Shown in pieces: positions 1-64,000 of a stretch of 64,000 nucleotides of DNA. Under the pieces are notes generated by a model. That model saw only the letters and a list, made by a program, of their open reading frames with translations, was not told the DNA's origin and searched no databases. Positions within the stretch are counted from its first letter, which is position 1; each line of letters opens with the position of its first letter. The position numbers and the translations under genes were made by a program. Origin of the DNA: Mytilus trossulus (lineage: Eukaryota); NCBI RefSeq assembly GCF_036588685.1, contig NC_086383.1:54994001-55058000 (forward strand). Direction: 5' to 3'.

Positions 1-322
1 AGAAATTCTTAGATTAAACACCTACATTAAACTTTAAAAGGTCATAACAGTTTAAAACAATACAAATCTACACACACACAAAAACTAGCTTAATTTCAAA
101 TGGTTATCAACCTGAATCGCTATAAGATTATATATAAGCTCACCTGTGTCGAGGGGTCTTGTGAGGTTCGTGTATTGTCTTGGCGTCCGCAATTACAAAA
201 ATATCTTTTCTGAAATTACTTGACCAAATGTTACCAAATGATTTTTCAAGAGTGAATCTAGGAAAAACAATATTCATCAACAAACATGACCACTGTCTGT
301 TAAAATGTATTCGAGTTTTTAG

Positions 323-565
323 TTACAGCCGATTCCATCGAGTATATAGGCAAACATAATATCTTTGGTTAGCTTGCTTGTAAGCTAAACCGTACCCTCC
401 TTTCGAAGTAGCCTGGTCCTACAGACAGAAAGATGTGTCATTTGTCGGACTAGTATACTCTTAAAGTAGGGTAGTTTACATAACCTAACAATGACTTTTC
501 TGTTCATCAAGCAATATAACCAAAGATATTCCCTTTGTCTTCACACTCATTGAAATCGGCTTTAA
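323..565. mobile_element. Fold-back MITE, same family as 31135-31414
   Basis: Begins ttacagccgattccatcgag and ends cattgaaatcggcttta (inverted ends). The internal cgaagtagc...gtcctacagacaga...gtcggactagt is shared with the copy at 31.1-31.4 kb. Confidence 0.7.
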
Positions 566-3201
566 TATTGCAAAAGTTGAAGCAATTAGGGCAAAACTTT
601 CCGAGTAAAAAAGATCAAAATGTCTTTCTACCTTGCACATTTTAGAACATTCAGATCAGACAACGAAACTGGGTCCAGCAATATTTATAAGCAATTTAAG
701 ATTTTGACCCTCACAGTTTCCATTCACCTTCCATTCATGATAATTAAATTGAACTGTAAAACATTTCTTGATACTTTCTTAATTCCTTTGTAAGTTTCAT
801 GAAAACATAATTATGACAATAACTGTTGTGAGCACAAGATTCACTGCACACTTTTAACGTTCTGCTTCTTCAAACATTTAAATGTGATCTTAAGTTTTGA
901 GATTTTTAATCGACACGATTGAGATTTGTGTATATAAGAACATGGTTTATCTATAATATATTAGTTGAAAATGCGGCTTTGAACTAGCTTTCAGTACCTG
1001 CGAGCATTCGTTGTTCAATAATGTGTGTCTTTGTGTAATTATTTAATGTGATAAATTGTTTTGTTGGTACACCACTGTAACAATGAAGAAGGAAATGTGG
1101 AGGGTTGGTTGGGTGGAAGTGGGGAGGGGTATGCGGAGTGCTGACAAACATGTCTATGCGGCATGGGCTTTGATCATTGTTGAGGCATCAATGTAAGGGG
1201 CATTTAATATCTTAATAAAATTATTCTTATTTTAGATACTATATATTGTTCTCTGATATTGGACGAAAGATGTTGCCCTTTTATGTAACTATGTTATACA
1301 AGTTACGATCATTTGAAAACACATATTAAACAGCCAAATGGATGCACAAGAGCTAAATAGGAGTAATAGATCCTATTGACAACAAGTATCTGCCCAATTT
1401 TATTGATTTTGTAACATTTGTTTCAAATATGACCAACTTCTAATCCAAAATCACCAGCACCGTATCAGGACCCACCAGCACAATGACAGGACCCACCAGC
1501 ACAGTATCAGGACATGAGTAAATTGAGAAAATGCTAAATTTTTATAAATTGCAATGTTTTTTTTACAAAATAGTTTTGTCGTATGGATTGCGGTATAGAA
1601 AGCGGACTCTATAAGCATTTTTGTTTAATTTTTTCAGTTCGAGATTTTCTGAAAATGAGCATTTTTGTGTTACGCTTACTGAAACAGTTTAGAGGGTCAA
1701 CTTCTCAATGGTTTACATATAAACCCATAAGAAACAAAATTGAAAAATCTCAACTGTTTTCTTCCTTTTTTTTTTTAAGTGAAAACGTCAAAAATCATCA
1801 TTTTCGTCTTTGTTTACATTTTTTAATTGATCACCAGCACCCGTCAGGACCGAATCACCAGCACAGTACGTTCTCTCGCAGGACAACCATACCCACCGTG
1901 GAATTTAAAGCATCATGGGTAATTTCATTGTTCGTACCTCAAAATGAAAATAACGTCACGTCATTGGTTAAATTTCCATTGTTTAGGACGTTTTGATGTA
2001 CACTTTTGAAAATGATATTACCCAGGATGCATTAGATTCTGAAATGGCGAATTAACAAAAAGTCATCAAACCGTATGATTTTTTTTTTTTTGCACATGTG
2101 TATGTTTTGTCTTTTCATGCCTATGGTGAATGAGTAAATATTTTGAGACATTGACTGCTAGGTAAACGTATCTAAAAACATTCTTTCCATCCTCAAATTC
2201 CCTTATTAAAAATCACACATGTTTGCGTCATAATGATTATAATTTGTGTTGTACAAGATGTCTAAAACATAAATTCATTGATTTAATGTATCAAATTCAT
2301 GTACTTTTGTCTTAAAGTACTTTATAATCAGTCGTAAGGTTGTTTGAGGTTAGAGTGTAAGAAGTCGAACGTCAGACATATACATTTATTTCAGGAAGTA
2401 GAAAATATTATGTTCAGGGTGTTTAGATCTCGAGTTCGGATATTTATTGATTTTGGTACAACAAGATTTGTCTTTTGCAGTTTTGACTTTTTTTCTTGTC
2501 TTGTACAATTGTACATGGTAACCACAAGAAAGAACTCACAATACCAACTTCTGTATGTTTTTAATTAAATGGAAAAAAAAAACGTGGTAGGATTGTCAAT
2601 AAAATAAGTCTCCACCAGAGCCCAAATGACGTAGAAGATTAGCAACTATAGGTCACCTTTAACAATGAGCAAAACACGTACAGCATAGCAAGATATAATA
2701 AATGGCACCAAAAACCAATGTAAAAAATAAAACATAATCGAAAAATTGATATGAAAAAAAGAATGACCGACAACCACAGAACTACAGACTCCTGACGTGT
2801 TGCATTTTAATGTTGTGTCGTTTGTTTTCTCTTATTTTTGAGATATTAAGATAAGACGTGGCACGGTACTTGTTTATCCCAAATTCATATATTTGGTTTG
2901 GATGTTATATGTGTTTTTCTCGTGGGATTTTGTCTAATGCTTGGTCCGTTTCTGTGTGTGTTGCATTTCAGTGTTCATTGTTCATTGTTCTCCTCTTACA
3001 TTTAATGCGTTTCCCTCGGTTTTAGTTTGTTACCCCGATTTTGTTTTTTGTCCATGGATTTATGAGTTTTGAACAGCGGTATACTACTGTTGCCTTTATT
3101 TAGGACAAGCACATACAGAATGTGGCGGGGTTAAACAAATGTTCGGCGCGGTAATTATCCTCCTTATTAACATTGGACAGTAGTTTATCAGCTCATTATA
3201 T

Positions 3202-3494
3202 TATAGGGTTATTGCATGAATATTGGAGATATTGTCCCGAGTAGAATTTTATATTGCACGAGCTTGTGAGTGCAATACATGTTCTACGAGGGACAATATT
3301 CCCCGAGTTTCATGCAATAACCCTTTTATTGTATAGCAATATAATATTTGAAAGCAAAAATTGGTTTAAACTAAGATTTTAACGTTGATGACGTCATGAG
3401 TTTTGAAGATTTATTGCACTAGTGCAATATTAGAACTTATTGCACGCTAACTTTTGGTTAAAGTTCTGTGGGAAATATTATATTGATATACAAT
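3202..3494. mobile_element. Hairpin-bearing non-autonomous element; inverted partial copy at about 10915-11210
   Basis: gggttattgcatgaa...ttcatgcaataaccc folds back over about 120 nt; the matching reverse-complement sequence lies near 11120-11207. Confidence 0.6.
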
Positions 3495-3764
3495 AAAATT
3501 TGTTATTATATTCTTCCTAGATGTTACTGCACCAGTAAATTGCAAAGGTTTCTGTGCATTTGAGTGCATCCGTCAAAATAGGGTCTACGGAAATGTGGAG
3601 GACCCTACTGTTCGCGAAACTGTGACAAGTATTGACCCAACAGTATCAGTAACAAAAAAAAATGGAGCTGAGGTAGCTGTGTCAAAAACGTCTGTATGTT
3701 TTATCAGATCAAGACCATTTACCCTTATGAGGCAAGTAAAATTATTCAATTAGCATTTAAAAAT

Positions 3765-4045
3765 AGATATAGGAAGATGTGGTATGAGTGCCAATGAGAC
3801 AACTCTCCATCTAAATAACAATTTATAAAAGTAAACCATTATAGGTCAAGGTACGGCCTTCAACATGGGGCCTTGGCTCACACCGAACAGCAAGCTATAT
3901 AAATGGCCCCAAAAATTACTAATGTAAAACCATTCAAACGGAAAAACCAACAGTCTATAATCTATATAAAAACGGGAAACGTGAAACACGTATGAACTAC
4001 ACACAGACGACAACTTCTGTACATCAGATTCCTGACTTAGGACAG
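3765..4045. repeat. Abundant dispersed repeat (SINE-like, class uncertain)
   Basis: Starts with aagatgtggtatgagtgccaatgagacaact. Related copies or fragments lie at about 2585, 11498, 24785, 41100, 42335, 57010 and 60740. Confidence 0.75.
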
Positions 4046-4448
4046 GTGCAAACATTTACAGCGGAAATGTATGTGTTTTATTTGATATGATGGTTGTTTT
4101 CATTTATGTTAGAGCGCATTGAGGTAGTGGTAAGATCGCAATGTTCGCTGTACAATCGTAGTGAGCGAGTGGCGTTAGCGCTTCTAGTCTGAGAGACTTC
4201 GCACGATTTTACAACGACCTTTCTACGACCATCACGTTATCACTACAACCCAACTACGCCTCCAATACGACTATACCATGTTTATACCACGCTGTTCAAG
4301 ACCATAGTATGATTCTAGAACACACATGCCGTCCCCATCACGCTCTTCTTACGACCTGACTACGGTCATACTACGACCATCATGCTCATTTTTGTTTTCA
4401 CATGAAATACAAATGTATATAAAGAGGGGCAATACCTCTTTATGTTAA

Positions 4449-5456
4449 GGATGTCTGCTTGTCATGTTTTGGAATTTTTGTCAGATTTTCGGAATCCTCT
4501 GGTTTTATCCATTTGAATGCCTTAAAAAGATCCCCATGAACAGCTATTTTTCTTTTTATTAATCTTGCACATGTATAATTATAAGTCATTTGTAAAAGTC
4601 TTACATAATTTTATTTATTGTTTAATAGCATTTGAGAACTGTAACTGGTCAATGATAAAGCTATAAAAAATCAAGAGAGAACATTTTCCCGCCAAAATTT
4701 CAATGGCTAATATCTCGAAAACAAGCACATTAACCAATTTATTTTCTATCAATAGATACTTGTTTTATGCAGCCCAGTAGCCAGTACTTCGGTACTGGCA
4801 TGAAAATACGGATTTTTTGTGTTATTAAAATTTGCTGTTACAAGATATATGAAATTATTATAAATTAAGGAATGTATCTCCCTCATGCAAAGCTCTGATT
4901 CCTTTCACGAATTTGGCTATACTTTTTGGACCTTTTGGGTTATAGCTCTTCATCTTTTATATAAGCTTTGGATTTGAAATATTTTGGCCACGAGCATCAC
5001 TGAAGAGACATGTATTGTCGAAATGCGCATCTGGTGCAAGAAAATTGGTACCGTTAATTTTATTACTACCACTGGGTCGATGCCTCTGCTGGTGGACTAT
5101 AAGTCCCCGAGGGTATCACCAGCCCAGTAGCCAGTACTTCCGTGCTGGCATGAAAATACGGATTTTTTGTGTTATTAAAATTTGCTGTTACAAAATATAT
5201 GAAATTATTATAAATTAAGGAATGTATCTTCCTCATGCAAAGCTCTGATTCCTTTCACGAATTTGGCTATACTTTTTGGACCTTTTGGATTATAGCTCTT
5301 CATCTTTTATATAAGCTTGGATTTCAAATATTTTGGCCACGAGCATCACTGAAGAGATATGTATTGTCGAAATGCGCATCTGGTGCAAGAAAATTGATAC
5401 TGTTAATTTTATATTTATGAAAAGTTATTCATTTTGAATCTGAGCAGCAAACATCC
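4449..5456. mobile_element. Kolobok-like non-autonomous DNA transposon containing a nested ~350-bp tandem duplication
   Basis: TTAA|GGATGTCTGCT ... AGCAAACATCC|TTAA. Internal direct repeat 4770-5060 vs 5120-5410. Confidence 0.7.
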
Positions 5457-6019
5457 TTAACATGTTTTGGCCTTTTTCAAGGTGTTGTTAAACTGTCATC
5501 TGAGATAAATTTAAACTGTTAACTGTTATCAGCATTTTTGCATTTGTTGTTAACTGTTTTTGCCAAAGTCAAGGTGTTGTTAACATGTTTTTTGCCGCCG
5601 GCCCCCTTTCTATAAAAGCTCTGCATGTTTTGTGGTGAGCGTGGTGCGATCGTCGGAAAGTGTGGGGCTTTAACAAAAAACGACAGGAAATAGCGTGCAC
5701 CTTCATCAACTTCATTAAAATTATCAATTTCATACACTTTGCGGTCTTGAATAATAAACCTGTAAGTTCTATAAAACTCACTTAATCACCACCCCATCTA
5801 AAATCATGAAAAGGATAGTACATTTGTAAAAAAAAAAGTTCTTATTATCATGTCTTGATATTTTGTACAAGTATCATTTTATACTAGTCAAAACATACAT
5901 ATAGTGCCTAAGACTTACTTAATATGAGAGTTTTTAACGATCATGTCTGGCTATAAAGCCCTCGGACGCTAAGCTATTATAGTTAATTTAACACCATGTT
6001 TACATATATTTTTTTATAA

Positions 6020-6616
6020 AAGGAGAAGGAAGGTCCAGTAAGACCCCTTTTTGGCCCCAAAATATAGCAGTTTTACAAAATTGTTAAATTGTAAACTTTT
6101 AATTATTTATTGGACATAAGAATGCTTCTGTTACATAAATATGGGCTGTTTTTGACAATACAATGCAAATATATCAGGTACTATCACCATAAAATCATGC
6201 TTAATTACTGAAATCTTCACAATTCTGTCATTTTAGTTAAATGTTAGAAGGCTTTCGTGTGAAACGAAAGTGGCCGCATTCGTATTCATCCTTAATATTG
6301 AAATGTAAGTTGTATTTTATGATAATACAAAACATATATAATAAAGGTTAAAGATGAACACGGATGCGGCCACTCTCATTTTTGACAAAAACCATCTGAA
6401 AGGTGACATTATCGGCGTATTTGGTAGATTTTTCATATTTGAGCTTCAAGTTGATTCGGATCGTTTTTAATGACTAAATTAGTTAAAATCTTTCACATAA
6501 ACTACTTGATTCAAATGAAATAGACACTTTTAAAGTGTTTAAAAAGTGGTCAAAATCTTTCGTCGGATGAACCTGAAATTTGAGGCCAAAATCGGTCCTT
6601 ACCGGACCTACTCCTT
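6020..6616. mobile_element. TIR non-autonomous DNA transposon (Kolobok-like)
   Basis: The left end aaggag..aggtccagtaagaccc..tttggccccaaa matches the reverse complement of the right end tttgaggccaaaatcggtccttaccggacctactcctt. Confidence 0.6.
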
Positions 6617-6927
6617 TTTAAATATATTGTTTTATGGGTGGGTCTCTAGTGACAATTCTGCTGTACCATATTTTACAGACTTTTATTTGTACTAGTTTAG
6701 ATATGGTCCATGTTGCTTATTGTTTATCTAGTATTTTATGGATTGTTATCATTTTTTTTGTCATATCGAATGCCGTCGACTTTTTAATTAAAATACCTCT
6801 CTGACGCCCCTCTTTTAAAAGTAAAATGAAGTGCTAAAATAATTCATAGCTGCTGTAGTTATTCGTTTATGTACCTGCTATCTAATAAAATGGAAAGAAT
6901 TCAAACTGAAAACAAAAATTAGAAATC

Positions 6928-7024
6928 CAATCTAATTAAAACCGATCTCTCATCGCTCCCTCTTTCTGATATGTCGCGTGGGTCAAAAACAAGAGCGATG
7001 AAAAATCGGATTTTAATTAGATTG
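6928..7024. mobile_element. ~97-bp fold-back MITE with near-perfect 9-bp TSD (MULE-like)
   Basis: ttagaaatc|caatctaattaaaaccgat...atcggattttaattagattg|ttagaaaac; related to 52864-52962. Confidence 0.7.
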
Positions 7025-8264
7025 TTAGAAAACAAAACAGTTTTACTGGCCATGATATAAAACTGCTATATTTCCGTTGTCTATGATGTTGTCTCAATGC
7101 TGTTGTTTTATTTACAGACGGGATATTCCAGACAACAACACACATTCTGAATACAGATGTTCTAAAAACACGAATTGTGACGCCTCCGGTGATATTTTAA
7201 CATTCTTCCAATCTCCTTGGAGTAAGATAAGAACCATTACATGTTTTATAATATAGAAATACAGGAGATATATATTGGCCACATGCTGACAAATCTACTC
7301 ATAACTAAAGAATATGTTACATTTGGATAACATTTTGTAATGATTAATTTATTTTTTCATTTTTGTTCGTGAATTTGACTTTTAGTAGGAGGAAAATATA
7401 AAGTTGAAGTATTTTCTCCGAAAAACTTTAATGAAGAAAAAACTGTTTCACAAGTTACAGCTTAAAACAGCTTAAACGCATACGCCTAACGGGCAAGATT
7501 AACATCATGTAATGTAATCGAATTATCTATCAACAGTTCCGTAAAACATGGACGCAAACCACGTGACGCAAACGTCTGCGTTGAATACCTATTGATGGCA
7601 TTGGGTGCTGTCTTTTACTTTGACACACTATACGTTTCCTTTTTCTATGCTTTACTGAATGAATATTACAAAATATTTTTAATCCAATTGCAGAAGTGTT
7701 TCTAAACAACCCTCATTTCTGTGACGTCTGCAATGGTGTTGATTTGTCGTCCAGGCTTGTCATGTTAGGTAAATATTCTTTAAAGTTGTAACAAGAAACT
7801 TTCTTTTTCAAACAGAACTATGTAAACAAATCATTAGACATTATATTACATACATATGCATAATCACTTTTCAATGCCGCTCTTTTTCTAATTTTAGAAC
7901 ATGGGAGACACAAGAGCAAAGAAATTTCAAATTAGGGATCAAATTGAAAGGTTGTATACCTACGAATTCAAATTCGGACGAATTACAAATTATTGTCTTG
8001 CAAGATTTGGTTTCCAGTTTTTCTGTATTTTTATTTTTTAATGGTCCATTTAACTATATTAATTCGGATAAACCCCATAGACACACTCCTACATAAAACA
8101 AAATGCGATAACAAGTCTAGCCGATAGTATTAAATATGAAGCTTCATGTAAATGAAGTGTCTTGCATTCTGTGCATAAAAGAACATTTTCAAAAAGTAGT
8201 TGAGTATCTGAGCATGACCTGTTGCAAGGGCGAATATATTCCCTACCTTATTTTAAAATAACCT

Positions 8265-9235
8265 CCTTTTCCAGTCAATCGGTAATTCTCTGTTGAATCT
8301 GCTACTCTCCTTCTTAGGGTACGGAATCGGCCGAGTTGTGACGAATGCTTTTCCAATATCAAGTGGTAATCCTCGGGTGAATCCGCTACTCTCCTTCTTA
8401 GGGTACGGAAACGGCCGAGTTGATACGAATGCTTTTCCAATATCAAGTGGTAATCCTCGGGTGAATCCGCTACTCTCCTTCTTAGGGTACGGAAACGGCC
8501 GAGTTGATACGAATGCTTTTCCAATATCAAGTGGTAATCCTCGGGTGAATCCGCTACTCTCCTTCTTAGGGTACGGAAACGGCCGAGTTGATACGAATGC
8601 TTTTCCAATATCAAGTGGTAATCCTCGGGTGAATCCGCTACTCTCCTTCTTAGGGTACGGAAACGGCCGAGTTGATACGAATGCTTTTCCAATATCAAGT
8701 GGTAATCCTCGGGTGAATCCGCTACTCTCCTTCTTAGGGTACGGAAACGGCCGAGTTGATACGAATGCTTTTCCAATATCAAGTGGTAATCCTCGGGTGA
8801 ATCCGCTACTCTCCTTCTTAGGGTACGGAAACGGCCGAGTTGATACGAATGCTTTTCCAATATCAAGTGGTAATCCTCGGGTGAATCCGCTACTCTCCTT
8901 CTTAGGGTACGGAAACGGCCGAGTTGATACGAATGCTTTTCCAATATCAAGTGGTAATCCTCGGGTGAATCCGCTACTCTCCTTCTTAGGGTACGGAAAC
9001 GGCCGAGTTGATACGAATGCTTTTCCAATATCAAGTGGTAATCCTCGGGTGAATCCGCTACTCTCCTTCTTAGGGTACGGAAACGGCCGAGTTGATACGA
9101 ATGCTTTTCCAATATCAAGTGGTAATCCTCGGGTGAATCCGCTACTCTTCTTCTTATGGTATGGAATCGGCCGAATTGATACGAATGCTATTCTAGTCAA
9201 TCCGCAATCCTCGAGTGAACCTGCTTCTCTTCTTC
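8265..9235. repeat. 84-bp minisatellite, about 11.5 nearly identical copies
   Basis: gaatgcttttcc recurs at 8343, 8427, 8511 ... 9099 (exact 84-nt period) with degenerate edge units. Three long repetitive ORFs cross it. Confidence 0.97.
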
Positions 9236-9398
9236 GATCTAAATTTAACTGGTCAATCTACTTTGCTGAAACTTTCTTTAATATTTTCTAATTTCTTCTA
9301 GTTTTAAATATACATGAAATCCGTCCCACTGAACGTTTTTGTTTTTTTATACATGCCATTATGTTATTTGATTTGTTTTTTTGTATTTCATTTTTTAG

Positions 9399-12300
9399 AT
9401 GTGAAAGTCCGTGAGTATTTTATTCTTCTTACATTTTGTCAGATTGTAATGTTTTACTTCAGAGGCTATTATAATGAACGTAATAACATATAAGCGAAAC
9501 TAGATTACAGATTTGTGGGAAAATCAACGATCGATAAGAATATTATATTTAAATAGCATTATTCAGAGGAATCAGAAAAGGGGGAAAGGGGAAGGCAATA
9601 AGAAAGAAAAAAGAGGTACTTAAATATATAAATATTTTCACGATTTGTTCAGTTCATTGCCGTTTAACTCAAGATTTTTAGTTAATTGGTAATTTTTTGT
9701 TTCTGCGTAAGGTATACAATTGATGATATGATAGGAATTATTAAGAATCTTTATTAGTATAAATTAACATACAATGACATCATCAACGACATTGATACTA
9801 CATAATATCGAACGCAGAAAAAAAACAGTAAAGTAAACTTCTGAACTATATAAGGTACGGGAAAACAGTTATCGTCCCTTTCCGAATTAATTTCTTCATG
9901 TTTTTACATTATAGATCTACCATCTTGACTATTTTCTCTCGGAATATGTTTTTTTTTATCTATATAAAGTAGTCAACAAAAGAAACGATACACGACTTTG
10001 AAATAAAATTTATCAAAAAGTATTAAATATAAAACAAAATGAGATACACTATTTTAAAAAGCTTTCATTTGCAATTTGTTTGCACATGTGATAATAAAAA
10101 TCAAAACTTGTTGGAAAGTATCTAAATTCCGTGTAAACGATCATAGTGTGCAAATTAGTTTTGCGGAAAGTTGAATGAAAAATCGACACATAATTTTCTA
10201 AGTATTGAAAAAAAATCAAATTTGTTAAAAAATCTTCAATTTGCTAATCAAGTTATGTTCATGTTGTAACTAATGGCTTGAATGATGGTTTTTCAATTTT
10301 TTGGGAAAAAAGTGTTTTTTGAAATCTTTTATTTTTTTTTATTTTTGTCTCAAATCAATGCTTTAGATATGAAACAACACACAGTAAATTTGGAACCTTT
10401 CGGATTAGTTTTAAGATTGTTGCCGCTTTTTGAATATCACTTTACACATACTGTCTATGGTAAATCAGTTGATAAATGTATACATTTCAACGATTTCTCG
10501 TGGGGCCGAACTTTGCCTTTAAAATAAACGAAGAAACTGTATGATTTTTAAAAACAATTTGATGGCAAACACTGTCTTTACCTTCAAATGAGAGGTTGGC
10601 ATCCTTAGTTAGAACTTCTGTTTTTAAAATTGTCGTTTTATGTTAATTTTGTAAAAAAAAACAAATCGCGAAAAACGTCACGAAAGCAAAACATTTTTTT
10701 TTTTTTAAACGGATTTATGATTCCATAATGATTAAGTATTAATACCTTCAATATTGGTCCAATGAACGGAAAACTTTATCTTTTATTTGAAAAAAAATCT
10801 TGTATCGTTTCTTTTGTCGACTAGTATATATATATACATAATTATAATAGTTTTACGTGTATATATTATTATATATTGTTTTTCAGATTGTGAAATACGT
10901 AAGTATAATGAATATTATTGTATAGCAATATAATATTTCCCACAGAAAGTAATCAAAATTTAGCGTGCAATAAGTATAGATTATCATATACTTGAATGAA
11001 ATATGACTAAAATTTTACAGTTCAATAACTATGCTATGACAGGATTACTAGGTATATCCATCAGATTCCTACGAATTTCCTCAGTGGGCTGATAAAGGAA
11101 CCTTTATTGACTGCTTGCAAGAATATTGGGAAATATTGTCCCTCGTAGCTCGTGCAATATAAAATTCTACTCGGGATAATATTCCCCAATATTTCATCAA
11201 TAACCTATATAATAGGAAATCTATATTTCTATTTTTATTTCTTTTTCTTGATCATATGTTGTATGCGATTGATACATTATATCTACATGTAGCTGCAATC
11301 GCTCTTTTTGTCTTTACCTTTCAAAATTCGACACACAAAAAAAATATAAGTATAAATAAAAAACAACCCACAAAAAAATTATAAGTATAAATAAAAAACA
11401 AAACAACAACGTTTAATTATCAAGAGGGGGCGAAAGATACCAGAGAAAACAGTCAACATTATAAATCCAATTATGATATGAATAGAACATAAGTAGCTTG
11501 TTGTTCGGTGTGAGCCAAGGCTCCGTGTTGACGGCCGTACATTGCCCTATAATGGTTTACTTTTATAAATTGTTATTTGGATGGAGAGTTGTCTCATTGG
11601 CACTCATACCACATATTCCTACATCTATTAAAAGCTGCATGAAATATTGTTTTAGGGAGCTACCATTTATATTTTTACAAGGATAAAATTTTAAAAAGAA
11701 GCAGGACAGGAGTTTTGAGTAAAATCAAATGGTAGCTCCCTTAGTACTATCGGGTAGGTCAAGTGTGTCAGCTGATTAGAGTAAACTTGAGAGTTTAGAA
11801 TAAGAAACTTAGAAAATCTGCATTAATAAAACGATAGCAATTATCTGCCAATTGTCGGTATGATTTTTTTCCTGTTTAATTGTACTTGTTCATTTTCTTT
11901 TGCAAGATATTGATGAAAATCGTCGACCAACGAAAATCTGTGGCAGAACTGTACCTAAAGGTAAGAAAATAACTTAAGGATGTACTGAGAAGAAGTTAAG
12001 GATTTTTTTTTCGAATCTTCGGACTCATTGGATTTTCCCTTCGATACAGGATAAAATATTTTGCTCTATACCAACTATTTTTCTTTTCATATAAGACTTC
12101 AATTATAGCTCATGAAAGATGATTAACCAAAATTTAAGCAGGTTGTTGATTTATTTTCTTTCGATTTGAAACCCAATACCAATGCAAATGTAAGGTAAAA
12201 GTCCGGGTCACCCTTTCCCTTCACTTTTAGAAACTTAAAAATATCGAAAAGAAGATTGAAAACCTATCAATATTTGTAGCTTACTTTTTTCTTATCTAAT

Positions 12301-14126
12301 GCTCTTCTGACTTATAGTGTTAATTTTAAAGTATTTTTTAGAATCACCTTAGTACATCCTTAAGATTACAAACACATCCAAAAAGTCTGTATGATTGAGT
12401 TTATATCTTTTTTATATATACACATAAAATTCTATGTTTACGCTACCATGTCATGCGCTCTTTTTCATAACAGTCGTGTAGGGTGTTTTCTACTTCATTT
12501 CAATTTATTAACATGCGTGTAAATATGGTCATCTTCACAAATGTTTAAAAGTTGTTTTACAATATAAAGCGTTGTAAATTCACTCTTTGATATGTTTGTA
12601 AAAATGTATTTTTTTCTCCAGAAACAAGGTTAGTCATCTCTATTCATACACCGTATATTTTGCAATCGATACATTGTAACTTGGCATATATTTTAATCCT
12701 GAAAAATTAAACTTTGTTCGAGAAATTCAAATCTTGTTAAATTACAGATTTTCTGCCCACGCTTTTATTACAATGATTAAACAACACTCCGTTCTACCTT
12801 CTGTCCATGTAAATATATACATCAGCCAATGAAATTACAGCTTGCAAATTTTTAAAAGGGTGAATTATTTATTTACAACAAAACTAGAGAATCCCGAAGG
12901 GTCTAAGCGAAAAAGAAAGAACGGACCGTTGTCTGAGCGCCGACAGAGCCGTGAAAGTGATAGTTGGTCGAAGGATGTATGTTAAAATCAGATATCTGAA
13001 ATTAATAGTTGTTTTATTTCTAGACGTTGGGTGTAACTTACCTTTGGTGTGCCCTGTGACAATGGCGGGACAAAAACATTGTGGATGCCACGAATTGAGT
13101 ATTTATGACGACGGGTTTTGCTGTCCTAAGAGGAATGAATCTGTACATCACTATTACAAGGACAATACGTACACTAAGCCGAACGTTTACATAAAACAAC
13201 CGACATCAACATACACTAAGCCGAAAGTTTACATAAAACAACCGACTTCAGTATACACTAAGCCGAAAGTTTACATAAAACAACCGACCGCAACATACTT
13301 TAAGCCGAAAGTTTACATAAAACAACCGACATCAACATACACTAAACCGAAAGTTTACATAAAACAACCGACCTCAACATACACTAAGCCGAAAGTTTAC
13401 ATAAAACAACCGACCGCAACATACTTTAAACCGAAAGTTTACATAAAACAACCGACCTCAACATACTTTAAGCCGAAAGTTTACATAAAACAACCGACAT
13501 CAACATACACTAAACCGAAAGTTTACATAAAACAACCGACATCAACATACACTAAACCGGAAGTTTACATAAAACAACCGACCTCAACATACACAAAGCC
13601 GAAATATTACAGAAACCAACAGTCTAGAACATACTATAAGCCGAAATCTTACAGAAACCAACAGTCCAGAACATACTATAAGCCGAAATCTTACAGAAAC
13701 CATCAGTCCAGAACATACTATAAGCCTACTTCTTACATTAAACAACAACCCAAAACATACTATAAACCGAAATCTTACAGAAACCAACAGTCCAGAACAT
13801 ACTATAAGCCGAAATCTTATAGAAACCATCAGTCCAGAACATACTTTAAGCCTAAATCTTACATTAAACAACAACCCAAAAAATACTATAAACCGAAATC
13901 TTACAGAAACATACAGTCCAGAACATACTATAAGCCGAAATCTTACAGAAACCAACAGTCGAGAACATACTATAAGCCGAAATCTTACAGAAACCAACAG
14001 TCCAGAACATACTATAAGCCGAAATCTTACAGAAACCAACAGTCCAGAACATACTATAAGCCAAACTTTAGAAGAAGCAACAACTGGAACTTCCAAAGAA
14101 GAAGAAGGTATAGAAGAAGAGGCTGA
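9399..14126 (+). CDS. Cys-rich + Tyr/Lys/Arg tandem-repeat protein, mussel foot/byssal protein-like (3' part; N-terminus unresolved)
   Basis: Exons 9399-9410 and 10887-10898 (12-nt micro-exons), 11907-11960 and 13024-14126, all phase 1. They read ..VKVHCEIHIDENRRPTKICGRTVPKDVGCNLPLVCPVTMAGQKHCGCHELSIYDDGFCCPKR.., then 10x YTKPKVYIKQPTST-type and 11x YYKPKSYRNQQSRT-type units and an Arg-rich tail. AATAAA at 14156. The last exon is solid; the upstream exons and the functional call are less certain. Confidence 0.75.
11978..12359. mobile_element. Kolobok-like MITE in intron
   Basis: TTAA|GGATGTACT ... AGTACATCC|TTAA, just downstream of the splice donor at 11961. Confidence 0.7.
13170..14062 (+). 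repeat. Coding 42-bp tandem repeat (21 full units, two sub-types)
   Basis: The period is 42 nt from TAC at 13170 to TAC at 14052. Many differences are at third codon positions (aag/aaa, aca/acc/act), consistent with coding constraint. Confidence 0.95.
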
Positions 14127-14155
14127 AATGAAAGAATCAGTCATCAATATATACT

Positions 14156-14161
14156 AATAAA
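14156..14161 (+). promoter_or_regulatory. Polyadenylation signal of the repeat-protein gene
   Basis: AATAAA 30 nt after the TGA stop. Confidence 0.6.
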
Positions 14162-14269
14162 ATCTTCAATGATAAATTTAATGTGTTAGATATATAATTT
14201 CGATAATTTCGATAATTCTGCCTACCAATTTATTATGAAGTTATTCGTAAAGCCATAGGGGTAAATTAT

Positions 14270-14680
14270 AATAAAATTGAGAATGGAAATGGAAATGTGT
14301 CAAAGAGACAAAAACCGGACCAAAGAAAAAACACAACAGCAGAAGGTCACCAACAGGTCTTCAATGTAGCGAGAAATTCCCGAGCTCGGAGGCGTCCTTC
14401 AGCTGGCCCCTAAACAAATATATACTAGTTCAGTGATAATGAACGCCTTACTAATTTCCAAATTGTACACAAGAAACCAAAATTAAAATAACACAAGACT
14501 AACAAAGGCCAAAGGCTCCTGACTTGGGACAGGCGCAAAAATTCGGCGGGGTTAAACATGTTTGTGAGATCTCAACCCTCCCCCTATACATGTACCTCTA
14601 GCCAATGTAGAAAAGTAAACGCATAACAATACGCACATTAAAATTCAGTTCAAGAGAAGTCTGAGTCTGATGTCAGAAGT
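14270..14680. repeat. Dispersed repeat (SINE-like subfamily beginning aaaattgagaatggaaatgg)
   Basis: Matching fragments at 52665-52785, 40690-41045 (reverse) and 54020-54305. Confidence 0.7.
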
Positions 14681-15241
14681 TAGCATTCTGCAACTGATAA
14701 AGGCTTATACACTCACCAAAGATACCAGCTTTAAACGTGTGTTCGTCTAGAAAAGAACCATCAAAGACGCTCGAATGAAAAAAAGTAAAAAGAGGCCAAA
14801 TAAGGTATAAAATTGGACAGCATCGAGGACCCAAAATTTCAGAATGTGTTTATCAAATATAGCTTACGTTATCTACTTCCTGGAATATAAAATCCTTAAG
14901 AATTTCGGTAAAATTAAATGTTCTGTGAGCATATAATTTATAATAATGACCATATGATCAATGGTCATGATATGGTCATTCAAGTCATTAGAGAAGCGCT
15001 GACCACTGGTCTTGTGATACACTAGGGGAGGGGTCCTCAAAAACAGTCTCATCGACTGTCACTATAAACTCATATTTTGTATACTATACGCTTGTTTCGT
15101 CAACAAAAGACTCATCAGTGACGCTCGAATTAAAAAAGTATAAACGGCCAACTACCGGTATAATAATAGTGATAGTAAACGCAAGTTCTTGAATATTGCA
15201 TCAACCGAGAAATATACTTAAGAAATAATTCGTGCATGAAT

Positions 15242-15364
15242 TGCTCTATGCTCTTTTTAACATGGGTAGGCATAACATTTGTTAATATCTTAATACCGAG
15301 CGTTAGCGAGGTATTAAATGTTTTCAAATATAATGCCTATCCATGTTAAAATGAGCATAGAGCA
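15242..15364. mobile_element. Palindromic hairpin end of a non-autonomous element
   Basis: tgctctatgctc..ttaacatgggtaggcat...ttaataccgagcgttagcgaggtattaa...atgcctatccatgttaa..gagcatagagca is a near-perfect inverted repeat. Confidence 0.65.
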
Positions 15365-15699
15365 TGGCATGACAGAATTATTTCGATTCTAATAGGAATA
15401 TTTTGAACTTTTGTACTTTAAAGCGGACCTATATTAGACACTCGCAATGTCGCCATTTTGATATGATGAACAAAAACGTTATAGAAAAATCTCAACAGTT
15501 TATCATTAAAAAAGAACAGAAACATTTAAACTTACTTTTATAATGTTTTTATTTAATTTCCTAGCGAGCAACACCAATAAAATGTCCATTTTGATCTCGC
15601 GTTGTTCAAAACTTACCGGACGTTGCAATTTCAATTGTGACGTCAATCACGTGTAGCCATGTTCTATTCGAATTAGAACATGGCTTTGTATCCATGATG

Positions 15700-17176
15700 A
15701 TGATATGACGAACTCGTTGGTGAGATGACGAACTCGTTAATGAGATGACGTTTTCGTTGGTGAGATGCCGAACTCATTAATGAAATGACGTTTTCGTTGG
15801 TGAGATGAAGAACTCGTTAATGAGATGACGTACTAGTTGGTGAGATGACGAACTCGTTGGTGAGATGACGAACTCGTTGGTCAGATGACGAACTCGTTAA
15901 TGAGATGACGAACTCGTTAATGAGATGACGTACTCGTTTGTGAGATGACGAACTCGTTGGTGAGATGACGAACTCGTTGGAGAGATGGCGAACTCGTTGG
16001 TGAGATGACAAACTAGTTAATGAGATGACAAACTCGATAATGAGATTACGAATTAGTTGATGAGATGACGAACTCGTTGATCAGATGACGAATTAGTTGA
16101 TGAAATGACAAACTCGTTGATGAAATGACGAACTCGTTAATGAGATGAAAACTCGATAATGAGATTACGAATTAGTTGATGAGATGACGAACTCGTTAAT
16201 GAGATGCCGAACTCGTTAATGAGATGACGAACTCGTTATTGAGGTGACAAACTCGTTAATCAGATGACGAATTAGTTGATGAAATGACAAACTCGTTGAT
16301 GTGATAACAAACTCGTTGGTGAGATGACGAACTCGTTGATAAGATGACGAATGCGTTGATGAAACGAAAAACTCGTTGATGTGATAAAACACTCGTTGAT
16401 GTGATAAAACACTCGTTGGTGAGTTGACGAACTCGTTAATGAGGTGTCGAACTCGTTGATAAGATGACGAACTCGTTGAAGATATGACGAACTCGCTTAT
16501 GAGATGACGAACTTGTTGGTGAGATGACGAACTCGTTTGTGAGATGACGAACTCGTTGGAGAGATGACTAACTCGTTGGTGAGATGACAAACTCGTTAAT
16601 GAGATGAAAAACTCGAAAATGAGATTACGAATTAGTTGATGAGATGACGAACTCGTTGATCAGATGACGAAATAGTTGATGAAATGACAAACTCGTTGAT
16701 GAAATGACGAACTCGTTGATGAAATGACGAACTCGTTAATGAGATGAAAACTCGTTAATGAGATGAAAACTCGTTAATGAGATGAAAACTCGATAATGAG
16801 ATTACGAATTAGTTGATGAGAAGACGAACTCGTTAATGAGATGCCGAACTCGTTAATGAGATGACGAACTCGTTATTGAGGTGACAAACTCGTTAATCAG
16901 ATGACGAATTAGTTGAAGAAATGACAAACTCGTTGATGTGATAACAAACTCGTTGGTGAGATGACGAACTCGTTGGTAAGATGACGAATGCGTTGATGAA
17001 ACGAAAAACTCGTTGATGTGATAAAACACTCGTTGATGTGATAAAACACTCGTTGGTGAGTTGACGAACTCGTTGATGAGGTGTCGAACTCGTTGATAAG
17101 ATGACGAACTCGTTGAAGATATGACGAACTCGCTTATGAGATGACGAACTAGTTGATGAGACGACGAACTCGTTGA
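15700..17176. repeat. 20-bp satellite (gagatgacgaactcgttgat) with a ~640-bp higher-order duplication
   Basis: About 1.5 kb of 19-20-nt units. The variant series starting at 16201 recurs at 16838. Confidence 0.97.
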
Positions 17177-17248
17177 CTTAAACTAAATAAAGAAGAACTA
17201 GCTATGAATATGTTTATTGTATCATAATTGATATTTTTTAACTACGTT

Positions 17249-20200
17249 TTATGAGGCAAGAATTTCGTGGCACTTTCCTGTGAGTCCAGTACACCTACAG
17301 AGTTTTCCTTCGTGTATAATGTCCTTAAAGGCTGGGAATAGGTGACCCTCTATCATACAGTTTGGTCCTAAAATGAAAAAATGCAATTACATTGGAAATC
17401 TTAAGAACATTCAAATTTCAAACACTTACAAATGTATAACAGGACTTTAAAGGCACTGACCACCCTTCTTGTGTTTGATAGAACCAGTTGTGGATTCAGG
17501 AGGGGGTCCGGAGGTTGGAACCCCCTTTTTTGGGCCGATCAATGCATTTGAATGGGATGGGAGCATATAGTTTGAACCCCCCCTTTTTTTAAATGGTCGG
17601 ATCCGCGCCTGAGAACCAATATGTTAAAGGAAAAATATTTTCCTCACAAAAGATGAATTTTCGATGTAGAAGTCGTTCCTTTAAAATGGTATCAAGACAA
17701 GAAACGGGGTAATGATAGAACCATGATTATTAAAATGTATTAACTATAATATACATTATATATGATCACTCACCATTTGGACAGGACTCGCAACAGGCTC
17801 CTTTAAGAAGGACCCGATCAGCACATGGTTGCATTGGACATGGTAAAGGATGACAGTAATGCTGGCCACCTTGTTCACAAGGGTACGGACAGTCTGTAGT
17901 ATCTTTACGTATTGCTGCAGTTGTTACCATCGTATCTGAAGAAAGATCCAAAACATAAAGTTAGATAGAAAAAATATTTATCAAAACTCATCACATATTA
18001 TGTATACTAAATTAATACCACTCGACATATTCTTTACACTTTCTTTGATCAATAAAATAGGCGTGTGCTTGTTAAGATGGACGGTGATATATCAAAAAAT
18101 ATTTAAGCATACACTAATTAATAAGAAAGAATGTAATAATAATATAGTGCGCATTTGTAGAACAAGAAAAAAACCCAGACCAAAATGAGAATGAAAGGTG
18201 TATATTACCAACAGTATACATAGAAAAACAACATTCCTTTCTACTAGTACATATGATAAGTTGCTTGGTCGATAAGACGATAACAATAAAAGTATAACAA
18301 GTGGTCTTCATTGTGGCCGTACAGTTGAGGTTGATCTTTTTTATTATCGCCATAGAGTGCTGGTGGTCATTGCTACTGTTCGATAGAGGGCTTTATGTCA
18401 TCGTTGTCGATCCCCATTATGTGCTATTGGTCATTGTTATAGCTATAAAGTGTCGTTCGTCATCGTTTTTTTTTATAGTGCTGTTGGTCATCGTTATCGC
18501 CATAGAGTGCTGTTGGTCATCGTTATCGGCATAGAGTGCTGTTGGTCATCGTTGTCGCCATAAAAGTGCTGTTGGTCATCGTTATCGCCATAGAGTGCTG
18601 TTGGTCATCGTTATCGCCATTATAGTGCTGTTGGTAATCGATATCACCATAGAGTGCTGTTGGTCATCGTTATCGCCATAAAGTGGTGTTGGTCATTGTT
18701 ATCGCCATATAGTGCTGTTGATCATCGTTATCGCCATTATAGTGCTGTTGGTCATCGTTATCGCAATTAAAGTGCTGTTGGTCTTCGTTATCGCCATAGA
18801 GTGCTGTTGGTCATCGTTATCACCATTATAGTGCTGTTGGTCATCGTTATCGCCATAGAGTGCTGTTGGTCATCGTTATCGCCATATAGTGCTGTTGTTC
18901 ATCGTTATCGCCATTATAGTGCTGTTGGTCATCGTTATCGCCATTAAAGTGCCGTTGGTCATCGTTATCGCCATATAGTGGTGTTGGTCATTGTTATCGC
19001 CATATAGTGCTGTTGGTCATCGTGATCCCCATTATGTGCTATTGGTCATTGTTATAGCTATAAAGTGTCGTTCGTCATCGTTTTTTTTTATAGTGCTGTT
19101 GGTCATCGTTATCGCCATAGAGTGCTGCTGGTCATCGTTATCGCCATAGAGTGCTGTTGGTCATCGTTATCGCCATAAAGTGCTGTTGGTCATCGTTGTC
19201 GCCATAAAAGTGCTGTTGGTCATCGTTATCGGCATAGAGTGCTGTTGGTCATCGTTGTCGCCATAAAAGTGCTGTTGGTCATCGTTATCGCCATAGAGTG
19301 CTGTTGGTCATCGTTATCGCCATTATAGTGCTGTTGGTAATCGATATCACCATAGAGTGCTGTTGGTCATCGTTATCACCATAAAGTGGTGTTGGTCATT
19401 GTTATCGCCATATAGTGCTGTTGATCATCGTTATCGCCATTATAGTGCTGTTGGTCATCGTTATCGCAATTAAAGTGCTGTTGGTCTTCGTTATCGCCAT
19501 AGAGTGCTGTTGGTCATCGTTATCACCATTATAGTGCTGTTGGTCATCGTTATCGCCATAGAGTGCTGTTGGTCATCGTTATCGCCATATAGTGCTGTTG
19601 TTCATCGTTATCGCCATTATAGTGCTGTTGGTCATCGTTATCGCCATTAAAGTGCCGTTGGTCATCGTTATCGCCATATAGTGGTGTTGGTCATTGTTAT
19701 CGCCATATAGTGCTGTTGGTCATCGTGATCGCCATATAGTGCTGTTGGTCATCGTTATCACCATAGAGTGTTATTGGTCATCGTTATCGCCTTAGTGTGC
19801 TGTTTGTCAACGTTATCGCCATAGTGCTGTTGGTCGTCGTTATCGCCATAGAGTGCTGTTGTTCATCGTTGTCGCCTAAATTTGCTATTTGTCATCGTTA
19901 TCGAATTATAGTGTTGTTGGTCATCGTTATCGCCATAGAGTGTTGTTGGTCATCGTTTTCGCCATATAGTGCTGATCGTCATCGGTTTTTTGCATTTAGT
20001 GCTGTTGATCATCGTTATCACAATAGAGTGTTATTGGTCATCGTTATAGCCATAAAGTGATGTTGGTCATCTGTATTGTCATATAGTGCTGTTGTTCATC
20101 GTTATCGCCATATAGTACTATTGGTAATCGTTATCGTCGTGGAGTGCCGGTTGTCATCGTTAGCGTCATATAGTGCAGGGTTGCGTTCAATATCGTAGCA

Positions 20201-21055
20201 GCTACAAAGGGCAACGTAGATTTTTGACTGAACGTGTAGCTAGCCTAGCTACAACTAAATCAATTTTGCAGCTACGCTAGCTACACGTTTAGTAGTAAAA
20301 AATCTACGTAGCCCTTAGTAGCTGCTATGATATTGAACGCAACCCTGGTTGTTATCGTCATAAAGTGATGGGATCATAGTTGTCGCCATTAAGTGCTAGT
20401 GGTTATCGTTATTGCCATATAGTCCAATGGGTCACAGTTTTTTGCATATATCTGTCGGTCATCGCATTTGTAATAAAGTAGAGTTATTATTCGTATAAAG
20501 ATAAATAAAATAAGCGTTTTACATTATGGCAACATAACCGAGGCGGCCGTTGAGTCAATGTGGTAATCATTGTGGTCGCGGGGTCAATATATTTCAGTAG
20601 GATGCTTTGATTTAAAGTGAATTCTGATTGCAGACATGATATACCATCTCACCATTGCATATTGCACAACATTCTCCTGGAGGGGTGTGTGTGTGTGTAC
20701 AGTTTGGTAGTGGTGGTGGGCACGGGGGCGGGTAACAAAACCTGTGACCATTTACTGTACATGGATGAGGACAGTCTACAATAAAAAAAAAAAACACAAC
20801 TATAATTTGACATGACTAACAAATTGAGTCAAGAAAAAAATACTGCACAGAATTTTAAAAAAAATGACTATATGTTTTTAATCAAGGTATAAAAGTGGAC
20901 TATATATATATGCTGTGTGCTTTGCTCATTGTTAAAGACCACACGATTAACTATAGTTGTAAATTTCTGTTTGATTTGGTCTCTTTTGAGAAGTTGTCTC
21001 ATTGGCAATCATACCACATCTTCATTTTTATATGTCATCTGACATTGCATAGCTC

Positions 21056-21089
<34 letters not shown>

Positions 21090-22004
21090 TTCTCTGAAGT
21101 ATACGATTATTTTAACGAATATAACTTAACCTTTTTTTCTATTGATAAAAACTTGACAATATATAATTTAATGTTGATCTTATATTTTGTGGGCATAATG
21201 ATTACATGCATGTCTAATGAACAGTTGTCTCATTGGCCATTATAACGTTACATTTATTCTTATTTTTGAATTAGCGGTGTAGTTTTGTTCATTGTTGAAA
21301 GCCGTACGATGATCTATTTTTGTTAACTTCTACGTCAATTTTGTCTCTGGTGTGGTGTTGTCTAATTAATTGCAATCTTGTCACATCTTCTTTCTTCTAT
21401 ACAGCATACTTAGTGTCGAATACTTACGTTTAGGACACTGTGGACAGCATGTTCCCTCTATTGTCACAGGGTCGTCGCACGGAGGTTTAGGGCACGGGAT
21501 CGGTCCACAGAAATGACTCCCACCTTGTTTGCATGGATGTGGACAGTCTGGTGTATTTGGACATACCGGACAGCATGCGCCGTATGGTACAAAAGAATTA
21601 TTACACGGAGGTGCCGGACAAGGAATCGGCCTGCAATACCTCTTTCCTCCTTGCATACATGGGTGAGGACAATCGGTTCCATTTTTGCACTCTGCGCAGC
21701 AGGCGCCCGTTGGAGTAACAGGGTTGTCACACGGAGCTAGCTTAGGACATGGTATTGGTTCACAAAAGTGCCTACCACCTTGTGTACATGGGTGAGGACA
21801 ATCAGTGCTGTTCGGACATACTGGGCAACAAGCACCCTCTGGTGTGAATGAGTTGTTACAAGGCGGAAGAGGACACGGTATAGGGTGGCAGTATCGATGC
21901 CCTCCCTGCGTACACGGATGTGGACAACTCTCTAGTAAACCATAGGTTATTCCAAGTAAAGCTGTTAAGGTTAATCCATATAAGGACAATACATTCGTCG
22001 CCAT
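17249..22004 (-). CDS. Secreted Cys-rich protein with six truncated VWC-like repeats (kielin/chordin/brorin-like), about 326 aa
   Basis: Exons 22004-21428, 20775-20653, 17935-17774 and 17367-17249 have GT-AG phase-1 introns and total 981 nt in frame. Signal peptide MATNVLSLYGLTLTALLGITYG; repeats CPHPCxQGGxxxCxPxPCPxxxCxxxxxxxGxCCxxC; C-terminal GPNC...CRC...C half-domain. AATAAA on the - strand at 17218-17213. Confidence 0.9.
18290..20465. repeat. 29-30-bp satellite (agtgctgttggtcatcgttatcgccatag) in intron 2 of the VWC gene
   Basis: About 2.1 kb of tandem units. The variant block at 18412 recurs at 19027 (higher-order duplication). Confidence 0.97.
20176..20347. mobile_element. Fold-back MITE inserted in the satellite (CAGGG termini, hAT-like)
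   Basis: cagggttgcgttcaatatcgtagcagctac...gtagctgctatgatattgaacgcaaccctg; satellite units continue on both sides. Confidence 0.8.
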
Positions 22005-24403
22005 TTCTATTGGTAAATGTTAATGTTCTCTTATCTTGTCTGATTTAGTGACCTCACAGATAATAATATCAAACAAAGATCCAATCAAAGTTTTGACACG
22101 AATAAATACAAAACAATTATTACGGATGGAATTTGTAATTTTTGTTACGATCCGTCTTCAACTATAAATGTCAATTGATGATATTTCCTATAAATCCGAA
22201 TACTTTCCACAAATTTACTTCTTGAATCAATTCGATCAGTCACCAAAATGGGCCAATTTCAAAACAAATGCACAAATATGAAATGATTGGTATAGAGAAT
22301 GTTTTGTCTTTTAAAGAAAAATATAAGTGAGATTCTTAACAAACGTAGAGAACTTAAATTCACTTTCGAATGCAACCAGCATTTATAATTGTAAAGAAAT
22401 GGGAAACAGTTGTAAGGAAAAATGTTTTTTTTCTTCAAATCAGTAATGTCTAAAAGATTGCTCATTGAATATTCTGTATTATGTATATTTTATAACCCCT
22501 TTTTCTTTATTCATCATTGTTTTTACCTATTTTTCTCTATTGCTTTTTTGTGTGTGCATACATTGGCTCTTTATATTCTCTATAATTCTATAAACACAAA
22601 TGGCACAACATTCTCATTTATAACAGATGGAGACCAATAAAGTAACTGTAAATCATGGTCTTTTATCTTAAATTCACTATACTAAGTACTTGTATTGCTA
22701 CAATTATACATCACGCAGCTGAGAATAAGGTATGAAATCATTGCCATGTATATTAAACACTGTGACTATAGAATGTGAATAAGAAGAAATGGTATAGAAG
22801 CAATGAAGCAACTCACCATCCAAGTCCCGTCAATGTATAATACTGAAATTAAGTTGACAATTCTAGGTCAAAGTACGGCCTTCAGCACAGAGCAGAGGCT
22901 TAAACTAAACAGCAAGCTATACAGGGACCGAAAACTGACGTATACACATATGCGATACCATTTTCCACTTTCGATAAGATTTTTATAAATTCAATTTGAA
23001 GTCCGTTTCATTACTTATATTCCGGCGATGATTCAGTTACAAACGTTACTTTTCCCATTGGAAAAGTCATTGGCATTCCTTTTGTAATCTAGTAATTTTG
23101 ATATTAACTTGATCATGAGTTTAGAAATAGAAGCCACAGACTTAACTATGTGAATTACATTTTTGCTTTATCTTGCATACCGCTTTTTTTTATGTTGTCC
23201 CTAGAAACTTAAGTCTTATATTAACATTCTCAGATTAAGAAAGGGTGTGGGGAACACGCAGAAAGCATGATTTTGCATCATTTATTCAAATGAATATAGC
23301 TTCTTGGGCCTTCAGCGGCTCCAACACCCTTCAATTTTTAAAAACATGTTTGCCAATACTTTTAAACAGGCTAGATACAACCAAACTGTAATACTGTACA
23401 TGTATATGCAGTTCAGACTACCGTGAAGATTTATTTCTGCAGAGGATGATGATTAGTTCTGAATAAATGGTACATAATGACTTGACTATACATGTATGAT
23501 TTATAATAAAAGAGAAATCTTTCTAAAATATTATATACAAAAAAATGTAAATTTTTATATACTTAATTCTACTGCCAAACTCGTGATTATACTAAATCCA
23601 TCAACACCAAATGATGTAAAAGCAGTTGTTTCTTTTATTAAAGAGTCATTAGAACTGAAGAAAGGATAACCATTGAACTGGTTTTTTTTATCATATCTCT
23701 TATAATATTGTTTAGTTTTCATTATGTTTGATCATGTTTGTTTTGCCAATGTTATTTGCCATAACCAAAATTGGTTATTGTCTGTTTTTTGGCAAAATAA
23801 AGAATTATATAATAACCAAATAATCTTAAAATTGTACGTTTTCGAATATTATAGATATAGTTGTGAAAATAAATAATCAGTCCCTTGCTTTATTGAAAAT
23901 GAAGAATCTTGTATCAATAGTGCAGAAAATAGACAACAAGCTGTACGTCGATCGATCCTCTTATAGTTAACAAAACTGATAAATAACCGATCTAAAACAA
24001 AGTCCCCCGGCCCCCCGAATATCAAATGGATGTCCCCTAACGGCGACTTAAAGGAAGGATAAAAAAAATGTCAGAATAAACTGATTGAAAATAAGGTAGT
24101 ACCGATTACTCATCATTAGCCTAAGGGTGGAAAAAATAACTGAAAAGGCACAGTCAAAAAATTAACTTGGCAAGACATATTTTTCATCCTAGCCCCACTC
24201 CCATTGCTTAATAGCTTCCTAGGAACTTAACTGGTTCTCAGCTTAATGTTACTCTTTGTTCATAGACGTCGAGTGTAGCGTAGTGCGATAATACAAGCGG
24301 ATCATTCCAGTTTACATTAAAGAACTTTTCGGACCATCCGGATTTTGTTCATGTGTTGTTCGGTTTCGGTTTCAAAATGTAAACAAAGGGAACAAACTCT
24401 GTA

Positions 24404-27400
24404 ATGGAATATATAAATTTTTTGGAACAAGCAAAACTTTTAGAAAAGATTGACAGAAAGAAAGCAGAACACAAATACAGTGAATTTATTGATTTTGCAA
24501 AACGAGCAAAGCTCGATATTACAACTGAAAACAACCTGTATGTATCTGGTGTTTAACATTAAATGCATAATGGGCTGGTAAAAAAAGGGGGGTGGATAAT
24601 GTATCTCACCAGTATCTGTTTATGTAGCTACATGTACAAGTTAGAAGTATTAAATTGAGAAAAATATTTTCAAATAGGAATTTTAAGAACTATACAGAAA
24701 ATCATTTGAATAAGTGTTGTATACTCCTGACTGATATATATATACAGTGAAATAAAAAAATGTTATACATCATCATCATAGATATAGGAAGATGTGGTGT
24801 GAGTGCCAATGAGACAACTCTCCATCCAAATAACAATTTAAAAATTAAACCATTATAGGTTAAAGTACGGCCTTCAACACGGAGCCTTGGCTCACACCGA
24901 ACAACAAGCTATAAAGGGTCCCAAAATTACTAGTGTAAAACCATTCAAACGGGAAAACCAACGGTCTAATCTATATAAACAAAATGTTTACATTTTATGT
25001 ACATGAAAGAATGAAAAAAATTTGCTTATTTTACTTTTTTAAGTATGTTTTAACTCCTTTTTATGGTACTATTGAATGTACATGATATATATTTTTGGAG
25101 TTTTTAGAACAATTGTTCCAACTTGCACCGACTTGTCCAACTACCATTTTTTTTATATGAATCAATACCAGGTGTGGATCCAGCCATTTTAAAAGGGGGA
25201 TTCCCAACACAGGATTAAGGGGGGAGTTCCCAACACAGGATAAAGGGGGTGGATTCCCAACACAGGATAAGGGGGGGGGGGGGGGGGGGGGTCCAACTAC
25301 ATTGGTGTATATGTCCCCATTCAAATAGATTGATTGGCCAAAAAAAAGGGGGTCCAACGGTTCCAACCCCGGAACCCCTACCCCCCCCCCCCCCCCCCAC
25401 ACACACTTTTTTTTAGTGTTGAACAAATCCTAATCATGATTTGGTTAGTGTATTGCTTTAAATTAATTTTTTTTATGCTGAATACATATGTACATTGAAA
25501 TCTTAAAACAGTTTTGGTTTGTGTATGCAAACAGTTTTGCTATAAATATATTTAAATATATTACTTTCCATTGTGCATGTTGTGTTCAAAGTAAAAAGAC
25601 AATCTGACAACAATCCTTCATAATTATCAAACTCACAACAATTACAGGATTTCCCCTGGGTCAATTATTTTTTTCGCCACCTCTTTCACCATAAAAATAT
25701 ATATTTTTTGCCTCTTTATTATTTTATTTGCCAAGAAACTCAACATATTTTTTTGATTGTCTAAAATTTTCCTTTTTTTAACCCTCTCCACCCAAAAATA
25801 GATGAGTTTGCCCCATTGTTGTCTGTGATTTTTCTCTTAATAAACTTATCTTAGCATGCTAAGTCATGTTAGTCTACATTGTCATGATTGTAATGAATAA
25901 ACACTAAACATGCTAAACATTTACTTTTTAAATAAAACTTTGGGATTTTTTTTAACTAAAAAAGGGGAGGGGGGGGGGGGGGGTGAATTCATTATATTTT
26001 GAACACCTTTCCTAAAAGAGGGGTATACTTACTTTAAATCTGCTGGCTAGTTTATTCATTTTCATTGCTCATAACATTGTTGAAGGCCACATGTAACCAT
26101 TTAGTTTTTAACTTCTACATCCTTTTGTCTCTAGATCTGGTCATCATGGTCATGCTGGTCATTGGCAATCATATCACATCTTTATATTTTTATATGACTA
26201 ATCATGATGATTCACTTACAACTTTTGATTCAGCATTTACAAAGTGATTTATATATTTAGACCCTTCTACAACGAAATTTGTTTTACATGCACATGTATA
26301 AAAATTGCGGTTTTATCCAACACAATCATAGGTTTGAATGTAGTTTTCAATTTAGACTCGTATATAATCTGGTGTACAAAAAAAAATATAAACACCTTAT
26401 GTTTGTGGCATAACATCGTGGCCACAAGTTAATTATTTTCTGTTTAGTATTAAATTTATATTGATTAAGATCCATTTTGTTACATCTTGTCATCAATTTT
26501 AATTGGCAATCGCCAATGGCAGTCAGCAGGGTTAAAGAACATCAGTTGTTCGACCTGTTAGTCAAATGCGTTTTGTTTAAATATACTTCTTCACTTTTTT
26601 GGTCCTTTGGAAAATGTTGTTTGTGCTGAATTTGACCTTTCCACAACGAAATTTGTTTTACATGCACATGTATAAAAATTGCATTTTTTTTCCAACGCAA
26701 TATTATCATAGGTTTGAACGTAGTTTTCAATTTACAGTCGTATAATATAACATGAAATTCCCATAATCTGATAATATGTGTTTTTAGATCAAGGATTTTT
26801 TCAATAACAATGAGGTAACCATTGGGGAATTTGACTAAAAAATTAAGGTGAACTTAAACTTTCTAAATTGAAGCTTATATAGCGCAAAGTCAGAGGCGTA
26901 TTTAGGGGGGGGGGGGGGGGCCCTTTTGAGAAAAAGATTTGCTTGATTATATAGGGAATCACTGAAGAGGCTTGGAAGCGGGCCCCCTCTTTAATCTTGG
27001 GCAGCCAGTAGGCCTCCACTTATAAAAATTTCTACATCCGCCACTGAAAGTAGTGCATTCTAGTGCATTTATGTCGCTCTCTTCACCTGGTGTGTCAACT
27101 ACTGCACCAAATCTATGTAAAATATGATTTGAAATTATTTTAACTATAAAAAAGAAGATGTGGTATGATTCCATGTTACCATGATTACAGATTTGATTCA
27201 CTTTGATTTTTTTCAGGAGATCTTCATTTGCTTCAGCATATAATAATAGAGGATACCTGAGATATTTATCTGTGGATTTTGACCAAGCATCAAATGATTA
27301 TACTTCCTGTTTGACCATTGACCCTAACTTCACTTTTGCCTATTATAATAGGGGAATGATACATTATAGATTAGGTAAGACAGAGTGCAATGTGAATAGG

Positions 27401-28809
27401 TAACAGAAAATTATCACATGGCAATCATGTGACATATATACTTTCTATAACACAAGAATGATACATTGCAACATGGGTAATACTATTTAAGGAATAACAG
27501 TACTGTAGTTGAAGAGTTGCCACCGTCAATTGTAGATTTGACGATCACAAATGCAGTTTTACTGGCGATGCGTAGCGGAGACAGTAAAACAGAGATTTAA
27601 AACCGTCAAATCAAAATCGACAGTGGCAACTCTTCAACTACAGTACTGTTATTCCGATTCTAATGCATTACAAAAAGAAAAAATACAATAAAACTTGAAA
27701 AAATTTCTAAATTTGTCAAATAAATAAAAATCCATGAATCTTCATGAATGATTTTGGCACAAAGACGTCATGGCTAAACGTGACATCATACAAATGAAAA
27801 CTTACAATCTGAAGGTTATGACGTTACTTGTACATGTTGTACGCTTCAAATTCGGATAAAATTACATTAAAACGGCGAATTCGAGGTAGGTGTTGTTTTA
27901 TTTTCGATTATTTAGTAGTAATTGAACATTTGTTGATTCATCAATTCAAAATGGCCGGTCCCTCCTTAGGTAAACCTGGTCAACTGTGGATTTAACGGCA
28001 ACTTTTAGCCAATGAAAATAATTGTTACATCCAAATTGCATTAGAAAGTAATGTAACCATGTGTAAAGGTAACAATTAGTATCACATGACAATCATGTGA
28101 CATACATGTACCTTGTGACATATGTCATGTGTATGTTTTATGGAGGAATGAAACATTACAGACTAGTTTAATACATAACGTGACACGCGAAAAAGTTCCA
28201 TCATTTATTTATATGCTAATGAATTTGAATGATGTACAATCTTCAATATTGAGCAAAATCTCTATGTATTAAGCAGTTTCGGGTGTACACAGTATTTTAT
28301 CAAATTTCCTTAAGGAGCATTCGTTTAATGTACATAACTTTGAGTGGTGGTTATTTTTTTTGTTGGTGAGTAAGAATACTATAGGGCAAAAGTAGGGTAT
28401 TTAAAAAAATATAAATTTAGGATATAATATATATTTGGTCATCATGGTCAACTGCTTGACCAGAATATTTTTTCCATCAATTTGGGGATCAAAATATTTT
28501 TTTAGGGGAAAACAATACCGCCCTTCTTGAATTTATATATGGTTGTTCCCTAACACAAGCATGACAAGAGTAGAAAATAAAAGATTTTTTATCAATATAT
28601 AGTGTTATACCAATTAACTTTCTTGTGTCACTATAAAAATGTTTTTCTTTCTTTTTGTTGCAGGTAGATTTGATGAAGCCATTAAAGACATGACACAGAC
28701 ATTAAAACTGGATCCTTCATTTGAACAGGCCAAGATAGGACTTGATAAATCTATGCATGATAAACAAACATTTGAACAAAGAAGAAAAGAAGGATTTTAT
28801 AACTCCTGA
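24404..28809 (+). CDS. TTC32: Tetratricopeptide repeat protein 32
   Basis: Exons 24404-24537, 27217-27374 and 28664-28809 join in frame. AYNNRG.LRY..VDF..A..DYT, YYNRG.IHYRLG.FDEA..D...LKLDP.F match the TTC32 TPR pattern as I recall it. Confidence 0.9.
27491..28050. mobile_element. Hairpin-bearing non-autonomous element in TTC32 intron 2
   Basis: ggaataacagtactgtagttgaagagttgccac...gtggcaactcttcaactacagtactgttattcc inverted repeat (27491-27655). The sequence flanking the element is duplicated (atcacatggcaatcatgtgacata at 27413 and 28081). Confidence 0.65.
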
Positions 28810-29325
28810 TTTTAAATGCTGTGTTACATTTATTGTGCCTGATTTTTACAGCTAATTTCCAAATGCATGTAGAGGAAGACTTTGGTTAGCTTGCTTACTT
28901 AGTTTGTATATTGTACAATTATATTGGGTTAATGTTCAATTAGATTTTAATATGATATATATAGGTTTAACTATGTCATTTATATTGTTTGCAGATGTCA
29001 ATCTTAATTACAAAGCTTTAATAAACAAATATACAAACAAAGCAACCAAAGTTTTACTCTACAAGCATTAGGAAATTAGCTGTAAACTGTGTTAACGTTA
29101 ACTGTTTGTTAATGGATGAATTTTATGTACTCTGTGTTAATTATTAACTTTGTTACATACTATTAACAGATGTTTTATATACATTAAAATCATTTATAAT
29201 CATGAAGTATGTCTGTATCTGACACTATGCTGAAACTCTGAAAACTTTCCCACTTTTTTGTGATATCCTCATTGAGAGATATTGACCTTTATGGTATTCT
29301 AATATTAAGACGTAAATCATTTTAA

Positions 29326-29918
29326 GGTGGTATGGGAGTCTAAAATAAAAATGATAGAATTTGTTCATACTTTGTCAAAATGTAGTATCTATAGATACAT
29401 GTTCTAAAATATTATATAAATGATAGGTCACCGCGCATTTTCTCAAGCTACAGGTTGTGACAAAATGACAAATTTTGTATGGATTATACAGGAAAAAACA
29501 CCATTTTGTGAATAGAAACTAAACAAAATGATAGAATTGTAAAATAATTTAGGAAAATGTTGCTTTCAGACAATGCTTTGAGAATATCAAAAGAAAAGAT
29601 AGGGTGACCGTATGTTTTTTCCGGCTAAAAGACAAAATAGGAAAATTTTCATGTAGAGTCCTTCAGAAAATGCACTGGTTTAGAGTTACCTCCCCTTAAA
29701 TTGCCAATTTGAAAATATTCAAAAACAACCAAAAAGAATCTTCACTTGTAGAAATAATAATATTTTAAAATTATGTTCTTATAAATTAGTTCTTTGAAAT
29801 GAAATTTCACATTCAATATCTGCATTCCTGCAATAAATTTTGCTAACTTGATAGAAAATATGGACCTTAGTTTCTCTGTTTTTTACAATCCAAGATGGCG
29901 AAAGACACCCATACCACC
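29326..29918. mobile_element. Kolobok-like non-autonomous DNA transposon
   Basis: TTAA|GGTGGTATGGGAGTCT ... AGACACCCATACCACC|TTAA. Confidence 0.8.
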
Positions 29919-29992
29919 TTAAAAGGTAGTCAGAGGAAAATAAAATACTATATATATTATACTCAATGAAAAATAAAGAATGTACATTAGTT

Positions 29993-31087
29993 TTAGCAAA
30001 ATAAGCTTTTAGCTGCATGTCTAAATTTCTTGTCAAAAAATCCATAGACAAACGGATTGACAATATTATTGACTGTCACCAGTTGATCCATGAATCTAAA
30101 TGCACTCGCCTCCGCCTCGGTTTGTTTTGTCCAGAAATAGCGATCGTTGACCATCAAGAATAGGAAAGCTATCTGAATTATGTATGATATAATGAATGCA
30201 ATGCTGATTACCATTATCATCAAGGAAAAATTCCTAGATGCAGACATGTGATCTTTTCCTTCCCGCGTATTTGTTAGATCCTTATTTGATTGGTTGGTCG
30301 ATTTTGCATGGTTTGTGGTCCTATCGTCTGCGAGATTTGTTAATGTTTCATTGGTCGATCCCTCTGATTCGTTGATATTTGAATTATAAAATGTTGCAGT
30401 TGAATTTTGGGTCGATGATTTTGCCTTTCTTTTCTTTTCGTTTCTTAAAACAGTAAACATTCGCTGTGCAATTAAAGAATTAAGAATGATCAGTTCCATC
30501 ATCACAGCTACTATTACGATTGCTGGATACAGTATAAACGAGAGAAATGAATCACTATCAATAACATTAGCTGCACATATAAACCCAGTGATATTCAAAG
30601 ATTGGTTTGGTATTTCGAGTGTTTCATCAAACATCACAAATGGCGCAGCAATAGAAAATGATAGTATGAAAATGACAAAAAGACATATACGTCTAGGTTT
30701 AAGAGTTAACTGTGATCCAAATGGTCGACACACTTTCAAATATCTTTGAAATGTTAAAAGACCAAGCAGGAATATTGACAAAAAACTGAACAAATCGAAG
30801 AAAAACCAAATTATTTGACAGGCAAGTAAAAACGTATACTTTACCGGCATTAAGTTTTTCCAGAGATCGAACGGTGACCTTATGACACATGCCATCAAAT
30901 CCACGAACGCTAGTATAGGGATGAAATATTTGCTTTCATTCTCTTTTGTGAGTTTGAATTTGTATACGATCAGTACTACTAAGTTGCCGATTATAAAATA
31001 TATAACCAGAAATATATTGTGAGCTATATATTTGTTTGCTTCTTCGCTGTTCCATTTATCAAGTCTCTCTTCTACTGAGAAATTCAT
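29993..31087 (-). CDS. Class A (rhodopsin-like) GPCR, orphan peptide-receptor-like, single coding exon
   Basis: Seven hydrophobic segments, TM1 GN, TM2 LAFVD, TM3 QRY..VCRPF and TM7 NPFVY..F. The likely start is MNFS at 31087, after an acceptor near 31107; a candidate 5'UTR donor lies near 31568. Confidence 0.92.
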   Translation of the reverse strand: MNFSVEERLDKWNSEEANKYIAHNIFLVIYFIIGNLVVLIVYKFKLTKENESKYFIPILAFVDLMACVIRSPFDLWKNLMPVKYTFLLACQIIWFFFDLFSFLSIFLLGLLTFQRYLKVCRPFGSQLTLKPRRICLFVIFILSFSIAAPFVMFDETLEIPNQSLNITGFICAANVIDSDSFLSFILYPAIVIVAVMMELIILNSLIAQRMFTVLRNEKKRKAKSSTQNSTATFYNSNINESEGSTNETLTNLADDRTTNHAKSTNQSNKDLTNTREGKDHMSASRNFSLMIMVISIAFIISYIIQIAFLFLMVNDRYFWTKQTEAEASAFRFMDQLVTVNNIVNPFVYGFFDKKFRHAAKSLFC

Positions 31088-31134
31088 TCTGACTGCGACT
31101 AACTTCTGAAAGAAACACAACATTTGTCAGAAGA

Positions 31135-31414
31135 TTACAGCCGATTTCATTGAGTGTGTAGGCAAAGGTAATATCTTTGGTTAGTTTGCTTGCTAACTCA
31201 GTAACTGAACCGTGAAGTCGTTGTTAGGTAAGATATACTACCCTCTTTTCGAAGTAGCATAGTCCTACAGACAGATAGGTTGATTATATGTCGGACTAGT
31301 CAACACTTAAAGGAGGGTAGTTTACCTAACCTAACAATGGCTTCATGGTTTAGCTAGCAAGCAAGGTAAGAAAATATATTACCTTTACCTACATAATCGT
31401 TCAAATCGGCTGTA
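31135..31414. mobile_element. Fold-back MITE upstream of the GPCR coding exon
   Basis: ttacagccgattt...aaatcggctgtaa terminal inverted repeats; paralog at 323-565. Confidence 0.75.
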
Positions 31415-32215
31415 AGTTGTTATGTATACTTCACACTAAAAACCTGACTTTGTAATAAATTGTTTAATAATTATTACTTATTTTTTGCAAACAGTAAATG
31501 CTAACTTGAAAAAGAGAAAAATTTGTAATAATAGAATATGTATCAAAATGTAAATTTATTGTACTTACCCTTCCGGAGCAACTAGAAATAGTCCGGGTTT
31601 CTGAAGTGTTTTGTGTTACTTAGTCTTTAGAATCATATGTAGTGAATTTGACCTTGTCAGTAATTACAACGTTTTTCGTTGTTTGAATTGAACACACTTT
31701 AAGTTTATCTCGAACAAGCGTCTTTAATGTTATTGTTTGTTTTATCTTCCGCTCTTTTTTTAATAAAACAAGCGAGCGAAAGTAGTAACACAATTCTTAA
31801 AAACTGACATTTGTTTCCAATGTTTATCCCAGAAAAAAGTGTTAATCAATCACATAAGTATAAAGTTTTTTCTGTCAAATTGGTTGTAATAATTATTCAT
31901 ATACATCCTGTTTCAGAGGAAAGTAAATCCAATATTTCGCCCATTACCGGGTGTAGCAAATGTTATTGTTTTCTTATATTGAATTTCACTCTTCCTTGAT
32001 GAAAAGTGTCATTAATGTATAAATTTTCTTTTATATTTATTTTTAGCTAACTTATCGTGAAAAAAATCACGTCCTAATAAATGGAAACAAAATGTTGATA
32101 ATATATATGTATTTTTAGTCTGAACAAAATGGGAGTTTCTTGTTAATGCGAACATGCTAACATCCTAGTCATACATATTGCAGGATCCTTGATTATTTAT
32201 CCGATATTTATAAAA

Positions 32216-32636
32216 TAAGGCGGAGTATTTAGGCGATTATTTGCTCGGAAGGCGTAGAAATCGAGAATTTGCTCGAAAGGCTGAATATTCGCTCGAAAGG
32301 CGGAGTAATCGAGTACTCGCTCGGAAGGCTGAGTACTCGAGTAATAGCTCGAAAGGCTGAGTACTCTAGTATTCGCTCGGAAGGCGGAGTAATAAAGTAT
32401 TCGCTCGGAAGGCGGATTAATAAAGTATTCGCTCAGAAGGCTGAGTATTTGCTCGGAAGGCGGAGTAATCGAGTATTTGCTCGAAAGGCTGATTATTCGC
32501 TCGAGAGACAGAGCACTCTAGTATTCGCTCAAAAGACAGAGTAATCGAGTATTATCTCGGAAGGCGGAGTAATCGAGTATTCGCTTGGAAGACGGAGTAA
32601 TCGAGTATTCGCTCAAAAGGCGGATTAATCGAGTAC
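32216..32636. repeat. ~29-bp minisatellite (gctcggaaggcggagtaatcgagtattc)
   Basis: Degenerate tandem units of 20-29 nt. Confidence 0.9.
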
Positions 32637-33063
32637 AGTTTTAATTCTTTGATAATCGTTTGACTTTTAAACTATCATGAGACATTTTCATTTGTATCTA
32701 AAGAAATCTGAACAAGAGCAAAAGCTAAGTGCCATGAAAGGAACCCTGCGAAACTGACTATGGACTTTGAAACGGTTTTTGTATCAACCAAATTTGAAAT
32801 ATTCAGAGAAAGCGGAGATTGACGTTTAATGAATAATGCCAGCTTCTTTTCTCGAAAACTTCTCATTTCAAAAATAAAAGAAAGAGGGACTTGTTTGCTT
32901 TACCTTTAGTACTACAGATGTTTTTATGGAGAAACATGTCCTTCAATCAGTAGCTACATGTATATATGTTGGTTTTTTTTTAAAATCATGCATTTCTTTA
33001 AATCTTTCATGGAATCAGACGAGATTTGAAAAAGCATCATAATGATTTGTCCATTACTAAAAA

Positions 33064-34872
33064 AACTAGAGGCTCCAAAGAGCCTGTGTCGCTCACCTTG
33101 GTCTATGTGAATATTAAACAAAGGAAGCAGATGGATTCATGACAAAATTGTGTTTTGGTGATGGTGATGTGTTTGTAAATCTTACTTTACTAGTCTTGCT
33201 GCTTACATTTATCTCTATCTATAATGAACTTGGCCCAGTAGTTTCAGTGGAAAATGTTAATAAAAATTTACAAATTTTATGAAAATTGTTAAAAATTGAC
33301 TATAAAGGACAATAACTCCTTAGGGGGTCAATTGACCATTTCGGTTATGTTGACTCATTTGTAAATCTTACTTTGCTGAACATAATTGCTGTTTACAGTT
33401 TATCTCTATCTATAATAAAATTTAAGATAATAACCAAAAACAACAAAATTTCCTTAAAATTACCGATTCAGGGGCAGCAACCCAACAATGGGTTGTCAGA
33501 TTCATCTGAAAATTATAGAGCAGATAGATCTTGATCTGATTAATAATTTTACCCCGCGTTGGATTTGCTCTAAATGCTTTGGTTTTTGAGTTATAAGCCA
33601 AAAACTGCATTTTACCTCTATGTTCTATTTTTAGCTGTGGCGGCCATCTTGATTTGATAGTCGGGTCACCGGACACATTTTTAAAACTAGATACCCCAAA
33701 GATGATTATTGCCAAGTCTGGATTAATTTGGCCCAGTAGTTTCAGAGGAGAAGATTGTTGTAAAAGATAACTAAGATTTACGAAAAATGGTTAAAAATTG
33801 ACTATAAAGGGCAATAACTCCTAAACGGGTCAACTGACCATTTCGGTCATGTTGACTTATTTGTAAATCCTACTTTGCTTAACATTATTGCTGTTTACAG
33901 TTTATCTCTATCTATAATAATATTCAAGATAATAACCAAAAACTGCAAAATTTCCTTAAAATTACCGATTCAGGGGCAGCAACCCAACAATGGGTTGTCA
34001 GATTCATCTGAAAATTATAGAGCAGATAGATCTTGATCTGATTAATAATTTTACCCCATGTTGGATTTGCTCTAAATGCTTTGGTTTTTGAGTTATAAGC
34101 CAAAAACTGCATTTTACCCCTATGTTCTATTTTTAGCTGTGGCAGCCATCTTGATTTGATAGTCGGGTCACCGGACACATTTTTAAAACTAGATACCCCA
34201 AAGATGATTATTGCCAAGTCTGGATTAATTTGGCCCAGTAGTTTCAGAGGAGAAGATTGTTGTAAAAGATAACTAAGATTTACGAAAAATGGTTAAAAAT
34301 TGACTATAAAGGGCAATAACTCCTAAACGGGTCAACTGACCATTTCGGTCATGTTGACTTATTTGTAAATCCTACTTTGCTTAACATTATTGCTGTTTAC
34401 AGTTTATCTCTATCTATAATAATATTCAAGATAATAACCAAAAACTGCAAAATTTCCACAAAATTACCAATTCAGGGGCAGCAACCCAACAACGGGTTGA
34501 CCGATTCATCTGAAAATATCAGGGCAGATAGATCTTGACCTGATAAACATTTTTACCCCATGTCAGATTTCCTCTAAATGCTTTGGTTTTTGAGTTATAA
34601 GCCAAAAACTGCATTTTACCCCTATGTTCTATTTTTAGCCGTGGCGGCCATCTTGGTTGGTTGACCGGGTCACGCCACACATTTTTTAAACTAGATACCC
34701 CAATGATGATTGTGGCCAAGTTTGGTTCAATTTGGCCCAGTAGTTTCAGAGGAGAAGATTTTTGTAAAAGTTAACAACGACGACGGACGACGGACGACAG
34801 ACGACGGACGACGGACGCCGGACGCAAAGTGATGGGAAAAGCTCACTTGGACCTTCGGGCCAGGTGAGCTAA
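33064..34872. mobile_element. Helentron-associated non-autonomous element (pearl/DTC84-like architecture) with ~500-bp internal tandem repeats
   Basis: 5' gctcacct motif and terminal hairpin agctcacttgg...caggtgagct, a (gacg/gac)n microsatellite at 34778-34824, and ttggcccagtagtttcag recurring at 33230, 33728, 34230 and 34732. Confidence 0.8.
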
Positions 34873-35760
34873 AAAGATATTTGCATTTGCGTTTTTCATC
34901 TTCTCTAAAGATTTAATACAGTAAAATCTGGCTAAACCGAAAACCGGTCTAAACCAAACATATTCTAGAGCACCATAATATCAAATGTTATATATATGCG
35001 TTGTGAACCTGTTGAACTCGAACATCGGCTAAAATCGAACAAAATCTTAAGTCCAAAAGAGGTTCGGTTCCAATAGGTTTCACTGAACTACCTTTGAGTT
35101 CCCCCTTTTAGTCTTTAAATTTGCACCAAAGGTTCCAAAATATTCTATTGAAACCCTCCCAAAAAAAATTAATGGTGCTTTGAAATACTCAAGATATATG
35201 TTTATGACCCAAATCTTTTTTCTGCAATACAATGTTCCAGGTCGTATGAATAATTAAATATAATTTCGGTAATTTCTATTTAAATATTAATGCGGAAAAG
35301 TGAGATCTATATCGGGTTAGTGACTGTATATGACATAGAAATATGAAATCAACGCATTTTGACTGGTCAATTTACAAAGGATCGTCAAATAGAACGAGTG
35401 CAGTATATATAAATAAATATATATACATGTATACTAGTAGGCACATAGAGTATGTAAATCACAGAATCTCTGCACAGAGATTTTTCGATAGATGATAAAA
35501 GTCGATGTAGATTATTTGAAAAGAGGATTCGATATGCATTTGGCAGACTAATTAATATATCAATTTGCGTAGCAAGTCGAATAATTGAGAACCCTCAGTG
35601 GCGGATTCAAAAGGAACTCCGCGGGGATTAATTGCAACCCATTTTTTTTTTACAGTAAATGCTGTTGTCTTGAATGGAACATATGGTTGGGGCCCCCTTT
35701 ATCATAAGTTCAATGAAGGATACAAAACTTAATTCATATAGTTTTCACACTGACCCCTTA

Positions 35761-38147
35761 CACTCTAAAAATTGTGTTTAGAGCCTTAACACTTTCCTAA
35801 ACACATTTGTGAAACCGATTTTTGACATGTTTCAAATCTAAACATGTTTAATATTTAATGTGCTTACAGCCTAAACGTGTCAAGCTTTAACGTGCTTAGA
35901 CCGTGAACATGTTATGATGTAAAGTGCTTAGACTGTAAACCTGTTTAGATGTAAAGTGCTTAGATTTGAAACATGTTTTGCTAAAAAGTGCTTAGACTGT
36001 GAACATGTTTAGTTGTGAAGTGTTGTATCTGGAAACATGTTTAGCTCTGAAGTGTTTTGTCAAGAAACACGTTTAGTTGTGAATTGTTTTGAATGTAAAC
36101 ATGTTTAGACTATAAAGGGTCGTGAAGAAACATGTTTATCGTTTAAGTGCGATAAGCGGTTACTTCATTAGACCCCAAATAAACTAATATTCCGGAAGGC
36201 TAGACTGTAAAACGTATGATAGCTCTCAATACTACATGTTTTCAAACCATCACAAAAGAAGCATAACGCATCAAACTAAGAAACTGGAATTTTCAAATCA
36301 AATTGATTGTGACTAAAACCTTTTCAATCTGAATGAGTAATTTCTTTAATTCAATTGTCGACATTCGAATATTGCATTTTTTCTTCATTTCAAATATTCA
36401 TTAAACAGTCTAGAACTTTTGGAATGAAATTATCATTATACTAATTCTAGGATTAAAAACAAAATTACAACATATGAAACAAAGGAATTTATGTATTTTT
36501 TTATTTCCAGTTAATCATTGAACACAATCAAATATAAAATCATAAATTCATATCAACGTTCATATACATAATATTGACCAATCAAATCAATTTGAATATG
36601 TCCTGTTTTCATTTTACAAGTCAATAAGAACTTCTCCTTTCTTTGTACCCAAATGATGGTCACTGGCCTGAAAGATAGAAATATATTGATAAGCAACTAA
36701 GTAGAATTAATCTAAAACTATAAGTATACGAACTAAAACACCAAAAAGTAAATGCATGATTTAAGATCAAGATAACAATATTAGAATCGTGGTATGAAAG
36801 CATAAATGTACTGATTAGACAATTGATATTTTTAATTTAAAACTTCTTTTCATGCTAAATATTCATTTAATCAAATATATATTGAAATTTTTAAAATAAA
36901 ACACACTTCGGATTCTTACCTAGCAATATAGTTGCTACTGTGCATTATTTCCCCTTTTAGCATTTCAAGACAAATGTTTTCCTCTGCACTCCTCTCATCT
37001 AGAATAAAACAATACATATCAATAAAAATTATAAGAAAGCACAAGCGCTTATAACTATTGAAGAAAAACAAGCATCTTTTTAATCATTTTGAGCAAATGT
37101 TGATTGTGCATTTAGAAAGTGCTTACTAAAACAATGACCTCGATATGACACTGGTTTTGCGAATGATGCACTCGGCATATTCCGCTTCCCTTCATGTTAC
37201 ATTAAAATCTGCCGAGGAGTATACCAAATGAAAATTGTCCTCACAAACTCCTTTCCAAGAATATATACATATAAAATAATAAGTGCTAGCTTGCATGATA
37301 GTACATTAAACAACTCTTATCTATCACAAGATAGTTTGAACACCAAAAGCTATTACAAGCACTTGTTTCAGGGGATGGTTTCCCTTTTTCTTCTCCTGCA
37401 TTGACTATACGGTAGTGTACTTGTAAATAATACTGAGGGCCCTCATGGGGTTTTTGATTATGTGATTACTTGGCCGTTTTTTTAATGATTATTTGATTAT
37501 TAAGCCAAATATTTCATGATTATTTGATTACCTAGGACTGTATTTTTAGTTTATGATTATTTGATTACTAAAGATAAGCAAATATTTAATGATTATGTGA
37601 TTATATTGGCAAAAAAATGGTGATTATGTGATTACTAGGACCCCCCCCCCCCCCCATTGAGGGGCCTCAATACTTATAACTGTCAATAATCATTTAAAAT
37701 TGGCAGTACAAAATAAAAATCAGTATAATTATAACTTCTTACCTTTCTGAATCAGTTAAGTTACGAATCAGTTATGGTCAGAAGTAAACAGCGTGGCCAT
37801 TGACTTCGGGTTCTTTGTTCCTTCTTAATTCCCGCTCAAAAATTAGCACGTGGTATGCATGCCGTCTTCGGCCTAAATGTGTTGTAATTCTAAACGTGTT
37901 TAGGAAAGTGTCTAAATATTGGAAGTGCTTAGAATTTAAACACGTTTAGCTTCATATACTTGACGATGTAGCTAAACATGTTTAGCACAACAACATGTTT
38001 ATTGCGAAGTGCTGAGAGCCTAAACATGTTTAGTGCGAAGTGCTGAGAGCCAAAACATGTTTAGTTTTTAATGCTTAGAAATTAAACACTTTCCTAAACA
38101 CATAAGTCTTGCAACACATTTAAATTCTAAGCACTATTTTTACAGTG
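35761..38147. mobile_element. CACTA/EnSpm-like non-autonomous transposon, 2.4 kb
   Basis: TA|CACTCTAAAAATTGTGTTTAG ... CTAAGCACTATTTTTACAGTG|TA. Many subterminal aaacatgttt repeats at both ends; no transposase ORF. Confidence 0.78.
37435..37668. mobile_element. Nested MITE with GAG termini and 6-bp TSD
   Basis: aatact|gagggccctcatgggg...ccccattgaggggcctc|aatact; internal tgattat repeats. Confidence 0.75.
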
Positions 38148-38639
38148 TACCCCCCCCCCCTTTCTTAACTTAATTTGGGAAAAATTGATTGACCAATAAG
38201 GATATATATAAAACCGATGTCAATTAAACAAAACTTGCAGCAATTTTGACACTCACCCCAACAAATATTTGAATCAAGTTTTTTACCCTTCATTGATTCT
38301 TTTATGTCGTCCCTTAATATTATTATGACTTTTTAAAAAACACCAAAATATAATAACCGAATGCATTCAAGTCTAACTTTGCCCAAAGGAGTTGAAACCA
38401 TCGTTCTTTCTTAATTTAAAAAAAAATCAGACATTTCAAGAAAGGTATCCCTTTTTATTCATATAATTTGGGTTACGCTATCTCCAGCACGTGTTCGTAC
38501 ACTAACTAAGTCACTTATGATAAATATATTATAACTATATACTTGTACGAATATAATTTACTGCTTTATCATATGAAGTACTTTCACCTGCAATGTTCCC
38601 AATCATATCCATGTATAATAAATTTTACAGCACTTGTAA

Positions 38640-38857
38640 GAGTGTCCGGATTGGGGTTTTACTAACTTCATTTCTGTATAATTTATTTTTACATTTTAGG
38701 CCATTTTTCTTCTATTTTTCTATTTATGCCCATTATGTCCTATTATTTTTATTTAAGCACATCATCATTTTCTTCTCTTCATTTATTTGGTCCATTTTTC
38801 TCTATTTTTAAAATTGTCCCCATTATTCTCTTTTTCGTAATCCCTATCCACACCCTC
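38640..38857. mobile_element. MITE with GAG termini and 6-bp TSD, 50 bp upstream of the ENDOU ATG
   Basis: ttgtaa|gagtgtccggattgggg...ccctatccacaccctc|ttgtaa. Confidence 0.65.
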
Positions 38858-38907
38858 TTGTAAAAGTCAAGACCTGGTTATTATTCTTGTGTTATTTTAC
38901 ATTTGTC

Positions 38908-41900
38908 ATGATGCTGTACACGACTACATTCCTTCTCCTGTCTGTCATCGGACTAATTAGTACAGGTAAGTTAATAAGTATTATTTTGATTTTCTTTTCT
39001 ATGTTTTTAACTAAAACGTTACTTTTGTTCACGAAATAGTTTGAAAATTCAGAATTTACACCGCGTTTTGACTCATCATCGCACTAATTATAAAAATCTT
39101 GGTTGTGCGTCCGTACTTTTATATTTCAATATTGTTTGATAGATAAGTTATGTCCCTTTGCTTTTCAGAGCTTGTTCACTGCAAGATAACTTGGTTAGAT
39201 AATTGTCACACAATATTATGAATATTATCAGATTATTACATGGCATTTTTCATATCGCATGTATTATCAGCCCTAGGTTTAATATCAGCCCAAGAGCCGC
39301 ATGGTTCGAGGGCTGATATTGACCGAGGGCTGATAATACATGCGATATGAAAAGTGACATATTAAAATGATCTTTTTATCATATGCTTCAACAGTAAAGA
39401 AATATAACAGATTAATGTATTGATCCTTTTTCGTTGTTCCCGAAGTTTAAAGAGTAAAAACGTTCACGGACGTCGATGTGATACATTCTATATATATTTT
39501 TTCTATCATATGCCTCAAAAGAGAGAAAAACAAACAACAGTTTAATATAAACGAATCGACGAAAAAAATAATTCAACAATATACATAATTATGAACATTG
39601 TTCGGAAAAGTCAATGTTTTTAAAGAAACTTTCTAAATTATGTTTCAGAAAAAATACAAAAATACATTTATTTAATAATTTGTTTGTTTTTTATTTGTTT
39701 TTTTTATTATTTTACACGATATACTTTCCATTATAATGGTTTTGTACACTACTGTGTAATGTTTTTCACTGAAAACGTAGCATTGACGTGTATTTTCCGG
39801 AATTGGCCGAGTATCACCGGAATGCCATGTGATAACGTTACGGAAAGGCATGTTATAACAATCGAAGCATGTGACAAACTTTTCATATCAGCCCGCTAAG
39901 CTCCAATTCGAAAAATATGAAATTTATGTCAATTTAATGCTATTTTCATACGGTAAAATTTATATGTTATCTAGTTTAAGTATATGATAAATGTATTTAT
40001 CGCTATTTTGTGCATTTTTCCTTTGATCTTTTTTTGTGATAATTTTCATATCATGCTTCTCGCTTGAGATGGAAAAATTATTGCTAGAAACTAAAGAGGC
40101 CACGTGGCGTTGCTAACGAAACATTGAAATTGACAACGTCGTCACATGTAGGTAAAATAGCGATAAACAGATTATCATTGGTCATCTCAACTCGATTGCT
40201 TTTCTCACTTTCACTGTACCAGCTCAAGCGAGAAAATCAATCTCGGTGAGATAATCAACGATAATCTATAAGTATATGTTCTGACTTCAGAACATGAACA
40301 ACAATCGAACTGTCATATATAGAAACGGACAGAAAAGATATTAAATATTGACGGTTTATTTTATTTTATTACCATCTTCTAGCCAAGAGAAACAGCGAAA
40401 ATGCATCTTTACAGAAACAGACATTGCATAAGCTCGAATTCGATATTGAAGTACGATGCTAGGAGATATTTCCGAGGATACAACTAAAACTATTATAAAT
40501 CAAACAAGTTGCCAGTCTGTTGTTTGTGTAGTGGCGTAGGATACAATCTATTCAATGTTAAATCGATTTTTAATCAGATATTCAACTTAAATAGTATTTT
40601 GAAACTCGTTATATATTGTATATTACATCATAAGAAAGTGCAAGTAAAATCAGTAGTAAGTTAAAAGTGTAATATGTATTGATATGTGCATGCTTCTTTA
40701 TTCTACATTGGCTAGAGTATAGGGGGAGTGTTAAGATATAACACAACATGTTCAACACCGCCACATTTTTGTCTAAAGTCAGGAGCTTCTGGCCTTTGAT
40801 AGTCTTATATGCTTTTTTTTTTTTATTTTAGTTCATTTTTGTTTTGAAGTTTAAAAGTTCGACGTCCATTTTCACTGAACTACATGCAGTACAAAATTTT
40901 ATTAAGGGACCAGCTGATGATCATCTCCGTGTGCGGGAGTTTCTCGCTGCGTTGAAGACCTATTGGTGGCCTTCAGCTGCTATCTGCTCTTTTGTCAGGT
41001 TGTTGTCTCTTTGACATATTTCCCATTTCCATTGTCAATTTTATATTTTTGTCAGCAATCGTTAGTAGAGATGATTATCTCAAAATATCATATAAAAATA
41101 AGGAGATGTGGTATATTTTGCAAAATATACACACAAGTTCAAATGAAATAGATGTAAGTAATTAAAGGCAACCATTTGGACCTCAACAATGAGAGAGAAA
41201 AAAACAATACCGGTAGTCGGCCATACAAAAATCGACGTGAAAAAGATGAACTATTCAATTGACAAAACTAACGGTCTAATTTATAACAAAACAATTTACG
41301 AAAATCAAATTTGACAGACATAAACCAACGATAATCGCTGAACTACATACCGGCTTCTGAATTGAGACAGGCTCATATGGAATGTGGTTGGGTTAAACAT
41401 TCGAGTGAGTGCCCCCCTCTTTAACCTAGGACAACTGTAAAAAAAACTACTAGTATAGAAATAAGTTTAAAAACGCTTAACCCATCAGATTGATGCGATT
41501 TTAAGAAGAAAACATACAAAACACAGACCGGACGTGGCTTAATTCCTTTGTTCTCTAAAGATTTAATCAAACTTATTCTGGTAAAACAAATTGTTTGTTA
41601 AATCGTAATGATTTCTATTTTGTTTTTTTTTGTTTGGTATTTATTTTTAACATGTTTTAAGGACAGAAGATACCAAAGGAAATTCATAAGTAAAAAAAAA
41701 CACAAACTGCAAAAACGAAAATGGACCAAGCCAACATCACAAACAGTTACATAAAAAATGAAGACTGAGCAACACGAACCCCCTTAAACTGGGGATAATC
41801 TCAAGAAAGCGTTACGAGATACTATGCTATGGTTTTCATGGGCCTAGTATTTTTATTTATTTCATACCTGCCAACTGTCACTATTTGCGGGCGATTTCCC

Positions 41901-44900
41901 ATATGGATGACTCAAATGGAAATTTTAAAAGAGAAATGCTGTCCACAGTTTTAAACAAGACAATTAATTTTCAATTGCAATATGCTTGTAAAAGTATGAA
42001 GAAGCAAACATACAACATTAAACTATATTTGAAGGCCCCCTTGAAGATTTTGTAGGACTTAAAGAGCCATTTGCACGTAAAACCCCCATGGACATTTTGA
42101 AAAGTTGGCAAGTATGTTATATATTTACTTTTATTTCAGAGTCTTGTGTCGGTAGGTGTGGGTTACCGCCAGATTCTAACCACCAATGTCAGTGTAACAC
42201 GGCTTGTAAAACGTACACCTACTGTATATTTACTTCTATTTCAGAGTCTTGTGTTGGGAGGTGTGGGTTACCGCCAGATTCTAACCACCAATATCAGTGT
42301 AACACGGCTTGTAAAACGTACAATATATAAAAAAGAAGATGTGGTATGATTGCCAATGAGACAACTATCCACAAAAGACCAAAATGACACAAACATTAAC
42401 AATTATAGGTCACCGTACGGCCTCAAACAATGAGCAAAGCCCATACCGCATATTAAAAGGCCCTGATAAGACAATGTAAAACAATTCAAGCGAGAAAACT
42501 AACGGCCTTTTTTATGTAAAATAATGAACGAAAAACACATATGTAACACATAAACAAACGACAACCACTGAATTACAGGCTCCTGACTTGGGACAGGCAC
42601 ATACATAAATAATGTGGCGGGGTTAAACATGTTAGCGGGATCCCAACCCTCCCCCTAACCTGGGACAGTGGTATTACAGTACAACATAAGAACGAACTAT
42701 ACAAATCAGTTGAAAAAGGCTTAACTCATCAGATAGACAAAAAAAAAGTGGACGTGGCCGGGAACTTATACATCCCGACACAAAAGGACACAATGAACAG
42801 ATCTGAGAGTACTCGCAGTTATCTGACAGCTAGTTCAAAGCCATGAACAACTAATAAAAAAAATAGCATGACTGTATATTTACTTCTATTTCAGAGTCTT
42901 GTGTCGGGAGGTGTGGGTTACCGCCAGATTCTAACCACCAATGTCAGTGTAACACGGCTTGTAAAACGTACAATGACTGTATATATGTACTTCTATTTCA
43001 GAGTCTTGTGTCGGGAGGTGTGGGTTACCGCCAGATTCTAACCACCAATGTCAGTGTAACACGGCTTGTAAAAAGTACAATGACTGTATATATGTACTTC
43101 TATTTCAGAGTCTTGTGTCGGGAGGTGTGGGTTACCGCCAGATTCTAACCACCAATGTCAGTGTAACACGGCTTGTAAAAAGTACAATGACTGTATATAT
43201 GTACTTCTATTTCAGAGTCTTGTGTCGGGAGGTGTGGGTTACCGCCAGATTCTAACCACCAATGTCAGTGTAACACAGCCTGTAAAACGTACAATGACTG
43301 TTGTGATGATTATGATGCATTCTGTTTAGGAGGTTTGTTTATCTTAATTGGCTGGTCCCAACCGTTGTATGAAAACTATCGGTAAACCTCGGTAGATTCC
43401 GCTACCCTACGTTAGGTGTGCCGGCATGTACCAAATTTAATGTATACGACCCACAATTATGAAAATGCATTTCTTGAATACACTAACCAGTGTGTTGTCA
43501 AAAGAAGGTTCAAGTTTAAAAAAAATTGTATTTAGTACCTTAATATACTTAAAACAGTTCAAAACAAAGGATTTTTTAGTACACTGTTATTTATTTTCAT
43601 ATATTTTTAAAATGGTGTAAACAAAATATATGAGGGTTTTTTTTTAAAGCTTGATTGTCATAAGTTAACACACGAATACGGGTTTGGATGGGGATTATAG
43701 TGTCTATATTGGTATACCATTGTTATCTTTTAATTACATGTTTTTGCATGCTATTCTATATTAAGAATAAATATAAAATTCGATTATTCTTTATGTTTTG
43801 GTATATTTTTTCTTTATCTTATGTTCCCTTATTTAGTATTGTATACCCATTATTCTATAGTCTTTGTAATTCTATAACACTTAACCATATTGAATGTAAA
43901 CAATGTTTTGTAGCTACATGTTCCGGACGATGTAATGCTCTAGTTGACAGTTCCAAACCTTGTCAATGTAACACAGCTTGTATTTCTTACAATGATTGCT
44001 GTCCTGATTACCAATCAATGTGTAATGGTAAGTAGATAGTTGTCCCATTCATACGATCAGTATAGATAGTTGTCCCATTACAATCAGTATAGATAGTTGT
44101 CCCATGACGATCAGTATAGATAGTTGTCCCATTTCGACCAGTATAGATAGTTGTCCCATTACGGTCAGTATCGATAGTTGTCTTATTACGATCAGTATAT
44201 AGATAGTTGTCCCATTACGATCAGTATAGATAGTTGTCCCATTACAATCATAAGACAGTTGTCCCATTATGATCAGTATAGATAGTTGTCCCATTACGAT
44301 AAGTATAGATAGTTGTCCCATTACAATCAGTATAGATAGTTGTCCAATTACGATCAGTATAGATATATAGTTGTCCCATTACGATAAGTATAGACAGTTG
44401 CCCCATAACAATCATAAGATAGTTGTCCCATTACGATCAGTATAGATAGTTGTCCCATTACGATCATTTAAGATAGTTGTCCCATTACGATCAGTATAGA
44501 TAGTTGTCCAATTACGATCAGTATATATAGTTGTCCAATTACGATCAGTATATATAGTTGTCCAATTACGATCAATATAGATAGTTGTCCAATGACGATC
44601 AGTATAGATAGTTGTCCAATTACGATCAATATATATAGTTGTCCAATTACGATCAGTATAGATAGTTGTCCAATTACGATCAGTATAGATAGTTGTCCCA
44701 TTACGATCAGTATAGATAGTTGTCCAATTACGATCAGTATATATAGTTGTTCAATTACGATCAGTATAGATAGTTATTCTTTTGGTAATCATACTACATC
44801 TCCCTGTAATACTATGTTAATAGTTGTCTAATTGACAATTAGTAGAATGATCGATACTAGATAGTTGTCCCATTGACAATCAGTAGATAGTTGTCCCATT

Positions 44901-47900
44901 GACAATCAGTAGATAGTTGTCCCATTGGCAATCAGTAGATAGTTGTCCCATTGGCAATCAGTAGATAGTTGTCCCATTAGCAATCAGTAGATTGTTGTCA
45001 TATTAGCAATCAGTAGATAGTTGTCCCATTTGCAATCAGTAGATAGTTGTCCCATTGGCAATCAGTAGATAGTTGTCCCATTGGCAATCAGTAGATAGTT
45101 GTCCCATTAGCAATCAGTAGATTGTTGTCCTATTGGCAATCAGTAGATAGTTGTCGCGTTGGCTATCATACAATATCTCTTTGTCTTAGCAAGTGAATTG
45201 TTGTCTCAATGGCAATATTACCACATCTCTTTGTTATGTTCAGTGAATGTTGTCTCATTGACATTGGCCCTGTGTTTTCATTGCTACTGGAAGCGGAGAT
45301 TCCACCCCAGGATCTGATATGGGTTACCTGTAATTAATTACAGAATGTGGTGATAAGAGTTGTCTACTTGTACATTTGCTTTTATTGTAACAAGAGAGGC
45401 AGGTTATATGCCCGAATTTGATATGAATTCCGGGGCGGATCCAGCCATTTAAAAAAGGGGGTCCTAACCCAGAACAAAGGGAAATGGCGGGGGGGGGGTC
45501 CCAACTGCATGTCCCCATTTAAATGCATTGATCGTCCAAAAAAGGGAGGTTCCAACCCCGGACCCCCTTGATCCACCCCTGGAATTGTATCTTTTTATTG
45601 TTACAGGAGGCGGCGGTTCTAACCCAGGATGTGATCTGAGTTGCCTTGCACAACAGCTATGGGACAGCGACGTGAACAAAGTGTCTTTACTGGATATGAT
45701 CCATAACTTCCAAGGGCAAACAACCTCTAGTGGAACTAATGACTTGGCACCAAACAAGTAGGTCATTCAAATATTTAAGCGTATTCATACACCAAGCGCC
45801 TATTTAAAACGGATGTTTCTTTTTGTAGACTAGTTTTATTTTTGTGTGTGTAAAAGCAAATACTGAAAGTGGAGGGAGTGATTCATGATAAGAACGTATG
45901 CTATATCAAATCTTTTCACAATCCTAAAAAAACAAACTCCTTTCAAAAGAGCTTATCTTGACACCTATGTGCATGCAGCCATTTTTTGTTTTCAGAAAAT
46001 TGTATTATCTTAACGAATAATTATAGAGACCAAATGACATAGAAGTTTTACATCTATATTTCATAACACGGCCTTCAACAGTAAGTAAGGCCCACTAACG
46101 CATATTAAGAACTATCATGGATCGGATGAATGTACATAGCTGAGAGGGTGATAGAGCAGATTGTTACCCCGAGAAAACATTGTCACCCGCTCAGCCATGT
46201 GATAGAGTTAATTAGCACCCTCGTATTAGCCAATCAAATTATGGCATTTTAACGTAATTCAGAAGTATAATAAAACAATTGTGCAACAAAAAACAACCAC
46301 TAATTAGCATTTTACAATAATATAACACAACTTACATTTGGCGAAGCATTCCATATTTGATATCCATTTTCAGATTATTCACTTACATCAATGAGAACCA
46401 TTTCAACTCAAAACCAACTTTCCAGAAATTCATAGCTTTATTAGATAACTATAATAGAAATATAGGACAGACAGAAGAGCTGACGACAGCAGAATGGGCT
46501 GAGATTGAAGATTTCCTGACTACCGTTCTCCAGACACAAGTCATGAAGCTGACCTATGATTATCTACTGAACAATGGTTAGTGTGTTTGATAGTTTGTTT
46601 GTTTGTTCGTTTGTTTTTTTGTTTATTCGCCTCCATGGATGGTATAGCATATTGCGCTGAAAGTGGCATGGAAAACAAAATATCAAACAAACACACGAAA
46701 TAACGAAATTGATTGTTCCATTCCCTGCAACTCTTTAAACACAATTTAAATAGATGGTCACTTTGTAAATGATACAAATGGAAGTGGTGTACTAATTCAT
46801 GATGCAAAATAACTCGCACCAATAACAAAAAATGAAATTAAAACAAATTTCATATATTCAGGGGCAGTTCCAGTCATTTTTAAAAAGGAGGTTTCCTAAC
46901 CCAGGATGAAAGGGGGGTCCAACCTAATGTCCTTATTCAAATGCATTGATCGTCACAAAAAGGAGGCTTCCAATCCCCGTAATGCCCTGGATCCGCCACT
47001 GTATAAAGGTCCATTATATGTGATTCCTTACAGAAAGAGTCTTCCTGATTTGATTATTTAAGACAGCACATAAAACTATATTTGTGTTTGTTCCAGGACA
47101 TGTGACCGGAGAAGCTGACTTTAAAGATGTCTTAAAAGAGTTATGGTTTAACCTTTATCCAAGGTCAAGCAGCAGCGGCACTGCAGTAGACAGCAGCGGA
47201 TTCGAGCACGCTATGGTCGGAGAAACAAGAGGAACTGTTTCCGGATTTCACAGTTGGATCCAGTTTTATTTAGAGGAGAAAAAGGGCAACCTCGACTACC
47301 AAGGATGGGTTTCAAAGGCTGATGTAAGTAAAATAAAAGATAACTTTCAATTTCGAACTAATTGTTTCTTGTTAAGCGTTAAGAATTAATTTGTTAATGC
47401 ACTCATGAATATATTTGATTTTTATACCAGCATGTGTTGTTTAACTTTTTCGGTGTTTTTTTTTACATCTATCCTACGGATGATTGTCATTGAATGAATG
47501 AATATTATTATACTATATTTTACGCCGAATCTAATGAGTTTTAAGCATTTTTTAAACAGTTAGGAAAAAATACTGAAATTTGCCGTTATGAATTTTACCA
47601 TCCCTTTTCTTTGCTTTCTTGCAATACCAAGCTTACTGTTTGTGTCATATATATTGGCATATGTATGTAATCAGAATCTTTCATAGATTTTATTTCCAGT
47701 ATATAAAATGGTAAAATATAATTTCTTTTTGCTGCATCCATGGCAACAATCTGCATTTATTTGTTATAAAATATTGAAAAAAGGGGGGAAAAGATGTCAC
47801 ATATTTCCCCAAAATTTGGCTAAAAGTAGAATTTCAATCGCCTGAAGTAATACCTTTTCTGAAACTGTGTACATGTATCATTCAGCAAATCCAATGGAAA

Positions 47901-48778
47901 TCATATGTCTTTCGTCTCATTTTTTTGTAAAATTGCGTCAAAAACTTCGTGTAGAAAAAGAGTGTTAAACAGTACATTAATTTCTGGACCGATTGCTGGT
48001 CTAGCTATATAAAATACGGACTGTCAAACAGAAAACAGCCCATAAAACATGTAAAAAATAATCTTGATGCTCTTATAAACCATCTTTGAAGGCTAAATTA
48101 GCACTCATCTGTCTAAAAAGGAATTTTATTACACAATAACTTTCCTATTTGAAAAATCCAGGGGCCATAATGCGAAACTAAACTCCTAACTGTGTACTGC
48201 TACCATAAACAATCATAGAAAATTGACCAATGACGTTACGTTATTTTCATCTTGGTTACCAAGGTAACAAACTATGAATAAAAACACTACATGTTCATTT
48301 TAGATTCTGACACTATGATGTACTATGCAATCAACAGTAATACTCATGATTGCATTTCATCATTTCATGAATTCTTAAATTACATATTTATATTACACTA
48401 ATGCTTATGGGATATTTCTAGAAATCTTGATTTCTTTCATAAAGGGGAATAATACGCTAGCCTTTTTGGGGTTAAAAAATGGGAACTGAGATAAAAAAAA
48501 CCGTGTCAATCGTCCCATCTAACAAATTCTATTCTTTTATATTTCAGCCAGAAATCATGGGTGCAAAGTTCACATGGTATGGCCAGATGAAGACAAAAGG
48601 TTCATTCTTCATGCGAGTAAGCCCTGAATTTGACCTTGCCCTATATTCTGTGTGTGCCCTTACAAAACCCAACGCTATCTGTTCTTTCACAATGGCTGGA
48701 CACAACATCAGGATACAGACATGGGATGTCGCCCATAAATCTGGTTCCCAAATAGGATCAGCTTATCCGGCTATCTAA
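38908..48778 (+). CDS. ENDOU: Poly(U)-specific endoribonuclease (EndoU/PP11 family) with signal peptide and two somatomedin-B domains, about 366 aa
   Basis: Exons 38908-38965, 43216-43332, 43914-44027, 45607-45757, 46374-46576, 47097-47323 and 48548-48778 join in frame (1101 nt). SMB motif C..RC...CQC...C....CC.DY...C occurs twice; EndoU motifs LWDSDVN, SSGFEHAMVGE, GFHSW, KTKGS..SPEFDLALYS and SAYP are present. AATAAA at 48803. Confidence 0.93.
39238..39362. mobile_element. Hairpin of a non-autonomous element in ENDOU intron 1
   Basis: ttttcatatcgcatgtattatcagccct...agggctgataatacatgcgatatgaaaa inverted repeat. Confidence 0.65.
42118..43300 (+). repeat. 105-107-bp tandem duplication of acceptor + truncated SMB1 exon (6 copies)
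   Basis: tatttcag|agtcttgtg occurs with exon starts at 42140, 42245, 42895, 43002, 43109 and 43216. Only the last copy continues to CCDDY and a donor. Confidence 0.95.
42325..42867. mobile_element. Long copy of the dispersed SINE-like repeat inserted into the second SMB exon copy
   Basis: It interrupts aaaacgtaca/atgactgtata of the tandem unit and begins aaagaagatgtggtatgattgccaatgagacaact. Homologous to 41100-41540 and 49100-49430. Confidence 0.8.
44032..45170. repeat. 27-bp then 26-bp minisatellite (tagatagttgtcccattacgatcagta / tagatagttgtcccattggcaatcag)
   Basis: Tandem units begin directly after the SMB2 donor; the second sub-array spans about 44820-45170. Confidence 0.95.
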
Positions 48779-51723
48779 TATATGTGAAGTCAATACCAAT
48801 TGAATAAAAAAAAATGGCTAACTTATATCTATGGAGTAATTAAGCCCTTAAATGAATAAAAAAAAAAATAGCATTTATAATGTGTTATCTTTAATTGTAG
48901 TTGGTATTTTTTGTAAATACACGAAAACCAAATATTATATCAATCTATTGCATTGCTACACAATTCTAGTATCACAAAATATAATACTTTAATTTGAAGA
49001 AGACATTTCAATCTTAGAATTTGTCAATTTTAAAAATCAATAGCAACATGATTTATTTTAAATAGCTCTCCACTAGTTTGCTTTTTAAATTGTTATATCA
49101 GAACACAGGCTCCTGAATTGGACTGGTAGTACATATAGAAAAAAATGGAGGGGGTGGGTCTAAAGAATGTGGCGGGTTCAATATGTTTGAAGGCGCCAAC
49201 CCTCTCCTCACCTGGGACTGTGGTGTAACAGTCAACAGTAAAGCAGAATACCCTGACAAAAAATAAGTTGAAAAAACTTAATTCATGAATTCGATACAAA
49301 GCAAAAAAAACAGCTAATAGAACTTAAACCGGACGTGGCAGAGTATTTATACATCCATCAAAACACTAGACACAAAGTACAGATTTGAGAGTACTCGCAG
49401 TAACTGATACTTCAAAGCCAATAACAATTTATAGAAAATACATGTAAATTAGACTGAAAGCTTTCTTTGCGAAATGTAAGATATGTTGTTGTTATAAGCT
49501 TAAGATTGCAAATATAATGTTGATGTAAAACTTGTCCGACATCTTGGAAATAATCCCGCTCGGACGAGAAAAAGGGATCGTTTTGAACTTCCATTGCGCG
49601 AGATATTATACTGCATGTGGAAATCTTCACCTTGAGACGAAGAACAGCATTAAAAAGATACACAAAGATGTTCATTCTGGGTTTTTGGTTTGTGTGTGAG
49701 CATGTGTGCAGGTAGTGAAAAGATATCACGAATCGATAACTTCTACTCTTTTCGCTATACAGTTAAAAAGACAAAAAAAAGAAACCGGGAAAATATACTT
49801 GTAGTAGACGTACCGTGGCTTCTTTTACTCATTTTGGTCTCTTGTGGCGAGTTGTCTCTTTGGCAATCATATCATATTTTATTTTTTTATTTGGTAGACA
49901 AGATCGATATTAATAATGTAGGTTGTAATTTGTATATTGAATGAGTGCTTATTTTAAATTTTGAAATGTTTAACGCTATCATACACGTGTGAAGGTATCG
50001 TGCATCAAAGGCACACATTAAAGTTAAATTAACAATCTTATGAAATCATATTCAAATTAGAATTTGATTCTTCAATATGTCTGCGAGATGCAACCCATAT
50101 ATATATATATACGTGATGCATGTATCATTAAAACGTTCCTATTGTGACGTCCATAGCAATGTACCAACTGTGTCCCTTTATTGCGTATGATATTGTTGTT
50201 CCTCTTGGCAACGAGGACAAAGAAGAGAGGTTTACCGAAAGGCGAGCAACATACCAGCTGTGTCCCTTTCATATTGTATTGTCGTTCCACTTGGGAACAA
50301 GAACAAATGAATAGAGGATTACCGATTCCTCTTGGGAAGGAGGACAAAAGAGAAGTGGATTAAAAGTCGGGCGCATTTGCAATACTTCAGTTACTAACGT
50401 ACGTATCATCAATTGTATAGAAATAATAACAGAAGTCAAATGCGTTTTTTTTTACCTTGGTATAGATCAACACACCGCAGGCGCTTGCGGAATAGGACCC
50501 CCTCCCAATATTTTCGATTTTCTAGGGTTTTTTTGGCGAAATATTTTTTGGTAAATATTCTGTAATAATTTTTTTTATTGTTCTCTTACTCTTATCAAGG
50601 ATTTGTATAGTTACAATACAAATCCTTGCTCTTATCCATTTAATTTTATGATTGCAGTAGTTAATATTTTGACCCAATATGATAATAGTGAGATCAAAAT
50701 TAACAAACTGACGGTATTGTTTATCGTATGATTAAGAGCTATAAAACAAAACATTAAAAAGCGAAAATATGACATATTTGAGTATAATCTATACTGATAA
50801 ATGAAAAAAAAATAGAATAAAGAAGTCAGCACGATCATGAACCATCACTATGTAACAACAAATCTTTGAGGGGTCAACTGGTGACATATTGTTAATGTTA
50901 TGTCCCAATCCAAAATACACTTTTTAATATGTTATATTAGTCTGGACCTTACCCTTTTCTCCCTTCATTCACCGAGGAGGACCTTATGTGCAAAACCTTT
51001 ACTTATTCGATAAAAAGTTAATGTGTTCCCGCCATTAGACTTGAAATATTTGCAGCTGGACGTTTGTCGGGGATTATGAATCTTTGTTTATAATTAATAT
51101 AACTAAAGATATTATTGTTGCCTCGTCACGGTACATGTTCCACAAGAAATTACCCTGGGTATTTTTGCTAGAAATAATGTTACCTCAATTTATTTCAATG
51201 TTTAAATTTGGTGTTATAAAACCCGGTAGTTTTGAAGGAAGAAATTCATCCATATTATTAAAAATGTGCGCGTATTTGCTGTAATTTCTTTAATGCATTC
51301 ATTTCTTTATTTCCTCTATTAAGAGAACAAATATAACAAATTAAATTACAATATTTTTTCTTTCTCGATTTTATAGTCTAGTACAAATAAACTCGTATAC
51401 ACTGTTGTTGTCGTTCCGATTTAACCTCTACTATTTTATACCTGTGTGCGTTGCTAAGGGAAATAAGGTAAATAAAAATAACGGTTGACGAACTACGCAT
51501 TTGTGTGTATGGTGCGTAATAATTCTGTTACCGTACCAGTGCTCATTTTCAGTGACGTTTTCCCAAAAGGCTGATGCAGGTAAATAAGCATTTCATATAC
51601 ATATAAACTATGTGTATTAATGTTTATTCCTGGTTAATTGACCATTGTAAACTTTCGTTTTTTCTGACCAAATTGATTTTACTAAAATTTATTAAGACAT
51701 TCTAGTGAAGGTATTACATGTAT

Positions 51724-51857
51724 CAGAGGCGGATTTAGAGGTTTTTCAGGGGGGCAGCCCCCTTTTTTGTGGGGAAAATGGTTGATTATATAGGGAATCA
51801 CTAAAGCATGACTGGAGCGGGCCCCCCTCTTTAGGAAAATTTCTGGATCCGCCACTG
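51724..51857. mobile_element. Short CAG-ended GGCGGATCC MITE (hAT-like), multi-copy
   Basis: cagaggcggatt...ggatccgccactg. Related copies at about 17488, 25170, 26891, 35596, 45431, 46859 and 52220. Confidence 0.7.
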
Positions 51858-52863
51858 TTTATTTTTACCATACTGTGATGATTGAGGTGTACATTTGTTC
51901 AAGTTATCTTATAAATAAAATGGAATTAGTGATTTGAAATTTAAAGATAATGGCATTACTATAAAAATGGAAGCCTTCACGGGTAACGTTTATAAATAAA
52001 TGCCTAACACAGACGAGATCAAGGATCATTGTGAAAATTGTTCAAAACTTTTTTGCATGTATTTCTTTATTGTTATAATTTCCTCCAATAAATACTATTC
52101 AAACTAAAAAAAAAAGGGAGGGGGGAATGGCAAACTCACCGGCAATTGGAGTGATACATATTTCAGTTCTATGCCTTTATGATATGCATGTATAAAGCAG
52201 CTCGATATGGGCTAATTTAGGTGGGATGGGGGTCCGCAGGATGCCCGGTCCCCCCTTTTGTTCGAAAAAATTGTTTGATTGTATAAGGAATCACTGAGAC
52301 ATGACTAGAGCGCCCCCTCCCTTTGAAAATTTCCTGATCCCCCACAGCTGACCCGATCCCCCTGGTCCCTCTTAACCGGACACTGTAACAAAATCCTGTC
52401 TTTTGTCGTATTTTTAGATACAAATATTATATATTTATCAGTTCACTGAGGTTCTCTTCAAGATCCCTTTGGTGACAGTGAAATTTTTTTTTCTAAGATG
52501 AACATCGTCGTAAACATGCATGCGATATTTGCCACTGGACGTTAAACGACCAGCAATCACTCAGATTATAACAAACAAACACATCTCGAGTAAACACCCC
52601 TCATATTTAAATGGATTAAACTCTAATTACCATTATATGTACTAGAAATAAGGCGATGGTAACATAAAATTGAGAATGGAAATGGGAAATGTGTCAAAGA
52701 GACAACAACCCGACCATAGAACAGACAACAGCAGAAGGTTACCAATAGGTCTTCAATGCAGCGATAAATTCCCGCACCCGCACGAATACAAATTATTAAA
52801 TTTGCTGTGCTAGAAAAAAAATTGTAAAATCTAGTGTATGACTTGAAAAAGATAGTTTGTTTA

Positions 52864-52962
52864 CAGTCTGATTAAAATCAAACCTCTCAGTGCTCCCGTT
52901 TTCTGATATACGCGACATTTCAGAAAACGAGAGCGCTAAGAGGTTGGATTTCAATCAGACTG
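52864..52962. mobile_element. Fold-back MITE with 9-bp TSD (MULE-like)
   Basis: gtttgttta|cagtctgattaaaatc...gatttcaatcagactg|gtttgttta. Confidence 0.8.
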
Positions 52963-53072
52963 GTTTGTTTAGATAACGGTTTCATGATTTAGAAAGGGGG
53001 TACATGTACGTCCTTTCCATGGACTTAATAGATTTAAAACGAAAGCATTTTTATTATCTTTCAGAAAGGAAA

Positions 53073-53738
53073 ATGACAAATCCGGGAGTCAATCATTTTG
53101 CAGTTCTTGGATTGAAACCTGGAACTTCGGAAGAAGAGATTAAAAGAACATACAAATCTCTTGCCAAAATTTTACACCCTGACAAAAATAATGACCCAAA
53201 GGCGGAAGAAAAGTTCAAAAACATAACTAATTCTTACGAGGTCCTGAAATCAAAAGATAGAAGGAACATGCATGAAAGGGAACTAAAAGAAATGGAAAAA
53301 TATCGTCGGGCAAAAAAGTACGAGAAAAAGCGAGATTACAAAGCAGAGCATGCGAGACGTGAACGAGATTATGACGTCAGAAAAAGAAACGACAAAAGAT
53401 ATGATTACTATGCACACTGCACGCCTGGATTTTCTTCGGGAGGATTTAAATCGTACGATGACGAATTCAGCGCTTTTTTCTCCGAAAAAGATTCATTTTC
53501 AATTAGACGAACAAATCCTGAAGACATTTGCATCGAGTTCATGCCATCTTTCACATATCGGAATATAGATGATATGGTGAAAAATTTAATAACGGACATT
53601 GTACCATCTGTAAACGAAAAACGTACTAGCCAACCAAGAATTCGAAACAGCGAAGAGAAAATCGGCCACTTTAAAGTTCCTAGCTCAGAATTTACCTCAT
53701 TCTATGGTAGAGGAGATCCCTTCCGAGATTTTGAGTAA
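53073..53738 (+). CDS. DnaJ/Hsp40-family J-domain protein, about 221 aa, single coding exon
   Basis: N-terminal J-domain VLGL...EIKRTYKSLAKILHPDKN....AEEKFK.I..SYEVL with an intact HPD. The ATG follows an acceptor (tttcag, ending 53064); no C-terminal substrate-binding domain is evident. Confidence 0.88.
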   Translation: MTNPGVNHFAVLGLKPGTSEEEIKRTYKSLAKILHPDKNNDPKAEEKFKNITNSYEVLKSKDRRNMHERELKEMEKYRRAKKYEKKRDYKAEHARRERDYDVRKRNDKRYDYYAHCTPGFSSGGFKSYDDEFSAFFSEKDSFSIRRTNPEDICIEFMPSFTYRNIDDMVKNLITDIVPSVNEKRTSQPRIRNSEEKIGHFKVPSSEFTSFYGRGDPFRDFE

Positions 53739-54393
53739 AATGACAGTTTTAATTGAGTTCCAATTAATAAACTGCATGTGAAACCAATTTTTGTTTTCTT
53801 AACCAACACAAAAGTTCCATTTATATATATATATATATATGATTTCAAGTACTACATGTATATATCATATCGTATGCTCTTTATATATGTTGAAATCTAT
53901 TTATTGTAATAAAGAATTTACATCTTCAACTCTATCTTATTTATCAATTATATATCGAGATTATCTCAAAATCTGTATCAAACCATTTAAAAAACCTGAT
54001 TTGCAGAATAACAAATTTATCAGAAGGTCACCAATAGGTCTTCAATGCAGCGAGAAACTCCCTCACCTTCAGCTGGCCCCTTAACAGATATCTATACTAG
54101 TACAGTTATAATGGCCGCCATACTAAACTCCGAATTATACACAAGAAACTAGTGCACACTTTGTTTCATGATGGGCCAGCCGAAGCCCACCTTCGTGTGT
54201 AGGATTTCTCGCTGTGTTGAAGGCCCATTGGTGGTCTTCGACTGTTTTCTGCTCTTTAGTCGGGTTGTTGTCTCTTTGACACATTCCCCACTTTCATTCT
54301 CAATTTTACTGAGTAAAAAATGTTAAACAATTCAAACGATACATACAATATTTTATCAAAAAAACATTGAAAAAGCTTAAAGTTAAATCAGGT

Positions 54394-57300
54394 TCACGAG
54401 AAAAGGTCAATTTCGTCTTCTTGTTCAGTGTTAGCTTCGATGTATTGTAAAATATCGTTAGTTTCCAAAGACTGTAACTCACGTGACTTTTGTCCATTAC
54501 TATCAGTCTTAACTGATATTTTATTGTCTGTCACGATTGATGGTTTACTTGGTTTCTTAGGAATCGGGGGCCTAGAAGGGGTGGTAGTTTTTGATATTGA
54601 ATCAACTTCGTTTGGGGAATTATTAGATTCCTTTCGAACATCTGATTCAGATACACTAATTATATTCGTTTCCGGTTTCGTTGTTGTCGATACTGGTTTG
54701 GTGGGCAATGCAGGTTTAACGCTTAGTCCTGGTTTAGGTGAAATTGAAGGTTTCGGTGAAGTTGTTGGCTTTTGTTTTTGTGTTGGTTTTAGATTGGTTT
54801 TATTACTGTCGTCTATGTCTTTCTTTTGTTCTTCTACATTTAGAAATCTATTTAAATCATCCTCGATTCTACAAATAAAGAAAAGCACAATAACACAATG
54901 TGTGGTTCTAGTTGGGGTTATTAAGGATAATAATAGGTCAATACTGCAGTGAACCGAAAAACTTAAGATCAGAGAAAAATGCCATATACTAGTAATCAAG
55001 AAAGTAGAAAAATGGGGTCATGAAATATGTAAAACTAGAAAAAAAATAGGGTTTCAAAATATAATTATTTGAGAATAATGGTAAAATAACAGAGAAGGGA
55101 AACATCACCAAAAGTGTTTAAGAATACTTAAATGAAGGTCCTCTCATTCAGACCATCTTATAACGTTAAATAATAAAAATAGTCAATAAAATTCAGTTTA
55201 AAAAAAATGCAAAACTTATTCTAATTTTTATAATTACAAGCACACAATTGAATACGCAACATAACTTACAATCGTAGGTTCGTCACAGTACAGTCATAGT
55301 ATAGTATAGAAACCCTGTTGTTAACAAGGATGTTAAGACAAATTGTATTGTATACATGTATAAAAACAAGACAATTAAAATTTTCCTAGTAGAAAGTAAA
55401 TTCAAAAAGTGGGGAAAAATCAAACTCACTGTAGAAGATCAGAATTGTCCTCGACTGGTACACGTATAGTTTTTGTTATTATGGCGGGAATATTAGAACC
55501 AGGAACAAATAAATCACTTTCCTCTCCATCCTCTATACTACCTCTCAGGTCGGGATTGTCAAATATTTTGGTGTCCTCTAAAAGGAAAAACAAAATAATT
55601 AAGTAAAGTCTTTACCCTGCAAATATTGCAGTCTTTAGGGGCGGATTTATGATTATTGAAAAGAGGGCGTTTATCTGAAAACTGTATACTTTTGAGCTTT
55701 TCGAAACGAACATTTTTCTTTTATTGTAAGTCATTATATTTGCTAAATTAAGGTAAGCAGCAATACATTTCTGAATCTGTTGTTTGCGTGGCATTCATTC
55801 ATATGTGATTAACCCCAGATAAAGCCAACGAGATAAGACATTAATCAACTAACAAAAGCTAAATGTTATATATAGCGCCTATTTGGAACAATGGTCTAGG
55901 TTATTGAATCAGGAGTTCATATCACACTGCGGAAAGAAGAAAACAATAATGCTTACGCAAAACATTATTAGGATAAAAAAAAAATGTAAAAAAGAATCAT
56001 ATGATAATTCCTGACATATATATTTATAATATGTATTGTTTAAAACTTATATTGTTTACGTACCTTGGAAGAATGTGTTTGTTGACGTATCTTCTGGGAA
56101 CATGTCTGTTGCGAATAAATCTGATTCATCGTCATCATCTATACCGTCACCAAACATGTCACTGTAAAGACAAATGTAAAATATACCATCACCAAACATG
56201 TCACTGTAAAGACAAATATAAAATATACCGTCACCGAACATGTCACTGCAAAGACAAATGTAAAATATACCGTCACCGAACATGTCACTGTAAAGACAAA
56301 TGGAAAATATACCGTCACCAAATATGTCACTGTAAAGACAAATGTAAAATATACCGTCACCGAACATGTCACTGTAAAGACAAATAAACACATATAACAT
56401 ATGCCGACACAAAACATGTCACTGTAAAGACAAATGTAAAATATACCGTCACCGAACATTAAAAACATATAACATATACAGCCACCGAACATGTCACTGT
56501 AAAAACAAATTAAACACATATATAAAAAAACTGTCACCGAACATGTCCATGTAAAAACAAAGTAAACACATAAATAGCATAAACCGTCACCACAAATTAA
56601 ACACATATATAACATATACCGTCACCAAACATGTCACTGTAAAGACAAAATAAACACATATCTAACATATACCATCACCGAACATTTCACTGTAAAGACA
56701 AAATAAACACATATCTAACATATACCATCACCGAACATTTCACTGTAAAGACAAAATAAACACATATCTAACATATACCATCACCGAACATTTCACTGTA
56801 AAGACAAAATAAACACATATCTAACATATACCATCACCGCAAATGTCACTGTAGAGACAAAATAAACACATATCTAACATATATAATACCATCACCAAAC
56901 ATGTCACTGTAAAGACACATTAAACACATATATAATATATGCCGTCACTGAACACGTCATGTCACTGTAAAGACAGAGTAAATTAAGAAAAACATGAGAC
57001 CTTTAAGGCTTGCTGTTCGGTCTGAGCCAAGGTTCCGTGTTGAAGACAGTACCTTGACCTATAATGGTTTACTTGACATGTCTCATTGGCACTTATACCA
57101 CATCTTCTTATATCTACTAACAAATAGTGTATTGAATTTGAAGTAAACCTTCTTCAACTGACAAATAGTAGTTTGTAGTACGAACAGTCTTAAAAAATTC
57201 GTTTGAAAGTCAAAGCGAAGAGAGCAACCCAACAATACGAAAAACACAGTAACACTTGATAACAAGTCAAGCGTTTTATAGTGAGGTCTAAATTGGACCG

Positions 57301-60068
57301 ATTCATTGAAAAATCTACTTCAATTTTCTTCCCTCTTTTCAGTCAGTAGTGCACATGCAGACTTACCTCGCCTGTTCTTGTTCTCCGTCGTCTTTGTCAT
57401 CTTCTTTATCAACTGCGTCTGTTGTCTCTTTATCATCCGTTTCGTCAACTTCCGTTCGGAACTTTCCTGCTTTTATTGCATTTACACCTACAATTAAAAT
57501 AAGTGCAGTTACTACAAATAAGAGTCTGCTTTATAAGAGGGGGAGGACAGGGAGAAAGGGGGTAGGAGAAAGGAGAAAAAGTTTGAGAAAAAAATAAAAT
57601 ATGAAAAAATAAAATATCTCTTTTTTCCGGTAAATTAAAAAAAATAAAATAAGGAGAAGATGGGTAGGAGAAAGGAGAAGAGAGGTGGGAGAAGGGAGAA
57701 GGGTATCCCTGTCCTCCCCCTCTTATAAGTGTCTCACAGGAATACTAATAATTATTTGATCGATTCCTTTAAACTATAAGGACAGACACACAAACAAAGG
57801 CACACATCATGTAAACCTAGTAACTGCGGTGTTTGCTAAAAAATTTGTAGATGAATCTAAACTTGCGTGGCAATATGATACTAGCTTACAAATGGCCAAT
57901 TTTGTTATACACAGCTGTATAATTAGCTAAATTGATTGAAACTAGTCAAGAAAATCGTTCATTCTTAATATCTGCTATATATACATATATATATTTACGA
58001 AAGATACCAGATGAAAATTCAAAAAGTCGAAGAAAACAGACGATGCAACACAAAAAAACGGAGAAAAAAAAACGAAAAGACCACAATAGAATACTATATC
58101 AGGTAGATAAAAAAAAAACATAAAAACTGAGCAACATGAACACCACTAGAGAAAAAAGAGCAGGATTTTTTTTTCCTTTTTAAGGGGATAGCCAAGACCT
58201 AATTAATGTTTTTGTAAAATTCAAGTTATTTGACAAAACTCAAAATCTAGATCATCAAACAAATTGTACTTACCTAAAAACTCAAGAAAGACAGAACAAT
58301 TGACTAATTTGTTTGTGACAGCAATGAACTGTAAAAACTTCTCCAATGTTAACTTCTTCTCTTTTACAGCATTCTCAGATGTTATTAATGTTTTCTTTGG
58401 CAACGAGGGCAGAATTGTGGCAGGAAATTTTTCTGTTAACTTTGCATGTAATGTTTCAAAGTCTGCTTGTCTCTTTTGCACCTATTGAATTAATAGTACA
58501 TTTATAATGTAGAAATTCAACAAAGATTAAGAGATCATGAGATCCAAGTTTAGTGTTATAACTAAAATTATTTAAATATGTGTGCATATTACCTAGATTA
58601 ATGGGTTAAACACATTTCATCTAGTAATTAAAAAAACAAAGGATATTATATATAATTACAGCAAGACATTCGGCTTTTAAAAAATACAGTCTTTTTATAT
58701 AAACATTAAGTGTTGGGAACTTTAATGACCTTATCACACATTTCTGATAGTTTTCCCAACCTATTTACATATTTTCAATCGGGAAAATGTTACCCCCTTT
58801 TTTGTTCCCCCATGAGGTTAATATACTTACCATAAACTGTACAACATCATTGTCTTTATGCTTTGGTGATTTAAAATATTGCAGATTAGATACAACTACT
58901 ACATAGAACTCCCATGATGAGTGTAGTAACCCCTTTATTTCTTTATAGACAGGTATACTTATATCTATCCCGCTGTCCTTATTCTTTAGGTCCCTGAAAT
59001 CAATGTAAAAATGAAAAATATGACGAATTGGTATAATTACCGGTATCGATGCAACAGTTTTATCGGGTTTTTTTTATACATTTTTTACTTTTGATATAAA
59101 CAAAAACAACTTTGGGTTTGTTTACTTCTGTATCCACAAATTAAAGTCGTGGAAAAACTACTATAAAGTTCACTTTCCGTTCTAAAATTGAATCGATCTA
59201 GGATATACATAGTCCGAGATTACTCTGCCGTCCAACGGCTGTTTTGTCAGACAGGCTGGGGCCCACCCACGGCTCCAGCTTGTCTGGCAAAACAGCCGTT
59301 GGACGTCAGACTAATCTCGGACTAGGATATACAATCTACAAACTATCATATTCCATATGAAATTTGATCATTTTTTTTACATGGGAAGTTGTAAATAGTA
59401 TAATTTTTTTTATTCAACATTTTATAGACAAAACACTAGATTTTCTTCAATAATAACAGTTTACTATACTTTATTTATTTGGGTTTGTCTGGTGTTTTTT
59501 TTTTATTGCCTGTGTTTTTTTTATTTATTCATTTCTCAGTATCTAAAACATATAGACAGATGTTAAGTTTGGAAAAATATATATATGAAAAAAGCCTCTA
59601 GCTTTTCAGAAGAGACAATCTTAAGCTTTTAAAAATTTTAAAAGTGGTACATGTTGAAAAAATATATTATATACAAAAGTTCAAATTACAAAATAAATGT
59701 ACCTTGATTGTTGACTTTAAATGCATTTGTTTACTTATTTAGAGATTTATTGACGAACAAGTACAGTCATGCATGATCATTTGAATGTTCAGTACATAAT
59801 TATTTGTCAATTAGTTAATGTCTTCATGACTACGGTTCCCTCAAAAAGTTTTATTTTTTGGTATTTGATTGCAACAAATGTCAAAAAGTCAATGGATTTT
59901 AAAATAGCAAGATATATAGGGCCATACGTTTTTTTTTTATAAACTGAATATTTATTTACCTTGATAATAAATCAGACGCCTACCTTTTAGTGGATTAAAA
60001 TTCGAATCATTTTTTAAATAAACAGTTTAACTTTACATGTACCTGACTGTCACAATTGCAGATGGCAT
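54394..60068 (-). CDS. HS1BP3: HCLS1-binding protein 3 (PX domain), about 412 aa
   Basis: Exons 60068-60043, 58993-58831, 58481-58274, 57487-57367, 56161-56064, 55577-55430 and 54868-54394 join in frame (1239 nt). Motifs FKSPKHK..DVVQF, LPSLPKK and LEFLG, an acidic DLF region, a Pro-rich region and C-terminal DILQYI...LF match HS1BP3 as I recall it. Confidence 0.92.
56140..56976 (-). repeat. 42-bp and 51-53-bp tandem array of acceptor + first 22 nt of HS1BP3 exon 5
   Basis: About 16 copies of (- strand) TTTGTCTTTACAG|TGACATGTTYGGTGACGGTAT. The six copies nearest the exon have an exact 42-nt period. Confidence 0.93.
57537..57722. mobile_element. MITE with GAG termini and 6-bp TSD in HS1BP3 intron
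   Basis: ttataa|gagggggaggacaggga...tccctgtcctccccc(c)tc|ttataa. Confidence 0.8.
59210..59324. mobile_element. Fold-back MITE with 9-bp TSD (MULE-like) in HS1BP3 intron 1
   Basis: ggatataca|tagtccgagatta...taatctcggacta|ggatataca; almost fully palindromic. Confidence 0.85.
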
Positions 60069-63000
60069 CTTCTTTTTACTTCATATCGAAAGTAAGATTA
60101 AGATACGCCCACTTTTTGTTTATTATTTATCTGTGCGTACTTTATCGAATACGGACCTCTTACGAATGGTATCCGATTCGGGGTGCGAGGGTACTTGTGC
60201 TTTAAATCAGTCTGAAAGAATTTGAAGTTGCTACCACTTCTAATTTAAAAACCAACTTATTTTACTCACTGGTTTGTAAGACCTTAAGCATGTATTTCAT
60301 CGGTCAGTCTTATATTTCCCTGTCATGAGGTCAATATTTCTATGCATACTTCAACTTTGGTTTTTTTCGCGTTGTGTCCGTAGGATATATATGTTGACCG
60401 TGTTGACCGATAATGGCATTCTTTGCATCAGACCGCCTATTCAAATCCCTCTAAAATAATGGGGAGGGGTATATTACTGGATTGATTGGGTTGATTGTTG
60501 TTGGTCACAGTGTTGTTATGTTCACGAGTACGTCCAGTGGCAAATATTTCAAACAATATCAAGACGACTGAGGTTAGGGGATGAAGGACGAGAAATATAG
60601 ACTGGCATTTCAAAATTAAGAACAACACCACGCCCTTTTTCTAAGAAGTTTTTGCAGTCTATGCTTATTTCAAATGACAAAAAAATATATTTTCAATGAG
60701 AACTAAGTAATATAATTTAATTATTTTTACTAGATGAGATGATGTGGTATGATTGCCTAAGAGACAACTATCCATGAAAGTTTAAATGATTTAAAAGTAG
60801 TAAAATATTTGTTCCTAAAACGCTTTCGTTTTATATTCGCTTCATTTTAACATATTCGTGCGATTTTCCAAATATCATAAACTAAGTGGTTGTATGACTG
60901 TCAATGAGAGAACTTATCGCAAGATACCGAATGACATATAGATGTAAGTAACTTACACCGTACGACTTTCATAACAGGAGTGAGGTGTTTTGGCCCCTTT
61001 CCTCGGATTTGAAATCGTTTGCAGATATTTGAATTTATAATTTGTAAAGAGTCGATGTAGATTATGTCTATTTGTGGATTGACGAAAAATTGCATTTACG
61101 TGGATATTTTATTTCGTTGTAATGCCATTCTTTGCATACGACGCCTAAAGCAAATGTGAAGTCCGTTGAACGTTTGAATCTTGGTTCAGCTGTACCCAAG
61201 AAAACCTCGAAATTGGTATCCAACGAATAATAATGAATCCACAGTATTGAGCTCTACAGTCGAAGACATTGGTTTCTTGTCTCGTCGATGTTTAAACCAC
61301 TTTTTCTTTATCCATAACACATATTAAAATAAGGAGATATACAAAAATTGTTCATAAGAAATGGATATGAGCAATAATATGCAATCATAAAACCCGCAAC
61401 AATGAGACAAACCCATGCCGGAAACATGTAGTTGCTAAATGCATCCGGACTAACCTAAATATGTATATACAGCTTCCGAAATACAGATGAGATCAAAACT
61501 AATTTTTCAACCTCATACATTATGTTTGAAACTTGAAACTCAATCAAGAAATTTGAAACAATCACACACTTATGTACTGGTTTAATCTGATTGAACAAGT
61601 GAAAAGAAAATGAATGCATTGATGTGCAGCGAATCATTGAAATTCGTTAGCGACACAAAAGTTTAACTATTTTATTAAATCAACAACACATTTATTTGAG
61701 GACAATAACCATATTAAAAATGAAGACGTCAGGTAATTAATATAAAAATAAATTAATCAAATAATGTTGGAGTCATAGACTATGATCATGAAGTTGTATG
61801 TATTATAAGTTTTTCTTTTTTGTATTTTCCAAAATTTTAAATTATATGTAATGTTTATCAAATGATAAACCCGTTTAAAAATTGCGTTGGAAAAAAAACG
61901 ACCTGTATGTAAAAAAAACGCCGAACGGATACAAAAAAGTTTTCCTTTGACAAAATGTTTATCTGTTGGTGTACTGACCAAATAAAACGGACGCGTAACG
62001 AATGGCTAACGGACATACACAGGATATGCAACGTATAAATCAACGAGGCTATGGAATTGTGGTTTTATTCTTTAAAACCCATGATTACACGCACAACCAT
62101 TACAAGCCATTTTTAAAGCTTCTCATAGATTTAACATAACCAAACTAAAACATTTTAACATAAATCAAATTTTAAAATGCTAAGAGCAGAAGCATGAACA
62201 TTTACAATAATTAAACTACTGTAACAGATAGCATACAAACCATAAAACATTAGACAGATTTTAGTCATACAATTCAATTAACATTTTCGTTTTAACAACA
62301 ACATTATTTGTAGAAGAGTAACATGAAGTCTATTAAATACTTATAGTTTCCACATTTCAGAATACAGTAGGATTATTGTTCTAGCACAACCAAAGCCTTT
62401 ACATAATGATTTCCGAGATCAGAGGTATATTATAACTTATTATGTTAAGATATGTTCAATATATATGAGAATTTCACGTTTGATATTGCATGCATTTACA
62501 TTGTATGCATAACTGGCACTACTCTTGGATCTGTACAAGCAATGCAATCTTCAGAGCTAAAGGAAAAGCGGACCATTATCCAAACTTGTGTTTGAAGCAT
62601 TGCACGTTGGATGTTTTTCGTGTTTTCACATGTAAATTTTTTGTTTTTTGTTTTAATCCTATTATGCAAACAATAGGATTGATAAATAATTCTAGCGTAT
62701 TATTAAATGTATAACAACAGACAACACGGGAAAACATAACTGGCTTAGGACAGGCACTTGTTACAATCGGAACTACTCGGCCTTTCTTGTTGCACGAAGA
62801 AATGGTACTGCATAGAGAGAATGGCCGAGTATAGTTACTATTGGCACTTGTTGCAAGTTATCATTGTAGAAATGTACTTTTTAATCATGTGACCATGATC
62901 ACACCATTTAATCAGAAGCGTTAAAGAAGATTAATTATATAGTAATTCATTCTGGTGTATTAAATATGAAACGTACTAATCTAGACAAAGTGAAACCGCT

Positions 63001-64000
63001 ATTCCATACAGTACTAGTTTAAAGTACTCTAAATATACAGTTTTAGATTTTGAATTATTTCCCTTTAATTGATATAGTTTCGCAAATGGACATAATAAAT
63101 GATTATGTTTTCATATCACATCATAATAAAAACTGAACATTTACTCATACATGTTGATGCATAGTAGCTATTGAAATAAACTAAAGCTATATCTAAACTG
63201 TTTAAAAGTTTTATGTCGGCTGTAAGTGTACAATTAAATTGAAACACCCTTGGTTTGTCTGTTCCATACAAAAATGTAAGCGACCAAACTGGCTTTTTCC
63301 TTTGAACATTTAGCCCATCGACTGTATAACCGTTTTTGTTTTTGTTGTTTAGTTTATTTTAGCGGTATATTTTTTTTGTAATGTGTTATGCATTTGTATC
63401 TTTATTTGTATGTGTTGTTGTTATATGTCACAAGCTGTAAAGTTTATATAGCAATACACTTTAAATTGAATTGAAAATATAAATATTCAGCCACGTCCAC
63501 TCGACTCGGAAGAGGGTTGCGTCGTTTTAGTATATATATTTTTTTGATAATAGGTTTTTATTACGTGAGGCAAAACGTCTTACCTAAACTAGCAAGGTAT
63601 ATCAATATGAAAAAAATGCGGGTATCGACGGATAATATATTACAAAAGTCATTTAGAGTTTCCATAGTCAAATGAATGAATTTCGAACAAAAGTAATAAC
63701 ATAAGAATAATAAACAGCTTACAATTCTGATTTAAATTGCTTTTATGAAATTTCGTTTATTTTTTATTTTTTTGTAGACGATCTGTTTACTGGATAGACA
63801 GGACACCATTTGCACCAGGTCCGAACGGCACAACTCAGATATGTATGTGTTATATATATATATAGCTGATCGTTGGTGATTTCCCCTTCGTTTGTACTTG
63901 CACGAGCAACACGACGGGCGCCAAATTTGAAGCAGGATCTTCTTACCTTTCGTGAGCACAGAGCACCTTAGATCTGACACCATTGTTTTGGTCGTGTTGC

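What the first reader, a model, noticed from the sequence alone, without database searches (positions are those of the whole stretch)
13024..14126. Candidate new mussel adhesive/byssal protein: two-block 14-mer Tyr/Lys/Arg repeat behind a Cys-rich head
Seen: 21 tandem 14-aa units form two blocks. The first ten are Thr/Pro-rich (YTKPKVYIKQPTST) and the next eleven Tyr/Arg/Gln-rich (YYKPKSYRNQQSRT). They contain only one acidic residue and end in RRRRYRRRG. Established: mussel foot protein-1 uses Tyr/Lys/Pro tandem repeats (AKPSYPPTYK and YKPK variants) whose Tyr is converted to DOPA, and adjacent Tyr and Lys promote wet adhesion. Inference: this is a secreted DOPA-type cationic block-copolymer protein. 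Its 14-mer period and Cys-rich head differ from the mfp-1 decapeptide, and I do not recognise this repeat.
Basis: partly seen in the sequence, partly recalled or inferred. Interest (0 to 1): 0.8.

Follow-up and report, generated by a model that had tools for sequence, protein, structure and literature searches.

The report
Mussel secreted protein with sticky tail
The stretch is the last exon of a mussel gene: a small secreted cysteine-rich protein, from a family found so far only in Mytilus, that has gained a 318-residue, strongly positive, tyrosine-rich repeat tail resembling mussel glue proteins, but whether it is in the byssus is untested.

Summary
Positions 13170-14051 hold 21 tandem 42-bp (14-aa) units in two blocks, in the only frame open through the whole exon, ending in RRRRYRRRG.

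The stretch is the terminal exon of a gene with at least five coding exons. Exon 1 lies 3.5 kb upstream of the window and encodes a signal peptide.

That domain belongs to an unannotated family found here only in Mytilus. At least nine paralogous loci in this genome end 1-27 residues after the head's Cys-Cys position. The repeat tail is therefore an addition to one member. M. coruscus shares it (period 14, core KPKSY..Q).

Differences between units concentrate at third codon positions of this frame, which indicates selection on the protein. The tail has 17% Tyr, 25% Lys+Arg, net charge +81 and pI 10.4.

It is not mfp-1. A DOPA, adhesive or byssal role is plausible but untested, because run metadata were coded. 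An internal alternative 5' exon also gives transcripts without the signal-peptide exon.

No paper in the searchable library mentions the repeat or its relatives. Verdict: a real, probably undescribed, mfp-like candidate of unproven function.

The parts
3521..3731 (+). Coding exon 2 (211 nt), the N-terminal part of the family domain (VTAPVNCKGFCAFEC...CFIRSRPFTLM). Phase 1 in, phase 2 out. It is followed by a GC donor (AG|GCAAGT at 3732).
   Evidence: tblastn of M. coruscus P0001: 68% identity. phmmer against 1.84 billion proteins finds only P0004 and P0001. An X1 contig lies on 3519-3731 and runs on for 32 letters at its upstream end. Only the GC donor keeps the frame and reproduces FTL(M/V)RRDIPD.
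5711..5761 (+). The 3' part of an alternative, apparently non-coding 5' exon (donor CCT|GTAAGT at 5762). TATAAAAG lies at 5611-5618. It is spliced to the exon 3 acceptor at 7118 and bypasses exons 1 and 2.
   Evidence: Joint 5761->7118 with GT..AG ends, one contig each in X2 and X4, 51 letters on the shorter side. The region is single copy in the genome. There is an in-frame TGA at 5748-5750 and no ATG in the exon.
7118..7221 (+). Coding exon 3 (104 nt): RDIPDNNTHSEYRCSKNTNCDASGDILTFFQSPW. Phase 2 in, phase 1 out.
   Evidence: tblastn of P0001: 71% identity. The acceptor at 7118 is used in RNA contigs. Paralogous exons lie on C9, C1 and C10.
7694..7768 (+). Coding exon 3b (75 nt): (K)VFLNNPHFCDVCNGVDLSSRLVML(D). 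Phase 1 in and out. Acceptor gcag|, donor TTAG|GTAAAT.
   Evidence: 92% identical to M. edulis P0004 residues 124-148. Sequence read. Present in all full-length paralogs P0005-P0009. Absent from the M. coruscus model P0001.
9399..9410 (+). Candidate 12-nt micro-exon (ag|ATGTGAAAGTCC|GTGAGT), phase 1 in and out. Inclusion not established.
   Evidence: The terminal part of M. edulis model P0004 starts at the homologous place. Sequence read.
11907..11960 (+). Candidate 54-nt exon (IDENRRPTKICGRTVPK), phase 1 in and out, with a strong acceptor and donor. Inclusion not established.
   Evidence: Identical over 17 residues to the segment just before the Cys module in M. galloprovincialis model P0002. 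Sequence read.
13024..13169 (+). Start of the terminal exon: the family's C-terminal Cys module (VGCNLPLVCPVTMAGQKHCGCHELSIYDDGFCC) plus the linker PKRNESVHHYYKDNT. An in-frame ATG lies at 13062.
   Evidence: Sixteen head-like loci in the own genome. Nine were inspected and each ends 1-27 aa after the position of the CC motif. 88% identical to P0002 and conserved in P0001.
13170..13589 (+). Repeat block 1: ten units of YTKPKVYIKQPTST (Lys 20%, Thr 19%, Tyr 14%, Pro 14%).
   Evidence: The single-sequence AF2 model gives pLDDT 72-89 as a two-strand-per-unit beta-solenoid, which is possibly an artefact (PMC11795689).
13590..14051 (+). Repeat block 2: eleven units of YYKPKSYRNQQSRT (Tyr 21%, Lys 17%, Arg 12%, Gln 12%, Ser 12%).
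   Evidence: Differences between units fall at codon positions 1/2/3 as 3/8/15. Synonymous codon differences number 64, against 6 and 20 in the other two frames. AF2 pLDDT is about 30.
14052..14126 (+). Degenerate 22nd unit and Arg-rich end (YYKPNFRRSNNWNFQRRRRYRRRG), then the TGA stop.
   Evidence: pI 12, 38% Arg.
14156..14161 (+). AATAAA polyadenylation signal, 30 nt after the stop codon.
   Evidence: Read directly from the sequence.

Best explanation
Shown:
- 13024-14126 is the terminal exon of a gene with at least five coding exons. The genome is probably Mytilus trossulus.
- Exon 1 is at L013:6452-6512, which is window -3548 to -3488. It encodes MMSLGFIILFSFYLGSTCAS.
- Exons 2, 3 and 3b plus the first about 35 codons of the terminal exon encode a domain of about 180 aa with 14 Cys. 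It belongs to an orphan family of small (155-201 aa) proteins found so far only in Mytilus. Their gene models start with hydrophobic signal-like N-termini.
- In this gene and its M. coruscus ortholog the family's C-terminus has been extended. Here the extension is a 318-aa tail of 14-residue repeats in two blocks.
- The predicted mature protein is 497 aa, about 59.5 kDa, with net charge +80.

Inferred:
- The protein is exported.
- The tail acts as a polycationic, Tyr-rich sticky and cross-linkable polymer. Every Tyr lies within two residues of Lys or Arg. This favours cation-pi cohesion, coacervation and binding to anionic surfaces or polymers.
- If tyrosinase acts on the tail, it would also allow DOPA-based adhesion and curing.
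- Block 1 is rich in beta-formers (V, Y, I, T) with Pro every 7 residues, so it may be ordered. Block 2 has a Tyr/Arg sticker and Gln/Ser/Asn spacer composition and is probably disordered.
- The globular Cys domain would supply a specific binding or oligomerising end.
- The most likely setting is a tanned extracellular secretion: the byssus or foot first, the periostracum second.
For: - Gene model. The phases of all junctions fit (1, 2, 1, 1) and reproduce ortholog and paralog sequence across each junction.
- Signal-peptide exon. It is nearly identical to that of M. edulis P0004 and similar to that of M. coruscus P0001.
- RNA contigs. One lies on exon 2 within two letters of both predicted ends, including the GC donor, and the exon 3 acceptor is used. 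Probable RNA runs from several studies hold 20-36% of the sampled words of the terminal exon.
- Family. Paralogous exon sets lie on C1, C9 (two) and C10 (two), with further head-like exons elsewhere. All nine inspected stop 1-27 aa after the position of the CC motif. Annotated paralogs exist in M. edulis, M. trossulus, M. galloprovincialis and M. coruscus.
- Constraint on the tail. Variation between units is enriched at third codon positions and is synonymous only in this frame. M. coruscus keeps period 14 and the core KPKSY..Q in the same frame.
- Composition. Tyr 17%, Lys 17%, Arg 8%, Pro 11%, pI 10.4, and 55 of 55 Tyr next to Lys or Arg. For comparison, MFP-1 has pI 10.5, a Tyr/Lys/Pro decapeptide and 15 mol% Dopa, and the unmodified repeat self-coacervates through Lys-Tyr cation-pi contacts (PMC9999432).
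- Other features. There are N-glycosylation sequons in exon 3 and in the head, and AATAAA 30 nt after the stop.
Against: - There is no tissue, proteomic or modification evidence of any kind, because run names and tissues were coded.
The only E3-acceptor junction shown comes from an alternative 5' exon at 5761 that bypasses the signal peptide.
- The ESM Atlas holds a record that starts at the Met at 13062, which is a model without a signal peptide.
- The M. edulis RefSeq model P0004 stops before the terminal exon.
- The M. galloprovincialis model P0002 reads block 2 in the other open frame, which gives an acidic repeat.
- Tyr is less conserved than Lys in M. coruscus (12% Tyr, with some Tyr->His). 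That is not what a strict DOPA function would predict.
- The signal peptide was judged by eye. No predictor was available.
Confidence: 0.5

Rival explanations
1. It is a secreted immune or polyanion-binding effector. The orphan family of small, fast-evolving, tandemly duplicated Cys-rich proteins would be a defence family, as many Mytilus-specific Cys-rich families are. The cationic tail would bind microbial surfaces, glycans or nucleic acids rather than build a material.
For: There are many lineage-specific paralogs in tandem clusters with quickly diverging sequences. Several paralogs carry short basic Tyr/Arg tails, for example ...KVQRSTRRYRYNRY. The tail has net charge +81. Weak fold resemblance to small ligand-binding beta-barrels.
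Against: A 318-aa regular repeat with 17% Tyr and 11% Pro is unlike known mussel antimicrobial peptides. No match to any defence family in Pfam. The fold matches are below the noise level (Z 6.7 or less, pLDDT 52).
Confidence: 0.15
2. The relevant product is the isoform without a signal peptide. Transcription from the internal promoter (TATAAAAG at 5611) through exon 3 into the terminal exon would give a protein starting at Met 13062. This would be an intracellular, extremely basic Tyr/Lys/Arg protein, for example a protamine-like nuclear protein, or simply a non-productive transcript.
For: Joint 5761->7118 in two runs, from a single-copy region. The Atlas record begins exactly at that Met. 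The end RRRRYRRRG is Arg-rich. Met is also present at this position in M. coruscus.
Against: This ORF would cut the conserved six-Cys module in half. Two short uORF-like ATGs precede it. M. galloprovincialis has Lys instead of this Met. The family architecture and the M. coruscus model join the tail to a signal peptide. Known Mytilus sperm basic proteins are not Tyr-rich (own knowledge). Both runs come from one study.
Confidence: 0.12
3. It is a shell, periostracum or other mantle matrix protein. The basic Tyr-rich tail would be tanned into periostracum or would interact with acidic shell-matrix components and chitin.
For: The same compositional arguments as for the byssus apply. Periostracum is a DOPA-tanned, Tyr-rich secretion and basic Lys-rich matrix proteins exist in bivalve shells (own knowledge).
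Against: No Gly-rich or acidic motifs typical of shell-matrix proteins. No hit in the literature searches. No expression data.
Confidence: 0.15
4. It is a recent, functionally neutral repeat expansion at the 3' end of one family member. The open frame would persist only because a stop-free unit was copied.
For: The units are very similar at the DNA level (88% matches). The array is unique in the genome. Related species' gene models disagree: P0004 lacks the tail and P0002 uses another frame. Tail sequence differs strongly between species (42-48% identity).
Against: Third-position and synonymous bias is specific to this frame. Period 14 and the core KPKSY..Q are retained in M. coruscus in the same frame. 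Two differentiated blocks imply a longer history than one burst.
Confidence: 0.08

Closest known systems
Mussel foot protein 1 (mfp-1, the byssal cuticle protein)
   Same: Secreted. Long tandem array of short Tyr/Lys/Pro-rich units. pI about 10.4-10.5. Tyr flanked by Lys. Thr/Ser present (PMC9999432).
   Different: The period is 14, not 10. There is no PPTYK or SYPP motif. Pro is 11% rather than about 30%. There are two distinct blocks, the second rich in Arg, Gln and Asn. The array is attached to a 180-aa Cys-rich globular domain. About 59 kDa against about 110 kDa. No sequence similarity was detected by any search.
Orphan Mytilus family of small secreted Cys-rich proteins (XP_071121216 and XP_071133593 of M. 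edulis, XP_063416875 of M. trossulus, VDI52892 of M. galloprovincialis; all 'uncharacterized')
   Same: Same exon structure and motifs: PVNYKGxCAFxC...DPT...NG...CFxRSGPF; (R)DIPGNxTHSxYxC...SPW; NxPxxCDVCxGxD; GCNIPxVCPVTxxGQxxCxC...DDGxCC. Hydrophobic signal-like N-termini.
   Different: All nine other members inspected stop 1-27 residues after the position of the CC motif. Only this gene and its M. coruscus ortholog carry the long repeat tail.
M. coruscus CAC5414782.1 / A0A6J8E5E1 (unnamed protein, 337 aa)
   Same: It is the ortholog, with a signal peptide, the same domain (68-71% identity in exons 2-3) and a 14-residue cationic repeat with core KPKSY..Q in the same frame.
   Different: The tail is shorter (about 11 units) and forms one block. 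It is much richer in Lys (31%) and poorer in Tyr (12%), with Trp-containing variants and no Arg-rich end. The model skips exon 3b.
Perna viridis foot protein 1 (Pvfp-1); from my own knowledge, not tested here
   Same: A byssal coating protein built of two different blocks of tandem repeats.
   Different: Decapeptide repeats with modified Trp rather than Tyr. Different sequence.

Membership tests
mfp-1 (mussel foot protein 1) | Tandem decapeptides of the AKPSYPPTYK type | tested here: not met
   The units are 14 residues (42 bp), YTKPKVYIKQPTST and YYKPKSYRNQQSRT. The only related proteins found are the M. coruscus ortholog and a mis-framed M. galloprovincialis model of the same gene.
mfp-1 (mussel foot protein 1) | Tyr converted to DOPA and Pro to Hyp in the mature protein | not testable with these tools
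   Needs mass spectrometry or amino-acid analysis.
mfp-1 (mussel foot protein 1) | Made in foot glands and located in the byssus | not testable with these tools
   Run organisms, samples and studies were coded. Literature and supplement look-ups by accession found nothing.
Orphan Mytilus secreted Cys-rich family (P0005-P0009) | N-terminal signal peptide | tested here: met
   Exon 1 encodes MMSLGFIILFSFYLGSTCAS with donor CAG|GT in phase 1. Judged by eye: hydrophobic core FIILFSFYL, with small residues at -3 and -1.
Orphan Mytilus secreted Cys-rich family (P0005-P0009) | The conserved exon 2, 3 and 3b motifs, in the same order and phases | tested here: met
Orphan Mytilus secreted Cys-rich family (P0005-P0009) | C-terminal module GCN[IL]PxVCPVTxxGQxxCxC...DDGxCC on the last exon | tested here: met
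   The module is present. Unlike in the other members, it is followed by 331 further residues.
VWC (von Willebrand factor type C) domain, as in the neighbouring gene | Match to Pfam PF00093 | tested here: not met
   No VWC hit for the terminal exon, P0001 or the paralogs. The neighbour at 21381-22004 does hit (E 6e-8).
Calycin / lipocalin-avidin-like beta-barrel fold | Eight-stranded up-and-down barrel with a significant structural match | tested here: inconclusive
   AF2 model of paralog P0005: pLDDT 51.6, core 60-79. Foldseek best E is 0.1. VIA-align best Z is 6.7, which the tool states is below its noise level of 7-8.
Protamine-like sperm nuclear basic proteins | No signal peptide, with an Arg/Lys/Ser/Ala-rich composition | tested here: inconclusive
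   The canonical model has a signal peptide, but an isoform that bypasses it exists. The composition is 17% Tyr and about 1% Ala, unlike such proteins.

The most novel reading that the evidence does not exclude
This would be a previously undescribed class of mussel holdfast or coating protein. An orphan disulfide-rich globular domain found only in Mytilus is fused to a two-block polycationic Tyr-rich polymer: a beta-prone Thr/Pro/Lys block plus a disordered Tyr/Arg/Gln 'sticker-spacer' block. In effect it would be a natural block copolymer with a folded anchor. The tail evolved de novo by repeat expansion at the C-terminus of one family member, and an internal promoter may provide a second, non-secreted form.
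Probability: 0.3. Interest if true: 0.7.

Novelty: new variant of a known kind. Interest (0 to 1): 0.5.

Why it matters
Mussel foot proteins are the main natural model for wet adhesives and self-healing coatings, and their known catalogue is small. If this is a byssal component, it would be a new design: a folded Cys-rich anchor followed by two chemically different cationic Tyr-rich blocks.

The locus also shows how such a material protein can arise. A tandem repeat was appended to the C-terminus of an ordinary member of a lineage-specific secreted family. Paralogs without tails in the same genome and a diverged tail in M. coruscus are available for comparison.

If it is not byssal, it is still the first handle on an unannotated family of at least ten Mytilus genes.

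Tried and rejected
- Pfam on the terminal exon, P0001 and the paralogs: nothing above noise.
- PDB sequence profile search: nothing.
- ESM Atlas by features: no usable hit, twice.
- phmmer of exon 2 against 1.84 billion representatives: only the two orthologs.
- The other 113 own-genome matches to the tail. The top hits examined (L002-L005) are unrelated low-complexity repeats, so they were rejected as paralogs of the array.
- A look-alike 'signal exon' at 1655-1711. Rejected because no donor fits phase 1. The real exon 1 is upstream of the window.
- The GT donor at 3736. Rejected because it breaks the frame. The GC donor at 3732 fits, and the RNA contig ends there.
- Literature searches by repeat motifs, by nine protein accessions and by XP/LOC identifiers: zero papers.
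- Supplements of two byssus papers: nothing or not held.
- DeMartini et al. 2017 (PMC5493799), the main catalogue of new foot proteins, is not held. Identity to one of its proteins cannot be excluded.
- The AF2 beta-solenoid for block 1 is not accepted as evidence of structure, because AF2 over-predicts solenoids on perfect repeats (PMC11795689). Foldseek on that model found only generic solenoids.
- Read laying could be used once.
Length, mass and charge come from sums over the separate exons.
Full report
**1. The observation**

The window is AT-rich animal DNA (GC about 0.33).

- TRF reports a 42-bp tandem array at 13170-14070 with 21.5 copies, 88% matches and a 126-bp higher-order period.
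- An open frame runs from 12951 to the TGA at 14124-14126.
- An AG acceptor at 13022-13023, preceded by a T-rich tract, places the exon start at 13024 in phase 1.
- Translated from 13026, the exon reads:
  - a Cys-rich stretch, VGCNLPLVCPVTMAGQKHCGCHELSIYDDGFCC;
  - a linker;
  - ten units of YTKPKVYIKQPTST;
  - eleven units of YYKPKSYRNQQSRT (unit 11 is a hybrid; units 14 and 17 are a YIKQQPK variant);
  - a degenerate unit;
  - QRRRRYRRRG.
- Only one acidic residue lies in the repeats.

**2. Which frame codes**

- Only the frame starting at 13026 is open through the whole exon. The frame starting at 13024 has a stop in every block-1 unit, but it is open through block 2, where it reads TETNSPEHTISRNL.
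- In block 2 the differences between units fall at codon positions 1/2/3 as 3/8/15. There are 64 synonymous pairwise codon differences in this frame, against 6 and 20 in the other two frames.
- The M. coruscus ortholog uses the same frame.
- The M. galloprovincialis model VDI68993 (P0002) is a chimera with a retroelement. It lacks block 1 and reads block 2 in the other frame. I take this as an annotation or assembly problem, but only proteomics can settle it.

**3. The gene**

Two database relatives of the exon were informative.

- P0001 (M. coruscus CAC5414782, 337 aa) has a signal peptide, a region of about 100 aa, the same Cys stretch and a 14-residue repeat SKPKSYKKQKSKAY.
- tblastn of P0001 on the window places exon 2 at 3521-3731 and exon 3 at 7118-7221.
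- The frame is kept only if exon 2 ends at a GC donor (AG|GCAAGT, 3732). This reproduces FTLMRRDIPD, against FTLVRRDIPD in M. coruscus.
- The signal-peptide exon is not in the window. It lies at L013:6452-6512, 3.5 kb upstream of the window start. It reads MMSLGFIILFSFYLGSTCAS with donor CAG|GTATTT in phase 1.
- A phmmer scan of 1.84 billion proteins with exon 2 found only P0001 and P0004 (M. edulis XP_071143841).
- P0004 and the paralogs revealed a further exon, 3b, at 7694-7768: (K)VFLNNPHFCDVCNGVDLSSRLVML(D).

All junction phases fit (1, 2, 1, 1). The coding length is 61+211+104+75+1103 = 1554 nt, or 517 aa.

Two small phase-1/phase-1 exons proposed in the scan's neighbouring note have partial support:

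- 9399-9410, from the start of P0004's terminal part;
- 11907-11960, identical over 17 residues to P0002.

Including or skipping them, or skipping exon 3b as in P0001, never changes the frame of the terminal exon. Mass (59.5 kDa mature), Cys count (14) and net charge (+80) are sums over the separate exons.

**4. RNA evidence**

- Contigs of probable RNA runs from several studies hold 20-36% of the sampled words of the terminal exon. Organisms, samples and studies were coded, so no tissue could be read.
- Reads were laid on 1400-7399, avoiding the long arrays.
- An X1 contig lies on 3519-3731 and continues for 32 letters at its upstream end. This supports both predicted ends of exon 2, including the GC donor. 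The two extra matching letters are the AG shared by the end of exon 1 and the acceptor.
- In X2 and X4 a contig joins 5761 to 7118 with GT..AG ends. So the exon 3 acceptor is used, but from an unexpected exon.
- That exon ends at CCT|GTAAGT. It has TATAAAAG at 5611-5618, no ATG and an in-frame stop. It is single copy in the genome.
- Such transcripts lack exons 1 and 2. If exon 3b is skipped, their first in-frame ATG is at 13062 (MAGQKHC...).
- The ESM Atlas holds a record that starts exactly there. An annotated model without a signal peptide therefore probably exists.
- The 3731->7118 and E3b->E4 joints were not seen. Only 15 of 149 joints were listed, and the terminal exon lay outside the stretch.

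**5. The family**

Own-genome searches with each exon found paralogous sets on C1, C9 (two) and C10 (two), plus further head-like exons. There are 16 head-like loci in all.

- In all nine inspected, the frame stops 1-27 residues after the position of the CC motif, for example ...DDGLCCDRSGSS*...NGFCCDDMP*...DGFCCE*.
- A profile search returned full-length paralogs of 155-201 aa from M. edulis, M. trossulus and M. galloprovincialis. Cluster look-up added M. coruscus members. All are 'uncharacterized' and none has a Pfam domain.
- Three exons on G000 C1 are 100% identical to M. trossulus XP_063416875, so the genome is probably M. trossulus.
The repeat is a tail added to one member.
- No other copy of the array exists in the genome. 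The top own-genome matches examined are unrelated low-complexity repeats.
- The fold of the domain is unresolved. AF2 on paralog P0005 with a 22-row alignment gives pLDDT 51.6, with an all-beta core at 60-79. The best structural matches are small up-and-down barrels (avidin-like and lipocalin-like), at Foldseek E 0.1 and VIA Z 6.7. Both are below significance.

**6. The tail**

| Region | Composition | Other |
|---|---|---|
| Whole tail, 318 aa | Tyr 17%, Lys 17%, Thr 12%, Pro 11%, Gln 9%, Ser 9%, Arg 8% | pI 10.4, net charge +81 |
| Block 1 | Lys 20%, Thr 19%, Tyr 14%, Pro 14%, plus Val/Ile | Pro every 7 residues |
| Block 2 | Tyr 21%, Lys 17%, Arg/Gln/Ser 12% each | |
| Last 24 residues | Arg 38% | pI 12 |

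- All 55 Tyr lie within two residues of Lys or Arg.
- Single-sequence AF2 models block 1 as a regular solenoid with two strands per unit (pLDDT 72-89) and block 2 as disordered (pLDDT about 30). AF2 is documented to give confident but unrealistic solenoids for perfect repeats (PMC11795689). I keep only the contrast between the two blocks as a lead.
- The M. coruscus tail keeps period 14 and KPKSY..Q. It is Lys 31% and Tyr 12%, with Trp variants. Charge and period are therefore more conserved than Tyr.

**7. Mechanism and comparison**

- Shown: the exon codes, belongs to a gene whose canonical form has a signal peptide, and carries a constrained polycationic Tyr-rich repeat.
- Inferred: export, and use of the tail as a cohesive, adsorptive and possibly DOPA-cross-linkable polymer held by a folded Cys domain.
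- The closest functional analogue is MFP-1: decapeptide A-K-P-S-Y-P-P-T-Y-K, pI 10.5, 15 mol% Dopa, byssal cuticle. The unmodified repeat self-coacervates by Lys-Tyr cation-pi contacts (PMC9999432).
- It is not a member of that family. The period, motif, Pro content, block structure and attached domain all differ.
- Rivals are a defence or polyanion-binding effector, the isoform without a signal peptide, a mantle or periostracum matrix protein, and a neutral expansion. None can be excluded without tissue or protein data.

**8. Novelty and verdict**

- No paper in 8.4 million full texts contains the unit motifs or any accession of the orthologs or paralogs.
- The key catalogue of new foot proteins (DeMartini et al. 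2017) is not held.
- I rate it a real, probably undescribed variant of the mussel Tyr/Lys repeat-protein kind, with an unusual origin and architecture.
- The 'adhesive/byssal' label remains a hypothesis, at about 0.35-0.4 on its own. It is about 0.5 for 'secreted structural or tanned-secretion protein'.

Noticed in passing
window 5611-5761 and 7118: An alternative, apparently non-coding 5' exon (TATAAAAG at 5611-5618, donor at 5762) inside intron 2 is spliced to exon 3 in two runs. This gives transcripts without the signal-peptide exon. The ESM Atlas holds a record starting at the Met at 13062.
   Followed up: partly
window 9399-9410 and 11907-11960: Two of the micro-exons proposed in the neighbouring note (12 nt and 54 nt) have good splice sites, are phase 1 in and out, and match parts of the M. 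edulis (XP_071143841) and M. galloprovincialis (VDI68993) gene models. Their inclusion in this species was not tested.
   Followed up: partly
window 3732-3737: The intron after exon 2 is a GC-AG intron (AG|GCAAGT). The GT four bases downstream would break the frame.
   Followed up: yes
window 8281-9193: An 84-bp x 10.9 tandem array (98% identical) lies in the intron between exon 3b and the terminal exon. It is open in several frames on both strands, so it looks like a satellite rather than coding sequence.
   Followed up: no
window 21381-22004 (- strand): A single-exon ORF of 207 aa with a hydrophobic signal-like N-terminus and four VWC-like Cys-rich repeats (Pfam PF00093, E 6e-8). It is a second small secreted Cys-rich protein, 7 kb downstream.
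   Followed up: partly
window 15698-17176 and 18421-20176: Two long short-period arrays (20 bp x 74 and 29 bp x 60) lie just downstream of the gene.
   Followed up: no
window 29993-31123 (- strand): A 376-aa intronless ORF with several hydrophobic segments, which looks like a seven-transmembrane receptor.
   Followed up: no
L031 (G000:C6:37097650-37097766) and L030 (G000:C9:62781800-62781934): Two family paralogs end in short basic Tyr/Arg tails (...KVQRSTRRYRYNRY*, ...CCDSKTKRIYRTKE*). These may be the kind of seed from which the long tail grew.
   Followed up: no
G000 C1:6.72-6.73 Mb (L016, L034, L024): The exons of this paralog are 100% identical to M. trossulus XP_063416875, which indicates that the scanned genome is Mytilus trossulus.
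   Followed up: yes
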